A DNA stretch of 64,000 bases from the IMG/VR virus record IMGVR_UViG_3300027985_001318, positions 1-64,000 of that record, one strand, 5' to 3'. Shown here one piece after another: positions 1 to 64,000 of the stretch. The position numbers and the translations under genes were made by a program. The first letter of the stretch is position 1. Each line of letters begins with the position of its first letter. The notes under the pieces are model-generated. The model made no database searches. It had not been told where the DNA came from and saw only the letters and a list, made by a program, of their open reading frames with translations.

Positions 1-2202
1 TTGCACTGTGGCGCTAACCAATGCCATGGTGGTAGCCGGCGACATGTAAAGATCGTCGGCCGATCCAAGAAGGGCTTCTTCTTGGGTGGCCATTGCATAG
101 TTCTGTACGTTACCTAGGCCCAGTTGAATTGCAGTTACACCGTGTGGATTCTCGGTATTGGCTATGTGTTGATCGATGGAGCTGCTAAAACCAGAGATAG
201 CTGCGCTGATAGCTGCATTGGTAGCTAGCGGACTCATGTACAGATCGTCTGCTTCGCCAAGGGTAGCATCATCGGCAGACGCCATTCCATAGTTCTGCAC
301 CAGACCCAAACCGACTTGGACTTTGGTGACACCATGCGGATTATTGGCGGCATTAAGGTGCTCACTGAGAGAATTACCTACCAGCCGAATAATCATGGAG
401 GTTACGCCACCTGGGGTAACAAAGCGGTTGGTGGCACTACCGCTATCAAGTTCACTCTGGTCGGCGGTAGCGAAGTTATCTACGCTACCTAGCCCGACTT
501 GCGTCTTAGTGACGGCGTGCGGGTTGTCGAGATCAGAAACGTGACCGGCGATGGTTTCTGAGCTCAAACGAGAGATCATCTGGCTAACGCCGTAGATCGT
601 AACGTAATGAGCGTTGGAATTTCCAGCCTCGTAGTCTTCGTCAGTACCTATCGGGAGGTTTTGGACATTACCCAAACCCACTTGGGCTTTAGTCACTACG
701 TGAGGATTGGTTTTGTCATTTATGTGGTCAGTGAAAGCAGAACCAATGCGGGACGCGATCAACGAAACCACGCCAGCTACAGTCACGAAGTGGCTGTTGG
801 ATGTGCCTGCTTCAAGTTCAGTATCTCCGGCGGTGGCAAAGTTGGAAACGTTACCCAAGCCTACCTGCGCCTTAGTGGTCGCATGAGGGTTACTCATGGC
901 GTTAAAGTGCGTTATGATCGGCGGCCAGAGATTCTCATCCAAAAGCCGTGTGGTCAAATATGGGGTCATAAATCCCAATTTGTAAAGACCGTCTATTGCT
1001 TGGGCTTCCGTGGCCAACGGATAGTTTGGTACGTTCCCCAAACCGACTTGAGATTGAGTAACTCCGTGCGGGTTTTCATGGTCATCCAGGTGATTCTGAA
1101 TACCTGAAGCGCCTGCTTGAGCGGCGATGGCGAGCTTGGTAAGCTCTGGGGTCATATAGCCATCATTGCCGGTACCACCAACCGCATCGGCTTCTGTGGC
1201 CAAGCCGAGATTCTGCACGTTACCAAGACCTAGCTGCGCTTTAGTAACCCCATGCGGATTGCTGGTGTTTGCCATATGTGCAGTAACGGCATCGGCTATC
1301 CAGTTACTGATTGCCAGCCAAGCTTTTCGTGGGGTAAGGAATTCTGAATCATTCTCCTTATCCAACGCGCTTGTATCGCTAGCTGTAGCAAAGTTATCCA
1401 CGCTACCCAGACCCACTTGTATTTTAGTGACGGCGTGGGGGTTACTTTTATCGGAAACGTGACCGGCCACTGAAGTAGAATTCAGTTTTGCGATCATCTT
1501 GGAAACATGGCCAGGAGAGATATAACGATCCAGACGAACACCCTCCAGAGCTTCTTCCTCTGTGGAGAGGGGGAAGTTGGAAACGTTACCCAAACCGACT
1601 TGCGCCTTGGTGACGGCGTGGGGGTTGGCCTTGTCTTGAATATGAACGTTTATTGCCGGATAAAGGCTATCGGCAGCGGCGAGAATGCGGTCTGCGATCA
1701 GATTCAGGGCATCGGCCAGCTCTTTACCGCCAACCATATCTTGTACGTTAAACAAGTGTTGAATGGGGGTAAAATACCACGGTATATCGGTGATCTTTTC
1801 CCAAGTAGTAACTCGAGGATCGGTTAGTGCATTGGAAAGCAAGGTCAGCAAGGATTGCTCGTCGAGCGTATACTCGCCACCAAGCGTATGGTAATCGTAC
1901 TCAAAAGTACCGGTCAGGGTGTTGTCGAGAATACAGATAGCGCCATATACCGGCTTATAGGTCCGACTGGAAACCAATTCGAACATATAGCCCGGTTCCC
2001 AATCGACACCTTTGGTAAGAACACGGCCAGTCCCCAGATGTCGAACTACAGCCGTATCACCGTAGAAGGGGGCTCCGTTAGGAATGATAAACATGAACGT
2101 ACCGTCTTGGGTGTTACTCAAGACTTTGCGTTCTCCTACGATATCGTTATCGGTATTGGTCCCGTAAGGATCCAGTTCCCACGTAAAAACTTTATTAAGC
2201 AT
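1..2202 (-). CDS. Tail fibre / virion structural protein with NPHxVTKxQVGLGNV repeats (runs off window start)
   Basis: Not in the ORF track because it is open to the window edge. Manual translation: ATG at 2202 preceded by GGAG; MLNKVFTWELDPYGTNTDNDIVGERKV...FIIPNGAPFYG; same frame still open at position 1 (...NPHGVTAIQLGLGNVQNYAMATQEEA...). Nine NPH repeats. Confidence 0.85.
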   Translation of the reverse strand, partial: MLNKVFTWELDPYGTNTDNDIVGERKVLSNTQDGTFMFIIPNGAPFYGDTAVVRHLGTGRVLTKGVDWEPGYMFELVSSRTYKPVYGAICILDNTLTGTFEYDYHTLGGEYTLDEQSLLTLLSNALTDPRVTTWEKITDIPWYFTPIQHLFNVQDMVGGKELADALNLIADRILAAADSLYPAINVHIQDKANPHAVTKAQVGLGNVSNFPLSTEEEALEGVRLDRYISPGHVSKMIAKLNSTSVAGHVSDKSNPHAVTKIQVGLGSVDNFATASDTSALDKENDSEFLTPRKAWLAISNWIADAVTAHMANTSNPHGVTKAQLGLGNVQNLGLATEADAVGGTGNDGYMTPELTKLAIAAQAGASGIQNHLDDHENPHGVTQSQVGLGNVPNYPLATEAQAIDGLYKLGFMTPYLTTRLLDENLWPPIITHFNAMSNPHATTKAQVGLGNVSNFATAGDTELEAGTSNSHFVTVAGVVSLIASRIGSAFTDHINDKTNPHVVTKAQVGLGNVQNLPIGTDEDYEAGNSNAHYVTIYGVSQMISRLSSETIAGHVSDLDNPHAVTKTQVGLGSVDNFATADQSELDSGSATNRFVTPGGVTSMIIRLVGNSLSEHLNAANNPHGVTKVQVGLGLVQNYGMASADDATLGEADDLYMSPLATNAAISAAISGFSSSIDQHIANTENPHGVTAIQLGLGNVQNYAMATQEEALLGSADDLYMSPATTMALVSATVQ
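100..1650 (-). repeat. Nine tandem ~61-aa protein repeats in the tail fibre
   Basis: NPH His codons at + positions 142, 334, 517, 700, 883, 1066, 1252, 1435, 1618. Spacing is 183 nt except 192 and 186. Confidence 0.9.
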
Positions 2203-2299
2203 AGCGCCACTCCATTATTGGCAATTTTATGGCAAACATAGTCCAGGCAGACCTAGAGTCATACCATACTCCGGTCTTTAAACAGTTTTTGAGGTGTAT

Positions 2300-3541
2300 A
2301 TGTACTCTTTAGTAAAAAGTTACGCCCAGCCAGTCGCTGAAGGATCGGAGTGGCTGGAGCCCGAATTGTCTGCGGTGCTTTGCAGTGCCGTTTTTTCAAC
2401 CTATCGTAAGGTTTACTTGGTGCTGAATAATACCTATTTAGATCATCAGGTAACTTTGGATTTGGATTTGGTTCGGAGTACGATACAAGTCCAACAAATC
2501 ACCATAGCTACTTGGCTTTTCAATCTTGGTAACGCTAGTCTCCCTACTGTAGATGGCGTACCGGTAATCAAGAAATCTAAGCTTTACGTTGGTGATGTTT
2601 TCCAAGCAGGTTATCGCGTTATCCCTACTTCTGTTAACGTCCATCCGGATACTCCGCTGAATACTGATCAGCAACACGACATCCTGTTGCTGCGCGACGA
2701 AGCAGACTATTTGTTTATGCAAGAGTACTGCCTTGCGTCAGTGAATGGTTATATTCATCGCAGTAGTAGTTCCGAAGACGGTTTTTATATCCTTAACGGG
2801 GTAGATACTGGTACCAAGACCAGGTCGAACCAGGTCTCGCTTTACAACTTCCAGGAACTAGGTAAAGTAGAACAGTTTAGCATAACTGAGGATATGATCG
2901 TTAAGCCGATCGATGATCTTCCTTTGGTTAAGAAGGTTTGGCTAAAGCTACCTAAGTCGGTGGTAGGCAAAACCGTCGGTCTGGTTATTGCCGGGTTCTT
3001 GCAATTGCTCGATGGGGTAGTTGATAAGGTAGCCGACGATATTGTTGTTTTAAACTTGGCTCGCCTGCCTTGGTTGGAACGCGTAGCCCACATTGGCGCT
3101 TCAATGGACCTTACCGGCTGTCCGACTGAATTCTACGAGGATAGTCGTCGGGTCCTGTCAGAGGTAGAGTCTGACGAGTTCGTGCGTTGGGTTCTGAAGC
3201 TTTCACAGACTTTTCTATTTACCGTAGATAACTCCAACCTCCAAGCAGAACGGATGGTACTGGAAGATATCCCAATCCCCGGCCGTTGGTTAGCTCACGA
3301 GTACCCGGTTGGTTATATCCAGATCTCCGGCGGTTATACACCTAATTGTCTGGTAATCCCTGAAGGAACTCGTTATGGCATCGTCGCCAGACCGCTTTAC
3401 GATCAAGGACGGTTGCGTGAACAGCAACGATTCCGCGACCACATGGTCTACAACGATGCGATCGATGTCTCCAAGTATCGTAAGCCGGCTAGAGCTACTC
3501 TAGTTCGGATTGTATCAACTTCAATTGAAATTAAGGTGTAA
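2300..3541 (+). CDS. Virion structural protein (phiKZ-like)
   Basis: 413-aa ORF; GAGG 5 nt before ATG 2300; divergent from the tail fibre within the structural block. Confidence 0.65.
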   Translation: MYSLVKSYAQPVAEGSEWLEPELSAVLCSAVFSTYRKVYLVLNNTYLDHQVTLDLDLVRSTIQVQQITIATWLFNLGNASLPTVDGVPVIKKSKLYVGDVFQAGYRVIPTSVNVHPDTPLNTDQQHDILLLRDEADYLFMQEYCLASVNGYIHRSSSSEDGFYILNGVDTGTKTRSNQVSLYNFQELGKVEQFSITEDMIVKPIDDLPLVKKVWLKLPKSVVGKTVGLVIAGFLQLLDGVVDKVADDIVVLNLARLPWLERVAHIGASMDLTGCPTEFYEDSRRVLSEVESDEFVRWVLKLSQTFLFTVDNSNLQAERMVLEDIPIPGRWLAHEYPVGYIQISGGYTPNCLVIPEGTRYGIVARPLYDQGRLREQQRFRDHMVYNDAIDVSKYRKPARATLVRIVSTSIEIKV

Positions 3542-3544
3542 GGT

Positions 3545-5590
3545 ATGTCTGATTTGATGGCTGGTTTGATTGAGAAACGTCTGGCGGTTTCTCAGGAAGG
3601 GGTATTGGATTTTCTGTTTGGTAAGAAGTCCAGCAAGAACGAAACTCCTTCTTTGAAGAAGTTGGAACGACTCGAGGAAGAACTCAAGAAAGTAACGTCT
3701 AGGGAAGCTTTGGACGTAGCCAATGGCCGTAGTAAACCGAGCCAGGAGGTTCTTGACAAACTCATGGAGCTAGCGGAGAAACACGCAGCTCCGTCTATGG
3801 TTTACAAGCAAAACCGGCAGCTGTTTGACATCCTTGTAAAGCTGGTAAAGTTGCCGGAACCTAAACCATACTGGGTTTATGAAGAACTCAGCGGAGCCTC
3901 TTCCGCTAGCGAAGCGGAAAAGATCGCCAAGGATTTCATCCGAGTGATGGAACCCCAGGTTAAGCTGATGTCTCAAGCCAAAAACTTGAAGATCTACGAA
4001 GCCAGTGAGGATCAGCTGTTTGCTGACGTTAGTTCGGGGTTTCAGGCAAATCTGAAGTTTGCTGAGAGTTGTCGCTACGACCACCCCACCCCACACGAAA
4101 CTTATTTGGCAGCCTGTTTGGCTCAGGACTTCGGCTATCCGGCCAGTGTGTTCAGCAATCGTGAAGGCGATGGCGTTAGTGAGCTCTTTGAGCAGAACGA
4201 AACGCTGTTTAAGTCACTAGAAAAAGCTCTGGATGAAATAGCCGATGAAGCCGGGGCTTTCGAAATGTGCTGGATGGGTGGCGATCCAGCCAATCGTAAG
4301 CACTTTTATCCTGGTAACGACGATGTCGATTTCCTGGTACGCGGTCGCTGTATTCTGCTCGACTACGTATTGGACTTGAAGATCGCTCAGGAAGATCTGG
4401 ACGGGAATGACGAAGAAGCTGAAAAGCTCTTTGCCGATATCAATACCGCGATGGAGTCACTGGATGATCTGGAACTTCTGGTAAGTAGCATGGAGGCCGC
4501 TCAAGCTGATCCGCATTTTGGTAAGTACAACTTACCTTTGTACAAATCGATGCTGGATCAAACTTGCGCTAAACTCCAGCTTTCCGGCACCGCACTGTCT
4601 GTCGAGTCTTTTGGTCCGCAGAACGTACTTTCCACCGAAGGCGTCAAAGAAGTTATCTCTAAACTCTACGGGGTAATTAAAGAGCTTCTGGCGAGACTCG
4701 TGACTTGGTTCAAGAACACGTTCACTGCAAAGAACGCTGTGATGTTGAGGATAGCTAAAGGTAACGTTAATGCTCTGAGCAAACTGAACAAAACCAGCTG
4801 GAATGGCGATACCTCTGCCAGTTTCAAAAGTAAATCTGTCTGTGGCCTGATTTTTGCAAAAACTTCCGGTCACTGCAAAAACTTCCGTGAGCTGAAAGAT
4901 TTGTTGGATGGTTGGGACAAACAAATCGAGCATTATCAGGTAGATATCTTTGATTCGTTGCAAATCCTCAAATCTGCGGTTAGAAAACAACCAGAAGACC
5001 AGGAAAAACCACTGGGGGATTTAGAGGAAGGGATATTGGGAGGTAAGAACAACCCAGGTTCTTATGTCAATAAAGCCAGGGAGTTTATGCGACTGGCTGG
5101 TAACGAGCAAGACAAGCGACCGAACGAAGAGAAAGATTACGTCGTTCTGGATAGTCTTGGTAGTTTTGAAGACATGAAGCATTTTTGTCAGAAACTAGAG
5201 CACGACAAAAAGGTTCGCTCTATGGATAATGGGTTGCAAGAGATCATAGACACCTGCGATGATCTTATCAAGAAAGTTAATAAAACCTTGAACGACAACC
5301 CAAACTCCGCCAGAATATGCCGTCATGTTCAGAACGCTCTGAGTTCAGCTTATGCTTTTAACCATCTTCGTGCTGAACTATTGTTTCAGACACATCGCGC
5401 CCTGGAAGTTTCTTTACGAGCCGGGGCTGGCGATAAGAATGGTTCTAGCTATAGCGCTTACCAGCACCAGCAAAACGACCAGCAGTTTATGCAGCAGCAT
5501 AACCAAAATCACCACCAAGCAGTCCAACAGCACAATCAAGATATGCTGCACCATCAGCAGATGGTACAGCACCACAACAGCGGTTTCTAA
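3545..5590 (+). CDS. Internal head protein with multiple S/A-x-E processing sites and a Q/H-rich C-terminus
   Basis: 681 aa; VSQE|GVLDFLFG, IAQE, TAME, SSME, LSVE, LSTE|GVKEVISKL...LVTWFK, typical of phiKZ-like inner head paralogs. Confidence 0.65.
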   Translation: MSDLMAGLIEKRLAVSQEGVLDFLFGKKSSKNETPSLKKLERLEEELKKVTSREALDVANGRSKPSQEVLDKLMELAEKHAAPSMVYKQNRQLFDILVKLVKLPEPKPYWVYEELSGASSASEAEKIAKDFIRVMEPQVKLMSQAKNLKIYEASEDQLFADVSSGFQANLKFAESCRYDHPTPHETYLAACLAQDFGYPASVFSNREGDGVSELFEQNETLFKSLEKALDEIADEAGAFEMCWMGGDPANRKHFYPGNDDVDFLVRGRCILLDYVLDLKIAQEDLDGNDEEAEKLFADINTAMESLDDLELLVSSMEAAQADPHFGKYNLPLYKSMLDQTCAKLQLSGTALSVESFGPQNVLSTEGVKEVISKLYGVIKELLARLVTWFKNTFTAKNAVMLRIAKGNVNALSKLNKTSWNGDTSASFKSKSVCGLIFAKTSGHCKNFRELKDLLDGWDKQIEHYQVDIFDSLQILKSAVRKQPEDQEKPLGDLEEGILGGKNNPGSYVNKAREFMRLAGNEQDKRPNEEKDYVVLDSLGSFEDMKHFCQKLEHDKKVRSMDNGLQEIIDTCDDLIKKVNKTLNDNPNSARICRHVQNALSSAYAFNHLRAELLFQTHRALEVSLRAGAGDKNGSSYSAYQHQQNDQQFMQQHNQNHHQAVQQHNQDMLHHQQMVQHHNSGF

Positions 5591-5598
5591 CCGAGACG

Positions 5599-5628
5599 TA
5601 AAAAAGAGGAGGGCTTTCGCCCTCCTCT
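5599..5628 (-). terminator. Intrinsic terminator
   Basis: On the minus strand, AGAGGAGGGC-GAAA-GCCCTCCTCT followed by a T-run. Confidence 0.8.
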
Positions 5629-5630
5629 AT

Positions 5631-5750
5631 GTCACCAATTCCCAATCCCCTTATACCGTCTCACGACGCTACGTGGGCGCTGCGTAATCCAGCAGCCGGA
5701 CCTTGGATCACCCCCTTATGCTGAGCGAATGCTCGGTGTCTATAGAATTT
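5631..5750 (-). ncRNA. Candidate structured ncRNA downstream of sbcC
   Basis: GC-rich, ORF-poor intergenic region. Hairpins GAGC-AUUC-GCUC, GCUGC-N8-GCAGC and CGUC-GUGA-GACG (GNRA loop); closing helix UCCAA..UCC/GGA-UUGGG; ends at a terminator. Confidence 0.4.
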
Positions 5751-5751
5751 A

Positions 5752-8241
5752 TCAGGAAAGTACAACGTGTTTGTTGTACTCCTTCAAAACCGTTACATTA
5801 CTGGCATCAAGGATAGTCAGTTCTGCATCAGACATAGCTGTGTGAGAGCTAGCATAGTGAGAGACGATAAAGACCATACTGGCTTTTCCAGAAGTCACGT
5901 AGTCCTTAACGAACTGCAATATCTTGCGATGGTGCGTTTCGTCAAAGGTGGCTCCTAACTCATCTAGGTAGATGGGCCATTCTGGTCGTCTAAGGTAAAG
6001 TGCAAGTACTAACTTGAAAGCAAAGTCAATCAAGTCTTTCTGACCCCAACTTGCTTCAGAAACATCTGAGGGACGATTCTCCTCGGATATGATTTCAACC
6101 GGGAACTTATAGTTGAGTTCCCCGTTTTCGATACCGCAAGGATAAACTTTGATATCGTAAGTCCAAAACTTACTGATGATCTCGTTCATCTTCCCTACAA
6201 ACTCCGCAATGAAACCAGAGAGCTGTTCTGCAATCAACCCGTCGGTAGGACTTAGCGCTTCCAATAACTGGTCGTAATGTAGTTCAGCCTGTTTCAGTTC
6301 GGCTATCTGCTGGTTCAGGTCTTGCACTAGGGCTTGGTTTACAGTTACTTCGTGAAGTCGATGCGTAATCAAAGCCAGTTGGCGTTGGTGGGTTTCGATA
6401 AGCTGTTCGATCAAGTTATTGCGTTCAAGTTCGATACGAAGCTGGTAAAGTTCGGAGCGCTTAGCAACCATCCCTCTAACGGCTTCCCCTTCGCTTATGA
6501 AACCCTCAACGCGTTCAAGCTTCTTTGACATCATCTCAATGGTTGAGCTAGTCACTCTAGATTGAGCTGTCAGCTTCTCTATCGTCAACTCAAGGGATTT
6601 AGCTTGGGCTGAGATAAGATCTGCTGGGACTGCGCCTACATTTTTGAAATGTTCCAACACCTCCTTTAGTTTCTTTTCCTCACGTTGTAAATCACGGTAC
6701 TTAGAAAGCTCTCCGAGATATCGTTCAAACTGAGAGATCTCTGAAATCATTCGTTGGGTATTTTGTCTAGCAAACGGGATGGTTGCGAAGATACGCCAAA
6801 GCGCTTGCAGTCTTGGGAATTCAACAACAGCTTTACGGAGTCGTTGCAATCCGTCCTCGTAGCTTAGCTGAAGTTGCTCGTCGCTTTCAGCTAACTCAAG
6901 GGATTTATTCAATTCGAAGAGTTCTTCTTCCAACTTGACCACTACCTGCTTCATCTCTTCCAGGTGATGTTCGTGGACGCCAGGTTTAAACTTGTTCTGA
7001 CATCTAGGACATTCAACTTGAGGGACGTATTGGGTTTGTTGGAGGTCTTGCTGGATGAAATCAATTTTGTTCTTGCGCCGCCCGATTTCCTCTCGCAAAG
7101 TTCTTAGTGCGACTCTACGCTGTTCGGCTGCTTCTTTACTAAAGTCCAACTGGTTCAAGGAAGGGTTAGGCATCGATTGCAAGCAATCTACCAGATAACC
7201 CTTAGCGATCTCCAGCTGCTCTATAGCGAGTCCGCTCTCTTGGATATCCGATTGTCTAACTTCTTCACCGAAAGCTCTCAGAAGCCGCTCTAGTTCGTTT
7301 AAACGAGAAGTTACACTCTCCTTACTCATCCCGTCCCGTTCACTGAGCTCCAACAGCATTTCGTTCAACTGCATAAAGTGTTGTTGGTTAGAATCTATCT
7401 CAGCGTTGGTCTTGTTGAGTTCGGCTTGCAGTTCTGAAATAACGGAGCTGATTTGTTTCGGGGTATCGGCTGTCGAGAACACATCGTTTCTACGCAGCAC
7501 CTGAGCGCAAATTCGATTTAGGTCGCTCTCTATCTGTTCTATCTCTCTTTCGACTTGCCTGGGATGTTGTTGTAGTTCTTGTCGAAAGTTTCGCATCAAT
7601 ACTTCTAGCTCGGCTTTCAGTTGATCTGAATCGCGCTGTAAGGCCAGTATCTCGTTCTGGTCGATAAGTTGAGCGGTTATATTAGCCAAGCGCTTCTCTG
7701 CCGTTTTACGAGCTCCTAACGCATGACTGGCTTGTGTTTTCAGTTTCTGGTAGACGCCCAAAGCGTAACTGAGGTCTACTGGGCAAAGTTCGGTGAACAA
7801 TTCTCGCCGACGCATGTACGGCATTCCAGAAAACCGATTAGCATTCAACTTACCGCTCAACACGGATTGAATCAGTGGGGTGATGCCAAAGTAGCGCTGA
7901 ACGAGCTCTCTCTGTACTGTGGCGGTCCCGCCTTGGTTGAGTTCTAGTTCTGAACCATCGGGTTCTATTTGAACGAATGAATGCTCAAAAGCTTTTTTCT
8001 TTAGCAGAGAGCTTAGCCGAAATCTACCAGTAGGTACTTTGATAAGGAGAACCTTACTTCCTCCCGGGGTATAGTCTTTTGGGTCTGGAGGAAGCGGATG
8101 TAATTCGTTCATCAGTCGGGTCTTACCGCAACCATTGGTGCCGGCGATGATTTGGATTGGACTGCCGAACGTAAAATGTAAGTTACTGATATTCGCAAGA
8201 AATGTACCGCGAAATCCCTTAATGATAGCTTCTTCGATCAT
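5752..8241 (-). CDS. sbcC: SbcC/Rad50-like SMC ATPase
   Basis: Walker A GTNGCGKT, long coiled coils, zinc hook CPRC, signature ASWGQ, Walker B IYLDE, D-loop GATFD, H-loop VSH. Confidence 0.92.
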   Translation of the reverse strand: MIEEAIIKGFRGTFLANISNLHFTFGSPIQIIAGTNGCGKTRLMNELHPLPPDPKDYTPGGSKVLLIKVPTGRFRLSSLLKKKAFEHSFVQIEPDGSELELNQGGTATVQRELVQRYFGITPLIQSVLSGKLNANRFSGMPYMRRRELFTELCPVDLSYALGVYQKLKTQASHALGARKTAEKRLANITAQLIDQNEILALQRDSDQLKAELEVLMRNFRQELQQHPRQVEREIEQIESDLNRICAQVLRRNDVFSTADTPKQISSVISELQAELNKTNAEIDSNQQHFMQLNEMLLELSERDGMSKESVTSRLNELERLLRAFGEEVRQSDIQESGLAIEQLEIAKGYLVDCLQSMPNPSLNQLDFSKEAAEQRRVALRTLREEIGRRKNKIDFIQQDLQQTQYVPQVECPRCQNKFKPGVHEHHLEEMKQVVVKLEEELFELNKSLELAESDEQLQLSYEDGLQRLRKAVVEFPRLQALWRIFATIPFARQNTQRMISEISQFERYLGELSKYRDLQREEKKLKEVLEHFKNVGAVPADLISAQAKSLELTIEKLTAQSRVTSSTIEMMSKKLERVEGFISEGEAVRGMVAKRSELYQLRIELERNNLIEQLIETHQRQLALITHRLHEVTVNQALVQDLNQQIAELKQAELHYDQLLEALSPTDGLIAEQLSGFIAEFVGKMNEIISKFWTYDIKVYPCGIENGELNYKFPVEIISEENRPSDVSEASWGQKDLIDFAFKLVLALYLRRPEWPIYLDELGATFDETHHRKILQFVKDYVTSGKASMVFIVSHYASSHTAMSDAELTILDASNVTVLKEYNKHVVLS

Positions 8242-8307
8242 GGTGATATTTTTTTAGTGATCAGTCCCTATACTTTAGTTGAGAACAGTAAAAGATAACT
8301 GAGGTTG

Positions 8308-8724
8308 ATGAAAATGAGCAGAAATTATTTTGACACCCATGCAGATCCTGCATTATGGAAGCAGCACGTATATTGTTCCGATGTACGTAACCTGATAGAA
8401 AACGTTATCAAATACCTTAATGCTGTGCTGGCTAAATCAAGAACGGTTCAGATCGATTCTTTATTTGATAGTACTGAAATGGCTTACCAGGCAGCTAGTT
8501 GGTTTTTTGATCCTGACTCAGAGCGAGAACAATTCCGCATTTTGTTCTTTGGTTTGAAATGTAAGAATACTGGGCTGTTATCCATGACATTTGGCATCAG
8601 AGTCAAATTGAAATGGATCGGTAGTTCTCTCATGCAACACAGTACTAGTCCGTCATTGCAGTTTCTCAGGAAGGTTGAAGAGAAGCATAGTAAGATGGGG
8701 TTATGGTGGGATTATCATGAATAG
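8308..8724 (+). CDS. Hypothetical protein
   Basis: ~138-aa ORF with GAGG upstream; stop overlaps the next start. Confidence 0.55.
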   Translation: MKMSRNYFDTHADPALWKQHVYCSDVRNLIENVIKYLNAVLAKSRTVQIDSLFDSTEMAYQAASWFFDPDSEREQFRILFFGLKCKNTGLLSMTFGIRVKLKWIGSSLMQHSTSPSLQFLRKVEEKHSKMGLWWDYHE

Positions 8725-9631
8725 TAAAGATCTGAATATTTCTGTGTTTCGTCCGGTCTCAACAGCTCAGGTCTTAGAAAATCTGGTTGTTGGCGAGAGG
8801 GTTATTTCAGCCAAGATGATCGAGAGCGATCCATTTACCGATGGTGAGCAAAAAGAAATAGCCGAAGAGCTTGTATGTGATGGGATTGATGAGGAAGGTC
8901 AGAGTTACTCTCTATCAGTTACTGTGTCCAACAGCATCGAAGCAACTTGGCTGCCTCTAGGTAAGACTAACCACGTCGTAGCTCCAAACGTTCGTCGAGG
9001 GGAACGTGTCCAAATTTGGCAAGCGGGCGACGACGACCGTTATTACTGGACGGAGCTTGGCTTAGACAGAAATCTTCGTCGCGGCGAGACGGTAGTTTTG
9101 GCTTTCTCTAATCGTTTCGATAACGATGACTCAGAGCTTTCTTTGGAAGAGTGTTATTTCATCGAGGTCTCCACACACCTTCAACACATCCTGCTACAGA
9201 CCAGTAAAAGTAATGGCGAAGATTTTCTGTATCAGGTGCAGTTGAATACCAAGGACAGCTTCTTTGTTCTGAAAGATGATCAAGAGCAGCATTTCTTTTT
9301 TGATTCCAAGAATAAAATACTCCGCCTACATAACGCCGACGGTAGTTTTGTGGAATTGAATCGGAAGATTATTTCCATGTTTGCTAAAGACAGTATTAAT
9401 GCCGAAGCATTGAAACTGATCAACATGAAAGCCAAAACAGTAAATGTCAAGGCTGACGATTGCAATATCACAGCAGAAACAACCGTGGATGGTAACTGTA
9501 CTGTTACCAAGAAACTCACAGCTGCTACAGTTTCTGCTGGAAGCATCGCTGCCGGCGCTGGCGGTATCTCAAGCGGAGGTAACATAGAAAGCGATGGGGT
9601 TGTCAGAGCTAAAGACTTTGTCCGCACATAG
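8717..9631 (+). CDS. Baseplate central spike protein (gpV/phiKZ gp164-like)
   Basis: OB-fold-type ATWLP...PNVRRGERVQIW...YYW, then a beta-helix-like C-terminus (VNVKADDCNITAETTVDGNCTV); next to sbcC as in phiKZ. Start taken at ATG 8717. Confidence 0.7.
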   Translation: MNSKDLNISVFRPVSTAQVLENLVVGERVISAKMIESDPFTDGEQKEIAEELVCDGIDEEGQSYSLSVTVSNSIEATWLPLGKTNHVVAPNVRRGERVQIWQAGDDDRYYWTELGLDRNLRRGETVVLAFSNRFDNDDSELSLEECYFIEVSTHLQHILLQTSKSNGEDFLYQVQLNTKDSFFVLKDDQEQHFFFDSKNKILRLHNADGSFVELNRKIISMFAKDSINAEALKLINMKAKTVNVKADDCNITAETTVDGNCTVTKKLTAATVSAGSIAAGAGGISSGGNIESDGVVRAKDFVRT

Positions 9632-9634
9632 CCT

Positions 9635-9668
9635 AAAAAAGAAGGAGGGCGAAAGCCCTCCTCTTTTT
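9635..9668. terminator. Bidirectional intrinsic terminator
   Basis: A-run, AGGAGGGC-GAAA-GCCCTCCT, T-run, between convergent genes. Confidence 0.85.
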
Positions 9669-10284
9669 AAAGTATGCCGTTATTGCGAAGCAGTTGTTCG
9701 TAAACAGCCATCTGAGCCTGCAAGGCGGTGACTTGAGTTTGAAGCTTGATACACTGAGCCTTGTAGGTGGTCTGATTGGTAATCTTCGCCAACCGCGCTG
9801 TTTCAATGCGATCATGCTCTTCGCGATCTACCGATTTGGTAAGAGGGGCTTCGTGGATATTGATAACAGCATCAACTCCGATAGTATTAACTACCTGTTC
9901 GCCAAGCTCTTCCAGGAGCCATTCCAGATTCAGACTGTCGGGAATGGCTCCCAGTGAAATACTACACACAACATGACGATAGTTGTAATCGCCCATGTTT
10001 GGATAGCTTTCGATCTGGGTATCTGGAACGTAGATTACAGTACCATCTTCAGTGAATAACGAAACAATTGCTGCTCCAGCAGCACGATCTAACTCCATCT
10101 GCTCTGTAGTAGACCCTACCGGGTCATATACGAGAGAGAAGATATCTAACCCACGAATCTCTAGGTCAGCAAACAACCGCACTGCTTTACATTCGTATAC
10201 CTTAGTAGCGTCGGCTATCCACGGCTGAGTTAAACTGTAAGTGCCAACAGTACCTACTGGCGGTGTGCGACGAACTGTTGCCAT
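9667..10284 (-). CDS. Conserved phiKZ-like protein (probable virion protein)
   Basis: 205 aa; AGGAG SD; C-terminal coiled coil; downstream of the 480-aa structural gene. Confidence 0.6.
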   Translation of the reverse strand: MATVRRTPPVGTVGTYSLTQPWIADATKVYECKAVRLFADLEIRGLDIFSLVYDPVGSTTEQMELDRAAGAAIVSLFTEDGTVIYVPDTQIESYPNMGDYNYRHVVCSISLGAIPDSLNLEWLLEELGEQVVNTIGVDAVINIHEAPLTKSVDREEHDRIETARLAKITNQTTYKAQCIKLQTQVTALQAQMAVYEQLLRNNGIL

Positions 10285-10294
10285 CGGTCACTCC

Positions 10295-11737
10295 TTACAT
10301 GTTATCCAAAGCATTGTAGATATAGTCAGCAGAGTAAGTCTCCACCCAACGACCAGCTTCACGCAACCAGGTTCCGGCAGCATCTACGTCAGTTACACCA
10401 GTGCCGGCATCCCGCCCGAATTTAGTGAGTACCAGGTACTGGACCTTATCGTAAGAGAATGCCAGGTAGATCAGCCCGTTACGTTTCAGTCGGGAGAAGT
10501 CCTGGGGTACATCGCTGTACTCGGTGATAGTTTCAGCATGACGGATAGCGGCGGCGAATAGCAACATCCATTGCTGGGTAGAAGGAGAGATCCGGTTAAA
10601 ATCAACCTCCGTGCTCGACAGAGCCACGTAGTCTTCGAATTTCTCATAAAAGTCGTAAATACCGTCCCGGTTCCGGTTGCCACCGCAAACCACAAAACCA
10701 AGAGACATATACGAATGAGTAGCATACCGTAGATACGAAGTAAGATGAGTATCGGCATAGGTTGGCATCCCTTTCTTAGCTAAGTCCAAACCCTCACTAA
10801 CCTTGAGTGATGGCGAATAAATCCCGGCCTGAAGTGTTTTGTTCGGGATCGCATACTGATCCCAATTAGGGACTATCAGAAATTCCGTTGAAATAAAAAG
10901 ATCTGGAAGGATAGCCTCCCAATCTGCGCGACCATACTCGCTGTTAGCGAGGATATAGTCAACCAGCTCAGAACGAATCACGTCCGGGTTATTACCAGCC
11001 TCACCCCAGATCATCGCCGTCCAGGCAGATGGAGTAGTGAAAGTGGTGTCGGTCCGATCAACCCAGTCATATTCTTCCGCGGAGATGACGTTGTATGGAG
11101 TGTTAGGGGCTACTGTGGTGGCCAAGGTCTCGGCCAGCGACAGAGTCTTACTCAGACTACGAGACGACAGTAACGTGACCACGTCGTCGCGGGAACCGAA
11201 CAGACTGTCGAGGCTTTCTACTGGGATCAGGAAGGCAATATCGTAACCGCTGTACTGGAGACGAAAGCTTGCATCGGAAAACCAAATCTTTACTGGCAGG
11301 CCGGCGGCTAGTTCTCCGTCGATTGTTTCGATACGCGACCAACTAACCCACTCCGGCATAAAAGCACCTGAGTCTTGGAGGATATCGCCACAATTGATGT
11401 TGGTGATGGCGCTACCGTAAGCAGTAGTTAGTGCTGTCAGGAAAGTCTGGCGTTCAGAAGTAATGAAGCCTTGGAGAGATTCTTGGGAAATCCAGTAGGC
11501 GATTTCCAAGACGTGATTGGCGTCCTGTTGACTGTGAGGGTCAGCAACAGGATTGGTTGCTAAACCTCGGTTGCGAAAACTGATGAGTTCTACGCCGGGT
11601 TGCGCATCGTTCCGATATTTGCTAGACTCGATAGCGTAGGAGCGAGAGTCCTCTGAGATCTCGCCGAAAATAGCCACTTTGTCAGTGGTATTATCGACGT
11701 AATTGCCGAGTTGAATAAAACCATAGAGCGGAGTCAT
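10295..11737 (-). CDS. Virion structural protein (phiKZ gp157-like by synteny)
   Basis: 480 aa; AGAGGTG SD; FGEISEDSRSY and WEAILPDLF..TEF..VPNW motifs; position near RNase H. Confidence 0.65.
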   Translation of the reverse strand: MTPLYGFIQLGNYVDNTTDKVAIFGEISEDSRSYAIESSKYRNDAQPGVELISFRNRGLATNPVADPHSQQDANHVLEIAYWISQESLQGFITSERQTFLTALTTAYGSAITNINCGDILQDSGAFMPEWVSWSRIETIDGELAAGLPVKIWFSDASFRLQYSGYDIAFLIPVESLDSLFGSRDDVVTLLSSRSLSKTLSLAETLATTVAPNTPYNVISAEEYDWVDRTDTTFTTPSAWTAMIWGEAGNNPDVIRSELVDYILANSEYGRADWEAILPDLFISTEFLIVPNWDQYAIPNKTLQAGIYSPSLKVSEGLDLAKKGMPTYADTHLTSYLRYATHSYMSLGFVVCGGNRNRDGIYDFYEKFEDYVALSSTEVDFNRISPSTQQWMLLFAAAIRHAETITEYSDVPQDFSRLKRNGLIYLAFSYDKVQYLVLTKFGRDAGTGVTDVDAAGTWLREAGRWVETYSADYIYNALDNM

Positions 11738-11803
11738 CGCACACCTCTGGTAGTTTGTGAATGATTTAAAATATAGGTAAGTCCATAGAATCTGGAATAC
11801 TCT

Positions 11804-12382
11804 ATGACTAATTACATTATTGATACGGATGAGAGTATGTTGAACCTTTCTCTTTTTAAGATCATCCCACTCATCAAACCTTTCTTCAAAGAGATGTTTA
11901 TGGGCGGTTCTGTACCTACTGCAGGCAAGACCCGTAATCGTCTGCTTCCTGTCTTAGGTATTCTATCTATTATCGTAGCTATTAGCTTTGGTGCTCTGGT
12001 AATTAACTGGATATCTAGTTACGATAAAACCGAAGGACTGGAACTTCGTATCGATAAGCTAGAACAGCAACTTAACGAAAGTTCTCGCTTATTAGCTTTA
12101 CGTAACGAGGAAAGTCGTCAGTACATGGTTGAACGTCGCGAGCTCTTATTAGATAAAGAGCATCTGAGTTCTAAGTTGGTGGCTCTAGAAAGGGCCGGTA
12201 AAGAACTACTGGAAAATTATCAAGAAGCTTCCGAGCAACTTCGTGAAAAGGAAAGCAAGCTTTCCGGTTTACAAGTTAAATATCGCGAACTTGAGGAGCA
12301 GCTAGCTAAATCTAAACATCCTCCGGTTAAGAAAAAGAGAAGTCCCAATACGGCTTACGCTGATCTGCTAAAGGAAAATTAA
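11804..12382 (+). CDS. Putative inner-membrane spanin (i-spanin, Rz-like)
   Basis: One TM segment (LLPVLGILSIIVAISFGALVINWI) then a long coiled coil; directly upstream of a lipoprotein gene. True start may be downstream. Confidence 0.6.
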   Translation: MTNYIIDTDESMLNLSLFKIIPLIKPFFKEMFMGGSVPTAGKTRNRLLPVLGILSIIVAISFGALVINWISSYDKTEGLELRIDKLEQQLNESSRLLALRNEESRQYMVERRELLLDKEHLSSKLVALERAGKELLENYQEASEQLREKESKLSGLQVKYRELEEQLAKSKHPPVKKKRSPNTAYADLLKEN

Positions 12383-12383
12383 A

Positions 12384-12836
12384 ATGAAAAAGATTATCTT
12401 GTTTGTATTTGCGTGCCTGCTACTAGGTGGTTGTAGCCAGAGCTTCGTAAAGAGATCAGAAGCATTACCTCCACCTACAGTATCCGAGGGCGAGATTAAT
12501 GAAGAGTTCTACCAGGAGCTGGTAAGTTATAATGCGTACGTAGATGCCGAGTTAGCTTACGTAGCCACACGGTTACGTAAACCAGTAAAGGAGGAACTTC
12601 GCACAGCTACCGTTACTGAATCCATTGACGAACCAGGCTGTGAGATGGTCTTTGAACTCCCGGAAGAAAAACCGATGCCGAAGATACCGGTAGTCGATCC
12701 TAATGATCCCGACGCTATTGCAAGCGCTTTGGCGCATTATATCACTGAGATCAGGAAACATCGACGGGACTATCAGAGTCAATTGCAAGATAACTATCGA
12801 CGTTACCGCAGCGGTTGTCGGTCTAAGAAAACGTAA
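12384..12836 (+). CDS. Putative outer-membrane lipoprotein spanin (o-spanin, Rz1-like)
   Basis: Signal peptide II MKKIILFVFACLLLGG-C; Pro-rich segments; additional Cys residues. Confidence 0.65.
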   Translation: MKKIILFVFACLLLGGCSQSFVKRSEALPPPTVSEGEINEEFYQELVSYNAYVDAELAYVATRLRKPVKEELRTATVTESIDEPGCEMVFELPEEKPMPKIPVVDPNDPDAIASALAHYITEIRKHRRDYQSQLQDNYRRYRSGCRSKKT

Positions 12837-12875
12837 GATAGTTTTTTATAGGTACTTTGACAGGACAGTTAACAA

Positions 12876-14396
12876 ATGACCGAGATTATCAAGAACAAAC
12901 ACATGGTGGCATATCCGGACGGCGGATGTCGAGGTAATGAGCGTAGCGCAGGTAGCGGAGCTCATTGTTTTATCTGGGAAGATGAAGACGAACCGGTTTC
13001 TATCAAGGACGGCAAAAATCTTCGCAAAGGGCTACCGACTAGCCACGGTTATATCGATGACAATAACTTAGGTTTTCTCGAACAATCCGACGCCTTGGTA
13101 GTGACTCCAGTTACCTTCATCGATTACCATCACGGACTGCCGTTCTCCACCAATAACATCGCTGAACTTGAAGGGGCTATTTTCTCACTCACTAAAGCTC
13201 TTGAGCTTAAAGTGAAGTCCTTTGTGATGATCCCCGACTCCGAGTATGTTATTAATGGGGCCACTAAATGGCTACCTGGTTGGATCAAGAACAATTGGGT
13301 TAGTGGTTCTGGAGCCCCGGTGAAAAACCAAGAGCTTTGGATACAAGTAGCCGATCTAATCAAACAGTTACGCGATAACGGTACTACCATTACCATTTTC
13401 TGGGTAAATGGTCATTCTGGTAATTTGGGTAACGACGAAGCTGACCGCCTGGCCACTAAGGGTGTGATACTTGCTTCCAAGGGCCTTGAAGAGAAGATGG
13501 TAGAAGAAAAGCCAGCTCGAGGCTATTGGAATTACAAGGCCCCTTATAACCGGATGTTCTTCCAGCCACATTGGTACTTCGCCACTCAAACCAACCGTAG
13601 TGCTCGTACTCCAGATGGTCGATCCATCTACTACGCCGGACATCACTCGAAAGAAGATGACTTTTTCATGAAGCGTAGTTCCGATGCTTACGTATCGGTC
13701 CTGTTTTTGAAAGACCCCGAACCGGTATTGGATACTATTGCCGCCTACCAGGAAGCAGCCGAGGTTGGTAATTATGGGGCCGTTTATATTGGCTATCTCA
13801 ACAACATTTTCAACTCTCGGACTTACAGCGAGATGTCGGATACTAAGGATCTGTATCTGACTGCCAGCGAGCCCAAAAAGAACATTTCCTACATCGATTC
13901 TATGTTGACTAGAGCAATGCGTCCAGCCTTGATGTCATGGTGTGCCGATACTGCATTCAGTTCCCTGCAGGGAATTCTGAACGAAGTTGAAGTCGGCCTG
14001 GCCAACGGCAATGAAGCGCCAGTAGTTCACGAAGATGGTCGTTATGAGGTCTGTATTACTGATCTCACTGACGCTATTTTTGAAGTCGACAGTAGCAAGA
14101 AAAAGGAGGTGTATAAACTCAAGCCAGATATTAGTCAAATCACGAAATCCATTAACGTGGAACTGGACCATAACGTAACAGGTAAGTTGGAGAAAACCAA
14201 GGTGATTCTCACTTTGGGTCTCGATATGCCGAACAGGAATTCTCTGTCGGCTATTGCTGGGCCTGATGCGCGCTTTTATGGCGTGACGTGGCGTGAGTCT
14301 AGTCACGGTTTCCGTTATGCAACTGTTGTACGAGCAGCTGGTGATACTTGCATTACAGCAGCTATGTACGCCAACTTAATCGCAATCGCTAAATAA
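12876..14396 (+). CDS. rnhA: Ribonuclease HI with C-terminal extension (phiKZ gp155-like)
   Basis: YPDGGCRG, STNNIAELEGA, DSEYV, WIKNNW..PVKNQELW, WVNGHSGNLGNDEADRLA. Confidence 0.92.
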   Translation: MTEIIKNKHMVAYPDGGCRGNERSAGSGAHCFIWEDEDEPVSIKDGKNLRKGLPTSHGYIDDNNLGFLEQSDALVVTPVTFIDYHHGLPFSTNNIAELEGAIFSLTKALELKVKSFVMIPDSEYVINGATKWLPGWIKNNWVSGSGAPVKNQELWIQVADLIKQLRDNGTTITIFWVNGHSGNLGNDEADRLATKGVILASKGLEEKMVEEKPARGYWNYKAPYNRMFFQPHWYFATQTNRSARTPDGRSIYYAGHHSKEDDFFMKRSSDAYVSVLFLKDPEPVLDTIAAYQEAAEVGNYGAVYIGYLNNIFNSRTYSEMSDTKDLYLTASEPKKNISYIDSMLTRAMRPALMSWCADTAFSSLQGILNEVEVGLANGNEAPVVHEDGRYEVCITDLTDAIFEVDSSKKKEVYKLKPDISQITKSINVELDHNVTGKLEKTKVILTLGLDMPNRNSLSAIAGPDARFYGVTWRESSHGFRYATVVRAAGDTCITAAMYANLIAIAK

Positions 14397-14409
14397 GCTG
14401 GGTGTTAAG

Positions 14410-14784
14410 ATGTCAGTATTTGAAACCGGTATTGTGACGGCGATGATGAACCGCATGCCTGCCAGAACCAAACGTTCGATTTTTATCACTTCCCTTTACA
14501 TGGAATGTTGTGAGAAACCGAATCTGGATGAGCTGAACAACTCTCTGTCTCTGGTTAAGGATATCGCAGCCTTGGATCTTCCGGCCTTTTTACATCGCTG
14601 GATTTGGAGACGAGGTAACGTAGCGGTGGCCGCACTTAAGACCGAACTGGGGGCGTCTCGGCGAGAAAATACAAACCGAGAACCTTTAGTTCGTGCAGCT
14701 CCGGCCTGGATGGTTTATGCGAGTCAGCAAGAAATGGCTCGTGACATCGATAAACTTCTTTCCATAATCCGGAATGGTCGTTAG
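14410..14784 (+). CDS. Hypothetical protein
   Basis: 124-aa ORF between RNase H and a terminator. Confidence 0.65.
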   Translation: MSVFETGIVTAMMNRMPARTKRSIFITSLYMECCEKPNLDELNNSLSLVKDIAALDLPAFLHRWIWRRGNVAVAALKTELGASRRENTNREPLVRAAPAWMVYASQQEMARDIDKLLSIIRNGR

Positions 14785-14792
14785 GTCGTTTG

Positions 14793-14826
14793 AAAAAAAT
14801 AAGAGAGGGCAATGCCCTCTCTTATT
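14793..14826. terminator. Bidirectional intrinsic terminator
   Basis: AATAAGAGAGGGC-AAT-GCCCTCTCTTATT between convergent genes. Confidence 0.8.
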
Positions 14827-14834
14827 CGGTTTTC

Positions 14835-16115
14835 TTACTTAACGTTTTTCGCGAACTTGGTCAGTTTAGTAGCAGAGTCGTCGATCGCCACCATCAAGGT
14901 ACGGAGTACGTTGGTGAAAGCTGCATAAAACTCAACCAACTGAGCGGCGTGGAAGCACCAGTCAGCCAGAACTTCAAGGTTCTGCTTACTAGCGATCTCT
15001 TCGCCATTCATAGTGGAACGATAGATGTTGTCAAGATTGGCAGTGACGCCATCTACCATGGCTTTAACTGACTTAGGAGGGCAGCTGTCGTACAAGTCCA
15101 GGAGCTTGTCACAACCGGTCTTGATTTCAGACCAGTCAGTGTTTCGTTCAACCATCAGACTGTAAGGTACGTTGGTGGTAGAAGAGTTCCCGAAACACTT
15201 GGCTAGATTGCTCTTCATTTTGCCGATATCGACACTGGGGGTTCCCAATACCTTACGCGCTCCGGAGAGGGCCTGTGGATTGTTTACCAGATAACCGATA
15301 GCCGAGATAAACGCTTTGAGGTCCGTCTCGATCGAATCGATCGAGTTCTTACCTACCAGCTGGAGGGTGTCCAACAGATTCAGGTAAGGTACAGTTTGAC
15401 CGGGAGCGCAATACACGCCGAAATCCACCAGCAGACTGTAAGGCACGTTTTGGATATTACCGGCCAGCTTCCGTACCTTGATTCCGTCATAGTTAAAGTT
15501 CTTGACTCGAACTATGTTGTTGGAATAAGCACTGAAAGCGTTGGTTACTTGCTGAAACTTGGACTTTACCGCCAACATAAAACCCTGAACGGTAGTATCG
15601 ATGGCTCTGAATTCCAAAGCGAGCTCGTGAATCCTGTCCGGATCTACGTCGTAACCGAGAAGATTGTTTTCATCTACTCTCAGGTTATTTTCGGCCAGGT
15701 ACTGTTTGGCTCTGGCCTCGATTTCATCTTCCGTACAGAATGCTTCAGAAGAGACCTCGACGTCTTGCCATTGCGGGTTGTAAATATCGCGAAGGAAATT
15801 ATCCAGATCAGTACCGGTCTTCATTGGCTCGCAGAGATTTTCTTTGAGCAGGAAACTTTCTTTCTCAACTATTGCCATCGCCGAACGAATATCGCCACCA
15901 AAGCAGTCCACCCAACCAGTATGAGACTCGTCGTCTCTCCAGCGGCGGGTTTGGATTACACTGGAGCCATCTGAGAAAACCACCTTAAGGCGCTGCACGC
16001 CTTCCTCGTAGTTTTGTTCAGAAAGTTCAACTACATCTTCGATCGTTTTGGTGTCTTTCAAGGTGTTCACCCAATCGTAAGAAGTAAGAGATTGAAGTGA
16101 AGTTTCTGTCGTCAT
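14835..16115 (-). CDS. Head/virion structural protein (phiKZ gp153-like by synteny)
   Basis: Start reassigned to ATG 16115 (GGAG SD; removes the overlap with uvsX); 426 aa; VSSE and LALE candidate processing sites. Confidence 0.65.
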   Translation of the reverse strand: MTTETSLQSLTSYDWVNTLKDTKTIEDVVELSEQNYEEGVQRLKVVFSDGSSVIQTRRWRDDESHTGWVDCFGGDIRSAMAIVEKESFLLKENLCEPMKTGTDLDNFLRDIYNPQWQDVEVSSEAFCTEDEIEARAKQYLAENNLRVDENNLLGYDVDPDRIHELALEFRAIDTTVQGFMLAVKSKFQQVTNAFSAYSNNIVRVKNFNYDGIKVRKLAGNIQNVPYSLLVDFGVYCAPGQTVPYLNLLDTLQLVGKNSIDSIETDLKAFISAIGYLVNNPQALSGARKVLGTPSVDIGKMKSNLAKCFGNSSTTNVPYSLMVERNTDWSEIKTGCDKLLDLYDSCPPKSVKAMVDGVTANLDNIYRSTMNGEEIASKQNLEVLADWCFHAAQLVEFYAAFTNVLRTLMVAIDDSATKLTKFAKNVK

Positions 16116-16260
16116 AATGGTTCTCCAGAGGCGGTAACAGCGGTAATCAGAGTCATAGCATGTACATCGGTGAAAATAAACAGTTGCTGCTGATGGTATG
16201 CGTACTAGATCCGTTTTGTACAAAATATTTTTCAGAAACCATTTGTAATGGGAGTCTAAG

Positions 16261-17766
16261 ATGTTTGACAAGTTTCCACGGGCGCCGAGTATGCGTCCAT
16301 TTTTGAACATAGGTTTTCCTTTTGATATCCAGACCGGCAAGTACTACACGGGTAAAGATGGCGAGAGTATCTTGAATGGTGGCTTGCAGCATGTTACTGG
16401 AATTGGTGGTGGCGGTAACCTCTACAAGTCCACCGTACTGCACTACATGCATCTGATTGCCCTGGAGCGTTACGGTGCGGCTTGTGGGATGGTCTACGAT
16501 ACCGAGCCGCCTAGCTGTAACTATCCGCGTTTTGAACAACTCTCCAAACGCATGCTGCGACTCACTGAGGGTAGTTTGCGCGATCGACTACTGCTGACCG
16601 ACTCCACAGTAATCGTCGGTAACAAGTGGTTTAAGCAGTTAAAAGAAGCGATCGACTTCAAGCTGAAGTCAGGCAAAGACGGTTATGCTGAAACTCCCTT
16701 CTTGGATGAAAAGGGCAATAAGATCAAAACTCTGTTGCCCAATCTGATCTCTATCGACTCGATGAGTATGTTCACTTCTGACAACGTACAGGACATCCTC
16801 GATGAGAACGAAATCGGGGCTTCTGGTGCCAACATTGAAGCTATGCGTGGCCAGGGCGCTAAGACTCAGATGTTGGTGCAGCTACCCGACATGGCTACTG
16901 GTTCCAATACGTTTATCATGATGACCGCGCACGCCGGTAAGCAATACCAGATGGATCCTCGGACCCCGCTGCAGAAACAACTTACGTTCCTGAAGCAGGA
17001 CGTTAAGTTCAAGAACGTACCTGAGAAGTTTTTGTTCCTGACTAACAACCTTTGGTACGCGGTAGCGGCTTCTCCGATGATTAACCGCACTACTAAGGCG
17101 CCTGAGTATCCTCGCAACAGCAATGACGATCTCTCCGGCAATACCGACCTGATGCTCGTTACGTTCTCTAACCTGCGGGCTAAGAATGGTCCTTCCGGTA
17201 TGCCTTTCGAACTGATCATTTCTCAATCGGAAGGCTATCTGCGCGAACTCAGCGCTCTGCACTATCTGAAGAACAGTGATCGTTTTGGTTTGGGTGGTCA
17301 CGACCGCGCCTATTTCTGTCATCTGCGTCCAGATGTTTCTCTCCAACGCACCACCGTGCGTAGCAAAATCGACGGGGATGCTAAGCTGGGGCGTGCTATC
17401 GAAATCTGCGCAGAACTCTGTCAGATTACCAACCTCTGGCTCGACACGCCAGCCAGTGTTCTTTGTACCCCTGAAGAACTCTACCGCGACATCGCTGCGA
17501 TGGGCTATGATTGGGAAGAGTTGTTGGACACGCGTGGTTTCTGGGTTTACGAGAACGACAAACATCCGCAGAATTTCCTTTCCACTAAGGACTTGCTGAT
17601 GATGCGTGTTGGTAAATACCAGCCGAAATGGGCTACGCGCAAAGCTTCAGTCAGTCCATCGACTGTTACCAAGGAAGAAGTTGGGGTGGATTCAACGACT
17701 AACGTGGTAGAGCTTAAACCGAAACATCTGGTTAAGGCTTCTTTGGGCGAAGCTACTGCCGCCTAA
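16261..17766 (+). CDS. uvsX: UvsX/RecA-like recombinase (phiKZ gp152-like)
   Basis: P-loop GGGGNLYKST, YDTE, Walker B ISIDS, MTAH, RAKNGPSG. Confidence 0.85.
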   Translation: MFDKFPRAPSMRPFLNIGFPFDIQTGKYYTGKDGESILNGGLQHVTGIGGGGNLYKSTVLHYMHLIALERYGAACGMVYDTEPPSCNYPRFEQLSKRMLRLTEGSLRDRLLLTDSTVIVGNKWFKQLKEAIDFKLKSGKDGYAETPFLDEKGNKIKTLLPNLISIDSMSMFTSDNVQDILDENEIGASGANIEAMRGQGAKTQMLVQLPDMATGSNTFIMMTAHAGKQYQMDPRTPLQKQLTFLKQDVKFKNVPEKFLFLTNNLWYAVAASPMINRTTKAPEYPRNSNDDLSGNTDLMLVTFSNLRAKNGPSGMPFELIISQSEGYLRELSALHYLKNSDRFGLGGHDRAYFCHLRPDVSLQRTTVRSKIDGDAKLGRAIEICAELCQITNLWLDTPASVLCTPEELYRDIAAMGYDWEELLDTRGFWVYENDKHPQNFLSTKDLLMMRVGKYQPKWATRKASVSPSTVTKEEVGVDSTTNVVELKPKHLVKASLGEATAA

Positions 17767-17775
17767 TTAAACAGT

Positions 17776-17799
17776 TAGGGAGAGCTTCGGCTCTCCCTA
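17776..17799 (+). other. Stable UUCG hairpin abutting the next SD
   Basis: TAGGGAGAGC-TTCG-GCTCTCCCTA then GGAGG; no U-tract. Confidence 0.6.
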
Positions 17800-17809
17800 G
17801 GAGGGTTTT

Positions 17810-18208
17810 ATGACTTTGGTAAAAATAGATCTCTGCGAACGCGTTATTTCTGATAAAGCTTTAGAAGAAATCAAGGAACGTAAGGTAGTCTATGGCGAAG
17901 ATCAAGATCTACTACGTCAAGACCTGGATCTTTGCGCGACTCCAGAAGAACGCTATAAACGGTTTTGTTTAGTGAATCCCGATAAGATCAGTTTTGTCGC
18001 TGATAACTTCGAGATCGATCAGAACGGTAGTCTCACTGCAGATATTCGTCCTCTTGATCCTGATGTAAACAATTTGTTAGATAAAGGACATTTTGGGATC
18101 CGTGCGCTGGTTTCTAATGTACCCAACGCCAATGGTGAAATTATTCCATCCATCGATAAAGTAATCTCTATCGATTGGATATCGAATACTGTTTCCCTGC
18201 CGGAATAA
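17810..18208 (+). CDS. Degenerate paralog of the prohead protease
   Basis: Collinear similarity to 42031-42819: YGE/RGE, DKISF/DCVSH, LTADIRP/IIADVKP, FGIRAL/FSIRSL, KVISIDWI/TIITWDYV. Confidence 0.6.
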   Translation: MTLVKIDLCERVISDKALEEIKERKVVYGEDQDLLRQDLDLCATPEERYKRFCLVNPDKISFVADNFEIDQNGSLTADIRPLDPDVNNLLDKGHFGIRALVSNVPNANGEIIPSIDKVISIDWISNTVSLPE

Positions 18209-18212
18209 ATCC

Positions 18213-18734
18213 ATGGAACAGAAACCTATTACCGTCATAGTCGCCGGTACTCGCGATTTTATCGATAAAGAGTACCTCTTTAAAGTACTGGATAGATATT
18301 TAGGTAAGCGTAATCCAAAGACTATCACAATCCTGGACGGCAAGGCTCGAGGCCCTGATCGCTTCGGTGGTGAGTACGGGGAAGCTAAGGGGATCCGGGT
18401 ACTGCCGTATCCGGCCGACTGGGATAAACACGGAAAAGCTGCTGGTTTTATACGTAACGAGGAAATGGCTTGTGCTGGTAGCCATTTGATCGCTTTCTGG
18501 GACGGAGTGTCTAACGGCACTAAAGATATGATTGAGAGAGCCACCGCACATGGCTTGATGGTTGTAGTGATTAAGATTAAGCCGGAACAAATCGATAGTT
18601 CCTGGAAAGAACGTTACAAAACCAGAGGGGAACAAAATAATGTCCAGAGAAAAAGCAACCAAGTTTATGCTCGATCTAATCGAAACGCTCGTCCCTGGGA
18701 CGCCAAACAAAGAGCTGACCAAAAAGCGGCTTGA
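18213..18734 (+). CDS. SLOG-family (YspA/DUF2493-like) protein
   Basis: IVAGTRDF, GKARGPD, YPADWDKHGKAAGFIRNEEM, AFWDGVSNGTKDMI. Confidence 0.85.
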   Translation: MEQKPITVIVAGTRDFIDKEYLFKVLDRYLGKRNPKTITILDGKARGPDRFGGEYGEAKGIRVLPYPADWDKHGKAAGFIRNEEMACAGSHLIAFWDGVSNGTKDMIERATAHGLMVVVIKIKPEQIDSSWKERYKTRGEQNNVQRKSNQVYARSNRNARPWDAKQRADQKAA

Positions 18735-19302
18735 GCGACTTTCTGACGAGCAGTTTGCGGAGCTTATGGATCGGTTCGAAAAAGGCACCGACTATATCCA
18801 GATCATCATTCCTCCGTCGATGAGCAATAAGTTCACTATGGAAAATATCGACGCGGCGGCGGCCAAGGTAAACATCCGTTTGTTTCAGCGGTTGTGGCTT
18901 ACGGATCAGACCACAGGGTTACTTAGTCTCACTCCTAAACCAGCTCTGGTACTCACTCTGCCTGATCGGCGGCAATCTCAAACCCGTTTGAAGAAGTCCT
19001 CAAACGCCCATGACAACAACCATATCGACGAACTGACCGGCCAGCCGACTGGCGATTCTAAAGCCAGTAGTATTTCTAACCCCCAGTTTTTGATTCTGCT
19101 TTCGCGTTCTCTCAATAACACCATGGAAGAATTCGCAAAAGTACGTGGTGGCGATAACAAAGCGTTCAACTACTCAAACAAGGTCATTCACCAGCGTGGG
19201 AACGTAACGCTGGCAGAACTACGCGAACTGGGTAGCCGAGCCAAGTCTAGTGAGACTCTCTCTAGTTACTGGACGGCCCAACACTTAGGGAATAACATGT
19301 GA
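18640..19302 (+). CDS. Virion RNA polymerase beta-like subunit, C-terminal part (phiKZ gp149-like)
   Basis: DELTGQPTGDSKASSIS and EEFAKVRGGD resemble the RpoB C-terminal TQQPLGGKA and QEMLTVKSDD motifs. Confidence 0.8.
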   Translation: MSREKATKFMLDLIETLVPGTPNKELTKKRLERLSDEQFAELMDRFEKGTDYIQIIIPPSMSNKFTMENIDAAAAKVNIRLFQRLWLTDQTTGLLSLTPKPALVLTLPDRRQSQTRLKKSSNAHDNNHIDELTGQPTGDSKASSISNPQFLILLSRSLNNTMEEFAKVRGGDNKAFNYSNKVIHQRGNVTLAELRELGSRAKSSETLSSYWTAQHLGNNM

Positions 19303-19793
19303 TGGAAAAAGTAGGTTATTACAACATTTCCGAACTGGTGGAACGCGTACGCACTGTTGGTAATGAGATTATCATTCGCAGACACAACTCCCTCGCAAGC
19401 GTCAGTGTGGAAAAAGCTGAGGAGTTCATTTCTGCTTGGGTGAGGTTGTCCGCCGGCCTTGCCGATTATCAGCTATTCTCAGAACAGTCGATAAACAGGG
19501 TCTACCGTTCGTTTATGACCGGGGATGGTAAAAAGGACTTCCTACAGATCATCCTAGGCACTTATGCTGAGTTGCGGGCCAGGGTTTTTAACAACCAGGA
19601 TGATTGGGTGAATTTCGTCGGTCATCTAGCCGTAGCCTATAGTTCAGCTAACGATACTTTGTCGGTAATTGAGAAGCAGATCATCAGCGCTTTACATACC
19701 GAACAGGCGATATCCAAAAGTATTTTCGCCAACCCATGGATTATCGTTATCTGGGTTATGTCTCTGGAAGAAGTGCGGATTCGTAAGCGTTAA
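19299..19793 (+). CDS. Hypothetical protein
   Basis: 164-aa ORF overlapping the previous stop. Confidence 0.65.
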   Translation: MMEKVGYYNISELVERVRTVGNEIIIRRHNSLASVSVEKAEEFISAWVRLSAGLADYQLFSEQSINRVYRSFMTGDGKKDFLQIILGTYAELRARVFNNQDDWVNFVGHLAVAYSSANDTLSVIEKQIISALHTEQAISKSIFANPWIIVIWVMSLEEVRIRKR

Positions 19794-19805
19794 CTAGGAG
19801 CCATT

Positions 19806-20522
19806 ATGGCTAGCAAACATTTCTATATCGACCTGGACTTCATATTCGATACTAGGATTTCGGTACTCCATAAGCTGGACCCTAACTATCTAAAAAAGGA
19901 GTTCGACCAGAAAAAATATCGTAATCGTACCAACGATCGCTTTGCCACGGAGACGACACCGTTTACTCACCAGGAATGGCTTGATGCTTGGAATAAACGC
20001 GATCTGGAAATCCTACAGAATTCCATCGTCACTAATGGCGTTAAGACCTTACACGAAACCATCGCTTCCATTGATTGGGGTATCGATCCTTCAGATATCT
20101 CGAAGAAAGTAACCGTGACGGTCAACTGCTGGCCTTATAAGGAACTTTCTGATGGAGCCAAGCAAGAAATCTGTAACTGTATCCGTAGACTCTGTCCGAT
20201 GGACATTACGGTAGGTAGTTGCTATGTTCCTCCAGAGCATTTGTTTCTTAAAGAAGCATCTGATCAGTACGATCTGATGTTCCATTACAATCCTTTTGCC
20301 TGGTTGAGGTTTCACGAAAAGGACTTGGAACAACACGATATGGTTTCTCTTTGGATTGTCGCACCTGCGTTGCTCTGGGGAGACGAGTCAACGGAGATCA
20401 ATAATCCCTTACTGAAAAACTACGACCCGTTTACACTCACTGAGATGTTCTGTTCCTCTAAGTTCACTCTCCGCTATATCCCCGTTAGCGATGTTTGTTT
20501 GCTCAAACCAAAAGGGGAATAA
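19806..20522 (+). CDS. Conserved phiKZ-like hypothetical protein
   Basis: 238 aa; AGGAG SD; YIDLDFIFDTR N-terminus, VNCWPY. Confidence 0.7.
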   Translation: MASKHFYIDLDFIFDTRISVLHKLDPNYLKKEFDQKKYRNRTNDRFATETTPFTHQEWLDAWNKRDLEILQNSIVTNGVKTLHETIASIDWGIDPSDISKKVTVTVNCWPYKELSDGAKQEICNCIRRLCPMDITVGSCYVPPEHLFLKEASDQYDLMFHYNPFAWLRFHEKDLEQHDMVSLWIVAPALLWGDESTEINNPLLKNYDPFTLTEMFCSSKFTLRYIPVSDVCLLKPKGE

Positions 20523-20547
20523 GAGGAGGGCTTTCGCCCTCCTCTTT
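20521..20547. terminator. Bidirectional intrinsic terminator
   Basis: AAGAGGAGGGC-TTTC-GCCCTCCTCTT between convergent genes. Confidence 0.75.
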
Positions 20548-20965
20548 AATTCTCGACACGGCCAAGGAACTCAGTCATGTTATCGTTAGCGATGCCAACT
20601 GTAGTCTCTCCGTCAACCATTTCTATATCGGCGAGATCCCCGTCTGAGATTACTTGTCGTTCCGGCAACCCTTGACCGTTTCCGCGAATTTCGCTAGGGT
20701 TCTGCTGTACCCCGCGATTGATCATCGCGATTCGCTCAGCGATAGCTCGATCGTCTGCAGAGTTCTTGTCGTCTTGTTTCAGTCGAGCATGCTGGAGGGT
20801 TTGTTTGTCCATATCGCCCAGAGCAGCCAGCAATGTGATGCGACTGTCTTTATCTTGAGGTACTTGACCTCCCTGACACATATTGTCTACCAGACTTTTA
20901 CGAATGCTCTGGGTGTACTGCAGGGCTTCGTCTTGGTCTTTAAATACTTTGTCTTCTACCGACAT
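20546..20965 (-). CDS. Hypothetical protein
   Basis: 139 aa; GGAG SD. Confidence 0.7.
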   Translation of the reverse strand: MSVEDKVFKDQDEALQYTQSIRKSLVDNMCQGGQVPQDKDSRITLLAALGDMDKQTLQHARLKQDDKNSADDRAIAERIAMINRGVQQNPSEIRGNGQGLPERQVISDGDLADIEMVDGETTVGIANDNMTEFLGRVEN

Positions 20966-20984
20966 ATCAGTCTCCGATTCAATA

Positions 20985-21011
20985 AAAAATTACCCCTATA
21001 TCATTTTAGTG
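20985..21011 (+). promoter_or_regulatory. Putative early (vRNAP) promoter
   Basis: AAAATTACCCCTATATCATTTTAGTG fits the A-N3-CTATAT-N9-G motif; upstream of 21035. Confidence 0.45.
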
Positions 21012-21034
21012 CAATACACCCATAAGGAACCCCT

Positions 21035-21613
21035 ATGCGATTAATAACTAGTTGGATTAAAGCAAGGGCTAAAGAACGAGCTCAACAGAAGTCAAAGAAA
21101 CTACTGCTAACTTTCGCTGAGAGAGATGACGTCGAGTTAAAAGATCTGAGAGTAACTATAACCGAACTGATCAGCGGTTATAGTGCGCTTTTTGATCTGG
21201 ATGAAGATGCCATAGACTCTCTGGTTAGTTATGGCGGTATGACTGAATTGCGTACGTTTTTTAATGCCCCTGATTTACTTTCTGAAAGTAGTAAAATGAT
21301 TAACTGCATTGTTCTCGATACGAGTCCCGGATTTCCTATAGATACTCGGAAGGCGGTCTCGCCTTCTGACACTTTACTGGATTTCTTCACCGATAAATCA
21401 AAACTGATAGATGTCCGGTGGTATCTGGTTGAGGTACTGAGGTTTCTGAGACAGTTCAATGACCGTTTGAACGAGGTTGCTCTATGTCGTAAAGATTTTC
21501 TGGCATATTGGCTAAGGGTCTGTTACCCAATTATCGGCGACTATTACTCACTGATGTTATCCATGGCTAAGAACTACCGTAACGTCTGTAACTCTAAAGG
21601 CGGTGGATCATGA
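21035..21613 (+). CDS. Hypothetical protein
   Basis: 192 aa; AAGGA SD. Confidence 0.7.
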   Translation: MRLITSWIKARAKERAQQKSKKLLLTFAERDDVELKDLRVTITELISGYSALFDLDEDAIDSLVSYGGMTELRTFFNAPDLLSESSKMINCIVLDTSPGFPIDTRKAVSPSDTLLDFFTDKSKLIDVRWYLVEVLRFLRQFNDRLNEVALCRKDFLAYWLRVCYPIIGDYYSLMLSMAKNYRNVCNSKGGGS

Positions 21614-22137
21614 GCGACCGTAAGAGAATCCTTAGCGAACCAGATAAAGGTCTCAGCCAATCGAAAGATGTTTTAACGCGGTTCTTTCGTGGGATCCTTG
21701 ACGATGGTAATGTCGGTCCTGGGTTGTGGTCGAATCTGATGGGTAAGTACTTGAGGGATCCGATGAATGGGATCCGTCAGGATACTAAAACCATCTCCTC
21801 CGAGTCCGGTAATCTCTGTAAGGCTCTGCTTAATGCAGACACCATGACTTGGAGAACTTTCACCAAGGGAATTCGACTGCTTTCTTATCTCACAGTTTAC
21901 GTGAGATTGGAGCTGCACTATAAGCTGTTTGGTAAACCGGCTGTAGTTAGCAAAATAACTTTGGTGAACAAGCAAAAAGAAATCGACTTCACCAAAGAAG
22001 TTAGCGACAATGCCGAACCTGACGTGCAGGATTTCGAGGACGAAATTAGCAGACTTAAAGCTCGGGTGCTTGAGCTGGAAACAGAACTGGCTGAACGAGA
22101 TAAGAAGGCTACCAATACCCCGAAGCTTTGGGGTTAG
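21610..22137 (+). CDS. Conserved phiKZ-like hypothetical protein
   Basis: 175 aa; ATGA overlap; GNLCKAL...MTWRTFTKG; C-terminal coiled coil. Confidence 0.7.
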   Translation: MSDRKRILSEPDKGLSQSKDVLTRFFRGILDDGNVGPGLWSNLMGKYLRDPMNGIRQDTKTISSESGNLCKALLNADTMTWRTFTKGIRLLSYLTVYVRLELHYKLFGKPAVVSKITLVNKQKEIDFTKEVSDNAEPDVQDFEDEISRLKARVLELETELAERDKKATNTPKLWG

Positions 22138-22145
22138 AAAAATAT

Positions 22146-22175
22146 AAAAAAGAAGGCTTGCGCCTTCTTTTTTTT
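22146..22175 (+). terminator. Intrinsic terminator
   Basis: AAAAAGAAGGC-TTGC-GCCTTCTTTTT plus T-run. Confidence 0.85.
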
Positions 22176-22223
22176 GCCCTTCGTTTAGATTTTATAGCAG
22201 ATTAGAAACCCTTCGGAGGTTTT

Positions 22224-23249
22224 ATGAGTAGTAAAAGCACACCGTTCACTGCCCCGTTCTGGAGCGGTGGTACTAAGAACGAAGACTTGGTAGTAGCTGA
22301 CGTCTATAATGGACAACAAACCGAAACCAAGACAGTTTCTGCATTTAAGAGCGTAGCCTCGGACATTAAAAGTAGCGTAATTAGTTCCGTTAAGGGTTCT
22401 AAGCTTACTGATCTAACTAAGATAGTTAAAACTGGTACTAGCCTAAGTGTTGATAAAGATCAGTTGATGTCTCGTTTGGAGAGTCTGACTGGAGTAAAGT
22501 TCAGTACCACGGAAGGCGTTATTGGCGAGTTGTCAGATGGCGCTCTCTCGAAGATCTCTAACAGTGTCGGAATTGATTCTAAACGTATCATAACCGATGG
22601 TGGTGAGTTTATCAATCTCGCCAAAGGCGCATCTTTCAAAGACGCTAAAGATTACACTAACTTCGTTAGCGAGGTTTTTGACACTCAGATCGGTAGAAGC
22701 ATAGTAGACAACTACGCTCAAGTAGCTATGTTCGGGTCTTTGGTTGCCCTCTCAGTTAAATTAGGTTTACCTGACGCTATCGATAATTTTGTCGATAAGA
22801 TGACCGACGTCAAGGAAGCAAAGAAAGCCTTGATTGAATCCTTAGAGACCGCTGCCAGAAACGGAGACATCGCCACCCTTAAGAAAATCAAAGACCATAT
22901 TGGTCCTGCAGCGATGCGCTCCAAGCTTCCCAATATAGTTCAGTTGGTTTTACAGGGTTATGATTTCCCTACGGTCTACGATGAAGTTACTAACCCAAAC
23001 TACGCTTCCATCTACAACACATTCGTGGAGTTCTTTAATGAAGTAGATCCAGATTGGGTTGCCGATCAGAGAGCTGGACGTTCTTGTAGTAAACTGACCG
23101 TATTTGGTACTGCCAGTAAAGACAGTATTACTGTATTCAGTAACTACGGGGATTATGTAACAGAAGCGTTAATTGCCGGTGACTATTTGGCTAAATCCGT
23201 TCAGGACCTTAGCCGTAAGCAGTTTTCCTATACCTACATAAGCAGTTAA
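22224..23249 (+). CDS. Probable virion structural protein
   Basis: 341 aa; GGAGG SD; convergent on the tail genes. Confidence 0.6.
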   Translation: MSSKSTPFTAPFWSGGTKNEDLVVADVYNGQQTETKTVSAFKSVASDIKSSVISSVKGSKLTDLTKIVKTGTSLSVDKDQLMSRLESLTGVKFSTTEGVIGELSDGALSKISNSVGIDSKRIITDGGEFINLAKGASFKDAKDYTNFVSEVFDTQIGRSIVDNYAQVAMFGSLVALSVKLGLPDAIDNFVDKMTDVKEAKKALIESLETAARNGDIATLKKIKDHIGPAAMRSKLPNIVQLVLQGYDFPTVYDEVTNPNYASIYNTFVEFFNEVDPDWVADQRAGRSCSKLTVFGTASKDSITVFSNYGDYVTEALIAGDYLAKSVQDLSRKQFSYTYISS

Positions 23250-23286
23250 AAGAGAGAGGGCTTGCGCCCTCTCTCTTTTTTTTTTT
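23248..23286. terminator. Bidirectional intrinsic terminator
   Basis: AAAAGAGAGAGGGC-TTGC-GCCCTCTCTCTTTT plus long T-run. Confidence 0.85.
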
Positions 23287-23288
23287 GG

Positions 23289-25241
23289 TCAGATACGTTC
23301 AGTTCCTTTGAGAAACGCTGACCAGATCTTACCGGGCACTGTGCCAGCAAAGTAGTTAGTCGTATGACTCACACTAAACCAGCTGTTGAAGTCAGCCACG
23401 CCTCTGGTCAGATTTCGTACCAGTTTAGGGATCTGGTAAATCTGACTGGAAAGCGACATACTTGACATCACTGCAATATAGTCGTGATATGGCGTATCTT
23501 CAGCGAACAGTTTGGCAGAGAAACTCTTAGCACCGTCCAGGATATCTAACGGAGAGAAACCTGGGGCGATCGGTACGTAAATCAAATTGCTAAGATCGAC
23601 AACTGAGAAGTTGATATCTACCCCTAGATGTTTACGATCTTTGTTCCAACCCAAAGTACCGACACCTCGAGTTATCGACAAACTATCGATAATACCTAAA
23701 CGAATCTGGGCCGCACCTCGCGAATATACTTCGCAAAGAAACGGGGACCGATAAGAAGCATTGCCGGTAGCTAGCGGTAACGCTCCAGCTAATAGCATTG
23801 CCGGTACGATAAACAGTCTTTGGAAACGAGTAATGTCGTTCCCGGACCAGGTACGTAACTGGATAGTGTAGTCGGCTCTAGGTAGGTTGGCTGAACTAGC
23901 ATCCCAGTGTTTGGGAAAATCGGCGAAAGCATTACCGGCCAGAGCCGCTATACCGTCGATCCCAACACCTTTAGCGAAACCTACTGCAAAGTCTTTTACC
24001 GTACCCATTACTTTCTCTAAGGTACCTAGTATTATACCGTCACCGACGTTACCATCAGCAAAGCTATAACGACTATTTCTAGCGCTAGAGGACGCCCCAT
24101 TAAACGTTCCTGAAATATCCGGGTCCTTAACCGAGTTGTTAAAACTCTCGGAAGCAGTTCCTTGGTGGTCAACGCGAAGGGAAATAAACTGAGCCCCATC
24201 GCGAAGTTCCGACATTAAGAAATCAGTACCGTTCGATAACCAAGAACCAAATCGTTCGAAAATTCCCATAGCCTCCTTGGCGCCGGAAGTTGTTGTTTCG
24301 TCAGTGCCTTCCGTAGTTGATTCTTCTTGAACGACTTTAGCAGCATCTGTGTTCTGCCAGTAGTCTTTCAGATACTCTTGTAAACGCCGACCGCGTTCAA
24401 GCTTCAGGTCAGTTTTGGACAATGCTTCGAAACGAGCTTTCAAGTCCTTGGAGTTCTCAGCATCTTCCATTGCTTTAAGGATTAGTTCGTTCCACTTGGC
24501 TGACAAACGCTGAGCTCTGGTGGCTACGGCATAGATATCGATCCCACCGTCACCACGCATGATATCTGGTAAGAGTCGGTTGAGTTGACCAATCTCTTCT
24601 CTGGTAAGGCTTTGGTTGTTGAACACGGCCTGCTTGGATTGGTCGTAGTCGCTTTGCACCAGCGGGGCTATCAGACCCATGTTGGTAGCGATCTCGTTCA
24701 AGATACCATTTACAGTATTCCAATACAGAGGCATTGCCGGCTTCAGGTAATAGAAACGAGATATTGGTTTGTTCAACATAAACCGCACTGCGTGTCCTAC
24801 CAAAATTGCTATATGCAAAGGCCAGCCGAACGACAACCCGAGAATCTTACCGAAGTTAAAAAACAGTCCGGAAGTTCGACCAGTACCGGCCAATCTGCCA
24901 AGGTCGGCGTCGTAGAAGTTAGTAAAGAAATTGGTAAGGGAGTTAAACTCCGGCACACCAAAACGCATGTTTACTACTTGGTTGTTCATGTCATAAGCTT
25001 CGTAATAATAACGACCGGTACCTTTACAACCGGCTAGTTTTCTACGTTGCTTAGGATCTGCGTGTCTGGTGAATTGCGGCAATGGATTGATTACCATGTT
25101 ACCGCCCAGGGTTGTGTCAGTGAAACTATTGGAAACTTCCGAGTAAGTTCTACGAATAGCGTCGAGAGTATCCAACTCTCCGGCAGGTAACAGAAACGAC
25201 TGTCGTACCCATTCGGCGTCATCTGTAAGTATATAAGCCAT
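23289..25241 (-). CDS. Baseplate/tail structural protein (phiKZ gp182-like)
   Basis: 650 aa; FTDTTLGGNMVINPLPQFTRHAD, SPFLCEVYSRG, GIIDSLSITRG; directly downstream of the large tail protein. Confidence 0.75.
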   Translation of the reverse strand: MAYILTDDAEWVRQSFLLPAGELDTLDAIRRTYSEVSNSFTDTTLGGNMVINPLPQFTRHADPKQRRKLAGCKGTGRYYYEAYDMNNQVVNMRFGVPEFNSLTNFFTNFYDADLGRLAGTGRTSGLFFNFGKILGLSFGWPLHIAILVGHAVRFMLNKPISRFYYLKPAMPLYWNTVNGILNEIATNMGLIAPLVQSDYDQSKQAVFNNQSLTREEIGQLNRLLPDIMRGDGGIDIYAVATRAQRLSAKWNELILKAMEDAENSKDLKARFEALSKTDLKLERGRRLQEYLKDYWQNTDAAKVVQEESTTEGTDETTTSGAKEAMGIFERFGSWLSNGTDFLMSELRDGAQFISLRVDHQGTASESFNNSVKDPDISGTFNGASSSARNSRYSFADGNVGDGIILGTLEKVMGTVKDFAVGFAKGVGIDGIAALAGNAFADFPKHWDASSANLPRADYTIQLRTWSGNDITRFQRLFIVPAMLLAGALPLATGNASYRSPFLCEVYSRGAAQIRLGIIDSLSITRGVGTLGWNKDRKHLGVDINFSVVDLSNLIYVPIAPGFSPLDILDGAKSFSAKLFAEDTPYHDYIAVMSSMSLSSQIYQIPKLVRNLTRGVADFNSWFSVSHTTNYFAGTVPGKIWSAFLKGTERI

Positions 25242-25277
25242 CTTTTTGCTCCGACTACTTAAACTATAGGATGAGAT

Positions 25278-25306
25278 AAAAAGAGAGGGCTTTCGCCCTC
25301 TCTTTT
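25278..25306 (-). terminator. Intrinsic terminator
   Basis: On the minus strand, AAAAGAGAGGGC-GAAA-GCCCTCTCTTTTT. Confidence 0.8.
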
Positions 25307-25309
25307 GAG

Positions 25310-28300
25310 TTAATGTCTGAAGCCCATTTCTACTGGCAGTTCCTTACGGTCCTTCTCTCTAGTCGACTTACCGCCGGACTGCTTATCGGATGGTTTATTT
25401 TCCGCTGGCTTACCAGAGCGCTCCTCTCGGATACCCCGGATTTCTTTCAAGAGTTCAGTCAAAGTGACATCCATTGACTTACTTACTTCCAGATGTTCGG
25501 CAGTTATGTCTTTGAGTTCAGTCAATCCGCGACCTGTTTCTTTCGAAACAGAAGATCTTTGGATTTCACTAACCGCCTGCTGATTAACAACAGCAGTTTG
25601 ACCTCTATCGATTACACGATCCTGTCCTTTACTAACAGAGTTGTTAAAGGCAGTTCTTGAAACGGTATTGGTCTCGGTAGTGGCCGTAGTGCTCTGGCTT
25701 TGAGTATCTCCTCTAGGAGCTCTGAAAACCAGATCTGTCTCTTGCGCTGGCGGTGTACTAGTAACTGGTACATCGGCCATCGGGTTAGCACTGCCCCAAC
25801 TAGACGATGGACTGTCTGCTGAAGCTGTGCTGGAAGCCGCAGCGATAGCCGATGGGGCTTGACTATCGTTGTTTTTCACTGTATTGCTTTCAGTGGGTTC
25901 CGGTACTTTGGAAACATCGGCTTCTTTGCCAGTAGCAGCCATCTCCTTAGCAGCCATTCCGTATTTCTGACCGTGTCCGCTAACAAGACCATCGATATGC
26001 TGATAGACCTGAGCTACGGTACGAGGAACTTTGGATGGGGTGTAGAAGATGTTTTCGTTGTTTCTCGCTGCTTTAGGGAACAGCTCGACCGCGTTAGCAG
26101 TAGGTGAGGCCTTTAAGAGCTGGACCGCACCCTCACCGCCGAGGAAGTGTGCCAAATAGATATCGTCGTCGGTAGGCTCTCTACCAATACGGCTTCTCAA
26201 GTAGTTGAGGTTCTGCTTGAGATATTCGGCACCCATTAACGCGTTAGCGCGTGGATCTGTAGCAGGGGTATTAGGATCGATACCGTACTTAGCTCCGTAT
26301 TTCTGCAGCATCTCTGTCCAAGTACCGCTAATGAACTGGTAAAGTCCAACAGCAGAACCCTTCTTGGGACGGGCAGTCACCCTGAAGTTAGATTCGATGC
26401 TTGCCATCGTAGCCATCAGTCCAGGATCAACTCCAGCCATCTGAGCAGCGGCCATGATCAGGTCGCGAACCTTAGCCCAACCGTCTCCGCTAGGGATAGG
26501 TAGGGAGTTGATGTCGCCACCGGTACCGTTACCTGGATGGGTGACTGATCTACCACCACCCATGGTCTGATCACCACTAGTGTCTGGAGTAGCTCCGCCA
26601 CCAAACAGATTACCCCAGAAACCGCCCTTAGTAGAAACAGGCAGTGAGGAGTTTCCGTTGGCTGCTGGATTATAACCGGTATTACCGTAACCAGTACTAA
26701 TTGGACGTGAGAGATTGTACTGTCCGTAGTTGAGGCTGGTAGCTGACGGTTTTGCTACACCGGTTTTGCTATCGATGTTGAGTTCTTTGATTTTGTCTTC
26801 GTCAAGTTTCCCACGTAAAGCAGACATCAAAGGACTTACTGAGGACTGGTCAGTGTTTGGTTCTTGATCTGGGAACGGTGAAGCAGCCACCGACCAAACG
26901 GAAACTTCGTCTCCATTGATCTTAGCCACACTACCTACGATAACTTTGGCAACATCAACCAGGGCGGTTGGCTTCAGTTTCTCGTAAGCATTACCTGGAG
27001 TGGCATACTTATCTGCTTTTCTAATAGCCGAGCAGAAGTTCAACCACACCGGAGTAAACCGGTTAACAAACCAATACAACCAAACCGTACGGTGTTGCTC
27101 GTTGTTAGGATCGCAGTTGAAGTTAGTCGCGAACTTAGTGAACAGAGCAACCGGCTCTACATCCATACTTGCGTTATCAAACCAGCTATACTCCACCTTA
27201 TCAGTAAGGTATTGTTCGAGAGCTAAGGTGGCATTAACGTCCAGTACTTTAAGATCTGATAGACCATAAGCTCTGAGACGAATCCCTGCCAGGTCATCGA
27301 TCTTACGGTTTTGACCGCTCTGCCAGATGAATTCGCCGGAGGCGAATTTCAAACCCTTCGCTTTAGCTCGTTTAATTTCGGTTTCTGAATAGTAGGAAAG
27401 ATCTACGTCAGCCTTTTCGTCTTTCTTTACCCCCAGAGGTTTGGTGGCGTCTTGAGCAGCTGAAGCACCAGGGCGATAAATGCCCTTGGAATCAATCATG
27501 CTGTACTTGGCAGCCACCTTAGTGGATTTGTTAGGGAACTGCTTCACTATCTCGGCGATCTTGTTAGAGATCATCTGCTCCGTGATAGTAATTGGCGTGG
27601 TGGGGAACGGTGATGTAAAGATATCGTAAGCACCACCGCAGTCGCGAACCTTGGTTGCGAACTCACCCTTGAATTTGTCATCGATGCGATCAACGCGTTC
27701 AAGTTTGAGAGAAGGATCAAATGACTTCAGTGTTGCCACTGATTTCAGATAAACTGGTTTGAAACGCTGCGCAAACCAACCAGTCCAAGAACGTACTTGA
27801 TCCTGGTTTTTCGGGTCAACCCCGAACGGTTCTAACAGATCAGCGTATTCCAAATCGTCATCTAATGTCACCTCTCCTTTAGGGGAGATCTTGGTGTGAT
27901 CTTCCAGAGCCGACTCCAGGTTACGAATGACACTGACCTGATCCGACGAAGGATCGAAACCATATTGCATCATTCGAAGCTCGGTTAGCGGACCACCTCG
28001 CGATTGCCACCACTGATAACCCTTATAAGCACCGTAACCCACTGCAGCAACAGCAGCAGTGCCTAAGATCACCATACCTGCGGTGGTACCGGCAGCAGCC
28101 AAAGCGCCACCAGCCAAACTGACGAGAGCTCCTCGAATCACGTTAGTGAGTAAGAAACGACCGCCGGTAGCTACGACGCTCTCACCAATACCAGCCTCGC
28201 CTAACCCAAGTGCGGTTCTACCCCAACTAAAGGCAGTGCGTGCAGTCTGTGAGTTCTTCAACCAAGTAGCGGCTTGTCCAAAACCAGCCTTGGACTTTGA

Positions 28301-31300
28301 GAGTCCTTGCTTAGCAAGTTCTACAGCACCCTTACCGGTTTTGGAATTACCGAAACGATCCCAGAGTTTTTTCGCGTATTGCCCGAATCTGCCGAACTTA
28401 CCGCGAGCTCTAGGACCTCTACCTCTACCTCTACCTCTACCGCGCCCCCTACCTCTTCCTCGATCTTTGCGATCCGTATCGATATCGACATCGTCCATGA
28501 GATCGCCGGCGTCGTCGAGAAGATCAGATCCACCCTTGAGCTTCTTCAGCCACTCAAGCGGATTCAACCATTTCTTTAGGCCACCAACCAAACTCATAAT
28601 CCCACCGAGCACACCGCCAAGCATCCAGCCTAGCCAGGACTTCTCCTTATCCTTCGGTTCGTCTTTCTTCCCTCCCTTGAGACGGTCTTTAAGCTTAGCC
28701 GCTCGTTGACGTAAGATGTCAGCAACGGAGTTGTCTCGCACGCCATCGCCATTACTGTCAAACATACGCTTCTTGCCAGGCAAACGGTTATCGAGCAGGC
28801 TATGGATACGCTTCAGCCAGAAATTCGTTTTACCGGTACCGAACAGAGGCTCTTTGTCGCCGTCCTGCTTTTTCTTGAAGAGAGCTCCAAGACCTTCGAA
28901 AGGAACATCCTTGAGACGACCCAGAAAACCCATACCGGTATCGAGAACTTTCTTACCTACCCGCTTACCTGCTCTAAAAGCCGATGTAGCCAACCCAGCT
29001 AACTTGCGCACACCCCAAGTAGCCAACCCTACCAATCTAGCAGGCAGATTAGCCAAACGCCCACCAAAGCGATTTACAAGGCCGGCCTTGATATCTTCCA
29101 AAGTCAGAACAACATTACCAGCAGCATCAACTACCGGACCATCAATATCGGAATAACCCTTTATGACCTTACCAGTAGTTTTTGAGAAATACTGACCAGA
29201 AAGAATCAACCGAGCTAACAGTTTGGGGGTGCTCATGTCGCTCTTCGAATAAACGTCAAACGGCACGGTAAGTTTGTTGTAGACTCCCTTGATAGCGGAA
29301 ATAGCAAAACGACCTGGGGCGGTAACGATGCTTCTACCTACCCCGACCAACGAACCGGTTGCTTTCAGTATCTTGGCAATCATTCCAGTCCTGATACGCT
29401 TACCATTGACGTCAAATAACCCTTCTTTCAGCTGTTCGGCTGTGAGTAACAGGTTGCCGCTATGGTCACAAACAGGTCCCGAGATGTCATCGACGTAATC
29501 GATAACTTTACGGCTTTGGAAATCCAAGTACTCTCCGGCGCGGAAACCTGCGGCTGTAAGTACAGGTTCCTTTCTATCACGGATATAAACGTCCATTACT
29601 CGGGATTTCTTGTACAAGCTCTCGAACAGTGTCCGTTTCTTACCGAAAAAGAGCATGGCTTGCTCTTTTCTCTTTTTGAACTCTTTGTTCAAATTGCCGT
29701 TACTGAAAACTTTACCGTATCGATCGACGACGTCTTTCTTAAGTTCATCGTACTTGACAACAACATTGCCCTTTGCGTCGAGCACGTCTGAACTAATATC
29801 ATCCCAGGACTTAAGGACTTTGTTAGTAGCTGAGTCGTAATACTCTCCAGCTCGTAACTTAGCCAGTTCCAGAACAGGACTATTAATACCTTTCCTGTAC
29901 AGATCACCGACCCCGGCCTTAATTAAACCAGCCTTTTGACGCAGGTAGTCGATACCGCCACCAACACCACGGAACGGGGCAGCTATTACACCGCCTGCCA
30001 AACGACCCGCCAGTTTGGTAGTACCCCAACCGAATCTACCGGCTTGTTTGCCCAGCCACCAGCCAGCTTTACTGGTACCAATGCCAGTACGCCAACCGAG
30101 CTTTCCGACACCAGCGCCGAGAGAAAGAGCTGAGTCAGTCAGCCAGCCAACCGCACCACCAAAGCTACGCTTATGGCCTTGTCCGGAGGAGGGGATCCCC
30201 CCTCCGGTATTATCTTGTTTCTTTTGGAGAAATGAGAAAATTTCCCCTACCAGTTTATTTGTCTCTTCAACCCTACTGCTAGATGAGTTAGCCTTGATGG
30301 CTTCGACCAATCTGCTGGTACTTTCGTTGAGCGTGTCTTCAAAGCGGTCGCCAAGACCAGCCTCCAACCTTACTTGTCCGGCTTCTTGCTTTGGAGCCGG
30401 AGTAGGCGAAGGGGTAGACGGATCACGATCACCACCAGAGAGACGATTGCTAACGAGAGGAGGCATAGGCCCATTACGGCTACCCTGCTCGTTGCTTTCA
30501 GTTCTTCCGTCACTGCTATTTTCTCCAGTATTACCGGCAACACCAGTATAACGTTTTAAGAGGTATCGAGAATCCACCAAATCGTTGGTACGATCTTTAT
30601 ACAACAGCCCAAGGTCGCGCAACACGTCGCGATGACCCGTATTTGCGTACTTGTTAACACTTTCACCTACGTTAGGCAGATAGCGCGACAGGGCAGTAAA
30701 GAGTGCGTCGTCGCGATTACGATTGGTTTGGGCTCGCTCGCCCTTACCCATCTTACCATCCCAATCGATTTCATAACGATCTTGGAACAGTGCCCGTAGT
30801 TCTTGTCGCACCTCCTCGTCTACGTCAGGACCCCAGAACTCGTCTGAGGCATATTTCTCCGGGTCGTACCGACCACCATCGATGCTGTGTTGCAAGAGAC
30901 GCTCTTTAAGAGCTTTGTTGGCCGAGGCCGACAATTTGTCTTGCCCGCCAGCTAAGTGGTCTGAGAGACGCTGTAAAGACTCATCAGTGTACTTAAGAGA
31001 ACCCTGGGAAAGAATTTTGTTACCGACGTCTTCTTTTAACTGATCATAGCCAGTGAATTCTTGACGTTCGGCATTCCATACGAGTCTCTGACCCAACGTA
31101 CCGGTACGAAGCCCCTCTAGAGACTGCAACTGGCGCGATAACAGGCCGGGAATGATTTCGTTGATGGATTGATGGGTTTGATTATCGAACCTTGCTGATT
31201 CGAAAGCTTTGTTGACCCCGTTGTTCTCGACCAGTGTCTGGTTGCGATAAGTTGGCAGGTTCCACTTAAGCATGTCTACTAAAGCGGCACCGGGTCTACT

Positions 31301-32521
31301 CCAGTCAGTATCTGACTTGGCGAATTCGTCAATGTACCCGGCCTTATTACGGATAGCGTAAGCTAACTTCTGTCCGTTAGCTACTATCGTTGGGTTGTTG
31401 TCGGTGAACTTTCTGACATGTTTTCCAACCTTAGAACCAAGCCAGTCAGCCAGGTAACCGCCAGCCATGCGACCAGCCATAGTGCGACGCATGTCGTTGG
31501 GATCTTGACCCATATCGGCAGCCATTTCTTCAGCTGACTGCATGTCTTCGAAGAACTGACCAGCACTAGACAAATTATCGGAGAAACCCTGCGCCGCATC
31601 TAGTGTGCTTTCCCGGATGTTTTCAAAGATACGTTCCAGGAAATTACCAGACCATTGACTGAAGCTTTCGCCAACTTTACCTATCATCTTGTCACGCAGA
31701 TACTTCTTACCTTCTTCGGTAGTGTTCTGCTTGACGTATTCTGGCAAGCCGGTGTTTTTAGCAATGGCTGCCAGGTTTTCGATGACAGTCTTAGAGCTAT
31801 TACCTAGCAAATCATAGGTATCTCGTTGGACGAAGTAACTACGATACTGGAGCTCCAGGGACTTGCGTTGATATTTGTAAACGATGTTGTCACGGAAACC
31901 AGCGGCTCGGTTTTCCAGATCTGCTATTTGTTGCAGTAAGGTAATCGTGCCGGTGTGACGTTTGTCTTCTTTGGTTTCGCGGATCGAAGCCTCAGCAGAT
32001 TGTCGCTCAGCGACATAAGCCTGTTGTTCAATCTGGGTTTCAAAGACATCTTTCAAACTATCATTTATTGTGGCTTCGTCCTGGGCGCGCTGGCTTTTAA
32101 CCCGGCTTTCTTCAGGATCTTCACCAAGTTCCTTAAGCTTATTTACGACGCTATCAGGAAGGTATTTCTCCACTTTCGGTAATAGGCTCTTTGTCGCGCG
32201 AGCAAAGTCGCGCATACCGGGCTTGATTACCTGAGTGGCTTCATTGTATAGACTACGGCTTTTGCCGTAGATATTTGCACTTAATTCGACAGCATCGCCG
32301 TACCCATCGGGTAGGGCTGCGCGGACAAAGTTTTTAACGAACTTGGAGTCCGTAACTGTGTCTTTAGCGCCCTCCAGCACTGCGTCCTTTACCTTAGTGG
32401 TTGGGGTACGATCATCAGCTGGCGGGTCTGTGTCGAACGAATCGAAGTCATCGAAATTATCGAAGTCTTGATTGTCATCGTCGAGTTCGAACTCGTCTGA
32501 ATTGTTACCTTTATTAGCCAT
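25310..32521 (-). CDS. Tail tape-measure-like protein with SLT lytic transglycosylase domain (phiKZ gp181-like)
   Basis: ~2403 aa from ATG 32521 (AAGGGTG SD); SLT motifs IESNF, AVGLYQFISGTW, YLAHFLG near the C-terminus; divergent from vRNAP beta'. Confidence 0.88.
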   Translation of the reverse strand: MANKGNNSDEFELDDDNQDFDNFDDFDSFDTDPPADDRTPTTKVKDAVLEGAKDTVTDSKFVKNFVRAALPDGYGDAVELSANIYGKSRSLYNEATQVIKPGMRDFARATKSLLPKVEKYLPDSVVNKLKELGEDPEESRVKSQRAQDEATINDSLKDVFETQIEQQAYVAERQSAEASIRETKEDKRHTGTITLLQQIADLENRAAGFRDNIVYKYQRKSLELQYRSYFVQRDTYDLLGNSSKTVIENLAAIAKNTGLPEYVKQNTTEEGKKYLRDKMIGKVGESFSQWSGNFLERIFENIRESTLDAAQGFSDNLSSAGQFFEDMQSAEEMAADMGQDPNDMRRTMAGRMAGGYLADWLGSKVGKHVRKFTDNNPTIVANGQKLAYAIRNKAGYIDEFAKSDTDWSRPGAALVDMLKWNLPTYRNQTLVENNGVNKAFESARFDNQTHQSINEIIPGLLSRQLQSLEGLRTGTLGQRLVWNAERQEFTGYDQLKEDVGNKILSQGSLKYTDESLQRLSDHLAGGQDKLSASANKALKERLLQHSIDGGRYDPEKYASDEFWGPDVDEEVRQELRALFQDRYEIDWDGKMGKGERAQTNRNRDDALFTALSRYLPNVGESVNKYANTGHRDVLRDLGLLYKDRTNDLVDSRYLLKRYTGVAGNTGENSSDGRTESNEQGSRNGPMPPLVSNRLSGGDRDPSTPSPTPAPKQEAGQVRLEAGLGDRFEDTLNESTSRLVEAIKANSSSSRVEETNKLVGEIFSFLQKKQDNTGGGIPSSGQGHKRSFGGAVGWLTDSALSLGAGVGKLGWRTGIGTSKAGWWLGKQAGRFGWGTTKLAGRLAGGVIAAPFRGVGGGIDYLRQKAGLIKAGVGDLYRKGINSPVLELAKLRAGEYYDSATNKVLKSWDDISSDVLDAKGNVVVKYDELKKDVVDRYGKVFSNGNLNKEFKKRKEQAMLFFGKKRTLFESLYKKSRVMDVYIRDRKEPVLTAAGFRAGEYLDFQSRKVIDYVDDISGPVCDHSGNLLLTAEQLKEGLFDVNGKRIRTGMIAKILKATGSLVGVGRSIVTAPGRFAISAIKGVYNKLTVPFDVYSKSDMSTPKLLARLILSGQYFSKTTGKVIKGYSDIDGPVVDAAGNVVLTLEDIKAGLVNRFGGRLANLPARLVGLATWGVRKLAGLATSAFRAGKRVGKKVLDTGMGFLGRLKDVPFEGLGALFKKKQDGDKEPLFGTGKTNFWLKRIHSLLDNRLPGKKRMFDSNGDGVRDNSVADILRQRAAKLKDRLKGGKKDEPKDKEKSWLGWMLGGVLGGIMSLVGGLKKWLNPLEWLKKLKGGSDLLDDAGDLMDDVDIDTDRKDRGRGRGRGRGRGRGRGPRARGKFGRFGQYAKKLWDRFGNSKTGKGAVELAKQGLSKSKAGFGQAATWLKNSQTARTAFSWGRTALGLGEAGIGESVVATGGRFLLTNVIRGALVSLAGGALAAAGTTAGMVILGTAAVAAVGYGAYKGYQWWQSRGGPLTELRMMQYGFDPSSDQVSVIRNLESALEDHTKISPKGEVTLDDDLEYADLLEPFGVDPKNQDQVRSWTGWFAQRFKPVYLKSVATLKSFDPSLKLERVDRIDDKFKGEFATKVRDCGGAYDIFTSPFPTTPITITEQMISNKIAEIVKQFPNKSTKVAAKYSMIDSKGIYRPGASAAQDATKPLGVKKDEKADVDLSYYSETEIKRAKAKGLKFASGEFIWQSGQNRKIDDLAGIRLRAYGLSDLKVLDVNATLALEQYLTDKVEYSWFDNASMDVEPVALFTKFATNFNCDPNNEQHRTVWLYWFVNRFTPVWLNFCSAIRKADKYATPGNAYEKLKPTALVDVAKVIVGSVAKINGDEVSVWSVAASPFPDQEPNTDQSSVSPLMSALRGKLDEDKIKELNIDSKTGVAKPSATSLNYGQYNLSRPISTGYGNTGYNPAANGNSSLPVSTKGGFWGNLFGGGATPDTSGDQTMGGGRSVTHPGNGTGGDINSLPIPSGDGWAKVRDLIMAAAQMAGVDPGLMATMASIESNFRVTARPKKGSAVGLYQFISGTWTEMLQKYGAKYGIDPNTPATDPRANALMGAEYLKQNLNYLRSRIGREPTDDDIYLAHFLGGEGAVQLLKASPTANAVELFPKAARNNENIFYTPSKVPRTVAQVYQHIDGLVSGHGQKYGMAAKEMAATGKEADVSKVPEPTESNTVKNNDSQAPSAIAAASSTASADSPSSSWGSANPMADVPVTSTPPAQETDLVFRAPRGDTQSQSTTATTETNTVSRTAFNNSVSKGQDRVIDRGQTAVVNQQAVSEIQRSSVSKETGRGLTELKDITAEHLEVSKSMDVTLTELLKEIRGIREERSGKPAENKPSDKQSGGKSTREKDRKELPVEMGFRH
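28400..28462 (-). repeat. Hexamer repeat (AGAGGT)n encoding an RG dipeptide tract
   Basis: + strand acctct x4; protein DRGRGRGRGRGRGRGPRARG. Confidence 0.85.
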
Positions 32522-32587
32522 TTTTTGCACCCTTGCAAATAAGATAAGGCTGAATCTACTCATACCTTTTATCGAGTTGAGGCTACC

Positions 32588-34222
32588 ATGGCAAATCGTC
32601 CACCACTTAATCTCTCGATACTGAAACCCACAAAAGAGATGTTGCAGACTTTACGTCCAGTAAAAGTTTCCGATATTTTCGATGGGATGTCCACTAACTT
32701 CCATGAAGATGGGCTTTTCAGTGTCTCTACTTTTGGCCGGGTCGGCTCTGACGAACGAGATAAACGTTTCGGCTTTATCAACATCAAGGTACCGATTTTT
32801 CACCCGCTCCTTTACAAGCGCCTGATGTCATTAAAGGCGCTTTATAGCACTGTTATTTCGGGCAAGAGCTTTGCGAAATGGGACCCGATATCTAACGATC
32901 TGGTACTAGCCAGACCAGATGACGAGGGAGCCGGTACCGGCTTTGGGTTCTTTGTAGAGCACTGGGAGAAGATTCGTTTCCATACTACTCAGTCTCTGCA
33001 GCGACAGATGAAGATCGAAGTTATTGAACGGAATCGTCATAAGGCATTGACCGACAAGATCTTGGTGTTACCTGCTGGCTTGCGAGACATTGAGATCGAT
33101 GCCGATGGTCGGAAAGTCGAGGACGAACTTAACAATCCGTATCGTCGTTTGATAGCCGTTTCTAATACCATACCCGATAGTATTTCTGATTTCAACGCTC
33201 CATTCCTGGACAGTTCCAAGCGTAGCTTGCAAACCTCTTTTGGTTTGGTCTACGAAATGATCAACCAGATCCTTTACGGGAAGAAAGGCTTTATCCAAGC
33301 CAAATGGGCAAGTCGTCGAATCTTCAATGGTACTCGTAACGTTATTAGTACCATGGAAACTGCATCTGAAGTTTTCGATGGGCCGCGAAGTGCTGACTTG
33401 CAAGACACTCAGATTGGTTTGTTGCAGACCATGAAATCCGCATTGCCGGTAGCTGTGCACTGCTTAATGACCGGATGGCTGTCTCAGGTGTTTGGTAACG
33501 CCGATCAGAGCGCGGTGTTGGTTAATCCGAAAACCTGGCACGCCGAATACGTAGATGTGGACGTCGATACTATCGATCGTTGGACTACTGCCGAAGGTCT
33601 CGAGAAAGCTATTGAGCGTTTCAGCGAAACCAAGATCCGTCAAAGACCTCTTCGCATCGATGGGTACTATGTTGGATTGGTTTATGTAGATGAAAAGCAC
33701 TTCAGGATCTTCAACGACATTGATCAGCTTCCGAAACATCTAGATAAAAAGAACGTACATCCGATGACTATGACTGAGTTGATGTATCTGTCAGGTTATC
33801 GGCGCTGGTATGAGCTTTACACTTTCGGTACTCGATTCCCTGTAGCTGAATTAGGTAGTATGTACCCGTCTCGGGTGTATACTCGGACTACAGTCATAGC
33901 CTCTGCTAAAGAAGAGTTGGATGAAAACTGGGAACCGAAGGGCAAAGAATTCGTTGCAAAGGAGTTTCCTGTATCCGATCTCACCGCTCCTTTCATGGAC
34001 TCGCAAGCACCACATCCAAGTAACCTGAAGAACTTACAAGGTGACCACGACGGCGATACAATGTCTTGCGATACCGTCTATATCCAGGAGTCTATCGAGG
34101 AAGTTAAGAACTATCTCAACAGTTTGGCATCGATCATGACGCCGTCTGGTAAAATCTATACTCCGGCCAATACCGACACCATCGAACTGGTGTTGCGTAA
34201 CATATTGAGAACTCCGAAATGA
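32588..34222 (+). CDS. Virion RNA polymerase beta'-like catalytic subunit (phiKZ gp180-like)
   Basis: DGLFSVSTFG, VLPAGLRD, GKKGFIQ..RRIFNGTRNVI, RFP, catalytic loop GDHDGD. Confidence 0.92.
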   Translation: MANRPPLNLSILKPTKEMLQTLRPVKVSDIFDGMSTNFHEDGLFSVSTFGRVGSDERDKRFGFINIKVPIFHPLLYKRLMSLKALYSTVISGKSFAKWDPISNDLVLARPDDEGAGTGFGFFVEHWEKIRFHTTQSLQRQMKIEVIERNRHKALTDKILVLPAGLRDIEIDADGRKVEDELNNPYRRLIAVSNTIPDSISDFNAPFLDSSKRSLQTSFGLVYEMINQILYGKKGFIQAKWASRRIFNGTRNVISTMETASEVFDGPRSADLQDTQIGLLQTMKSALPVAVHCLMTGWLSQVFGNADQSAVLVNPKTWHAEYVDVDVDTIDRWTTAEGLEKAIERFSETKIRQRPLRIDGYYVGLVYVDEKHFRIFNDIDQLPKHLDKKNVHPMTMTELMYLSGYRRWYELYTFGTRFPVAELGSMYPSRVYTRTTVIASAKEELDENWEPKGKEFVAKEFPVSDLTAPFMDSQAPHPSNLKNLQGDHDGDTMSCDTVYIQESIEEVKNYLNSLASIMTPSGKIYTPANTDTIELVLRNILRTPK

Positions 34223-37200
34223 TTACTTATCAGCAGTTTTATCGTCGTTATGGGGTAAGAAAGCTGGAAGAGTTGTTGGTATTCAAACAGAAACCCCTGC
34301 GTGGGTGTTTGCTACCGAATCGTCCGGTTATTCATTTACTCCCGAGCAATCTACAAGAAACCAAAGTAGACATGAATGACTACTTCATTTCTTCGCAGAA
34401 GGGACTGACTTACTGCATTCATCAAACTGAGCTGAAATCGGAAATTGGTAACCCGGTCAGAAACTCTGTAAACGCTCAGGGTCTTGTACGTCAGCTGGAG
34501 AAAACACAGCGCAGCTTGCGGCGAGTTCGACAATTCGAAACCGTTAATCGCGATCAGCGGGCGGCTTTGATTGTTAACTATTCGCCATTGCAAGCACTCT
34601 ATCGTTATCGAATTAGTTTCCTTACCAGCTGGCAGCGTTGGGCAAATATTTTCGCAACAATGACTGCTAACATCAGCGAGCTCTCCAAAGAGACAGACCG
34701 TCATCACTATCTGCGTTTTGACATTCCTGAGTTTCTCCCTTCTATTTCTGCTCTGCGGATGGGTGCTCGTGGGATGTCTAAAATGGTGGTGGAAACACTC
34801 CGTACACCGGAGGCGTTCTTTTTGCTGGAGTTGTGGAAGTGGTCTATTCGTGAACCTTCTTTGTTTGACGGTTTGCCGAAAGAACATCTCGACAAGTTTA
34901 CTCTGCTGATAGTCGACGGCGATCGTTTTGGTAGCCTCAACTTTGGTCAGTTGTCTGAGTGGCGCGAAGCTGGTACCCGGGTAGATGAAAACGGAGAAGT
35001 GCGTTCAGTAGGTAACTTTTCTCGTCAACTGCTCTATCTGTTCGTACAGTTCGTTAAAGGGCGTACCGCAGATCCAGCAACGAACGATCTCAAAGAGACA
35101 CCAGCAGAAACCAAGGAGCTTGAAGATACGCTCAACCATCTCTCTGGCGACGATGAGAGCGATAACCAAGCCGCAGAAGAAATCATGGAAGAAGATGCTG
35201 AGCAGGCTGAAGAAGATCTCGATAAACTGGTAGAAGAGATCAACGAGCAAGCTAGCGAATTAGATAATGATTTCGATATCGAAGACGATTCTGTTTTCGA
35301 AACAGCCGGGCCGGTAAAGAAGGAAACTAGCAACACCAGTAATGGCGGTAGCCTTGATGTAACAAAGGCTCCGGAGACTGGAGTTCAGCGAAAAGTCGAA
35401 GAACTCAGTAAAACAGGGATTCTTTCGGCGGCTGAACAAAAGCGGTATCATAAGCTATCGGAAACTTACTTGCGGCTACCTAACCCTTACGGAAAGGGTA
35501 CGATTGCCGAAGCGATCGCTTACGACCCGATGGAAACCAAGATAGATCCGGCAGCTACCAGGTTGGAAGATATCGAAGGCGTGCTTGATAAAAGTATGCT
35601 CAACGATACCCTCACTGTGTTTGATGAGGAATATATCACGAAAGTATTGCATCGCGATATACTTCGCTCAGTAATGGCTTTCCAACGCGATGGTACTTCA
35701 ATTACCGACATCAAAGTAACTCGTGTAGTCGATGCCGTAAACAAGTATGATGTTATCACTCTGAGACTTCAACCGGTGAACGGTAAGCCAACCACTCTGA
35801 ACATTAAAGTTCAAGTGATCGAGAAGGACGGTACTTGGGTAGCTGATGGTGTTAACTATCGACTGCGGAAACAACGTCGCGAATACCCCATCGTAAAAAC
35901 GGCTCCGGATCAAGTAGCTCTTTCCAGCTATCTTGGTAAGTTGTTCATTAGTCGTAGCAGTAAGGTAGTACATGACTTTGACCGCTGGATGCAGGCGCAA
36001 ATCATCGGAGCAGTAATGGCTGGTGATAGCCAAATCAGTTCTATCAGCTATCGAGCACATCGCAGTAAAGCAGTTATCCCCCCGCTACCTAGGATTTATA
36101 CTGGGCTAGCCAAGCGTTTTAACGCTTTCACCGCTAACGGTTATCGTGTCTTTATTGACTATGTAAACCGTAATGAGTTCTTTACCGAAAAAGAGCTTTC
36201 AGTGGAACAGGCCAATCCTGGATTGGTATTGTTCGCTAAAGGCGTAGATGCTGGAATCAAGGATCAGTTATTGTTGGTTGACGATAACGGTACGATTTAC
36301 TCTGTCGGTAAGGCCGGTCTTGCGGTTTATGGAGATATCAGCACTTTAACTGGTATTGATCTATCCAAGGCTCCGCTGCAGCAAGACGTGATCAAATTGC
36401 TCGGTAAGAATGTTCCACTCGGGGCAGTAATTTGCTACTACTTTGGTTTGGATCAAGCCATTACCAAACTTGGCGCTAAAGTACGTCGCGTCCAACGTGG
36501 TAGCAAAATAGAATTGGAATCCGATGAATACGCCATTCGATTCCAAGACCAAGTTCTGGTCTTCTCTAAGCAAGACCGTGCCGCCAGTTTGTTGTTTGCT
36601 GGTTTCAACACGTTTGCTAGACAGATCAACTGTTATCCTGTTGCCGAGTACAACAAGAAAGATATCTACCTGAACCTCTTCGAGAGTATCGGGTTAGGTG
36701 TCCGCTATCTTCGTGAGCTCGATCATCTGGATCGTTATTTCATCGATCCCATGACTCTGAAGATTCTTGTTGAACATAACGAACCTACTGACTTTGTTGG
36801 TTTGTTGTTAAAGGCCAATGAGTTGCTGACTACGGATTACGTGGAGAAGAAACGTCGGATGTTGAAGGGCTATGAACGGGTTGCTGCTGCGGTCTATCGC
36901 GAAGTGGCTCAGTCTAGCCGTAACTACAACTCGCGGCCGACGTCTCCCCGCTATGGCGTTGATCTTAAGCCTACGGCGATCTGGCAGGCTATCCAACAGG
37001 ACCCGAGTATCTCTCAGGTACAGAACATCAACCCGATCCACAACCTTAAGGAACAGGAAGCAGTTACTGAAGGCGGTACTGGTGGTCGTAGTAGTCGAAC
37101 TGTGACAGCTGAACATCGGGCTTACGATAAGGACGACTTTGGGGTTATCTCAGAGGCAACTGTCGATAGTTCCGAAGTGGCCATCTCTACTTCCACTTCA

Positions 37201-37320
37201 GCCGATCCAAACTTAATATCTCTGACTGGCGAGACGCGCGAGTTCGATAAAGACAACGATGGGATTGTTTCCATTATGTCTACGTCAGCCAACGCGTCGC
37301 CATGTGCGTTGCACGATGAT
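34219..37320 (+). CDS. Virion RNA polymerase beta-like subunit (phiKZ gp178-like), exon 1
   Basis: NPIHNLKEQEAVT..GTGGR, GVISEATVDSS; ends at ALHDD, the RpoB HDDxxR motif; 1034 codons. Confidence 0.9.
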
Positions 37321-37716
37321 CAAATTCGGGTCCGGTTGGTGAGTAATTACCAACTGAGCGCTTCTTAATTGACGGGAACCCAATTGTAATCTAAAGCCTT
37401 GTACACCAACCCAATCAGGGAAACCTATTGGCGGCTGAACTAATCACTCAGGTATGGTAACAGAGACAAGGATGAGGCTATTTGGCCGAAATGGGGAATC
37501 ACGCAGCAAAGCTCCTAAGGTTCTACGGAATACGGAGTGGGTCCAACGACTATGGGAGTTCATCGCCCATACACGAGCAAGTGCCGTGGAAATAGAAGCC
37601 CCCTCTAGTGAGGGTGAAGATATAGTCTGAACATCCAAGGAAAACTTGGAGCAGTCCTTTACTGTCGGGAGACAGCGAGGGGCGGGGTGGCTTAACGACC
37701 CATCCGAACAAAATTG
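37321..37716 (+). mobile_element. Group I self-splicing intron (IA2-like, no homing endonuclease ORF)
   Basis: P AATTGACGGGAAC 37367-79; Q AATCACGCAGC 37497-507; R GTCCAACGACTATG 37541-54; S AAGATATAGTCT 37617-28. P3 GCTTCT/AGAAGC, P7 GACTA/TAGTC. Exon-terminal U pairs with G in P1; terminal G at 37716. Confidence 0.93.
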
Positions 37717-38844
37717 CCTAAACGCGTAAACTTTATCAGCATTCAGCATAGCTCTGGGATTGCTGCGGTCGGTTATCAGCACCAACCGATTCGTACTGGC
37801 TACGATCAGGTCATACCTCAGAGAGTTACCGATCTCTATGCTTTTGCTGCGCGTAAGGCCGGGGTGGTTAAGGAGATATCTTCTACTCACCTTTTGGTCG
37901 AGTACGAAGACGGTGAGTTGGTTGGGGTAGAGTTAGGTCGACGGTTTGGTACAGCTGAAGGTAGCGTGTTCCCGCATCTGGTAGTGAGCGATGCTGTTGT
38001 AGGTCAGTCTTTCAAGCGCGGTCACGTACTAGCTTGGAACGATGGTTGGTTTGTGCGAGATTTCTTCGATGAGACCCAAGTACTTTGGAAGAATGCGTGT
38101 TTGATGAACGTAGCGTTGATGGATGTCCCTGAAACATACGAAGACTCTCATGCTATCTCGAAGAAAGCTTCGGCTAAGATGCTGTCATATGCCACTAAGA
38201 TCAAGACGATACACCTGAAGTTTTCACAGAAGGTTACTCAATTGGTCAGAGAGGGCGAGGACGTTGATGCTGAACAGATTCTTTGCATGATTGAGGATGC
38301 TCTGACTGCCGATAACGGGCTGTTCACAGACGACAACCTAGATGCTCTGAAGATGTTGTCAGCTCAAACGCCGCGTTCTGGAGTTACTGGTAAAGTAGAG
38401 AAAATTGAGGTGCTTTACCGTGGCGACAAGGAAGATATGTCAGAATCTCTGCAGCAAATCTCTGGGTTATATGACAGGAAGCGCGCTCTACAGGTTCGTC
38501 GCCTGCGTAACGAAGGGGCAACCACTGGTCGAGTTTTGGACTCCGTTCGCGTCGATGGTACCATCCTCGAACAAGACAGTGTCGCTATCCGGATTTTCAT
38601 TACCTATCCGGTGGAATTCGGCGTTGCTGATAAGTCGGTGTTTGGTTTGCAGTTGAAGACCGTAAATGGGCAAGTGTTTGAAGGCGAGAACATGACTGAA
38701 GATGGTGAAGAAATTGACGCCAAGTTCAGTAATATGTCTGTCTTTAACCGTATCGTCGACTCAGCTTACCGCATCGGTTGCGGTACTCGAGTTCTATTGG
38801 CTGGATCAAAACTTACTGCGAAGATTTACAGAGGGGAAGTGTAA
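37717..38844 (+). CDS. Virion RNA polymerase beta-like subunit, exon 2
   Basis: PKRVNFISIQHS continues HDD in frame; TYEDSHAIS, ADKSVFGLQLKTV, IDAKFSNMSVFNR. The TTG start in the ORF track lacks an SD and is the intron end. Confidence 0.9.
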   Translation, partial: PKRVNFISIQHSSGIAAVGYQHQPIRTGYDQVIPQRVTDLYAFAARKAGVVKEISSTHLLVEYEDGELVGVELGRRFGTAEGSVFPHLVVSDAVVGQSFKRGHVLAWNDGWFVRDFFDETQVLWKNACLMNVALMDVPETYEDSHAISKKASAKMLSYATKIKTIHLKFSQKVTQLVREGEDVDAEQILCMIEDALTADNGLFTDDNLDALKMLSAQTPRSGVTGKVEKIEVLYRGDKEDMSESLQQISGLYDRKRALQVRRLRNEGATTGRVLDSVRVDGTILEQDSVAIRIFITYPVEFGVADKSVFGLQLKTVNGQVFEGENMTEDGEEIDAKFSNMSVFNRIVDSAYRIGCGTRVLLAGSKLTAKIYRGEV

Positions 38845-38845
38845 C

Positions 38846-39037
38846 ATGTTTGATAATCCGCTAGCACTTACCGCCGTTACTACGGCGAATTTGATTTCCA
38901 TCGCCACTGGGGTGATGCGAAAGTATGGTAGCGATGTGGAAGCCGTTCCTGAGGAGATTTCCGAAATGGAGCGCGAGACCGGCATCGAATCTTTGGTTGC
39001 AGCCAAGCTGCAAGCTAAACTGGCTTATCTGGGTTAA
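38846..39037 (+). CDS. Small hypothetical protein (63 aa)
   Basis: ATG 38846 just after the exon 2 stop, GAGGGG upstream; MFDNPLALTAVTTANL... Confidence 0.6.
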   Translation: MFDNPLALTAVTTANLISIATGVMRKYGSDVEAVPEEISEMERETGIESLVAAKLQAKLAYLG

Positions 39038-39046
39038 GGGGGCGGT

Positions 39047-40486
39047 ATGTTGCGTGTTCAATCTATTGCCTGTGGCAAGGATCTTGGTTATCTCATCGGG
39101 GAAAAGGGTTTTGTACTTACCCCCAAAGCCGGTACTCCGTTGAAGATCATGTTCGACTGTAGTACCAAAGGTAATCAACTCATCACCGCCGGCGAGGGCT
39201 TCACTGAATTCGACCAGGTGGTGGCTCTGACTAACTCGGAACTGGGGGAGGAAACTCCCCACGACCTGGCTCAGAAACAAGCCGTGACCGCTGCTTACCA
39301 GAGCTGCTCTAACGCCATTGCGTTTTCTCGCAATACCGTGAACCCGGCCATCAAAGCAATTCACGAAGCCGTTGGTAACGCAGCTAATGAACTGGTTGAC
39401 CCAGATCGCATGGCTGTCGCTCCGTTCTACTACGACGAACTGTTCGATCTGACTGTCTGGTCTGCAATGATCAGTAAGCACGAAGAAATCCCGGTAGCGT
39501 CTGTTCGTATCGATACTGGGACCTATCCGGACCCGGATCCTTTGTATCTGGCAGAAGTTATCAAGTCTGGTTCTGACAAGATCGACGAGCGCATCTCCGC
39601 GTTCATCAGTTCTCAGTCCGATGGTTACTTGGCTTCCGTTTACTCGGCTATGTTCAACGGTAACCTGGCCGCCAATGGTCGGCTTCAGCTCTTCAGTCGC
39701 ACTCAGAACGGGGAACTCACCTTTGCTCCGAACCGACTGAACGTGCACCACTGCGCGGTAGCCTACCTGCTCGCTAAGGGGATGATTAACAAGTCTCCTG
39801 AAGGCGTACGTATGAGCCAGAAGGATTACGAGTATCAGGTATCTACCTTGATCGCCCAAGCTGGTCGTCGTCTCTGTCGCGCTATCGAGATGCGTAAGGA
39901 AGACCTTCGCACCGGTTTTCTGATACTGGACCCTGCCGTTGGCAATCGAACAGTGATCGTAGTAAACGGTGACGTTTACGATAAATTCCTGCGCGATGGC
40001 GGCACGCCTGAAATCGTTATCGGTACCGTCCAGATGGATGGCGACAATTTCTTGCCTGGGGTCGTTGCACGTGCTGAAGAGGCCTTGCGGACTTACCGGA
40101 AGTATGAAGCTGAGCTCATCGAGCGTCATGACGCCAGCTTCGTGAGCCGGATTAAATCGGCACTGAATCACCAGATCATGGAACTGGTTCGCAACACCCC
40201 TGACGAAGAACTGTCTCGTTCTCGTCAGGAATGCGTACAGGAGCTTCGCGAACACCTCCGTCTCGTTGGCCGACAAGAACTCGATAACCTCTGGGTGCTG
40301 ATTCGTCGGTTGGTTTGCCATATCCTCTACCCGCACAGCGATGCGCTGAAGATACTAACCTCTTTCGACGAGGTTGCCGGCCGACTGCCTGACGCAAACT
40401 CCAATCTGGTAGAGTACCACGTACTGCTCAACTATGTACTTGACTATCTGGTCGACTGCTTGGAAGTGCGCGATATGCCGTGCTAA
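39047..40486 (+). CDS. Head-associated protein (phiKZ gp177-like by synteny)
   Basis: 479 aa; VNGDVYDKFLRDGGTPE; lies between vRNAP beta and the protease; strong codon bias. Confidence 0.65.
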   Translation: MLRVQSIACGKDLGYLIGEKGFVLTPKAGTPLKIMFDCSTKGNQLITAGEGFTEFDQVVALTNSELGEETPHDLAQKQAVTAAYQSCSNAIAFSRNTVNPAIKAIHEAVGNAANELVDPDRMAVAPFYYDELFDLTVWSAMISKHEEIPVASVRIDTGTYPDPDPLYLAEVIKSGSDKIDERISAFISSQSDGYLASVYSAMFNGNLAANGRLQLFSRTQNGELTFAPNRLNVHHCAVAYLLAKGMINKSPEGVRMSQKDYEYQVSTLIAQAGRRLCRAIEMRKEDLRTGFLILDPAVGNRTVIVVNGDVYDKFLRDGGTPEIVIGTVQMDGDNFLPGVVARAEEALRTYRKYEAELIERHDASFVSRIKSALNHQIMELVRNTPDEELSRSRQECVQELREHLRLVGRQELDNLWVLIRRLVCHILYPHSDALKILTSFDEVAGRLPDANSNLVEYHVLLNYVLDYLVDCLEVRDMPC

Positions 40487-40488
40487 TT

Positions 40489-40511
40489 AAGGGTGGCTTC
40501 GGCCACCCTTT
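40489..40511 (+). terminator. Intrinsic terminator (UUCG loop)
   Basis: AAGGGTGGC-TTCG-GCCACCCTT-T. Confidence 0.7.
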
Positions 40512-40532
40512 AACTAGTTAAAGGATAAGTTG

Positions 40533-41300
40533 ATGGAAATCGAACTCATTTCTGGTAAGTCGAGGAAGAACCAGCTCGGTATGTTCAAGAACATGCAGAG
40601 AAGTTCCTCACTCACCCATCAGGACTGGATTGAACTACCTGACGGTTCTATCATTACGAAAGAAGGTTGTAAAGTTTATTTCCCTGTTAGCTGGACTGAG
40701 TGCGGTTTGGCTTCCGTTGGCGACGACATCCAAGTACTCGGCTTCTTCACCGCAGTGTACGGTAGTCGCTTCACGGTAGGATCGGCTATGTCCATGGTGC
40801 GGTTAAGTCCGGCTATCGTGAACATCGTTAAGGGTTTTGACGAAGACTATTACGAGCTAACTTTCGACCAAGGCGGCTTGGTTATGGAAACCTCCGCGAT
40901 AGTTATCGACGATACTCTTTCTTACCGGGTTTACAAACGTTTCGTGGAAATGGGAAAAGTCCCTATTTACATGGATTCGTTGGATATCATCACGATGTTC
41001 AAGAACGTACGTTATTGCTGCGGCAGTAAGCTAGGCGATGGAGAGTCTGTATTGACAGCTATTAGTTGTTCGATACTTCGAGACCCACAGGATCTCAGCA
41101 GACCCCTTAGTTTGTCCAAAGAAGGTCCTTTCTCGCATGGCGACTATGATTTCGTGATTGTTCCGTTCAGAGATGTTCAATTCGGTGCCAGCAACGTTAC
41201 GGCGAAAGTTAGCGGTAGTTACGCCGACATTGCTATCAACTCAGCCCTAGTGAACCCAAGTGATCGCTCAGAGGCTATGGAAGACGGATTACGGCTATGA
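40533..41300 (+). CDS. Conserved virion protein (phiKZ gp176-like by synteny; possibly vRNAP-associated)
   Basis: 255 aa; C-terminal TAKVSGSY..AINSALVNPS faintly resembles the RpoC C-terminus. Confidence 0.6.
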   Translation: MEIELISGKSRKNQLGMFKNMQRSSSLTHQDWIELPDGSIITKEGCKVYFPVSWTECGLASVGDDIQVLGFFTAVYGSRFTVGSAMSMVRLSPAIVNIVKGFDEDYYELTFDQGGLVMETSAIVIDDTLSYRVYKRFVEMGKVPIYMDSLDIITMFKNVRYCCGSKLGDGESVLTAISCSILRDPQDLSRPLSLSKEGPFSHGDYDFVIVPFRDVQFGASNVTAKVSGSYADIAINSALVNPSDRSEAMEDGLRL

Positions 41301-42034
41301 CCATTGATGCTGAAGAACGTAAAGAATTTGATCGTGCAATTGAATTGCTTCCTGACTCTGTCTCCAAAGGCCTTAAGGTTGTTTCACCGTCTGACTTACC
41401 GGCCGGTACTTTGTACCATATTTCAACCAATCATAACATCCCGACTTTTATCCCTTGCGTTTCTAAGCGCACTATGGAAGGAGAGGATCGTACCGTACCG
41501 AGGGTTTGTGTTAGTCCGGACGTATTGAAGGCCATGCTTGGCTACGGCGCTGTTTACAGCGATTTCCAGGATTGGGACGAAAAGAAACAGCGTTTGAAGA
41601 ACAACGCTTATTGGATGATCTATCGCTTCGATTTCGACTTGGCGATTCGTCCAGTTAAACGCCTGCTACCGGATCAACGTGATACCGATGAACACTGGTT
41701 AATCACTTACTCCAAAAAGACTCGCGAGTATAAACCCACTAAAATCGGCAAGCTGAAGATGGTTGGTTACAGTACTCAGTACAAGAATGGTCAGATGGTT
41801 GATCGCCTGGAATTGGTGATCGAAGTCACTGGCTCAGAAATCCTTTTCTCTGACGGCGTGCTGTTAACTAAGGGGTTTTATAAACTTTGTCTTTCTAACT
41901 GGAAAGTAAGTAACCGAAAACATACAGAGATTTCGGTTACAAGCACTGCTATCAAGAAAGACGAGTACGACGCTTACATGAGAGAACGGGTTTCTCTTGA
42001 ACATTTACCACCATCTGCTTCCTGGGGGTCATGA
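41297..42034 (+). CDS. Putative ADP-ribosyltransferase-fold virion protein
   Basis: LYHIS...FIP...GEDRTVPRVCVSPD...DTDEHWL gives an H / S / E pattern; C-terminal VSLE-HL-PPSASW. Confidence 0.45.
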   Translation: MTIDAEERKEFDRAIELLPDSVSKGLKVVSPSDLPAGTLYHISTNHNIPTFIPCVSKRTMEGEDRTVPRVCVSPDVLKAMLGYGAVYSDFQDWDEKKQRLKNNAYWMIYRFDFDLAIRPVKRLLPDQRDTDEHWLITYSKKTREYKPTKIGKLKMVGYSTQYKNGQMVDRLELVIEVTGSEILFSDGVLLTKGFYKLCLSNWKVSNRKHTEISVTSTAIKKDEYDAYMRERVSLEHLPPSASWGS

Positions 42035-42819
42035 TGGCTACTGCTACTTTGATCTACGCTGGCGATCCATTGGCCGGCACTAACAAGGCCGGTAAGCTCA
42101 AAGTCAACGATGAAGGTTATTACCTGGACGTTGTTTTGGGCGCACTGGATGTTTTCAATTCGGCTGGCGCTATGTATGTTTCTGAACCGGCTTTGCCGTT
42201 GTTCAAAGACAATACTAACCTTCAACGTCAAGCCCAGACACGGAATCTCCGTGGCGAGTACGGCCATCCAAAACGCCTGCCGAACCAATCCATCCAGGAT
42301 TTCGTTCGCCGCTGCTGTACTATCTACGAAGACTGTGTTTCTCACCACATGACTAACTTGCGTTTGATGCCTACCAATCAGCCTGGCGCTAAAGGCAAGA
42401 AGGTTATCCTGATTATCGCTGACGTCAAGCCCTGCGGTCCTCACGGAGCGGTTCTGAAAGCTCAGCTCGATAACCCGAACGAAAACGTCTGCTTCAGCAT
42501 TCGTTCTCTGACCGAAGACGTGATGGTTGGTGGGGTGATCGAGAAACGTCTCCGCACCATCATCACCTGGGATTACGTGAACGAGCCTGGGATCAGTTAC
42601 GCAAACAAGTTCCAAAGTCCTTCTCTGGAATGCGTGTATGGTGATGATGTGATTATCACGGCCGATATCGTTCGTTCGTTGCAGTCTGACTACGAAGCTT
42701 CTGGCATGGGCAATGAGAGTTACGGCCTGGCACTGGAAAGCGTGGTGGCTGCTTTCGGACTTGCTGAGCTCGAGCACAAGCAGAAAGAATTCGCTGTTCC
42801 TCCTAGCGCCAGCTGGTAA
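42031..42819 (+). CDS. Prohead maturation serine protease (phiKZ gp175 / T4 gp21-like)
   Basis: LRGEYGHP, VSHH, FSIRS, TWDYVNEPG; C-terminal SLE and ALE candidate autocleavage sites. Confidence 0.88.
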   Translation: MMATATLIYAGDPLAGTNKAGKLKVNDEGYYLDVVLGALDVFNSAGAMYVSEPALPLFKDNTNLQRQAQTRNLRGEYGHPKRLPNQSIQDFVRRCCTIYEDCVSHHMTNLRLMPTNQPGAKGKKVILIIADVKPCGPHGAVLKAQLDNPNENVCFSIRSLTEDVMVGGVIEKRLRTIITWDYVNEPGISYANKFQSPSLECVYGDDVIITADIVRSLQSDYEASGMGNESYGLALESVVAAFGLAELEHKQKEFAVPPSASW

Positions 42820-42822
42820 CCG

Positions 42823-42855
42823 AATAAGAGAGGGCAAGTGCCCTCTCTTATTTTT
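42823..42855 (+). terminator. Intrinsic terminator
   Basis: AATAAGAGAGGGCA-AG-TGCCCTCTCTTATTTTT. Confidence 0.85.
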
Positions 42856-42867
42856 ACGGTTTAAAAA

Positions 42868-42893
42868 TATTTGAGACCTATATCCTTTAGGTG
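42868..42893 (+). promoter_or_regulatory. Putative early (vRNAP) promoter
   Basis: TATTTGAGACCTATATCCTTTAGGTG, just after a terminator at the start of an accessory operon. Confidence 0.65.
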
Positions 42894-42953
42894 ATATAAA
42901 TAACCTCGCCTGCGAGCGCTGTACAAACTTTACTACTTTTAAGGGATTAGAAA

Positions 42954-43082
42954 ATGGACTATGTAAATCGCCTTGGCTGCAACCGCAAAGAAAAGCACAG
43001 CACTCTGGAAACTGTGCTGTCTGTAGTACTTTTCAACCTGGCTTGGGTTGGGATCGTTGCATGGAGTTACTTCACTCTGTAA
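42954..43082 (+). CDS. 42-aa single-TM small protein (below ORF-track cutoff)
   Basis: AAGGGA SD; MDYVNRLGCNRKEKHSTLETVLSVVLFNLAWVGIVAWSYFTL*. Confidence 0.6.
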   Translation: MDYVNRLGCNRKEKHSTLETVLSVVLFNLAWVGIVAWSYFTL

Positions 43083-43103
43083 GGTTTAGGGAGTCTATGA
43101 CTC

Positions 43104-43149
43104 CCCTCCTCTAAGACATCGCTGGCATCTAGGATGTTTTAGAGGAGGG
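43104..43149. repeat. 17-bp inverted repeat
   Basis: CCCTCCTCTAAGACATC-N12-GATGTTTTAGAGGAGGG (one G-U pair). Confidence 0.8.
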
Positions 43150-43238
43150 TCGTATAAAAATACAGCTTTCCTTTTTGTGTGAAACGTCGACGATTCATAC
43201 AGCATTTTTCTCAATAACTCAATCTAAGGAAACAGACT

Positions 43239-43721
43239 ATGTCTGATCAAATCGTTCTGAAAGAAATCACTCAAGCCACTTCTGATGCCGCCAAGGGCAA
43301 GTTCACCATCGGCTCCGCCGGTGTTACCAACTTCGATGCTGCCGGCAGCTTCGAGCAATACCTGACCACCAACGAAGTGGGTCTGACCCCCGCCCAGGTT
43401 TCCACTGCCTATCAAGCCATGACCGACTGGTCCGCCGGGACCAGCCACGCCTTCGGCCAAGCTTCCCTGGAAGCCATGATCGCAGATCCCTCGCTGGCCA
43501 GCACTGAGCTCAAAGCTAACGTCGTCAAGGGCGTCGACTACTCCGCCACCTTCCGTCGCGAAACCATGGTCTCCAACGGTGACATGAACAACCCGCAACG
43601 CGTGCCGGCCTACGGCCGTCTGAACGCCGAGATCGTTGTCAACGCCTGTGCCAACAAGGGCGAGTTCGGCAAGGTACGCAAGAGCCTGGCTGCCGCAGCC
43701 CGCGAAGCCTTCGGCAGCTAA
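43239..43721 (+). CDS. Hypothetical protein, probably highly expressed
   Basis: 160 aa; AAGGA SD; strongly C-ending codons. Confidence 0.8.
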   Translation: MSDQIVLKEITQATSDAAKGKFTIGSAGVTNFDAAGSFEQYLTTNEVGLTPAQVSTAYQAMTDWSAGTSHAFGQASLEAMIADPSLASTELKANVVKGVDYSATFRRETMVSNGDMNNPQRVPAYGRLNAEIVVNACANKGEFGKVRKSLAAAAREAFGS

Positions 43722-43724
43722 CTA

Positions 43725-43952
43725 GTGACCAAGGTAACCAGAGTAGTTAACGAAAATTCTCCGCTGGCCGGTAAATGGTCACGTCCTTGTAGTGTGAAGT
43801 TTGAGTTCCACGACATCGATCATGCTAACAAGTTTGCCGAAGTCATGTCTGACCTTCTAACCAAGGCTAGTGGTGGCGGAGATTTCGAACTCAACGGACT
43901 TACTGTTGGACACGACGTTAACTGCTTGGGAATCGTAGTTGAAGCTCCTTGA
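43725..43952 (+). CDS. Hypothetical protein
   Basis: 75-aa ORF followed by a terminator. Confidence 0.5.
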   Translation: MTKVTRVVNENSPLAGKWSRPCSVKFEFHDIDHANKFAEVMSDLLTKASGGGDFELNGLTVGHDVNCLGIVVEAP

Positions 43953-43964
43953 GCTATTAAACTT

Positions 43965-43991
43965 AAAGGAGGGCACTGCCCTCCTTTTTTT
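43965..43991 (+). terminator. Intrinsic terminator
   Basis: AAAGGAGGGC-ACT-GCCCTCCTTT plus T-run. Confidence 0.85.
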
Positions 43992-44038
43992 ATTCTTCAT
44001 AACGACCGTAAATAACCAACAACCAAATGAGGTAAAGT

Positions 44039-44713
44039 ATGAATACCAACGTAACTTATCTAGCCCGCTTGATCGAATTCATGCGTAAACATTTTCCCGT
44101 ACGAGGCCCTCTTCGTATCGATGATTTGAGCCCTGACATCGAAACTATGTTGAGCGAAAACTGGGCTATCTGGCGCAATCTCTTGCTCATTCTGCGGACG
44201 ACAAGTGAACTCGAGCGGCTCATTGGCGCTAAAGTACCGGAAGCGCCAATTGTGGACGATATCTTGGATGATGGTATTGTCGTAGTTAGAAAACCACAGC
44301 CGATGTCCAGCTTGTTTGTCTTTAGCATGATCGTTACAAATCTCGAAAACTTCGACGCTTTGGGTTTGGCAGACCAAGCAAGAAGCCGGGTTTTTATGAA
44401 GGACGTGTTTGCTTGTTTGCAAACCGTGATTAATCAACAGTCGTTGGAAGTGATGAAGAAGGTCTGGGAAATCAAATTTCCTTCATCATCTGGATTTGGT
44501 TTTAATCAACAGGGTCTGCAAAACGACCAGCCTCTCCATCGCGGAGCTCAAAACGTTTTCCAACAGGCCCATCAACCTATCTTTTACCCGATGAGCGAAG
44601 TCATTAAGCCAATAACTGATGGTAAGTTGACTTATGTTTCCGAGCTGATCGCTCAGGTAACTGAGATGCTGGTAGTGAGACCCTCAGGAACAGTAGCTCA
44701 ATCTAACTCCTAA
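44039..44713 (+). CDS. Hypothetical protein
   Basis: 224 aa; GAGGT SD. Confidence 0.7.
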   Translation: MNTNVTYLARLIEFMRKHFPVRGPLRIDDLSPDIETMLSENWAIWRNLLLILRTTSELERLIGAKVPEAPIVDDILDDGIVVVRKPQPMSSLFVFSMIVTNLENFDALGLADQARSRVFMKDVFACLQTVINQQSLEVMKKVWEIKFPSSSGFGFNQQGLQNDQPLHRGAQNVFQQAHQPIFYPMSEVIKPITDGKLTYVSELIAQVTEMLVVRPSGTVAQSNS

Positions 44714-44730
44714 ACTTGGTTGTAAAACCT

Positions 44731-44763
44731 ATGGGGAGCACCTCGCTCCCCATTTCTTTTTTT
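44731..44763 (+). terminator. Intrinsic terminator
   Basis: ATGGGGAGC-ACCTC-GCTCCCCAT plus T-run. Confidence 0.75.
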
Positions 44764-44775
44764 AACGAGGTGTAC

Positions 44776-45069
44776 ATGGAACTGTCAAAAACCACGCTCA
44801 GCACACTACAGTCTTTCTACGGCCGTAAAACTCTGGCCCGGAACGACTACCATCACGCCGTAGATATTGCTTCTTCTATCAAACGGGACTCTAAGTTTCT
44901 CGATCGTTTTGGCGAAAACTTTCGTGAATACCTGTCTCGCTGTCAGGCTTTGAAAATCAGTCCGCTGAGTCGTCAGCGTTACACGACTCTCGCCAAGACG
45001 CTCTATCGCGACAATACCGGTATGCGCGATGAGCTGATCGCGTACTGGAGTGAAGTATTGATTCGTTAG
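44776..45069 (+). CDS. Hypothetical protein
   Basis: 97 aa from ATG 44776 with GAGGT SD. Confidence 0.65.
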   Translation: MELSKTTLSTLQSFYGRKTLARNDYHHAVDIASSIKRDSKFLDRFGENFREYLSRCQALKISPLSRQRYTTLAKTLYRDNTGMRDELIAYWSEVLIR

Positions 45070-45225
45070 TGCAGCCAAGGCTTCTGCGAAGCGTTTTAAG
45101 CGATAGTGGAAAGAAACATAGGCCGACGCCTCAAAGCGTCGGCCTTATGTCCCAAAATCGATTTAAAGAGCTTTAAACGAGTTATTTTTATAAATACGTA
45201 ACAGACCAGTATCTTGAGGTGCATT

Positions 45226-45588
45226 ATGGACATATACACTATCCAGATTGGTAAATGGCGAAAAGCTAAAGCCTTGGGTTTTGAGGTCTTGAACATTACG
45301 GTAATGAATGGTGAAAAGCGACTAGCTCCGACGTGGGATTTACTTAGAGCTTGGCAGAAAGGCGAGGTCACAGAAGAAGAGTATCGCACAGAGTATTTTT
45401 GGTTGATGCGAGAAAGCCTTAAAGCTAACCTGGAGTTCTGGCTAGATCTTTCTAAGAAAGAAACTCTAGTACTTGGTTGTTATTGCGCCCCTGGCTTATT
45501 CTGTCATCGTCGCTTGCTCGTAGAAATTTTTACCATGTTCTTTGCTAGTCGTGGAATTATCGCTGAGTACAAAGGGGAGATTGAATGA
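45226..45588 (+). CDS. DUF488-like protein
   Basis: LAPTWDLL, EEEY...Y, LGCYCAPGLFCHR; GAGGT SD before ATG 45226. Confidence 0.65.
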   Translation: MDIYTIQIGKWRKAKALGFEVLNITVMNGEKRLAPTWDLLRAWQKGEVTEEEYRTEYFWLMRESLKANLEFWLDLSKKETLVLGCYCAPGLFCHRRLLVEIFTMFFASRGIIAEYKGEIE

Positions 45589-46109
45589 ATCCGAAAGAAG
45601 ATGGTGTTACTCACATCAACGTCTACTCAAAAGCAGCCACAAAACTAGGTTGTTTTCTGTCCAACTTTTATCCGGTTGATCTTGAAATCTCTGGCGAACA
45701 TTATCGCAGTATCGAAGCTTATTGGTATTCGCTTTGGGCTGAGTCGGTAGTAGATGAAAAAACCGCATCAGGCGGAGCTTATCGTAATCTTCAGAGTAAA
45801 GTCAAAGGTTCGTATGGTTATCAGGCAAAGATGCTTGGTAAGAACCTGATGAAATTAGCTTTTGGCGGGGAGATTCCGGAAGGTAGTCTACCGGATACTA
45901 ATTTCCAGAAGAAGATAATCTCGGCGATTCGTCAGAAGCTCTGGAAATATCCGGAATACTTAGAGCTCTTTAAAGAGTCGCGTTTGCCTTTTGCTCACTA
46001 CTACTTTTTCGGTACCGTAGATAACGCAACGGTAGTGGACGCCAATAGACATCCGTGGTTGATTAATGGATTAGAGAATCTTCGATTCGAACTTAAGGAC
46101 CTGAGATGA
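45585..46109 (+). CDS. NADAR-like protein
   Basis: HINVYSK...LSNF...YRSIEAYWY...AKMLGK...AIRQKL follows the NADAR (YbiA / T4 gp30.3) motif order. Confidence 0.55.
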   Translation: MNPKEDGVTHINVYSKAATKLGCFLSNFYPVDLEISGEHYRSIEAYWYSLWAESVVDEKTASGGAYRNLQSKVKGSYGYQAKMLGKNLMKLAFGGEIPEGSLPDTNFQKKIISAIRQKLWKYPEYLELFKESRLPFAHYYFFGTVDNATVVDANRHPWLINGLENLRFELKDLR

Positions 46110-46291
46110 AAGTAGCTTTAGTCGGTAGTTCACTATGTTTTGAAATGGCCCGTGAATTGGCCAGTAAAGGTATCGAAGTCGAAGTGGTTAGTAAGATACC
46201 GACTGAGGTAAGTATCAACGAGTCCCCAGTTAGTAAGTTTAAGCCACAGCATGAATATAATCGTGTTCCCCCACGTAAACTTTCTAAGTGA
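46106..46291 (+). CDS. Small hypothetical protein
   Basis: 61 aa with overlapping start and stop codons on both sides. Confidence 0.55.
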   Translation: MKVALVGSSLCFEMARELASKGIEVEVVSKIPTEVSINESPVSKFKPQHEYNRVPPRKLSK

Positions 46292-47046
46292 GTGATTCTG
46301 CAATGATTGAAAGAGTTGAGATAGGGAGTGTTTATCTTTCTAGTTCCGGGATCAAATTCCGTGTAGATGACGTTAGAAAGCATGGTCAGGATTGTAGTCT
46401 GGCTATGGTCTGTTATACAAACCTGGAGCCCACTAAAGATTCGCCTACTGGAACCGGTTGGGTAATTAGTGAGTCGTTATTTCTTAAGTTGTTTGATGAG
46501 TGTTCTGAACCTGAACGAGTTGTCTTCTTGGACTTCGACGGGGTCTTCACTATTACCTCAGATGGTGTTTTCTGTAAAGATTACGTTAATCGTCGAGCTA
46601 TTAGTCTACTTAACTCAGTTTTCGAGAAAACTAAAGCCAAGATCGTAGTAAGTAGTTCTTGGCGAGTTGGCGAAGATCGCGTAAGGTTGAATGCCTATTT
46701 AGATCTGGCTGGAATTCGAGGTAAATTACACTTGGATTTTAAGACGACGAGCAAAGGAAGTGGTTTTCGTGGCGAACAGGTCAAGGAGTGGCTTTCGAGA
46801 CATCCTGAGGTCGAGCAATACGCCATTGTTGATGACGAAACAGATTTCTTCGACGATCAATTAAAGAACCTTGTTCATGTCGATATGTACGAAGGTTTTG
46901 GTGGTAGGGATTGCGCTCGGCTACTGTCGGTATTTGGTTTGGCTGTAGATAAGGATTCGCTACGTCCTTTTAAGACTAGGGGCGTTGGTGGCGACCTTAA
47001 GCCGTACTATGACGAATATTTGGAAAGTTTAGAAAAGGGCGGTTAG
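46288..47046 (+). CDS. DUF1653-like domain fused to a HAD (Swiss-army-knife type) phosphatase domain
   Basis: N-terminal V.KH.QD...VCYTNL...WV; HAD motifs FLDFDGV, IVVSSSWR, RG..V..WL, AIVDD. Confidence 0.7.
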   Translation: MSDSAMIERVEIGSVYLSSSGIKFRVDDVRKHGQDCSLAMVCYTNLEPTKDSPTGTGWVISESLFLKLFDECSEPERVVFLDFDGVFTITSDGVFCKDYVNRRAISLLNSVFEKTKAKIVVSSSWRVGEDRVRLNAYLDLAGIRGKLHLDFKTTSKGSGFRGEQVKEWLSRHPEVEQYAIVDDETDFFDDQLKNLVHVDMYEGFGGRDCARLLSVFGLAVDKDSLRPFKTRGVGGDLKPYYDEYLESLEKGG

Positions 47047-47139
47047 TCCTTTTCTTTTTTAGGTTTTGTTACCACCAATTGATTTATTCGCCTAAAGCTG
47101 AAAGCAAAGGATTCGTTGGAGAGAAATTGAATCCCAACG

Positions 47140-47165
47140 AATCTCAGACCTATATGTCTAAAGTG
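47140..47165 (+). promoter_or_regulatory. Putative early (vRNAP) promoter
   Basis: AATCTCAGACCTATATGTCTAAAGTG; 17 nt identical to the site at 58962. Confidence 0.7.
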
Positions 47166-47226
47166 GTAATAGAGAAAAGAATGGATGGTCCATTCTCTCT
47201 AGCCAATACACTTAGAGAGGTGAGCT

Positions 47227-47478
47227 ATGAATTGGGTAAATATCGATAAGGCCGAAGGCCTGGCTTTGCTGCAAGCTAACGGTTACTGGCTGAAGGGTAC
47301 TTCAGCCAAGCCGCTGAAACGTCTGGAAGGGACCAAGAAAGTGGTCTGGTTTCAGCCGCAGCGGAAGCTGGTGGTCTTGATTGACCATCACCTACCGATC
47401 GGTCATAATGGCCACAACAAGGTTTTGTTGGAGAATTGCAGTTCTCCGGTGTGGGAAGAAATTCAACTGGAGGTTTAA
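47227..47478 (+). CDS. Hypothetical early protein
   Basis: 83 aa; GAGGTG SD. Confidence 0.7.
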   Translation: MNWVNIDKAEGLALLQANGYWLKGTSAKPLKRLEGTKKVVWFQPQRKLVVLIDHHLPIGHNGHNKVLLENCSSPVWEEIQLEV

Positions 47479-47479
47479 T

Positions 47480-47647
47480 ATGGAAAACGAAGAAAAGCGA
47501 ACAGCGGCGCAAAGCCGTAATGAGGAGATGGTTTCCATCTCCTACGACGCTGGCAAAAAGGCCGGTGAAGTCGAGTCCTTTAACAAAGGTTTCGTGACAG
47601 GTATTCTGTTCACCTGTCTGATAGGTTGGCTCTTCAAAGGGAAGTAA
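47480..47647 (+). CDS. Small membrane protein (55 aa)
   Basis: GGAGG SD before ATG 47480; C-terminal hydrophobic FVTGILFTCLIGWLF. Confidence 0.65.
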   Translation: MENEEKRTAAQSRNEEMVSISYDAGKKAGEVESFNKGFVTGILFTCLIGWLFKGK

Positions 47648-47650
47648 CGG

Positions 47651-47899
47651 ATGGCCGTAAAGAAAACATACCAGGGAAAGAAATACAAACTTTCCTTGGT
47701 TGAATATCCGAAGACTCGTCGTTATGAGATCCACGGGTTCGATAACGAGGACGGAGTCTGGATCTGCAATACTAAGACCAAACTCCGGACTTATGACTAT
47801 TACGCAGCCAACGAACAGTTCATGTCGGAAGTTCGTGAACTGGAGCGTGATGGCGTAGAGTTCTCCGAGGTCTATCTCGGCGGACATAACTGGCTGTAA
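47651..47899 (+). CDS. Hypothetical early protein
   Basis: 82-aa ORF in the same operon. Confidence 0.65.
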   Translation: MAVKKTYQGKKYKLSLVEYPKTRRYEIHGFDNEDGVWICNTKTKLRTYDYYAANEQFMSEVRELERDGVEFSEVYLGGHNWL

Positions 47900-47901
47900 G
47901 T

Positions 47902-47931
47902 AGAGGGAGGCTTACGCCTCCCTCTGTTTTT
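47902..47931 (+). terminator. Intrinsic terminator
   Basis: AGAGGGAGGC-TTAC-GCCTCCCTCT-GTTTTT. Confidence 0.8.
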
Positions 47932-47952
47932 ATTCTCTCAAGGAGCAATGAA

Positions 47953-48375
47953 ATGACTTTTACTGAAATCCTGTCTCTGATCAACGCAAACGCGCTTAGC
48001 GCCGATAAACAAAATAATACCGTACCTGAACGGGCGATAGTTTACGCCGTGGAGCGTAAACTGGTGTCCGATCTCACCGGCAATGTTCTCATCAGCGCCA
48101 ATGATAAAATGGTAAGAAATGCGATGCGTGGGATTTCATTGGAAGATATAGTGCTCTTCCAGGAAGTAGATTCCTTTGTCATGCGCCTTTTCAGAATGGT
48201 CGATGAGCTGGCTACTGCGGAGGAAGAGGTCGCAAAGGCCATGGCTGAACCTGAGCCGGACAAGAAGTTGGTAGCTGAGCATGATCGCCGAGCGATGAGT
48301 CGGCGTAGCTCAATTAAAGATCTGATTGGACTCATTAACGGCGAAGTTCATAGCTTCGCAAAAAATAAAAGCTGA
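47953..48375 (+). CDS. Hypothetical protein
   Basis: 140 aa; AAGGAG SD. Confidence 0.7.
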   Translation: MTFTEILSLINANALSADKQNNTVPERAIVYAVERKLVSDLTGNVLISANDKMVRNAMRGISLEDIVLFQEVDSFVMRLFRMVDELATAEEEVAKAMAEPEPDKKLVAEHDRRAMSRRSSIKDLIGLINGEVHSFAKNKS

Positions 48376-48399
48376 GCCGGACCAGTGCCGAGTAAGCGT

Positions 48400-48432
48400 A
48401 AAAAAGGAGGGCTTTCGCCCTCCTTTTTTTTT
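48400..48432. terminator. Bidirectional intrinsic terminator
   Basis: AAAAAAGGAGGGC-TTTC-GCCCTCCTTTTTT between convergent genes. Confidence 0.88.
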
Positions 48433-48434
48433 GC

Positions 48435-49301
48435 TTACAGCTTCAGGAAGGAGCTGTTGGCTTCCTCGATCTGCTCGGCATAACCGTTACCGTGCTGAAC
48501 ATCAGCATCGATACTATCGGCGAATGCCGGGGCCAGGTTCGGGTTAACGCCAGACATGTTCAGTGAATCGAGCACGGTCTGGGCGTAATTACGAACACCG
48601 TAACCGTACTGAGTGATGGCGGAGAAAGTCACGGAGACTTCTACGTTCTCACCACCGGCGGAGATGTCACGAGAACCTTCGATCGGACCGGAGGTGTTCG
48701 GCATCATGTTGGTGCACAGCCAGGCTTCAACAACTTCCCGGTGCGTCACGTCCGGTTCGATGAACAGAACGGTCATGCCGGTGTATTGCGGAGTGGGGTT
48801 GATCTTCTTGGTCAGGCCACGAGTGACGACCATGGGGATCTTGTTGGTCGGATCACCCAGAAGGTTGAGGATCCAACCTTCCATGGTGTTCTTGACCGGC
48901 TTACCGCGCTTTTCTGGCCAGGTAAAGGCAGGTTCGGAACGTTCACGAGTAACGTTCCCGACGTCTTGTTGCATTTCACCGGCGCCGTTCAGCGTGGTTT
49001 CCACCCACTCAACGTTCAGGGTACTACGCAGACCTTCGATCCGAGTAGCGTGACGTTCGACCAGAGCCTTCAGGGCGTCTACCCACAAGGTGGGATCCGG
49101 CAGATCCTGGAAGCCCTCGGGAGCTTGCAACAGAATTGCGATGAGGTTCTTGCGAACGTAGTTTTGGTTACCGGCCAGGTTGTTCAGATCGGGCATATAG
49201 CCCTGCTGGCCACCGTCGATGATATTGGCTGCTGTTGCAAAACGATCGACTTGCATCCCACGCTTGGGATCCAGCACCAACTTAGTTACTGCACTAGCCA
49301 T
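48435..49301 (-). CDS. Tail tube / major virion structural protein (phiKZ gp30-like)
   Basis: 288 aa downstream of the sheath; YVRKNLIAILLQAP, VLFIEPD, AWLCTNMMP; strong codon bias. Confidence 0.85.
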   Translation of the reverse strand: MASAVTKLVLDPKRGMQVDRFATAANIIDGGQQGYMPDLNNLAGNQNYVRKNLIAILLQAPEGFQDLPDPTLWVDALKALVERHATRIEGLRSTLNVEWVETTLNGAGEMQQDVGNVTRERSEPAFTWPEKRGKPVKNTMEGWILNLLGDPTNKIPMVVTRGLTKKINPTPQYTGMTVLFIEPDVTHREVVEAWLCTNMMPNTSGPIEGSRDISAGGENVEVSVTFSAITQYGYGVRNYAQTVLDSLNMSGVNPNLAPAFADSIDADVQHGNGYAEQIEEANSSFLKL

Positions 49302-51354
49302 TGATCAGATCCTCCATCCGATGCGCTTCAACAGTGAAGGACGAGGCCGTCTGCATGTTGTTCGCATACATGTGAATGGTTGCGTGGTTGGAGTACCCGC
49401 GCTGTTCATCCTGGGTAGTGTAGTAGGTTTCCGGAACGATCTGCACGCGGTTGTCGAAACGACCGGTGGTGTTCTCGGTAATCGTCTGATCCGACCGCTG
49501 ACGATATTGTTCGCGAGTCAGGTCGGTACGACCCACCAGGGTACGCCAGGTACGGAAGCAAACCTTTTGGCACTCTACGGCGATCATGACGTTCAACAGA
49601 CTGTTCAGTACTGAGGTGTCGTCGTCGTAGACGGTTTGCATGGCCGGGATGAAGAAAGAACGAGTAGAATAGGACTGAGCCCAGATCAACCCGTTATCCC
49701 AGTCACGGTTACGTACACTGGATTCCTTGAACGTACAGTTCAGGTCACGCAGCATAGTAACGTGGTTGTTTGGATCTACGTCGGGAGCGTATGCGCCGCG
49801 CAGAATACCATCACCGGCACCAGCGTAACGCGACAGCATGGCGGCGATTTCGATGGTCATCGGAACCAGTTTCTTCCACGCGGAGTTGATCAGCTTACCA
49901 GCATGACCGACGATGGCGATACGAGTAACGCCAGTACCGTACAGGACAGATTCCGGTGACAGCTCTGCTGCGGTACGCAACATAACAGCCATAGAGGACT
50001 CGGTTACTGCGTCATTGATCGACAGTGCCACGTCCTGGGTAGAAACGGCAACCCAGAGGTCCTTACGTACAGCGGTAACACCCATCAACGCCCGCTTGGT
50101 TTCGGCATCGAAACCGGTGTCGTAGATAACGCTCTGCGGGAACACAGCGACGTCCTTGAACTTATTGGTGAGATCACCGTAGTTCAGGAACTCGTTACGA
50201 CACATCTCGTTATAAGCTGTGTCGCCCATGGTACCATCAGCACCGCCACCGGCGTAGAAGGTGGAATTCTCGGTAAAGCTCAGGCCACCAGACAGAACAT
50301 CTGCCACCGCAAAGGTGTGGTAGGGACGACCATCGATGTCCACTGCGGTCAGCAGGTTCATCAGGTACTCGCCACCATCGACCAGATCGGGATTGGCCTT
50401 CTGTTCTTCAGCGTAGATCAGACCCAGGACTTCAGCGATTTGGTCATGGTAGAAGTGCGCGGCACCGAAGGGTGCATATACCGGAGCCAGGCCAGTGGTG
50501 GGATCGTCATCAACGTAGTTGGCGTCGAAGGCTTCATCGATGAAGTACTCGGTACTGGTACGGTCATCGAAAGAACCGGGCTTCAGACTGAAGTTGATGT
50601 AACGAGCACTGTAGATGGTCTCGGTTACGTTCGGGGTGGAACGAGCGTTGGGACGCTCCACCAGCTGCATCCGGTACACGAAAGCGTTGATGGCGTTAAC
50701 CAGACGTTCGTCTTGCGGAGTAGCGGAATCGGTGGTCGGCGACCACATACGCAGCCCTACGTTGTCACCGAACTTACCGAAGTCGTTCAGTTCACCGTCA
50801 AAGAACGGGTAGAGCGTGGACTGGGTGCCCAGGTCAGCATCGGTTTGGGTACCGATCTTGGATTGAGCTGCCCCAATGGCGTGGGTGGGGGCGTTGTCGT
50901 AGACGAACTTGGCCAGGTAACCATCGATGGTAGAACCGGTGTCGATAGCTTGGCCGTTAGCGTCCAGAACCAGATCACCGGAAGCATTGCGCTGGTATAC
51001 CGGCAGTTTGGTTTTCAGCAGATCCAGGTAAATGCTTACACGAGACTTTTTGGCATCGGCGGGGATCAGACGTTGGTAAACGGTCTGGTTAGCTTCGGCC
51101 GCAAAAACCTCGACCATGAACGGAGTAGCATGGGTAGCGTACTCGCTCCGGTAATTGAAAGACTCAGCTCCGTAAATGCCAGTAGCATCAGCCGGATTCA
51201 GAAAAGTTGCCTTATCAGAACCACGTTGAGCAAAGAACATTACGTGAGGAGTATGAATCGGAAGTGTCTCAACTCCCGGGTCCACCCTGCGTGCTGAAGA
51301 GTCTTTGATACCCTCCAATTTAAACTGCGGGGCGGCGTTCAAGAATTCTGACAT
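49294..51354 (-). CDS. Contractile tail sheath protein (phiKZ gp29-like)
   Basis: 686 aa; NAAPQ...GIKDSS, FAQRG, YDTGF...K, PESVLYGT, TVYDDDTSVL; AAGGAG SD. Confidence 0.9.
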   Translation of the reverse strand: MSEFLNAAPQFKLEGIKDSSARRVDPGVETLPIHTPHVMFFAQRGSDKATFLNPADATGIYGAESFNYRSEYATHATPFMVEVFAAEANQTVYQRLIPADAKKSRVSIYLDLLKTKLPVYQRNASGDLVLDANGQAIDTGSTIDGYLAKFVYDNAPTHAIGAAQSKIGTQTDADLGTQSTLYPFFDGELNDFGKFGDNVGLRMWSPTTDSATPQDERLVNAINAFVYRMQLVERPNARSTPNVTETIYSARYINFSLKPGSFDDRTSTEYFIDEAFDANYVDDDPTTGLAPVYAPFGAAHFYHDQIAEVLGLIYAEEQKANPDLVDGGEYLMNLLTAVDIDGRPYHTFAVADVLSGGLSFTENSTFYAGGGADGTMGDTAYNEMCRNEFLNYGDLTNKFKDVAVFPQSVIYDTGFDAETKRALMGVTAVRKDLWVAVSTQDVALSINDAVTESSMAVMLRTAAELSPESVLYGTGVTRIAIVGHAGKLINSAWKKLVPMTIEIAAMLSRYAGAGDGILRGAYAPDVDPNNHVTMLRDLNCTFKESSVRNRDWDNGLIWAQSYSTRSFFIPAMQTVYDDDTSVLNSLLNVMIAVECQKVCFRTWRTLVGRTDLTREQYRQRSDQTITENTTGRFDNRVQIVPETYYTTQDEQRGYSNHATIHMYANNMQTASSFTVEAHRMEDLING

Positions 51355-51503
51355 CTTGATCTCCTTGGCAATTATACTTTAGTCGACTAAATCGTATGGC
51401 AATGTAGCATCCTAAAAAGAAACCACACTTCATAGTGATAGCCAGTTTCTATAGTGGATGTGTATTTTTTAACGTTCTTTATTAAAGAAAGAGGTCTATA
51501 GCA

Positions 51504-52430
51504 ATGTTTAAAACCCCTTATGAAACCACAGTGGCTCGCCACTCCGCAATGAACTCTATCACGTCAAGTCTGGCGGTTGCTTTTTCCAACCAAGAACTAG
51601 GTTATGCTGGTATCTCAGGCAACGTTCTGGTTTTGACTGGTTTGAAAAACAGTGCCGTCCGTGTTCCTCCTTTTACTCATCCGGTTGTTTTTGAAGATGC
51701 TTACAAAAATAAGCAGATCGCCATCGATGCGCGTAGCTGTGTGGCGGTACGTAATAATGGTGGTGAGGTGATCAATCCGCGCAATCTTCCAGAGTTCGCT
51801 TTGCTGGCTTATCGAGCCGTTACGCAGAAATGCTGGATGGCTGGCAACTACAATGACATCAAAAACATTTCTCCGATTATTGGCGGTATCTACAGTCGCT
51901 GGATTTCCGAAACCATCACCCGGCAATTCCAGCTGGCCCCGGACGTGCAATTGAAGCTGGCGATTCTTTCTGCTTTCTTCTATATCTGTCAGTTCATTCC
52001 CAAAGACGCGTTCGATCCCAAGGAGGACCTGAAGCACGCCGCCCAAGTGGCTCGTTACACTGGGGTGTCTGTAGACTTCGCGAAGAACTCACTGGAAGGC
52101 ATTGGCCATATTGAAGATCTGAAGGAATTCTCAGACCTGGTTCGTTCTCTGAAGCTTTCAGTTCGCCTGGATAAATTCGACCACGCCATCATGCTCACCA
52201 TACTGACCAATTATTGGCTCAGTAATCGTGATCGTGAAATGGTTGCTGTGGCACTCGAGTACCCGCCGACCTTTGTAACTTTGGTTTATCAGGCCATTGC
52301 CGAGCGCGGATATCAGAAAACCAGACTCGCTGATCTGATCCTGCGTAACTTCGACAAAGGCGATAACCTGAAGCAGTTGGCTATGAATTTCAAACAGCTG
52401 GTAAATGTCTGGAAAGAATCTCAGCTGTAG
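51504..52430 (+). CDS. Conserved phiKZ-like protein (gp28-like by synteny)
   Basis: 308 aa; PYETT, PPFTHP, VALEYPPTF; divergent from the sheath. Confidence 0.75.
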   Translation: MFKTPYETTVARHSAMNSITSSLAVAFSNQELGYAGISGNVLVLTGLKNSAVRVPPFTHPVVFEDAYKNKQIAIDARSCVAVRNNGGEVINPRNLPEFALLAYRAVTQKCWMAGNYNDIKNISPIIGGIYSRWISETITRQFQLAPDVQLKLAILSAFFYICQFIPKDAFDPKEDLKHAAQVARYTGVSVDFAKNSLEGIGHIEDLKEFSDLVRSLKLSVRLDKFDHAIMLTILTNYWLSNRDREMVAVALEYPPTFVTLVYQAIAERGYQKTRLADLILRNFDKGDNLKQLAMNFKQLVNVWKESQL

Positions 52431-52449
52431 TACTTAACGGGAGTTTAAC

Positions 52450-54993
52450 ATGCACCCTTTGATAGAACACGCCGTGAAGAACATTTGGTGCTCACCACGG
52501 CAAGATCTTCCGTCACTGCTTGCTCTCACAAGAATTACCCCTAAGCTAGGGGCTTTTATCTCCTATCGGGTAGGTTGGGAGACGCTAGCGCTTCCTGACA
52601 GCAAAAACAGCTACCATATCTACCAGATCGGTCATAACCTTCCGAGCTCTTTTGGGCTTAGCAACACTTCTGGTAAATGGCTACGTCTTAGCGATGTCTG
52701 TGCCAACGAGTTGCTATTGGTAGATCTCTACTTGGATAACGGTTTGCAGTTTCCTCGTAGCGAAGCCTACATGTGTTCAGCTAAAAATCAGAACCTTCTG
52801 ATCGCCGTTCGAGTCCAGCCTAAAATAGCCGAGCTGGACCAACACCAACTCTATATGCGCTGCTATTCAAACGCATATTTCGGCACCAAATACAGCGACG
52901 TAAGTAAAGACGAAATCGCTGTACAGGGCGGGGTGATCACCACAGTCCAACAACTTGTTGCTTTGCAGCAGAACTTTATCAACTATAAAGCCAAAGGCTA
53001 CGGCCACGCCTATGCTTTCCACAACGGGAAGTTCGTTGACCAGTTTTCCCCACTCACCGTACAAATTGGCGATGTGGTAGAATTCGTCTTTGATAGTAGT
53101 ATCTACAAAGTGCTGGACTTCACGATAGCTGATCTCGATACTTTCAATTCCATCAAAGATGGCAAGGCTAAGTATCTGATACATCAGCCGAAAGCTGGGG
53201 TTAAGTTTATCGACTATCGCGACGATCTGGAGATCTTTTTCTGGAGAGCCGAGGCCAACGGTCGTAAGGTAGGAACCTACTATAACCGTAATGCAGAAGA
53301 CTCTGTACGGATGGTCACCCATGCAGACTGGTCAGTGCCTGTCGATTACGTGATGTCTTATGCTAATTCTGCTAGCGGCTGGGACTCTATGGTTGAGTCT
53401 GTCATGCGTATCCATGTACGCCATGGTGGTTACGAGCGTCCGTTGGTATTTGAACAGCATCGCATCCATGAGCTTTATAAGCTCGATGATGAGAAAATAG
53501 TTCAGGCTATGATCGGTTCGCACGCCACCTTGTCAGAATGGCAAGCGGCTAACTTGGAGCTGAGCAAATACCCAACTGTGATGCGGACCATGTACGAAGA
53601 TCTTACTCTCGATATGGTAGTTGAAGCCTATGGCTATAATAGCATGTCGCAGATCGTTGGCGACACGCCACAAAAGGTAGAGAATGGTCGCGTCCTACTG
53701 CCGCTTGGAATGCGGGATAGTTGCACGGTCTACGAACACGATTCTGCCGGTAAGCTGTTGGGGGTTGTCTATCATCAGTCGGGCGATTACTACGAGCCGT
53801 ATAATCCGGCTACCGCAATGATCGAAACGATTTATGGTCGTGGGGGTCGTACGTTAGACGCGGCTATCACTAAGCAGATGCTGCAGATAGATACTGATGC
53901 TGAATACCGTGTCTATCGGACCCCGGACGGCTATCCTGCAGGGATGCGTGTCTGGGAAGACATTACCGGTACTGATCGTTACACTGTAGACGCCGACGGC
54001 TTTCTTCACTGGAACTATCCTGAAAGTGCTTACACTTACATGGTTGTTTCAGATAACCGTTTTATCACCTACAACCTTACCTTGAACTACCGGGATCATC
54101 TACTGAAGTTCTCTCTGCAATGGAGACCTGACGGGTTTACCGACAGTGTGCAGGAAGTGCCGCCTGGTAGAGTAGATCTGTGGCTGAATGGCCGTCCGCT
54201 GATTGAAGGGTTGGATTACTTTATTGATTTTCCTCAAGTAGTGATCTGCAATAAAGAGTATCTTGATCAAACGGCTCCGTTCAACCAAAAGATTACGGTG
54301 CGTTGTACTGGCTTCTGTGATTCAGAAATGAAAATGGAAGAGCTGGTCGATTTTGGCTACGTTAAACATCGTCGGCTATCTGAAGACAATCAGTTCGATC
54401 TTCGCGATGACAAAGTAGTTCGTTGTATTGTCGACGGTGCCCTGTACCAGAGAACGGATCTTGGTTTCGCTGAACAAGATAGTTCTGTTATCGTTCCAGA
54501 TTCGGTTCGCGAGGGTGCTCCATATCTCGTTAGAGACATGATCACACCGATCCCTGATGTCAGCCAATATCAACATTTGATACTTCGCACTGAGGCACAA
54601 GACATTGACGAGCGGGTAAGTGGCTACATGACCAACTACTTGCCGGAATACCAGTCTGACGGGGTGGTTGCAATATCTAAGCTCTATTGGCTCTATAGTC
54701 CGTTTTTGGCTAAGGTATTGTGGGATATTAAAAATGATATCTTCGATGCCAATGCAGACTTTGTATCGGATAAATCAATCCTTGATGCAATGAGCGATTA
54801 CGAATATCTGCTGGAATACGATCCTTGTTTGAAGGATATCGATAGCAATTTCGTGACTATACACCCTCACGACAAAATCACCACAGTGGAAGTTACGGTA
54901 AATGAGTACAGTTTCCTTGCCAGAGTGATTAAACTATATCTGCGCAACAAGGTTTCTTTGTCTCATTTCCTTACCATCAAGTTAGGAGCCTAA
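52450..54993 (+). CDS. Virion structural protein (phiKZ gp27-like)
   Basis: 847 aa; NIWCSPRQD, RMVTHADW, WLNGRPLIEGLDY. Confidence 0.8.
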   Translation: MHPLIEHAVKNIWCSPRQDLPSLLALTRITPKLGAFISYRVGWETLALPDSKNSYHIYQIGHNLPSSFGLSNTSGKWLRLSDVCANELLLVDLYLDNGLQFPRSEAYMCSAKNQNLLIAVRVQPKIAELDQHQLYMRCYSNAYFGTKYSDVSKDEIAVQGGVITTVQQLVALQQNFINYKAKGYGHAYAFHNGKFVDQFSPLTVQIGDVVEFVFDSSIYKVLDFTIADLDTFNSIKDGKAKYLIHQPKAGVKFIDYRDDLEIFFWRAEANGRKVGTYYNRNAEDSVRMVTHADWSVPVDYVMSYANSASGWDSMVESVMRIHVRHGGYERPLVFEQHRIHELYKLDDEKIVQAMIGSHATLSEWQAANLELSKYPTVMRTMYEDLTLDMVVEAYGYNSMSQIVGDTPQKVENGRVLLPLGMRDSCTVYEHDSAGKLLGVVYHQSGDYYEPYNPATAMIETIYGRGGRTLDAAITKQMLQIDTDAEYRVYRTPDGYPAGMRVWEDITGTDRYTVDADGFLHWNYPESAYTYMVVSDNRFITYNLTLNYRDHLLKFSLQWRPDGFTDSVQEVPPGRVDLWLNGRPLIEGLDYFIDFPQVVICNKEYLDQTAPFNQKITVRCTGFCDSEMKMEELVDFGYVKHRRLSEDNQFDLRDDKVVRCIVDGALYQRTDLGFAEQDSSVIVPDSVREGAPYLVRDMITPIPDVSQYQHLILRTEAQDIDERVSGYMTNYLPEYQSDGVVAISKLYWLYSPFLAKVLWDIKNDIFDANADFVSDKSILDAMSDYEYLLEYDPCLKDIDSNFVTIHPHDKITTVEVTVNEYSFLARVIKLYLRNKVSLSHFLTIKLGA

Positions 54994-54994
54994 G

Positions 54995-56656
54995 ATGGCC
55001 GAAAGTACTTACGTGGTCCCGCTCTATCAGCCGGACCTCCCTTATCGAGAGCTGTTGCTTTCGCAAGTTTACACTGGACCGAGCGGTAAAGGTCGGCTGG
55101 TTCCTAATGTCGACGATAAAGTATTCGATTGGAGTTCTGGCACCACCTATCGGGTCACTGAAGTAGATACCACCACGTACCTCTCAAAGTTGGTTCCTTG
55201 GGTTGCTCCCGAAACCTCCGTTGACGTCGATACTATCGATATACTCTACGGTGTAGGTCCCTGGTATCCGTTCGAGTCGGCGTTTTGCTACATCGATACT
55301 TCTGTACTGCCGTACCGTTTGGCTGTGGACGATCGTTTGTTTTTGAAACATCGTTCAACTCAGTACGCCAAGATCTTTCTTGGCTATGACACCAGCGAAG
55401 ATACTGGGGTTGTGATCTCTAAGGTTTATGACTCCGCCGGTAACTTTGTTGGCGAGAACATACCTCTGGATCTGGTGGCTATGCCGAATGCCGAAAACTA
55501 CAGCATTCGTACTTTACGTCCAGGTCATACCACACACAAACTGAATGATGGCGACGTGGTGACCGTAGTTACCTATAACGACGCCGGTGGCGCGCTGTCC
55601 AGAACCCTGCTGACGGTAGCCAACACCTCATTCATTCGCAGTGTTGAGGCTAACCAGCGTTATATCCAGAGCATTGAGATCCTCTCTCCGTTCCGGAGCA
55701 AAACCGATCCGTTTGTGATCGAGTTTCCGCTTAACGTTACTCTCGATTCCGTCACGGTAATGGGCCGCGTCAATTATAGCGACGGCTACAAAGACTTGGC
55801 TATCGATGGCGCTAAGTTCTCTCTCTTGGGGCTGGATAGCTATGTCTCTACGATCAACGGTCAAGTACATCCGCTGACCTTGCGTTATGAAGTAGGTGAC
55901 GATGAAACTGCTTACTCAAACGCGGTGGTTGGTAATCGGTCGGTGATGGCGGCTTATAAAGCCAAGACTACGGAAGTCGATGGCGCTTACAGCGTTAAGT
56001 TGTTCGGCTTCCCATGTTGGGATCCGGGTTTGCTGCAGTACGAACTGCATTGGTTCCTCTACAACCTCGATCGCGCCACCTGGTATTACGTCGACGATTA
56101 TATCGAACTGGGCGTAAACTCAGCACCGTTCAAGCCGCGTCTATACGGTACCCAACAAGACATGGATTTCGTTATCGATCTTTCCAAGGTTGATGGACGC
56201 TTCGCTAAGGTACGTATTCCTCAGCACCTGACACTTACTTTGCTGGCTCCACCAGATAACGGTAATGATCTCTGGGGCGTTACTTATGACGCCGCTTACG
56301 ACCATCCGTTTGGTTTGGACGTATATGCTAACCTCACGCATATTTCTGGTACTAATTACAGTTGTGTGCTGAATGACGAGCATAAATACCAGGATATCTG
56401 GCTGAAGCGTTTCTACTACGACGCTTATCCTTTGATTAGCGAACGGCTCGAAACCGTACCGCCTGTACCTACCCACTTTGTGATCAACAGCAACGGTATT
56501 GAACAAGAATACCCGCTTTCTGCTTGGAACACCGAACTGGTAATCCCGGTAGCAATGGCAACTGGTCGCAATATCTACATTCATTGGATTCGCCGTGATG
56601 GTGAAAATGATCTTCATCTGGCGGTATCGGCAATCCCTGTTCGTAACGTCGGTTAA
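54995..56656 (+). CDS. Virion structural protein (phiKZ gp26-like)
   Basis: 553 aa; VYTGPSG.GR.VPNVDD, AYSVKLFGFP.W; upstream of the terminase. Confidence 0.8.
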   Translation: MAESTYVVPLYQPDLPYRELLLSQVYTGPSGKGRLVPNVDDKVFDWSSGTTYRVTEVDTTTYLSKLVPWVAPETSVDVDTIDILYGVGPWYPFESAFCYIDTSVLPYRLAVDDRLFLKHRSTQYAKIFLGYDTSEDTGVVISKVYDSAGNFVGENIPLDLVAMPNAENYSIRTLRPGHTTHKLNDGDVVTVVTYNDAGGALSRTLLTVANTSFIRSVEANQRYIQSIEILSPFRSKTDPFVIEFPLNVTLDSVTVMGRVNYSDGYKDLAIDGAKFSLLGLDSYVSTINGQVHPLTLRYEVGDDETAYSNAVVGNRSVMAAYKAKTTEVDGAYSVKLFGFPCWDPGLLQYELHWFLYNLDRATWYYVDDYIELGVNSAPFKPRLYGTQQDMDFVIDLSKVDGRFAKVRIPQHLTLTLLAPPDNGNDLWGVTYDAAYDHPFGLDVYANLTHISGTNYSCVLNDEHKYQDIWLKRFYYDAYPLISERLETVPPVPTHFVINSNGIEQEYPLSAWNTELVIPVAMATGRNIYIHWIRRDGENDLHLAVSAIPVRNVG

Positions 56657-56661
56657 TTAGC

Positions 56662-56694
56662 CAGGAGTAGGTGGGTTCTGCCCACCTACTCCTG
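56662..56694 (+). other. 14-bp hairpin immediately before the terminase SD
   Basis: CAGGAGTAGGTGGG-TTCTG-CCCACCTACTCCTG then AGGAGG; no U-tract. Confidence 0.7.
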
Positions 56695-56705
56695 AGGAGG
56701 CTCCT

Positions 56706-58901
56706 ATGATTCGTTTTTTAGACGACTGGAGACGCTTCCCAACAGCTACCGTCCATTTGGCTACGAAAAACGAGTCTTTTAAACGACTCGCTGCTTTGTA
56801 CAAAAAAATGGGCGTAAAGAATTATTACTTTATCTTGGCGTTGGAAGATCCAGATCTCACTTATGTAGATCCTCATGATAGCGAGAATCTTACTGAAGAC
56901 ATCAAAGAAAAAATTGCTATCGAAGCTAAGTTTAATGTTTGGTATTTTCTTCGAGAAGTTATACGTATACCGCCAGCTACCGGTAACGTACCTGTAAGTT
57001 ATCGGGCAAATAGAGGTAATATCGCGTTAACTTGGGCTTTCGTTACAAACGTAGATATTGCCTTGATTCAGCCACGTCAAACCGGTAAGTCGGTTTCTAC
57101 TGACTCATTGATGATTTGGTTGTTGTTCTTTGGTTTGAACAACACTACTATCTCACTGATCACTAAGGACGATAAACTGCGGGTTGCGAACATCGAGCGT
57201 CTCAAGAAAATCCGTGACCTATTGCCAGCATATCTCTGGGTTCATGATAAACTCGACGCCAATAACCAGACTGAAGTCACCTATCGTTGTTTGTCTAACA
57301 AGTACATTACTTCAGTAGCACAAAACTCGGAAACGGCAGCAAACAACGTAGCTCGTGGTAATACCGTACCTATCACTCACAACGACGAAGGTCCGTTCAT
57401 TAACTTCATCGATCAAACTTTACCAGCGGCCTTGGCGGCAGGTACTGCGGTACGTGAAGAAGCTGAACGGAACGGCACGCCGTATGGGAACATATTCACC
57501 ACCACTGCCGGTAAGAAGGACGACCGTTCCGGTGCCTTTATGTACGACTTGATTCACGGTGGGGCTCCGTGGGATGAGAAGTTCTTCGATGCTGAGAACC
57601 GAGAAGATCTCTGGCGTATTGTTAAGGCTAACTGTCGCAATCGTAAGATGATCATTAACTGCACGATGTCCCATCGGCAACTCGGTTATAGTGACGAATG
57701 GCTCTATGCGGCTATCTCCAACGTTGGTGGTACAGAGGAACAGATCAACCGTGACTTCTTCAACGTTTGGACTAGTGGTTCTGAAGGCTCTCCGCTGAGC
57801 GCTAAACTCAACGAAATCATTGCCAAGTCAGCCATTGCTCCGTTACATCAGGAAATATCAAGCGAAGGCTTTATCACGCGTTGGTATGTTCCGGAGCAGC
57901 ACATCGAAGCCGTGATGAATAGTTCCAAGTTTATCATCGGGCTCGACCCCAGCGAAGCGATAGGTCGAGATGATATCGCTATGGTAGTTATCGATATCCG
58001 GACTATGGGAGTTATTGCATCTGGTGTCTTCAACGATACTACGATTATTAACTTCAGTCACTATCTCGGTAAGTTCATGACTAAGTATAAAAACACCATA
58101 CTGGTTATCGAGCGGAAGTCCACAGGTAGTGCTATCACTGGACATCTTTGCATGATGTTGCCAGAACATGGTATCGATCCATTCCGTCGCATCTATAACC
58201 ACGTAGTCGATAATCAACACGAACGAGTTGAGGATTATCGTGCCGCCTGTAGCGATATGGCTCGTCGCGGAACTTATTTCTACGACCGTTATGTCAAGGA
58301 TTTCGGTTTCGTCACCACCGGTGATCGACGAACCCATCTGTATAGTCAGGTATTGCAAAACGCCGCGAAGAAGTCTGGCCATTTGATCAAGGACAAACTT
58401 CTGATCGGCCAGATTGCTGGCCTGGTTGTTAAGAAAGGGCGTATCGATCACTCTAGCGGCGAACATGACGACTTGGTCATTGCCTGGCTGTTGGCTTGTT
58501 GGTTCCTTACCGATGCTAAACACATCGAACACTACGGTATCGATGTCAGACAGGTCATGGCTATGGTTAGCGAAGAAACTCGTACGCTTACACCTGAGGA
58601 ACTACGTGAACGTGAGGAGCAGAAACTCATTAAGGCAGAAGTAGATAGTCTGCTTGAGAAACTGGCGATCATGAACGACGAACTGATGGTTGCTCGCGTA
58701 GAACATCGCTTGAGATACTTAGTAGATAAGCTGAAATCAAATGACGAGGCTCCTCTGAGTATTTCTGACATGTTGGCGGCAGCGGCCGATAAACGACGGA
58801 TGCGGTTTAAGCTCCGTTCTCTCGATCGCCGTGACCAGCAACGACCAGCTAATCGTTATAGTCTCGGTGCTGACGTACACACCTATCGTATCGCAGCCTA
58901 A
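56706..58901 (+). CDS. terL: Terminase large subunit (phiKZ gp25-like)
   Basis: Walker A QPRQTGKS, Walker B THNDE, coupling motif TTTAG, nuclease GLDPS and HDDLVIAW. Confidence 0.93.
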   Translation: MIRFLDDWRRFPTATVHLATKNESFKRLAALYKKMGVKNYYFILALEDPDLTYVDPHDSENLTEDIKEKIAIEAKFNVWYFLREVIRIPPATGNVPVSYRANRGNIALTWAFVTNVDIALIQPRQTGKSVSTDSLMIWLLFFGLNNTTISLITKDDKLRVANIERLKKIRDLLPAYLWVHDKLDANNQTEVTYRCLSNKYITSVAQNSETAANNVARGNTVPITHNDEGPFINFIDQTLPAALAAGTAVREEAERNGTPYGNIFTTTAGKKDDRSGAFMYDLIHGGAPWDEKFFDAENREDLWRIVKANCRNRKMIINCTMSHRQLGYSDEWLYAAISNVGGTEEQINRDFFNVWTSGSEGSPLSAKLNEIIAKSAIAPLHQEISSEGFITRWYVPEQHIEAVMNSSKFIIGLDPSEAIGRDDIAMVVIDIRTMGVIASGVFNDTTIINFSHYLGKFMTKYKNTILVIERKSTGSAITGHLCMMLPEHGIDPFRRIYNHVVDNQHERVEDYRAACSDMARRGTYFYDRYVKDFGFVTTGDRRTHLYSQVLQNAAKKSGHLIKDKLLIGQIAGLVVKKGRIDHSSGEHDDLVIAWLLACWFLTDAKHIEHYGIDVRQVMAMVSEETRTLTPEELREREEQKLIKAEVDSLLEKLAIMNDELMVARVEHRLRYLVDKLKSNDEAPLSISDMLAAAADKRRMRFKLRSLDRRDQQRPANRYSLGADVHTYRIAA

Positions 58902-58933
58902 AAAGAGGAGGGCGAAAGCCCTCCTCTTTTTTT
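58900..58933 (+). terminator. Intrinsic terminator
   Basis: AAAAGAGGAGGGC-GAAA-GCCCTCCTCTTTT plus T-run. Confidence 0.88.
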
Positions 58934-58961
58934 CCCTAAGCAATAAAACTTAAAATAAATA

Positions 58962-58987
58962 AATCTCAGACCTATATGCCTTAGATG
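58962..58987 (+). promoter_or_regulatory. Putative early (vRNAP) promoter
   Basis: AATCTCAGACCTATATGCCTTAGATG after an AT-rich tract. Confidence 0.7.
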
Positions 58988-59038
58988 AAGTAAAGGGAAA
59001 TAGATGGTCTATTTCTTACTCTAACTGAGGATACAAAA

Positions 59039-59452
59039 ATGAATATACGTCTTGTTCGTGAGGCATACCTGGTTGCTTCCAGAGACCCGCAATACTTCCT
59101 GCTCGTTAGCATGCTGACAGGAGAGTCAGCGAAGATTTTTAAACACCTCGAGCTGGTAGGGCTAGGGGACAATAGTTGGGATCGGGAGCTCAAACTGCGT
59201 AGAGCAGTAAAAGAGAAAATGGGATTCAGTTGGGATTCCGATGCAGAAAGATTTATCGAAAGGATCCTCTGTCCCAACTTGCTCAACTGGCTCCGTCGAT
59301 GGGCATTTGATAGAACGATCAGTAGTGGTCAGGTCTTCGACCTGACAGGTTTTGAACCCCGCCCTGCAGTACTGATGTCCTCACGCACTGCACATGAAGA
59401 AGCTGCGATTGCTTCTGCTCTGGCCAATTTGCACCGCGCTACTCGCGGTTAG
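59039..59452 (+). CDS. Hypothetical early protein
   Basis: 137 aa; GAGG SD. Confidence 0.7.
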   Translation: MNIRLVREAYLVASRDPQYFLLVSMLTGESAKIFKHLELVGLGDNSWDRELKLRRAVKEKMGFSWDSDAERFIERILCPNLLNWLRRWAFDRTISSGQVFDLTGFEPRPAVLMSSRTAHEEAAIASALANLHRATRG

Positions 59453-59461
59453 GAGACAACA

Positions 59462-60001
59462 ATGAATATTAAAGTAGAACTTGAGTCACTGGTAAAAGCT
59501 ATTGCTTTTACCACCAATACGTCTGGTCTGAATGAGACCAGCATCCGCTGGATGCCTGACTGGCAAACCTTCATCGGGGTCAATGACTCCGTCCATGGAA
59601 TTGGGGTAGGGATTAATTTCCCTACCAAAGGCCGGATGGTACTTTTCCACAAACTGTTGGTAATCGATTACCAACTCGCAGGGGAACTTGGATTAGTAAA
59701 CGGTGAGTTCTCTTACTGGAAGGATTGTTTCTTCCAGATCTTTGTAGAGCTGCTCGCCAAGGTACACGCCGTCGGCTGGGACGAAGACAAGCTGGTGAGC
59801 GAATTTAAGGTTCGCTTCACAGAAAGTCGTGAGCTGGCCCTCAAGACCCGTAGCGATCGCCATATGAAACTGACGTCTATAGATCTTGGCTTGGAAAGCG
59901 TCAAGCACCGACGCTCCATGAACTCAATCTGTTCTACTGGGATTATGTTCACGGTCTTCGCATTTACGTTGGGCTCTGTGATTGCAGAAGCCCGCGGCTA
60001 A
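59462..60001 (+). CDS. Hypothetical early protein with hydrophobic C-terminus
   Basis: 179 aa; AGGAG SD. Confidence 0.7.
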   Translation: MNIKVELESLVKAIAFTTNTSGLNETSIRWMPDWQTFIGVNDSVHGIGVGINFPTKGRMVLFHKLLVIDYQLAGELGLVNGEFSYWKDCFFQIFVELLAKVHAVGWDEDKLVSEFKVRFTESRELALKTRSDRHMKLTSIDLGLESVKHRRSMNSICSTGIMFTVFAFTLGSVIAEARG

Positions 60002-60029
60002 GAGGAGGGCGAAAGCCCTCCTCTTTTTT
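60000..60029 (+). terminator. Intrinsic terminator
   Basis: AAGAGGAGGGC-GAAA-GCCCTCCTCTTTTT. Confidence 0.85.
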
Positions 60030-60056
60030 AGGTCTTTTTACTTTTGGGGATAAAAA

Positions 60057-60338
60057 ATGAGAGCGCTGGTAAAGGAATATCTTGTCGTTCATGAAATCTA
60101 TTCTGAAAGACTTCGTTCTTTTGGTTTGCCGGCACCAAAGCCATATCCAAAAGAACTACTACTCACAATGAGCACCGTCGAAGCTATAAAGCTAGACGAT
60201 GAAATCAAAAGAATGAAAAAATCTTTAACTACAATTAAGAAAGAATGTCATGTTTGTCGTATGGTGGCGAAGTATTTCTTTCTGCCTATCGTAGTTATTG
60301 GTGGTCTGCTAGTTCTTTTGAACGTAATGGCTCAATAG
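60057..60338 (+). CDS. Hypothetical membrane protein
   Basis: 93 aa; CHVC motif then a C-terminal TM segment. Confidence 0.6.
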   Translation: MRALVKEYLVVHEIYSERLRSFGLPAPKPYPKELLLTMSTVEAIKLDDEIKRMKKSLTTIKKECHVCRMVAKYFFLPIVVIGGLLVLLNVMAQ

Positions 60339-60410
60339 AGTGGGATTAGATATCCCACTCTTTTTTTCGAAAAAAGCAGCATAGGGGAGGAGCCGAAGCC
60401 CCTCCCGCTA
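60337..60410. terminator. Back-to-back terminators for convergent genes
   Basis: + strand AGAGTGGGAT-TAGAT-ATCCCACTCT plus T-run; a minus-strand UUCG hairpin at 60384-60406 with a T-run nearby. Confidence 0.7.
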
Positions 60411-60414
60411 TACG

Positions 60415-61791
60415 TCATTTCGACGTATAGTAATTACGTGTCAAAGCTCGCAACAAAACATACAGTAGTACAGATGTTCTCACACCGGCTTTTACTGAGT
60501 CGTTCTTACTGGAAACTGATTTTTCCACCAACTTTTCACCTAGTTCACGCATTTTCAAAACAGCTGGATCGCTACTACGTGAGGCGGTATAGATAGCCTT
60601 CAGTTTGGAAATAATCAACGCCAAGTCGTTGACCAAGATTCCTCTGCGTTGGAGATACTCGAAAGCGTGAAGTAAAACTTCATCTACGAGGTCAGCCACG
60701 AAAGGTGTGCTGCTGTCGTTGTAGTGTTTCGACATGTACGTCAACGCTTCAGTGATAGCGTTTGTCGGAGCACCAGACATTGCATTGGATACTATCTTCA
60801 CAAGTTGCGGTTTGATAAAGCTGTTGATATCACCTACTACTGTCTGTATGTAACGGCGGTAGATCGTGAAAGCTTTGACTCGGTCGCGAATGACCTTCTC
60901 ACCTTCCAACTCCATAGTTGAAGTAGATGTTCCGATTCTTGCATTCTTCTCATGGATCTCCATGAACTCACGAGTTAGAGCTTTGATAAGCTCTCGAATA
61001 CGAGACTGGATATCGTTGACCATGTAAACGATGGCGCGATCATCTGAGTATCTTACATAAGTATTAAAGTGGATTCCGGTCTTTGCGATAATTGATTCGG
61101 CACGAGCGCGAATCAGAGCCGACCAGCTCCCGTATTGCTTGATGTCAAACTTCTTGGAAAGGCTACTGTAAGCAGCCAACGCTACTTCTCGGTCTGCCGG
61201 GTATTTGAAATACCAAGCGATCAGCGAGGTTATGAACTTGTAGTGCATGATCGAGATCAGCGCTATTTTGGTATCAAGAATAACCTGAGTGGAGAGCTTG
61301 CTGGAGGTATGGAATTTGTGCAGCAACCAGATGAAGGAATGGTTCATGGCGTCGCCAGAAACCATGAATTCTGGGTTGATCGTCGGTACTGAATGCAGAC
61401 TGTTGGTCAAAGAGATTTCATCTACATCCAGGACGTCATCAAACCATGCCAACCGATCGTCATCGGTAAAACGAACTTTGTGAACACCGATAAGAATACT
61501 GCCGAAGAACTGGATGTGTTCATCGTTCTTGGTAACGAAAGCCATAGCGTAGCGCTGGATAGCTTTGGCGAGTTTCATATCGATTTTTAGATTTGAACAC
61601 TCCGACTCAAAAACCTGGCTAATGTAATCGCCATTGGCTTTCGGATCAAAAGCTTCCAACGACAGCCACCGATGATCTTCTAAACCAAGATTATTGGAAG
61701 AAAAATCCATACTGAAGTCTTCGAGACTTAGTCCGTAATTTACCGGAGTTCTTCCGTAGGAAATTTCTCTATCAAGCGTTGCTTGTACCAT
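60415..61791 (-). CDS. Conserved phiKZ-like protein (gp32-like)
   Basis: 458 aa; NDEHIQFFGSILIGVH, FKYPAD..A.A.Y..LSKKF.IKQYGSW, VNDIQSRIR. Confidence 0.75.
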   Translation of the reverse strand: MVQATLDREISYGRTPVNYGLSLEDFSMDFSSNNLGLEDHRWLSLEAFDPKANGDYISQVFESECSNLKIDMKLAKAIQRYAMAFVTKNDEHIQFFGSILIGVHKVRFTDDDRLAWFDDVLDVDEISLTNSLHSVPTINPEFMVSGDAMNHSFIWLLHKFHTSSKLSTQVILDTKIALISIMHYKFITSLIAWYFKYPADREVALAAYSSLSKKFDIKQYGSWSALIRARAESIIAKTGIHFNTYVRYSDDRAIVYMVNDIQSRIRELIKALTREFMEIHEKNARIGTSTSTMELEGEKVIRDRVKAFTIYRRYIQTVVGDINSFIKPQLVKIVSNAMSGAPTNAITEALTYMSKHYNDSSTPFVADLVDEVLLHAFEYLQRRGILVNDLALIISKLKAIYTASRSSDPAVLKMRELGEKLVEKSVSSKNDSVKAGVRTSVLLYVLLRALTRNYYTSK

Positions 61792-61811
61792 AGTTGTTAC
61801 CGCCTGGTAAA

Positions 61812-61838
61812 AAATTACACGTCTATATCATCGAACCG
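61812..61838 (+). promoter_or_regulatory. Putative early (vRNAP) promoter
   Basis: AATTACACGTCTATATCATCGAACCG fits A-N3-CTATAT-N9-G. Confidence 0.5.
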
Positions 61839-61865
61839 GTAAAAGGGTTTAAAAGGATAACGGAA

Positions 61866-62747
61866 ATGATCAAACCATTCTACGATTTGGTCCCTTATTC
61901 CGAATTTCCGCTCCTAAAACAGCCTTTTGAGGGCATTGTTAGATGCTGCCCAATCTTTAAGGGTTTCTTTCTGCACATTGTAAAACGTGATGGAAAGTAT
62001 CGTTTCCGGTATAACAAAAATGACTGGGAAACTGAGACTAGTAAATTTGCCGATGGTCTCTGGGAGTGGTTTTCTGAGAAAGGGTGTTTCATAGAGGAGA
62101 TCTCTTTGACGTTAGAGCACAAAGTGCTCGACCAACATGAGATCATGAATTCAACCATCGATTCTCTAACAAGAGATCAGCCGCTGCGCTGGGACGATTA
62201 TCGATTAAACGTTTATTTCATCACCGGGTACGGAAAAGGGATTAAGAATTTCCGGTTTCAGCATTACGAACCTAAGAACTACTGGGAGTTAGACGAGTAC
62301 TACAGTGAAATGTCCGCTACTGGACTTTACAATGGCATTTATGTTTCCATGAAGCAACCCGATGGGTTTTGGAAACACTATGTCTATGAATTTAACTGGC
62401 TACTTACTTTCACGATCAGTAGCTTCAATAGAACCCAGGGGATTAATGGGGGAGTTACAGCTGACGGTAAAATGGTGAGAATGATTACCAAGAAAGGATC
62501 TAACTGGACCCTTGATCTTTTTGGTAATTCGCCAAAGAAAGAAATAATCGGTAAAGAAATAACAATAGTTTATCAATCATCATCCGAACACCCGTTCTTT
62601 AGTAACGGCGATGAATATACAATTTTGGTTTTATTGAACACAAGACAGGCTACTGAAGAAGAGATTGAACATACCCGCTTAAAACGCGCTATGAAGAATT
62701 TCGACACAGAGCTTAGGAAAGGTCTTCTTATCTATCAAGGAAACTGA
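61866..62747 (+). CDS. Hypothetical protein, possibly a degenerate ATP-dependent DNA ligase fold
   Basis: Start reassigned to ATG 61866 (AAGGA SD); 293 aa; ligase-like motif order but no KxDG. Confidence 0.6.
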   Translation: MIKPFYDLVPYSEFPLLKQPFEGIVRCCPIFKGFFLHIVKRDGKYRFRYNKNDWETETSKFADGLWEWFSEKGCFIEEISLTLEHKVLDQHEIMNSTIDSLTRDQPLRWDDYRLNVYFITGYGKGIKNFRFQHYEPKNYWELDEYYSEMSATGLYNGIYVSMKQPDGFWKHYVYEFNWLLTFTISSFNRTQGINGGVTADGKMVRMITKKGSNWTLDLFGNSPKKEIIGKEITIVYQSSSEHPFFSNGDEYTILVLLNTRQATEEEIEHTRLKRAMKNFDTELRKGLLIYQGN

Positions 62748-62748
62748 T

Positions 62749-63180
62749 ATGCAAGCTTCTATGGACTTTAAAGAACGTACTGGCAATTACCGACCTGGCT
62801 TCGGCGACGCCAAAATGGATGACTGGGATCGTCAGGATTCTCCAGTGATGATTTCAACCTCACGTGAAATGGATCGCGTCATCCAAAACAACGGCTTGGA
62901 ACTTCCTGATCAATTACTAGTAGTGCGAGCTTTGGCTATGATCGAGGAAGATCCTTTGTTAGTCGCCCAGGACTTTTTCTTGCTGGCTAAGATCCACCAT
63001 TTGCCGATGCTGGAACGGATTGGTCGACATTTGCTACCCAATGGCGGCCGCTGCCTCAAACCGCGCTTCGATATCTTTGAACGCAACGGCTATATGGTTT
63101 TCAAGAACACAGTTACTGGAAACTGGCACATCCGAACCAAGAAAGGTGATCTGATCTTTTTCCCCTATTACGGAGAATAG
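62749..63180 (+). CDS. Hypothetical protein
   Basis: 143 aa; AAGGA SD. Confidence 0.7.
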   Translation: MQASMDFKERTGNYRPGFGDAKMDDWDRQDSPVMISTSREMDRVIQNNGLELPDQLLVVRALAMIEEDPLLVAQDFFLLAKIHHLPMLERIGRHLLPNGGRCLKPRFDIFERNGYMVFKNTVTGNWHIRTKKGDLIFFPYYGE

Positions 63181-63683
63181 TGATGAGCAATGTACTTGAA
63201 CAAATTAAATTGATCGGGCTGCGCGATAAACTCTTTACCGGCAAGATATCTCTAGAAGAATTCATGGCCAGCGATCTCCGTATGGTCGAACTCGAAATCG
63301 ACAATAAGTTTTGGATGGAAGTCTGTATGATAAATACCTCTGGTTTTCACGCACTGGTTACTTGCTGGCGTGGTTGGTTAGGCCGTAAATTGCGTGAAAA
63401 GGTTTTGGGTAAATCTTTATCCATTAGCTGGGATATGAAATACCATATCTCCACCGATGAATTCCTGATCATTTTCCTGGTCTCTGGTTTGGATGGTCAT
63501 TACGACCACCAGCTTGAGTTTTTACTGGATGGTACTCCGGTCACCAATGAAGCTTTTGTAATAGACGCCAAAGAACGCGAGATCCTCATTCGTGAGCTCG
63601 CTGATTACAACGCTCTGCACAGATTATGCAGAGCTAATTTTACCTGGCCAGAGCCAACTGTGAAATTAACCGACTTTTCATAA
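63180..63683 (+). CDS. Hypothetical protein
   Basis: 167 aa; GGAG SD. Confidence 0.65.
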   Translation: MMSNVLEQIKLIGLRDKLFTGKISLEEFMASDLRMVELEIDNKFWMEVCMINTSGFHALVTCWRGWLGRKLREKVLGKSLSISWDMKYHISTDEFLIIFLVSGLDGHYDHQLEFLLDGTPVTNEAFVIDAKEREILIRELADYNALHRLCRANFTWPEPTVKLTDFS

Positions 63684-63694
63684 TCGAGCCTATC

Positions 63695-64000
63695 ATGAAC
63701 GACATCAACGTAATGCCGCTTTTGCAATGCTTACATTTAGGTACTCCGGTATTTGCTGCTCACGATATTTCTGAGCGGCACCTCGGACTAAATCGGTTTG
63801 AACCGCCAATGACGGCTTTGGTAACTGACACCTTTCTGTTCACGCAAGTTCTTCCGCAGGATCTTTTCAACGAAATGATCCATTACGGTTTCTACCTGAT
63901 TAACCGCTTAGATATCCCAGGAGAAGGTCAGGTAATTACCGCATGTAGTCTGTTGAACAACACTCTGCATTTTTTGATAGAGCTTCCTAAGGGAACTCCT
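63695..64000 (+). CDS. Hypothetical protein (runs off window end)
   Basis: ATG 63695; MNDINVMPLLQCLHLG... open for 102 codons to the edge. Confidence 0.55.
   Translation, partial: MNDINVMPLLQCLHLGTPVFAAHDISERHLGLNRFEPPMTALVTDTFLFTQVLPQDLFNEMIHYGFYLINRLDIPGEGQVITACSLLNNTLHFLIELPKGTP

What the first reader, a model, noticed from the sequence alone, without database searches (positions are those of the whole stretch)
41993..42819. Shared C-terminal PPSASW tag after an S-L-E site: candidate head-loading signal
Seen: two adjacent, otherwise unrelated proteins end in VSLEHL-PPSASW-GS and SLE...ALE...AV-PPSASW. Five of the six codons differ (CCA CCA TCT GCT TCC TGG versus CCT CCT AGC GCC AGC TGG), which points to selection on the peptide rather than DNA duplication. 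Inference: a cleavable C-terminal capsid-targeting sequence, analogous to the N-terminal T4 CTS, and potentially usable to load cargo into jumbo phage heads.
Basis: partly seen in the sequence, partly recalled or inferred. Interest (0 to 1): 0.6.

Follow-up and report, generated by a model that had tools for sequence, protein, structure and literature searches.

The report
Shared C-terminal tryptophan tag, jumbo-phage head proteins
The head-maturation protease of a nucleus-forming jumbo phage and an unrelated neighbouring head protein end in the same short Pro-x-Ser-Ala-x-Trp peptide, which is conserved and co-evolves across hundreds of related phages and most likely docks both proteins into the assembling capsid.

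Summary
ORF A (41297-42034) ends LPPSASWGS, and the overlapping next gene (42031-42819, a Peptidase S80 / phiKZ gp175-type prohead protease) ends VPPSASW. This hexapeptide occurs nowhere else in the six-frame translation of the 223,650-bp genome.

It is a family-wide feature:
- 120 of 120 close protease homologues have Trp in the last four residues, and 113 end in Trp.
- 133 of 150 diverse ORF A relatives do too, with the same consensus P-[PA]-[SYF]-[AL]-[KRN]-W.
- Profile comparison aligns the two families only over these 8 columns.
- Tails from the same genome resemble each other more than shuffled pairs do (p = 1.5e-4, 10 independent genomes).
- Only 8 of 35 shared tail residues use the same codon, so gene conversion is unlikely.

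Published SPN3US work supports a head-loading role. The protease's C-terminal propeptide is auto-cleaved. A mutant lacking its last 26 residues is active but missing from proheads. The ORF A homologue gp246 is a head protein by mass spectrometry.

Only two proteins carry the tag, the S-L-E site in ORF A is lineage-specific, and gp246 reaches the head without a tag. The receptor is unknown. ORF A has an enzyme-like conserved core with a weak resemblance to ADP-ribosyltransferases.

The parts
41297..42034 (+). ORF A, 245 aa: SPN3US gp246-like head protein family (phrog_5043), with an enzyme-like conserved core (H41, E63, R69, E132, W134) and a C-terminal tag
   Evidence: AF2 model pLDDT 86. The SPN3US homologue gp246 is listed as a head protein.
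41993..42001 (+). S233-L234-E235 in ORF A: fits the [SAG]-x-E motif of S80 proteases, a possible cleavage site 10 residues from the end
   Evidence: Sequence. Motif from PMC5694885 and PMC10052503. The site is not conserved in the family: the column is Leu in 87% of members. 24 of 54 members have any such site nearby, against a 22% background.
42005..42031 (+). ORF A tag L-P-P-S-A-S-W-G-S (W243 at 42023-42025)
   Evidence: 133 of 150 family representatives have Trp in the last 4 residues. The tag has low pLDDT in the AF2 model.
42031..42819 (+). Prohead (head maturation) protease, Peptidase S80 / phiKZ gp175 type, 262 aa; its ATG overlaps ORF A's TGA (ATGA)
   Evidence: PF20034 E 7.7e-69. phrog_3014. 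H79, S156 and D181 are invariant. The best PDB fold match is T4 gp21, 5jbl.
42622..42630 (+). S198-L199-E200: invariant Glu in the disordered linker after the catalytic domain, the likely autocleavage site that frees the 62-residue propeptide
   Evidence: E200 is invariant in 120 homologues. Residues 191-204 have pLDDT below 50. The SPN3US AQE site lies in the same linker and phiKZ keeps SPALE. Autocleavage is shown experimentally only for SPN3US and phiKZ.
42709..42738 (+). Second and third candidate cleavage sites in the propeptide: G227-N228-E229 (invariant Glu) and A234-L235-E236
42793..42816 (+). Protease tag A-V-P-P-S-A-S-W (P257 nearly invariant, W262 invariant, free C-terminus)
   Evidence: 113 of 120 homologues end in Trp, consensus [KR]-P-[APG]-[SWYF]-[ALM]-x-W. 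The SPN3US am66 truncation lacking the last 26 residues is not incorporated.
42828..42857 (+). Hairpin plus T-run: terminator-like site that closes the gene block right after the protease
40530..41300 (+). Upstream virion structural protein (phiKZ gp176 / SPN3US gp244-like, phrog_2926); its stop overlaps ORF A's ATG; it is conserved in synteny and has no tag

Best explanation
The PPSASW ending is this phage's version of a conserved C-terminal docking peptide, consensus P-[PA]-[SYF]-[AL]-[KRN]-W at or within 3 residues of the C-terminus. Two unrelated proteins of nucleus-forming jumbo phages and their relatives carry it: the S80 prohead protease and the gp246-like head protein (ORF A). My proposal is that both tags bind the same site on a component of the assembling prohead, either the scaffold/core or the inner face of the capsid shell. 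This would place a set number of copies of each protein inside before the shell closes. The protease then cuts its own propeptide at the invariant [SAG]-x-Glu sites (E200, E229), which detaches the catalytic domain from the docking site. In this clade ORF A has also acquired an S-L-E site and may lose its last 10 residues in the same way. Shown here: the motif, its conservation in both families, its co-variation within genomes, and the lack of codon sharing. Taken from the literature on SPN3US and phiKZ: propeptide autocleavage, the need for the last 26 residues for incorporation, and gp246 in heads. Inferred: that the tag itself is the docking element, that the two tags share one receptor, and what that receptor is.
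For: (1) The tag is present and unique in the genome. (2) Protease family: Trp in the last 4 residues in 120 of 120, with W262 invariant and P257 nearly invariant. It is also seen in isolates SPN3US, Eowyn, PCH45, Desertfox, Xoo-sp14, RP12, DT01 and LucasX. (3) ORF A family: 45 of 54 unique sequences from loci and 133 of 150 representatives at 50% identity carry it, and 997 representatives match the family profile. (4) The families are unrelated apart from the tag. (5) Tails from the same genome are more alike than shuffled pairs: BLOSUM sum 96 versus 29.9, p = 1.5e-4 in 10 independent genomes, and p < 5e-5 in 14. Extensions after the Trp also match, for example WGL/WGKR, WGL/WGK and WK/WQ. 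(6) Only 8 of 35 shared residues use the same codon. (7) The tag stays at the extreme C-terminus when extra domains are fused, as in ORF A-NUDIX and ORF A-HNH. Tagless members stop exactly where the tag would begin. (8) The SPN3US propeptide is auto-cleaved, and the am66 truncation is active but not in proheads (PMC7411985, PMC5694885, PMC10052503). (9) SPN3US gp246 is a head protein with spectral counts similar to the protease's. (10) The three genes overlap by ATGA and end at a terminator, which fits co-expression.
Against: There is no direct binding or packaging evidence for the tag itself in any phage. SPN3US gp246 lacks the tag yet is in heads, and phiKZ gp175 ends RPGFMR without the Trp although it is functional, so the tag is not indispensable. 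The am66 result removes 26 residues, not just the tag. The receptor is unidentified. The S-L-E site in ORF A is not conserved in its family. Virion annotations of relatives call ORF A homologues 'hypothetical', not 'structural', although many of those annotations are by homology only.
Confidence: 0.6

Rival explanations
1. The tag is a protease-centred regulatory or partner peptide. It binds the protease itself, in cis as part of a zymogen-like propeptide or in trans. ORF A uses the same peptide to bind, ride with or modulate the protease, not to bind a capsid or scaffold site.
For: The two genes are adjacent or near each other in most genomes. SPN3US gp246 and gp245 have similar spectral counts. 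In the AF2 model the protease's C-terminal 58 residues are helical with pLDDT 58-88 and the tag is about 70-77, higher than a free tail usually gets. In ORF A's model the tag is about 43-62. The co-variation would also fit this explanation.
Against: Recombinant SPN3US protease lacking the last 26 residues is active, so the tag is not needed for folding or activity. Noxifer's ORF A carries the tag but sits in a different gene cluster. The same consensus on both proteins fits two ligands of one receptor better than a lock-and-key pair. I could not inspect contacts in the model.
Confidence: 0.17
2. The tag is a localisation or turnover signal unrelated to encapsidation. It could target the proteins to the membrane site where proheads nucleate, keep them out of the phage nucleus, or act as a C-terminal degron that limits free protease and free enzyme in the cytoplasm.
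For: The motif is short, terminal and ends in a hydrophobic residue, as C-terminal degrons and PDZ-type ligands do (general knowledge). [quoted passage not shown] The phage encodes a nuclear shell protein.
Against: Both carriers are head proteins in SPN3US. Truncating the C-terminus abolishes incorporation and does not raise abundance. The motif does not match the known ClpX or Tsp tags that I know of. Only two proteins carry it.
Confidence: 0.1
3. The match is chance similarity or recent gene conversion between neighbouring genes, with no function.
For: The genes are adjacent and the motif is only six residues long.
Against: The expected chance count is about 0.003. The motif is conserved in hundreds of diverged homologues of both families. 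27 of 35 shared residues use different codons, including TCN versus AGY serines. The tag is also present when the two genes are not adjacent.
Confidence: 0.01

Closest known systems
C-terminal propeptide of giant-phage S80 prohead proteases (phiKZ gp175, SPN3US gp245, 201phi2-1 gp268)
   Same: The protease belongs to the same family (PF20034). [quoted passage not shown]
   Different: In what I could search, those papers do not define the terminal P-x-S-A-x-W motif, its near-universal conservation, or its presence and co-variation on a second head protein family.
Shared C-termini of protease and scaffold in herpesviruses (UL26/UL26.5) and phage lambda (C/Nu3)
   Same: A maturation protease and a second prohead protein carry the same C-terminal capsid-binding end, which the protease releases. 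This comparison rests on established knowledge.
   Different: In those systems the shared end comes from nested in-frame genes with identical DNA, and the partner is the scaffold. Here there are two separate, unrelated genes with different codons, and the partner is a globular, enzyme-like protein.
HK97 protease C-terminal capsid-targeting tail
   Same: The C-terminal end of a prohead protease is needed for encapsidation and can carry foreign proteins in (from my knowledge of Duda et al. 2013, not read here).
   Different: The protease family and sequence differ, and no second protein is known to share the tail.
Encapsulin cargo-loading peptides
   Same: A short C-terminal peptide is shared by unrelated cargo enzymes and binds the inside of an HK97-fold shell (established knowledge).
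   Different: Binding to the shell is not shown here. The motif differs (Trp-terminal versus Gly-Ser-Leu type). The tag is followed by proteolytic release.
T4 capsid targeting sequence (CTS) of IPI-III and Alt
   Same: A short peptide directs proteins into the prohead core and the prohead protease removes it after a Glu.
   Different: The T4 CTS is N-terminal and is carried by several internal proteins. This tag is C-terminal and is carried by two proteins only.

Membership tests
Peptidase S80 (phiKZ gp175-type prohead protease) | Match to the family profile above threshold | tested here: met
   PF20034 at 231.8 bits against a cut-off of 23.4, residues 13-231; phrog_3014 head maturation protease.
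Peptidase S80 (phiKZ gp175-type prohead protease) | His/Ser/Asp catalytic residues and the T4 gp21 / herpesvirus protease fold | tested here: met
   H79, S156 and D181 are invariant in 120 homologues. By position they correspond to SPN3US H77/S153/D178. The top PDB fold match is T4 gp21 5jbl with probability 1.0, followed by HCMV protease.
Peptidase S80 (phiKZ gp175-type prohead protease) | C-terminal propeptide removed by autocleavage after Glu | not testable with these tools
   Candidate sites are present and invariant (E200, E229). Cleavage itself is shown only for SPN3US and phiKZ in the literature.
T4-type capsid targeting sequence | N-terminal peptide of about 10 residues, removed by the prohead protease | tested here: not met
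   The tag is C-terminal in both proteins. The similarity is functional only.
Herpesvirus/lambda-type nested protease-scaffold pair | Shared C-terminus produced by in-frame nested genes | tested here: not met
   These are separate ORFs in different frames with different codons. The profiles align only over 8 columns.
Cargo-loading / capsid-targeting C-terminal peptides (HK97 protease, encapsulin CLP) | Short C-terminal peptide shared by otherwise unrelated proteins that end up inside the shell | tested here: met
   The shared motif is shown. Both carrier families are head proteins in SPN3US.
Cargo-loading / capsid-targeting C-terminal peptides (HK97 protease, encapsulin CLP) | The peptide binds the shell or scaffold and is sufficient to load foreign cargo | not testable with these tools
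   This needs binding or packaging experiments. The only related data are from the SPN3US am66 truncation.
ADP-ribosyltransferase fold (for ORF A) | ART core fold | tested here: inconclusive
   In the VIA-align wide search about 15 of the top 25 chains are ART-fold proteins (Scabin, CARDS, TreX, MTX, Tpt1, pertussis S1, pierisin, ParT, LT, RES, MbcT), but the best Z is 5.3, within the tool's noise range. Foldseek against PDB found nothing. The language-model search gave Arr-ms (PF12120) for all 30 named hits at 0.93.
ADP-ribosyltransferase fold (for ORF A) | Sequence-profile match, or an H-Y-E / R-S-E catalytic signature | tested here: inconclusive
   Pfam, NCBIfam and PDB profiles gave no hit. 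H41 (on a predicted strand, in LYHISTN), R69 and E132 (before a strand, in TDEHWL) are 99-100% conserved. This is compatible with an ART-like site but does not prove one.

The most novel reading that the evidence does not exclude
The 7-10-residue Trp-terminal peptide may be a portable, family-wide address label. It would be sufficient to load any protein into the proheads of nucleus-forming and related jumbo phages through one conserved receptor pocket. Its second natural user, ORF A / gp246, may be a packaged NAD-utilising enzyme (an ADP-ribosyltransferase-like protein, similar in concept to T4 Alt) that is delivered into the host with the DNA.
Probability: 0.2. Interest if true: 0.8.

Novelty: new variant of a known kind. 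Interest (0 to 1): 0.6.

Why it matters
How the roughly 50 proteins of giant-phage heads are sorted into the prohead is an open question. The only published clue for the protease is that 'the C-terminal propeptide is probably involved'. This finding narrows that clue to a defined motif under purifying selection. It shows that a second, unrelated head protein uses the same motif, and it gives co-variation evidence for a common receptor. The question becomes directly testable with tag deletion, a Trp point mutant, tag-GFP packaging, and a search for the receptor by pull-down or cryo-EM of protease-null proheads. If the tag proves sufficient, it would be a very small handle for loading cargo into jumbo-phage capsids. 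The work also flags a large family (about 1,000 clusters at 50% identity) of enzyme-like head proteins with unknown activity.

Tried and rejected
- Complex prediction of the major capsid protein (genome 134156-136345, alignment A3) with protease residues 201-262 gave score 0.00, 'no answer'. This is no evidence either way, and the receptor remains unknown.
- Megablast of the region against the phage collection found no match.
- For ORF A, Pfam, NCBIfam and PDB sequence profiles gave nothing. Foldseek against PDB gave nothing. The ESM-atlas fold search returned only the protein's own family plus one GNAT fusion. The PF12120 HMM found nothing in the genome.
- I looked for a third tagged protein. 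There is none in this genome; the runner-up is a spurious antisense ORF. In Xoo-sp14 a 971-aa tail-region protein ends RPGSLIWK, but its Desertfox homologue continues past that point, so I treat the resemblance as chance.
- Gene conversion is rejected on codon usage.
- I considered ORF A as a scaffold, in the herpesvirus/lambda manner. This is unlikely because the model is a compact alpha/beta protein with invariant polar residues.
- A universal 'cleavable after S-x-E' rule for ORF A is rejected.
- The phiKZ gp175 paper (PMC3719823) is not held, so the exact phiKZ autocleavage site is not cited.
- I did not use reads tools or alternative genetic codes.

Full report
**What is there**

The window is the first 64 kb of a single-contig, 223,650-bp phage genome with terminal repeats. 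The genome encodes a phiKZ-type major capsid protein and a nuclear-shell (chimallin) protein, so it is a nucleus-forming jumbo phage. It has no close DNA relative in the phage collection.

At the finding's coordinates, three + strand genes overlap by ATGA and end at a hairpin-plus-T terminator (42828-42857):
- 40530-41300 is a phiKZ gp176 / SPN3US gp244-like virion protein (phrog_2926).
- 41297-42034 is ORF A (245 aa, phrog_5043, no Pfam family).
- 42031-42819 is a Peptidase S80 prohead protease. It matches PF20034 at E 7.7e-69 and phrog_3014. H79, S156 and D181 are invariant, and its best PDB fold match is T4 gp21.

These assignments rest.

**Check of the observation**

ORF A ends VSLEHLPPSASWGS and the protease ends FAVPPSASW. 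PPSASW occurs only at these two places in the six-frame translation of the whole genome. Profile-profile comparison of the two families aligns nothing but the 8 tail columns.

**The tag is a family feature**

- Protease family: among the 120 best homologues (42-81% identity), 113 end in Trp and all 120 have Trp in the last four residues. The consensus is [KR]-P-[APG]-[SWYF]-[ALM]-x-W. W262 is an invariant alignment column and P257 is nearly invariant.
- Cultured phages show the same ending: SPN3US ..GVRSW, Eowyn ..GSQLW, PCH45 ..SLENW, Desertfox ..AHLRW, Xoo-sp14 ..PPSADWK, RP12 ..IWSNW, DT01 ..SSWRW and LucasX ..PASARW. phiKZ gp175 ends ..RRPGFMR, one residue short of the Trp.
- ORF A family: it is large, with 997 representatives at 50% identity and E <= 1e-3. 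Of the best 150, 133 carry Trp in the last four residues and 122 end in Trp, with consensus P-[PAIK]-[SYF]-[ALS]-[KRN]-W. Of 54 unique sequences from fetched loci, 45 carry it.
- Tagless members stop exactly where the tag would begin, after a conserved A-x-L-L-S segment. When extra domains are fused (NUDIX, an HNH insertion), the tag moves to the new extreme C-terminus. The tag therefore behaves as a module that depends on its terminal position.

**Co-evolution without gene conversion**

I collected both genes from the same genome in cultured phages, IMG/VR contigs and metagenome contigs. Examples of ORF A tail / protease tail:
- LPPSASWGS / VPPSASW
- VPKSAQWGL / VPKSAKWGK
- KPLSADWGL / IPASAKWGKR
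- RPGSAYW / APGSTRW
- EPPSAHW / LPPSARW
- RPVSMQWK / RPASANWQ
- ..RGSELW / ..IGSQLW
- CAGSYEW / KAGSFNHW

Tails from the same genome are more alike than shuffled pairs. With 14 non-identical pairs the BLOSUM sum was 153 versus 54.7 (p < 5e-5). With 10 pairs chosen as independent it was 96 versus 29.9 (p = 1.5e-4), and identities were 23 of 60 versus 14.8 (p = 0.003).

Of 35 residues shared between paired tails, only 8 use the same codon. The likeness is therefore kept by selection on the peptide, not by DNA exchange. Together these results indicate one common binding partner.

**Link to head assembly (literature)**

- In SPN3US the homologous protease gp245 loses a 64-residue C-terminal propeptide by autocleavage at A-x-E (PMC5694885, PMC10052503). 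phiKZ gp175 and 201phi2-1 gp268 are also processed at the C-terminus (PMC9026906).
- An amber mutant that lacks only the last 26 residues yields an enzyme that is active in vitro but absent from proheads. [quoted passage not shown] Those 26 residues include the Trp tail.
- The SPN3US homologue of ORF A is the gene just downstream of the protease (E 2e-12, 209 aa, 23.9 kDa). This is SPN3US_0246, which the mass-spectrometry supplement lists as a head protein in virions and tailless heads, with spectral counts like those of gp245.
- Both carrier families are therefore head proteins. However, gp246 has no tag, so another route into the head exists in that lineage.

**Cleavage**

In the protease, E200 (S-L-E, inside a linker with pLDDT below 50) and E229 (G-N-E) are invariant. 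All 120 homologues have [SAG]-x-E sites upstream of the tag.

In ORF A the S-L-E site is peculiar to this clade. In 137 aligned relatives the column of E235 is Leu in 87%. Any [SAG]-x-E within 25 residues of the tag is found in 24 of 54 members, against a 22% background. 'Cleavable' is therefore well founded for the protease and only possible for ORF A.

**How general the tag is**

A position matrix of the tag finds no third carrier in this genome. In Xoo-sp14, which lacks ORF A, the only other hit is a tail-region protein whose homologue does not end there. The tag serves two proteins and is not a general signal for head cargo.

**What ORF A is**

The AF2 model is confident (pLDDT 86) except for the tag. 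H41, P53, E63, R69, E132, W134 and G193 are 99-100% conserved in 137 relatives, which points to an enzyme.

Two weak but concordant leads suggest an ADP-ribosyltransferase-like fold:
- The exhaustive structure search lists mostly ART-fold chains at the top, but with Z <= 5.3, which lies in the tool's stated noise range.
- The language-model search returned only Arr-type rifampin ADP-ribosyltransferase clusters, at 0.93.

One relative is fused to a NUDIX domain and one to a GNAT domain. No sequence profile supports the assignment. I treat it as a lead at about 35-40%. If it is true, ORF A would be a packaged enzyme similar in concept to T4 Alt.

**Mechanism proposed**

Both tags bind one site in the nascent prohead, on either the scaffold/core or the inner shell. 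The protease then frees itself by cutting its linker. ORF A stays in the head, with or without its last 10 residues.

The main rival is that the tag binds the protease itself, with ORF A riding on it or regulating it. A localisation or degron role is less likely. Chance and gene conversion are excluded.

**Comparison and novelty**

The principle is known: C-terminal targeting of a prohead protease (HK97), a C-terminus shared by protease and scaffold (herpesviruses, lambda), and cargo peptides (encapsulins). For S80 proteases the targeting role of the propeptide has already been hypothesised.

In the literature I could search, the following appear to be new:
- the defined Trp-terminal motif;
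- its near-universal conservation;
- its independent presence on a second, unrelated head-protein family encoded by a separate gene;
- the within-genome co-variation.

I rate it a new variant of a known kind, with interest 0.6.

**Limits**

- No binding or packaging experiment exists for the tag itself, and the receptor is unknown.
- The paired-tail sample is small.
- I could not inspect contacts in the predicted models.

Noticed in passing
window 41297-41300 and 42031-42034: Both gene junctions (gp176-like/ORF A and ORF A/protease) are 4-bp ATGA overlaps, which suggests translational coupling of the three genes. A terminator-like hairpin follows at 42828-42857.
   Followed up: partly
window 40530-41300; L001-L004, L067-L069: The upstream gp176/gp244-like virion protein has its own conserved C-terminal ending across phages (..E-x-[LI]-L-R-x, e.g. 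EDGLRL, ESLLRM, EKLLRV, EEILRK, EELLRT). It differs from the Trp tag and its role is unknown.
   Followed up: no
L007 2351-3163 (phiKZ gp175): The type S80 protease of phiKZ keeps the SLGW box and R-P-G-F-M but ends in Arg, lacking the terminal Trp that is otherwise almost universal in the family.
   Followed up: partly
L005 16617-17246 (SPN3US gp246): In SPN3US the ORF A homologue lies downstream of the protease rather than upstream, has no Trp tag, and is still a head protein by published mass spectrometry.
   Followed up: yes
P0280, P0160, P0259, P0256 (ORF A relatives): The ORF A domain is found fused to NUDIX, GNAT acetyltransferase, an HNH endonuclease insertion and a PhiKZ_VTX vertex-protein domain. 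Several ~480-aa members hold two copies in tandem. Some of these may be gene-calling fusions.
   Followed up: partly
L063 17612-20527 (Xoo-sp14 gene 144): A 971-aa protein in the tail gene cluster ends RPGSLIWK, resembling that phage's protease ending RPPSADWK. The Desertfox homologue continues past this point, so the resemblance is probably chance.
   Followed up: partly
window 41974-42837 (- strand): A 287-aa antisense ORF spans the whole protease gene. There is no evidence that it is a gene.
   Followed up: no
window 12876-14396: This 506-aa ORF contains an internal AMRPALMSW that scores 15.6 bits on the tag matrix, but it is not at the C-terminus (residue 347). It is probably chance.
   Followed up: no
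window 25310-37368: The neighbourhood matches the phiKZ gp181-gp178 block: a 2417-aa ORF on the - strand (the phiKZ gp181 and SPN3US counterparts are annotated as tail fiber), followed by two ORFs at 32588-34222 and 34219-37368 that, from synteny with SPN3US and phiKZ, are virion RNA polymerase subunits.
   Followed up: no
genome 75994-77967 and 134156-136345 (outside the window): A nuclear shell protein (phrog_4795) and the major capsid protein (phrog_3231, PF25620) identify the phage as a chimallivirus-type, nucleus-forming jumbo phage.
   Followed up: yes

What the first reader, a model, noticed from the sequence alone, without database searches (positions are those of the whole stretch)
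47164..47205. Two early leaders share a covarying hairpin with a GA-UGG-UC apex
Seen right after the promoter motif: UAGAG-AAA-AGAAUGGA-UGG-UCCAUUCU-CUCUA (47170-47201) and AGUAA-AGG-GAAAUAGA-UGG-UCUAUUUC-UUACU (58989-59020). Both have an 8-bp upper stem, a 3-nt purine bulge, a 5-bp lower stem and the same apex, but different paired bases. The downstream genes are unrelated. Inference: a selected 5'-leader RNA element, for example a binding site for a phage protein that exports, stabilises or represses early mRNAs. This would matter in a phage group that transcribes inside compartments.
Basis: partly seen in the sequence, partly recalled or inferred. Interest (0 to 1): 0.6.

Follow-up and report, generated by a model that had tools for sequence, protein, structure and literature searches.

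The report
Early-leader RNA hairpins in jumbo phage
Two early genes of an uncultured nucleus-forming jumbo phage begin with matching RNA hairpins placed right after the phage's own early promoter; they are real and selected, but most likely ordinary 5'-end stem-loops that protect early messages, not a proven protein-binding or export signal.

Summary
Both 32-nt hairpins sit at the stated coordinates. All 13 pairs form in both copies, and 7 pairs differ on both sides. They are the only hairpins in the 223.6-kb genome with a UGG triloop and at least 7 Watson-Crick pairs. The motif in front of them is the known chimallivirus virion-RNA-polymerase early promoter; it aligns column by column with the published phiKZ, 201phi2-1, N1M2 and EL consensus sequences. 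By homology to mapped start sites, transcription begins about 10 nt after TATAT (47165 and 58987), so the hairpins would start at +1/+6 and +3. No RNA data exist for this phage, so the start is inferred. The two belong to a looser set: four of eight long-form early promoters in this genome, and many in Erwinia RAY-like and other jumbo phages, are followed by a 5'-proximal hairpin with a purine-rich 5' arm and varied sequence. phiKZ shows no such enrichment. The exact apex occurs only in these two leaders, with a partial third. A covariance model and pattern scans found no other copy. Best reading: 5'-terminal stabilising stem-loops on early mRNAs. A specific protein site or an antitermination element is not excluded.

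The parts
47124..47155 (+). Early (virion RNA polymerase type) promoter, long form. It has an upstream element (AAATTGAATCCCAAC GAATC) and the core ATCTCAGACCTATAT.
   Evidence: There are six exact copies of TCAGACCTATAT on the + strand of the genome, plus near-copies, against at most one for the reversed control pattern. It aligns with the published early-promoter consensus sequences of N1M2, OBP, 201phi2-1, EL and phiKZ (PMC7058600 Table 2). It follows a terminator-like hairpin at 47031-47055.
47165..47165 (+). Inferred transcription start: G at position 10 after TATAT, the last G of the conserved GTG.
   Evidence: This is an inference. The AR9 early consensus ends TAT-(6N)-G(+1), and the phiKZ and phiR1-37 starts lie 6 nt downstream of the consensus element (PMC5312081). 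TG at positions 9-10 is kept in nearly all of the 25 forward phiKZ TATATTAC sites and in the sites of this genome. No RNA run holds this DNA.
47170..47201 (+). Leader hairpin 1: 5-bp lower stem, AAA bulge, 8-bp upper stem, UGG triloop. G47165-G47166 can also pair with C47203-C47204, so the inferred 5' end itself would be paired.
   Evidence: Model R1 scores it 45.4 bits.
47214..47229 (+). Shine-Dalgarno region (AGAGAGGTGA) and ATG of an 83-aa ORFan; the first gene of the operon.
   Evidence: The hairpin ends 12 nt before the Shine-Dalgarno region, so it does not occlude the ribosome-binding site.
58963..58977 (+). Core of the second early promoter (ATCTCAGACCTATAT), preceded by an A/T-rich stretch and by the terminator hairpin at about 58901-58933.
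   Evidence: The terminator sits directly after the terminase gene 56706-58901.
58987..58987 (+). Inferred transcription start (G at position 10 after TATAT).
   Evidence: Same inference as for 47165.
58989..59020 (+). Leader hairpin 2: AGUAA/UUACU lower stem, AGG bulge, 8-bp upper stem, UGG triloop. An alternative 10-bp stem with two G.U pairs competes with it.
   Evidence: Model R1 scores it 43.5 bits.
59026..59041 (+). Shine-Dalgarno region (TGAGGA) and ATG of a 137-aa ORFan.
42866..42893 (+). Third, degenerate copy of the promoter in the window (TTTGAGACCTATATC ... GGTG). Its leader has no significant structure.
   Evidence: The leader fold has z +1.5.
47898..47929 (+). Strong intrinsic terminator inside the first early operon. 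The gene after it (47953-48375) has no promoter motif.
60000..60025 (+). Strong intrinsic terminator inside the second early operon. The gene after it (60057-60338) has no promoter motif.

Best explanation
The two hairpins are cis-acting RNA stem-loops at the extreme 5' end of early mRNAs made by the injected virion RNA polymerase of a nucleus-forming (chimallin-encoding) jumbo phage.

Each unit consists of:
- a roughly 40-bp early promoter;
- a conserved GTG, with the start at its last G;
- a purine-rich initial transcribed stretch that forms the 5' arm;
- a pyrimidine-rich 3' arm;
- then about 20-30 nt with little predicted structure, carrying the ribosome-binding site.

The most likely job is generic. 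A stable stem-loop within 0-5 nt of the triphosphate end would shield early transcripts from 5'-end-dependent decay (pyrophosphohydrolase and RNase E type entry) during the first minutes, before phage proteins are available. A second possibility is that it helps the nascent RNA peel off the template during promoter escape.

The shared apex is best explained by descent of the two leaders, and partly a third at genome position 183,813, from one ancestral cassette, with some added sequence constraint that remains unexplained.

Shown: the sequences, the pairing, the compensatory changes, their uniqueness in the genome, the identity of the promoter, and the enrichment of 5'-proximal structure.
Inferred: the start site, that the structure forms in RNA, and the stabilising function.
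For: - Promoter identity: the motif aligns column by column with published chimallivirus early-promoter consensus sequences. All copies lie on the coding strand; those examined in the window follow terminators and precede small ORFans.
- Position: with +1 at G10 the hairpins start at +1/+6 and +3. In the structured subset of 57 non-redundant sites from 10 phage records, 22 of 25 hairpins start at +1 to +7.
- Enrichment: the leader +1..+45 has mean z -0.83 (Wilcoxon p 1.4e-4), while +60..+105 has mean z +0.16. The eight long-form leaders of this genome have z -4.4, -3.9, -2.9, -1.9, -1.6, -1.3, -0.2 and +0.4.
- Diversity: loops and stems differ between leaders (UGG, UGG, GAA, GUGUU and others), as expected if only structure matters.
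- Placement: both hairpins end 12 nt or more before the Shine-Dalgarno region, so this is not a translational-operator geometry.
- Asymmetry: an asymmetric 3-nt bulge at the same place in both copies, and purine-rich 5' arms (64% vs 36%, p 5e-4), argue for a strand-specific RNA feature rather than a symmetric DNA site.
Against: - No transcript data exist, so the start site could be elsewhere. For example, it could be the G of TATATG, which matches the phiKZ late initiator TATG; the hairpin would then begin at +12 to +15.
- If +1 is G10, hairpin 1 without the GG:CC extension leaves 5 unpaired nt, and two other leaders leave 5-7. That is more than classical 5' stabilisers tolerate.
- Apex identity (13/15 columns against 3/17 elsewhere) is stronger than a purely structural role predicts.
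- phiKZ early leaders show no such enrichment (mean z -0.09, n = 23), so the feature is not general to the family.
- Sense and antisense strands fold equally well.
- The host and its RNases are unknown.
Confidence: 0.45

Rival explanations
1. Sequence-specific protein-binding site. The apical AAUnGAUGGUCnAUU is recognised by a phage or host RNA-binding protein that co-regulates these two (or three) early operons through stability, translation, localisation or export from the early infection vesicle.
For: - The apex is far more conserved than the rest of the hairpin (13/15 vs 3/17 identical columns), while the stems keep pairing through double changes.
- It is unique in the genome.
- A third leader, at genome 183,813-183,844, shares AGAG..AAUGG.U.GUCC..CUCU.
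- How mRNAs leave the EPI vesicle is an open question (PMC13282480).
Against: - There are only 2-3 copies.
- The other long-form early leaders of the same genome have different loops.
- No copy was found in 316 kb around promoters of related phages, nor after this promoter in IMG/VR or JGI metagenomes.
- No candidate protein is known.
- Two or three paralogues cannot separate constraint from shared descent.
Confidence: 0.2
2. Co-transcriptional element acting on the phage RNA polymerase. The nascent hairpin right after the promoter would modify elongation: put- or nut-like antitermination, or promoter-proximal pausing or escape. This would let transcription pass the strong intrinsic terminators inside the early operons.
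For: - Both operons contain strong internal terminators followed by genes with no promoter motif (47898-47929 and 60000-60025).
- The hairpins are tied to one promoter subclass: TATATG sites have mean leader z -1.5, against about -0.5 for the other sites (p 0.004).
- The initial transcribed sequence is conserved and purine-rich.
- Antitermination has been proposed for 201phi2-1 (PMC11512511).
Against: - No boxA-like motif occurs in any long-form leader.
- There is a single short hairpin rather than the two-stem put structure.
- Loops are not conserved across leaders.
- Terminator read-through in these phages may simply be partial.
- There is no functional evidence.
Confidence: 0.15
3. No RNA function. 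The apex is a palindromic double-stranded DNA operator (half-sites AATnGA / TCnATT) for a dimeric repressor that shuts off these early promoters, or the similarity is neutral residue of a duplicated promoter cassette.
For: - The conserved part is a near-perfect 15-bp inverted repeat lying 15-30 bp downstream of the promoter core.
- It folds equally well on both strands.
- The sense-versus-antisense test is not significant.
Against: - Pairing extends beyond the conserved part into completely different lower stems in both copies, with an asymmetric 3-nt bulge at the same place. A DNA operator does not need this.
- Several other leaders use G.U pairs, which pair only in sense-strand RNA.
- Hairpins with unrelated sequences occur at the same offset in other leaders and other phages.
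Confidence: 0.1
4. Leader mini-ORF. The conserved apex is a start codon (G-AUG-GUC) preceded by a Shine-Dalgarno-like purine run, encoding 5-6-residue peptides whose translation opens the hairpin. The mini-ORFs are AUG GUC CAU UCU CUC UAG and AUG GUC UAU UUC UUA CUC UAA.
For: - Both apices read AUG GUC, with an in-frame stop inside or just after the 3' arm.
- AAGGG lies 6 nt upstream of the AUG in hairpin 2.
- The leaders at genome 183,8xx and 136,4xx also have AUG or GUG at or near the apex.
Against: - The Shine-Dalgarno-like run is inside a stable stem.
- The Shine-Dalgarno-like run of hairpin 1 is weak.
- The leader at 201,469 and the RAY-like leaders have no start codon in the loop.
- G/U-rich loops after purine arms produce RUG by chance.
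Confidence: 0.05

Closest known systems
Chimallivirus (phiKZ-like) virion-RNA-polymerase early promoters (phiKZ TATATTAC; 201phi2-1, OBP, N1M2, EL consensus sequences; AR9 AAATATATATTAT-(6N)-G+1)
   Same: The core is the same and aligns column by column: TCA-RR-YC-TATAT-NNN-NNNN-GTG. The motif occurs in many copies on the coding strand, upstream of small ORFan operons and (where checked) after terminators. TG is conserved at positions 9-10.
   Different: This genome, the RAY-like phages and other uncultured jumbo phages use GACCTATAT with G, C, T or A at the next position. A subclass ending TATATG is coupled to structured leaders. phiKZ leaders are short and unstructured. The start site is not mapped here.
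5'-terminal stabilising stem-loops of bacterial and phage mRNAs (E. coli ompA leader; the T7 gene 10 leader stem-loop)
   Same: A stable hairpin sits at or within a few nucleotides of the inferred 5' end. It is followed by a largely unstructured ribosome-binding region, and the sequence varies between messages.
   Different: The 5' end is inferred, not mapped. Several leaders would leave 3-7 unpaired nucleotides. The polymerase is a phage multisubunit enzyme working in a vesicle. The stabilising effect is untested. This comparison rests on textbook knowledge, not on a tool result.
Lambdoid nut sites (boxA + boxB) and HK022 put RNAs
   Same: RNA hairpins in the leaders of two early operons share a loop but have differing stems. 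The operons contain internal terminators.
   Different: No boxA-like sequence is present. The loop is a triloop rather than a GNRA-like pentaloop. There is one hairpin rather than the two put stems. The hairpins sit at the very 5' end. The polymerase is not the host enzyme.
Coliphage N4 virion RNA polymerase hairpin promoters
   Same: Both involve an injected virion polymerase, and both have small hairpins with 3-nt loops associated with early promoters (PMC4496689, listed; details from general knowledge).
   Different: In N4 the hairpin is DNA, lies upstream of +1 at a fixed distance, and is the promoter itself. Here the hairpin lies downstream of the conserved promoter and of the inferred start, at a variable offset. 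Many promoters of the same type lack it.

Membership tests
Chimallivirus vRNAP early promoter | Extended conserved A/T-rich core of the TATAT(T)AC type with an upstream TTTCA/TCA-RR element | tested here: met
   ATCTCAGACCTATATG aligns with the N1M2, OBP, 201phi2-1, EL and phiKZ consensus sequences. The information profile of 57 sites is shown.
Chimallivirus vRNAP early promoter | Many copies per genome, on the coding strand, in intergenic regions ahead of operons of small genes of unknown function | tested here: met
   There are 8-9 long-form and about 8 short-form sites, nearly all on the + strand and intergenic. The downstream genes are ORFans.
Chimallivirus vRNAP early promoter | Conserved start 6 nt after the consensus element (G at position 10 after TATAT) | tested here: inconclusive
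   The GTG/ATG at positions 8-10 is conserved here and in phiKZ. No RNA data exist for this phage.
Chimallivirus vRNAP early promoter | The phage encodes virion and non-virion split multisubunit RNA polymerases and chimallin | tested here: met
   RNA polymerase beta-subunit PHROGs match at 32588-37368. A ChmA homologue lies at genome 76483-77826, E 6.8e-28. The virion and non-virion sets were not told apart.
5'-terminal stabilising stem-loop | Stable hairpin with no more than about 4 unpaired nucleotides at the 5' end | tested here: inconclusive
   With the inferred +1, 0-5 nt are unpaired in the two hairpins, and 22 of 25 structured leaders start at +1 to +7. This depends on an unmapped start site.
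5'-terminal stabilising stem-loop | Removal shortens mRNA half-life; compensatory mutants restore it | not testable with these tools
   This needs reporter or infection experiments.
Lambdoid nut site | boxA sequence (CGCUCUUA / GCUCUUUAA) next to the hairpin | tested here: not met
   No match within 110 nt of any long-form promoter, except one CGCTCTTA-like hit that lies beyond the start codon, in the coding region downstream of the promoter at genome position 136,433.
Lambdoid nut site | boxB loop conserved among the nut sites of one phage | tested here: inconclusive
   The UGG loop is shared by 2 of 8 leaders; the others differ.
Any Rfam family | Match to a curated covariance model | tested here: not met
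   Over 42000-60000 there were only four sub-threshold chance hits (E 0.47-0.89), none at the hairpins.

The most novel reading that the evidence does not exclude
In one branch of the nucleus-forming jumbo phages, a promoter-coupled RNA module marks mRNAs made by the injected virion polymerase inside the early infection vesicle. The module is a TATATG-subclass early promoter, a conserved purine-rich initial transcript and a 5'-terminal bulged hairpin. A phage factor would read it for export, ribosome hand-off or terminator read-through. The UGG apex would define a sub-regulon of two or three operons.
Probability: 0.1. Interest if true: 0.8.

Novelty: new member of a known kind. Interest (0 to 1): 0.4.

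Why it matters
Chimalliviruses transcribe their early genes with an injected polymerase inside a membrane vesicle. How those first mRNAs survive, leave the vesicle and get translated is an open question (PMC13282480).

A cis element tied to one subclass of early promoters, and conserved as a structure across distant jumbo phages, gives a concrete and mutable handle on that step. It can be tested in a cultured relative, Erwinia phage RAY, whose 271,182-bp record carries the same promoter type followed by hairpins.

If the element is only a 5' stabiliser, it is still useful for annotation. Promoter plus hairpin marks early transcription units in uncultured jumbo phages. It could also serve as a portable leader for expression driven by these polymerases.

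Tried and rejected
- **Close relatives for orthologous covariation.** None exist in the collections. The best GenBank RNA polymerase match is 34% aa identity, megablast found nothing, and the best IMG/VR terminase match is 47-54%.
- **RNA evidence.** No RNA run holds the stretch. The holders are two DNA metagenome samples that may be the source, one of them labelled hydrothermal vent. Read laying was therefore not used, because contigs cannot show a start.
- **Promoter plus GATGGTC apex scan.** It found 0 hits in IMG/VR and 20 in JGI/ENA metagenomes. All 20 are chance matches inside coding sequence, with 2-4 bp 'stems'. One came from a human-gut metagenome assembly. It is a bacterial-looking coding hit and was not pursued.
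- **Covariance model R1.** Nothing scored above 22 bits beyond the two training copies. The 20-22-bit hits I examined are terminators, and two other leaders score 20.7 and 15.5 bits. Nothing was found in relatives.
- **Long-range pairing of positions 1-10 with the region before the Shine-Dalgarno sequence.** It looked attractive in several leaders but is not better than mismatched promoter-gene pairs (permutation p 0.07). Those bases probably lie upstream of the start.
- **Consensus fold of the RAY-like leaders.** MAFFT/RNAalifold gave no common register. The 5' arm is conserved in sequence, but the 3' arm sits at varying distances.
- **Sense versus antisense folding as a strand test.** Not significant.
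- **Supplementary start-site tables.** Those of the phiKZ and 201phi2-1 papers, and Ceyssens 2014, are not held.
- **Other resemblances.** CsrA-type GGA loops, RNase III substrates and pairing of the loop to a tRNA CCA end were considered from memory only and not tested; nothing in the sequence supports them.

Full report
**What the window is.** The window is the first 64 kb of a 223,650-bp IMG/VR virus record with direct terminal repeats and 47% G+C. It encodes split multisubunit RNA polymerase beta subunits (32588-37368), a tail sheath, a terminase and a 2417-aa tail fibre/transglycosylase protein. It also has a homologue of the phiKZ nuclear shell protein ChmA at genome position 76,483-77,826 (E 6.8e-28). 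It is therefore a nucleus-forming phiKZ-like jumbo phage (chimallivirus). It is distant from cultured ones: the best RNA polymerase identity is 34%, to Xanthomonas phages. The only sequencing runs that hold it are DNA metagenomes, one labelled hydrothermal vent.

**The observation.** Both hairpins read exactly as described.
- In the two-row alignment A1, all 13 pairs are standard in both copies.
- Seven pairs differ on both sides: four of five in the lower stem and three of eight in the upper stem. Slid registers pair at only 42-50%. The lower stems share no sequence, so their four changes rest on positional alignment.
- Identity is concentrated in the apex: 13 of 15 columns around the loop are identical, against 3 of 17 elsewhere.
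- In the whole genome, on both strands, these are the only hairpins with a TGG triloop and at least seven Watson-Crick pairs. Only 20 hairpins with a 3-nt loop and at least eight pairs exist on the + strand, about a third of them G+C-rich stems flanked by A/T runs, i.e. terminator-like.
- Both follow an identical 16-mer at nearly the same distance.
- Hairpin 1 is stable (-13.2 kcal/mol, z -3.3). Hairpin 2 is A/U-rich and marginal alone (-8.9 kcal/mol, z -2.0).

Two qualifications apply. In the full leader, the optimum for hairpin 2 extends the upper stem with two G.U pairs and drops the lower stem, so the bulged architecture is possible but not unique. Both hairpins also fold equally well on the minus strand.

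**The promoter.** The motif is not new. Table 2 of PMC7058600 lists bioinformatic early-promoter consensus sequences for N1M2, OBP, 201phi2-1, EL and phiKZ. The sequence here, TCTCA-GA-CC-TATAT-GCC-TTAG-GTG-AA, aligns with them column by column.
- The review PMC7598289 states that every polymerase-encoding jumbo phage has such a motif upstream of early operons, centred near -10 and recognised by the virion polymerase.
- In this genome I find two forms. The long form is AAAtcGAATCCCAAnnnAATCTCAGACCTATATG..GTG, at 47149, 58971, 96544, 136433, 152071, 183792 and 201453, with degenerate copies at 42877 and 184790. The short form is TTTT..ACCTATATCAC...GTG, at about eight sites.
- Nearly all sites are on the + strand and intergenic, and they lie ahead of genes on the same strand; the downstream genes checked are small ORFans.
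- The same core, followed by GGTGA, occurs in a 271,182-bp IMG/VR record that matches the length listed for Erwinia phage RAY, and in several other 226-313-kb uncultured jumbo phages. In every record the sites lie almost entirely on one strand.

**Where transcription starts.** No RNA data exist for this phage, so the start is inferred.
- For AR9 the mapped early consensus is AAATATATATTAT-(6N)-G(+1). For phiKZ and phiR1-37 the start lies 6 nt downstream of the consensus element (PMC5312081).
- The 201phi2-1 motif, derived from the -50..+1 windows of mapped starts, ends in GTG.
- In phiKZ itself nearly all of the 25 forward TATATTAC sites carry TG at positions 9-10, as do the sites here.
- I therefore place +1 at the G ten bases after TATAT: 47165 and 58987. 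Hairpin 1 then begins at +6, or at +1 if G47165-G47166 pair with C47203-C47204 as in the optimum. Hairpin 2 begins at +3.
- An alternative start is the G of TATATG, which matches the phiKZ late initiator T(-3)ATG(+1). It cannot be excluded and would add nine nucleotides.
- Pairing of those nine nucleotides with the region before the Shine-Dalgarno sequence looked suggestive. It is no better than in mismatched promoter-gene combinations (p 0.07).

**The two hairpins belong to a looser set.**
- The eight long-form leaders of this genome have z-scores for +1..+45 of -4.4, -3.9, -2.9, -1.9, -1.6, -1.3, -0.2 and +0.4. The short-form leaders show none.
- The leaders at 136,449 and 183,808 share the architecture: a 4-6-bp lower stem, a 5'-side bulge and an upper stem. 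The leader at 201,469 has a continuous 10-bp stem with a GAA triloop closed by the same G-C and A-U pairs.
- The leader at 183,808 is sequence-related to hairpin 1 (AGAG..AAUGG.U.GUCC..CUCU). Model R1 finds it at 15.5 bits and the 136,449 leader at 20.7 bits.
- Across 57 non-redundant sites from ten phage records, +1..+45 is more structured than shuffles (mean z -0.83, Wilcoxon p 1.4e-4). The region +60..+105 is not (+0.16).
- In the structured subset, 22 of 25 hairpins start at +1 to +7, and the 5' arm is purine-rich (64% vs 36%, p 5e-4).
- Sites ending TATATG have more structured leaders than those ending TATAT followed by C, T or A (mean z -1.5, against about -0.5 for the other sites, p 0.004).
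- phiKZ's own 23 early leaders show no enrichment (mean z -0.09). The feature is therefore lineage-specific.
- In RAY-like phages the first roughly 12 transcribed bases (GAUAAAGAG..) are conserved in sequence, while the complementary 3' arm sits at varying distance. No single alignment register exists.

**How specific the apex is.** GA-UGG-UC follows this promoter only twice. R1 finds nothing else above terminator-level scores in the genome and nothing in 316 kb around promoters of relatives. A promoter-plus-apex pattern finds nothing in IMG/VR and only chance coding hits in metagenomes.

**Interpretation.**
- The position at the inferred 5' end, the diversity of loops, and the placement 12 nt or more upstream of the ribosome-binding site fit a generic 5'-terminal stem-loop best. 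Its likely role is to protect early mRNAs, or to aid early elongation or release. This is the reading I commit to, at 0.45.
- The strong apex conservation keeps a specific binding site alive (0.2).
- Both operons contain strong internal terminators followed by promoter-less genes, and the hairpin is tied to a promoter subclass. This keeps a put/nut-like antitermination or pausing role alive (0.15), although no boxA-like motif is present.
- A DNA operator or neutral residue (0.1) is disfavoured by the diverged yet paired lower stems, the asymmetric bulge, and the G.U pairs in sister leaders.
- The apex reads G-AUG-GUC and opens 5-6-codon mini-ORFs in both leaders. This is noted as a low-probability alternative (0.05).

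**Literature.** The papers I could read describe promoters, terminators and 5'-UTR-derived short RNAs. They are the phiKZ dRNA-seq and ONT-cappable-seq studies, the 201phi2-1 study, the AR9 study, a polymerase review and a 2026 jumbo-phage review. In the keyword look-ups I ran on them I found no mention of a hairpin coupled to early promoters. That is an absence in the held texts, not proof of novelty.

**Limits.**
- The start site, the RNA nature of the structure and any function are inferred.
- The sample of promoters includes a few chance coding hits. Filtering on upstream A+T leaves the result unchanged (46 sites, mean z -0.88, p 6e-4).
- The related phages are not independent of one another.

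Noticed in passing
window 47110-47143: A 10-bp inverted repeat (GATTCGTTGG ... CCAACGAATC, 14-nt spacer) has a 3' arm that is part of the promoter's upstream element. It could be a read-through RNA hairpin or a regulatory site masking the promoter. It is not present at the other promoters.
   Followed up: no
G000:C1 about 137,879-137,930 (outside the window): A short-form early promoter is followed directly by a hairpin (CAGACTG..CAGTCT) and a run of six T, ahead of a leader of about 70 nt. It looks like a promoter-proximal attenuator or a short 5'-UTR-derived RNA, of the kind reported for phiKZ and 201phi2-1.
   Followed up: no
window 47898-47929 and 60000-60025: Strong intrinsic terminators lie inside early operons, immediately followed by a ribosome-binding site and a gene with no recognisable promoter. 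This implies read-through, antitermination or an unrecognised middle/late promoter.
   Followed up: partly
window 43965-43987, 48400-48429, 58901-58933, 60000-60025 (also 47898-47929): The terminator stems form a sequence family (GGAGGGC-loop-GCCCTCC flanked by A and T runs). This recalls the conserved terminator motif described for phiKZ and 201phi2-1.
   Followed up: no
window 47152-47156 and 58974-58978; all long-form promoters: The long-form promoters end in TATATG, which contains the phiKZ late-promoter initiator TATG (G = +1). These sites could be dual early/late promoters with two starts 9 nt apart. Across phages the TATATG subclass is the one coupled to leader hairpins.
   Followed up: partly
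window 47185-47202 and 59003-59023: The conserved apex contains an AUG. It opens mini-ORFs of 5 and 6 codons, both starting Met-Val, that end inside or just after the 3' arm. In hairpin 2 it is preceded by AAGGG at a Shine-Dalgarno-like distance.
   Followed up: partly
G000:C1 183,813-183,844 and 136,448-136,481 (outside the window): Two further early leaders carry hairpins of similar build. The first shares sequence with hairpin 1 (AGAG..AAUGG.U.GUCC..CUCU), with a UUG rather than a UGG loop.
   Followed up: yes
upstream elements of the long-form promoters, e.g. window 47124-47145; also locus L086 (a 249,640-bp IMG/VR record): The upstream element AAAATCGAATCCCAAAA..AATCTCA contains a direct repeat of GAATC. 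It is shared almost verbatim with one promoter of another uncultured jumbo phage, suggesting that record is the nearest available relative in promoter type.
   Followed up: no
loci L016, L031, L043, L020, L051, L052, L055, L079 (RAY-like and other jumbo phages): The first roughly 12 transcribed bases after the inferred start are conserved in sequence (GAUAAAGAG / GAAUAAGAG, resembling UAAGGAG). The purine-rich start of the G000 leaders (GAAGUARAG) is similar. This may be a downstream promoter element or a Shine-Dalgarno mimic.
   Followed up: partly
window 20995 (+) and 11777 (-): Two further short-form promoter-like sites (CCTATAT + 7 nt + GTG, or TTTAAAT) lie 34 nt ahead of start codons. The one at 11777 is one of very few on the minus strand.
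   Followed up: no
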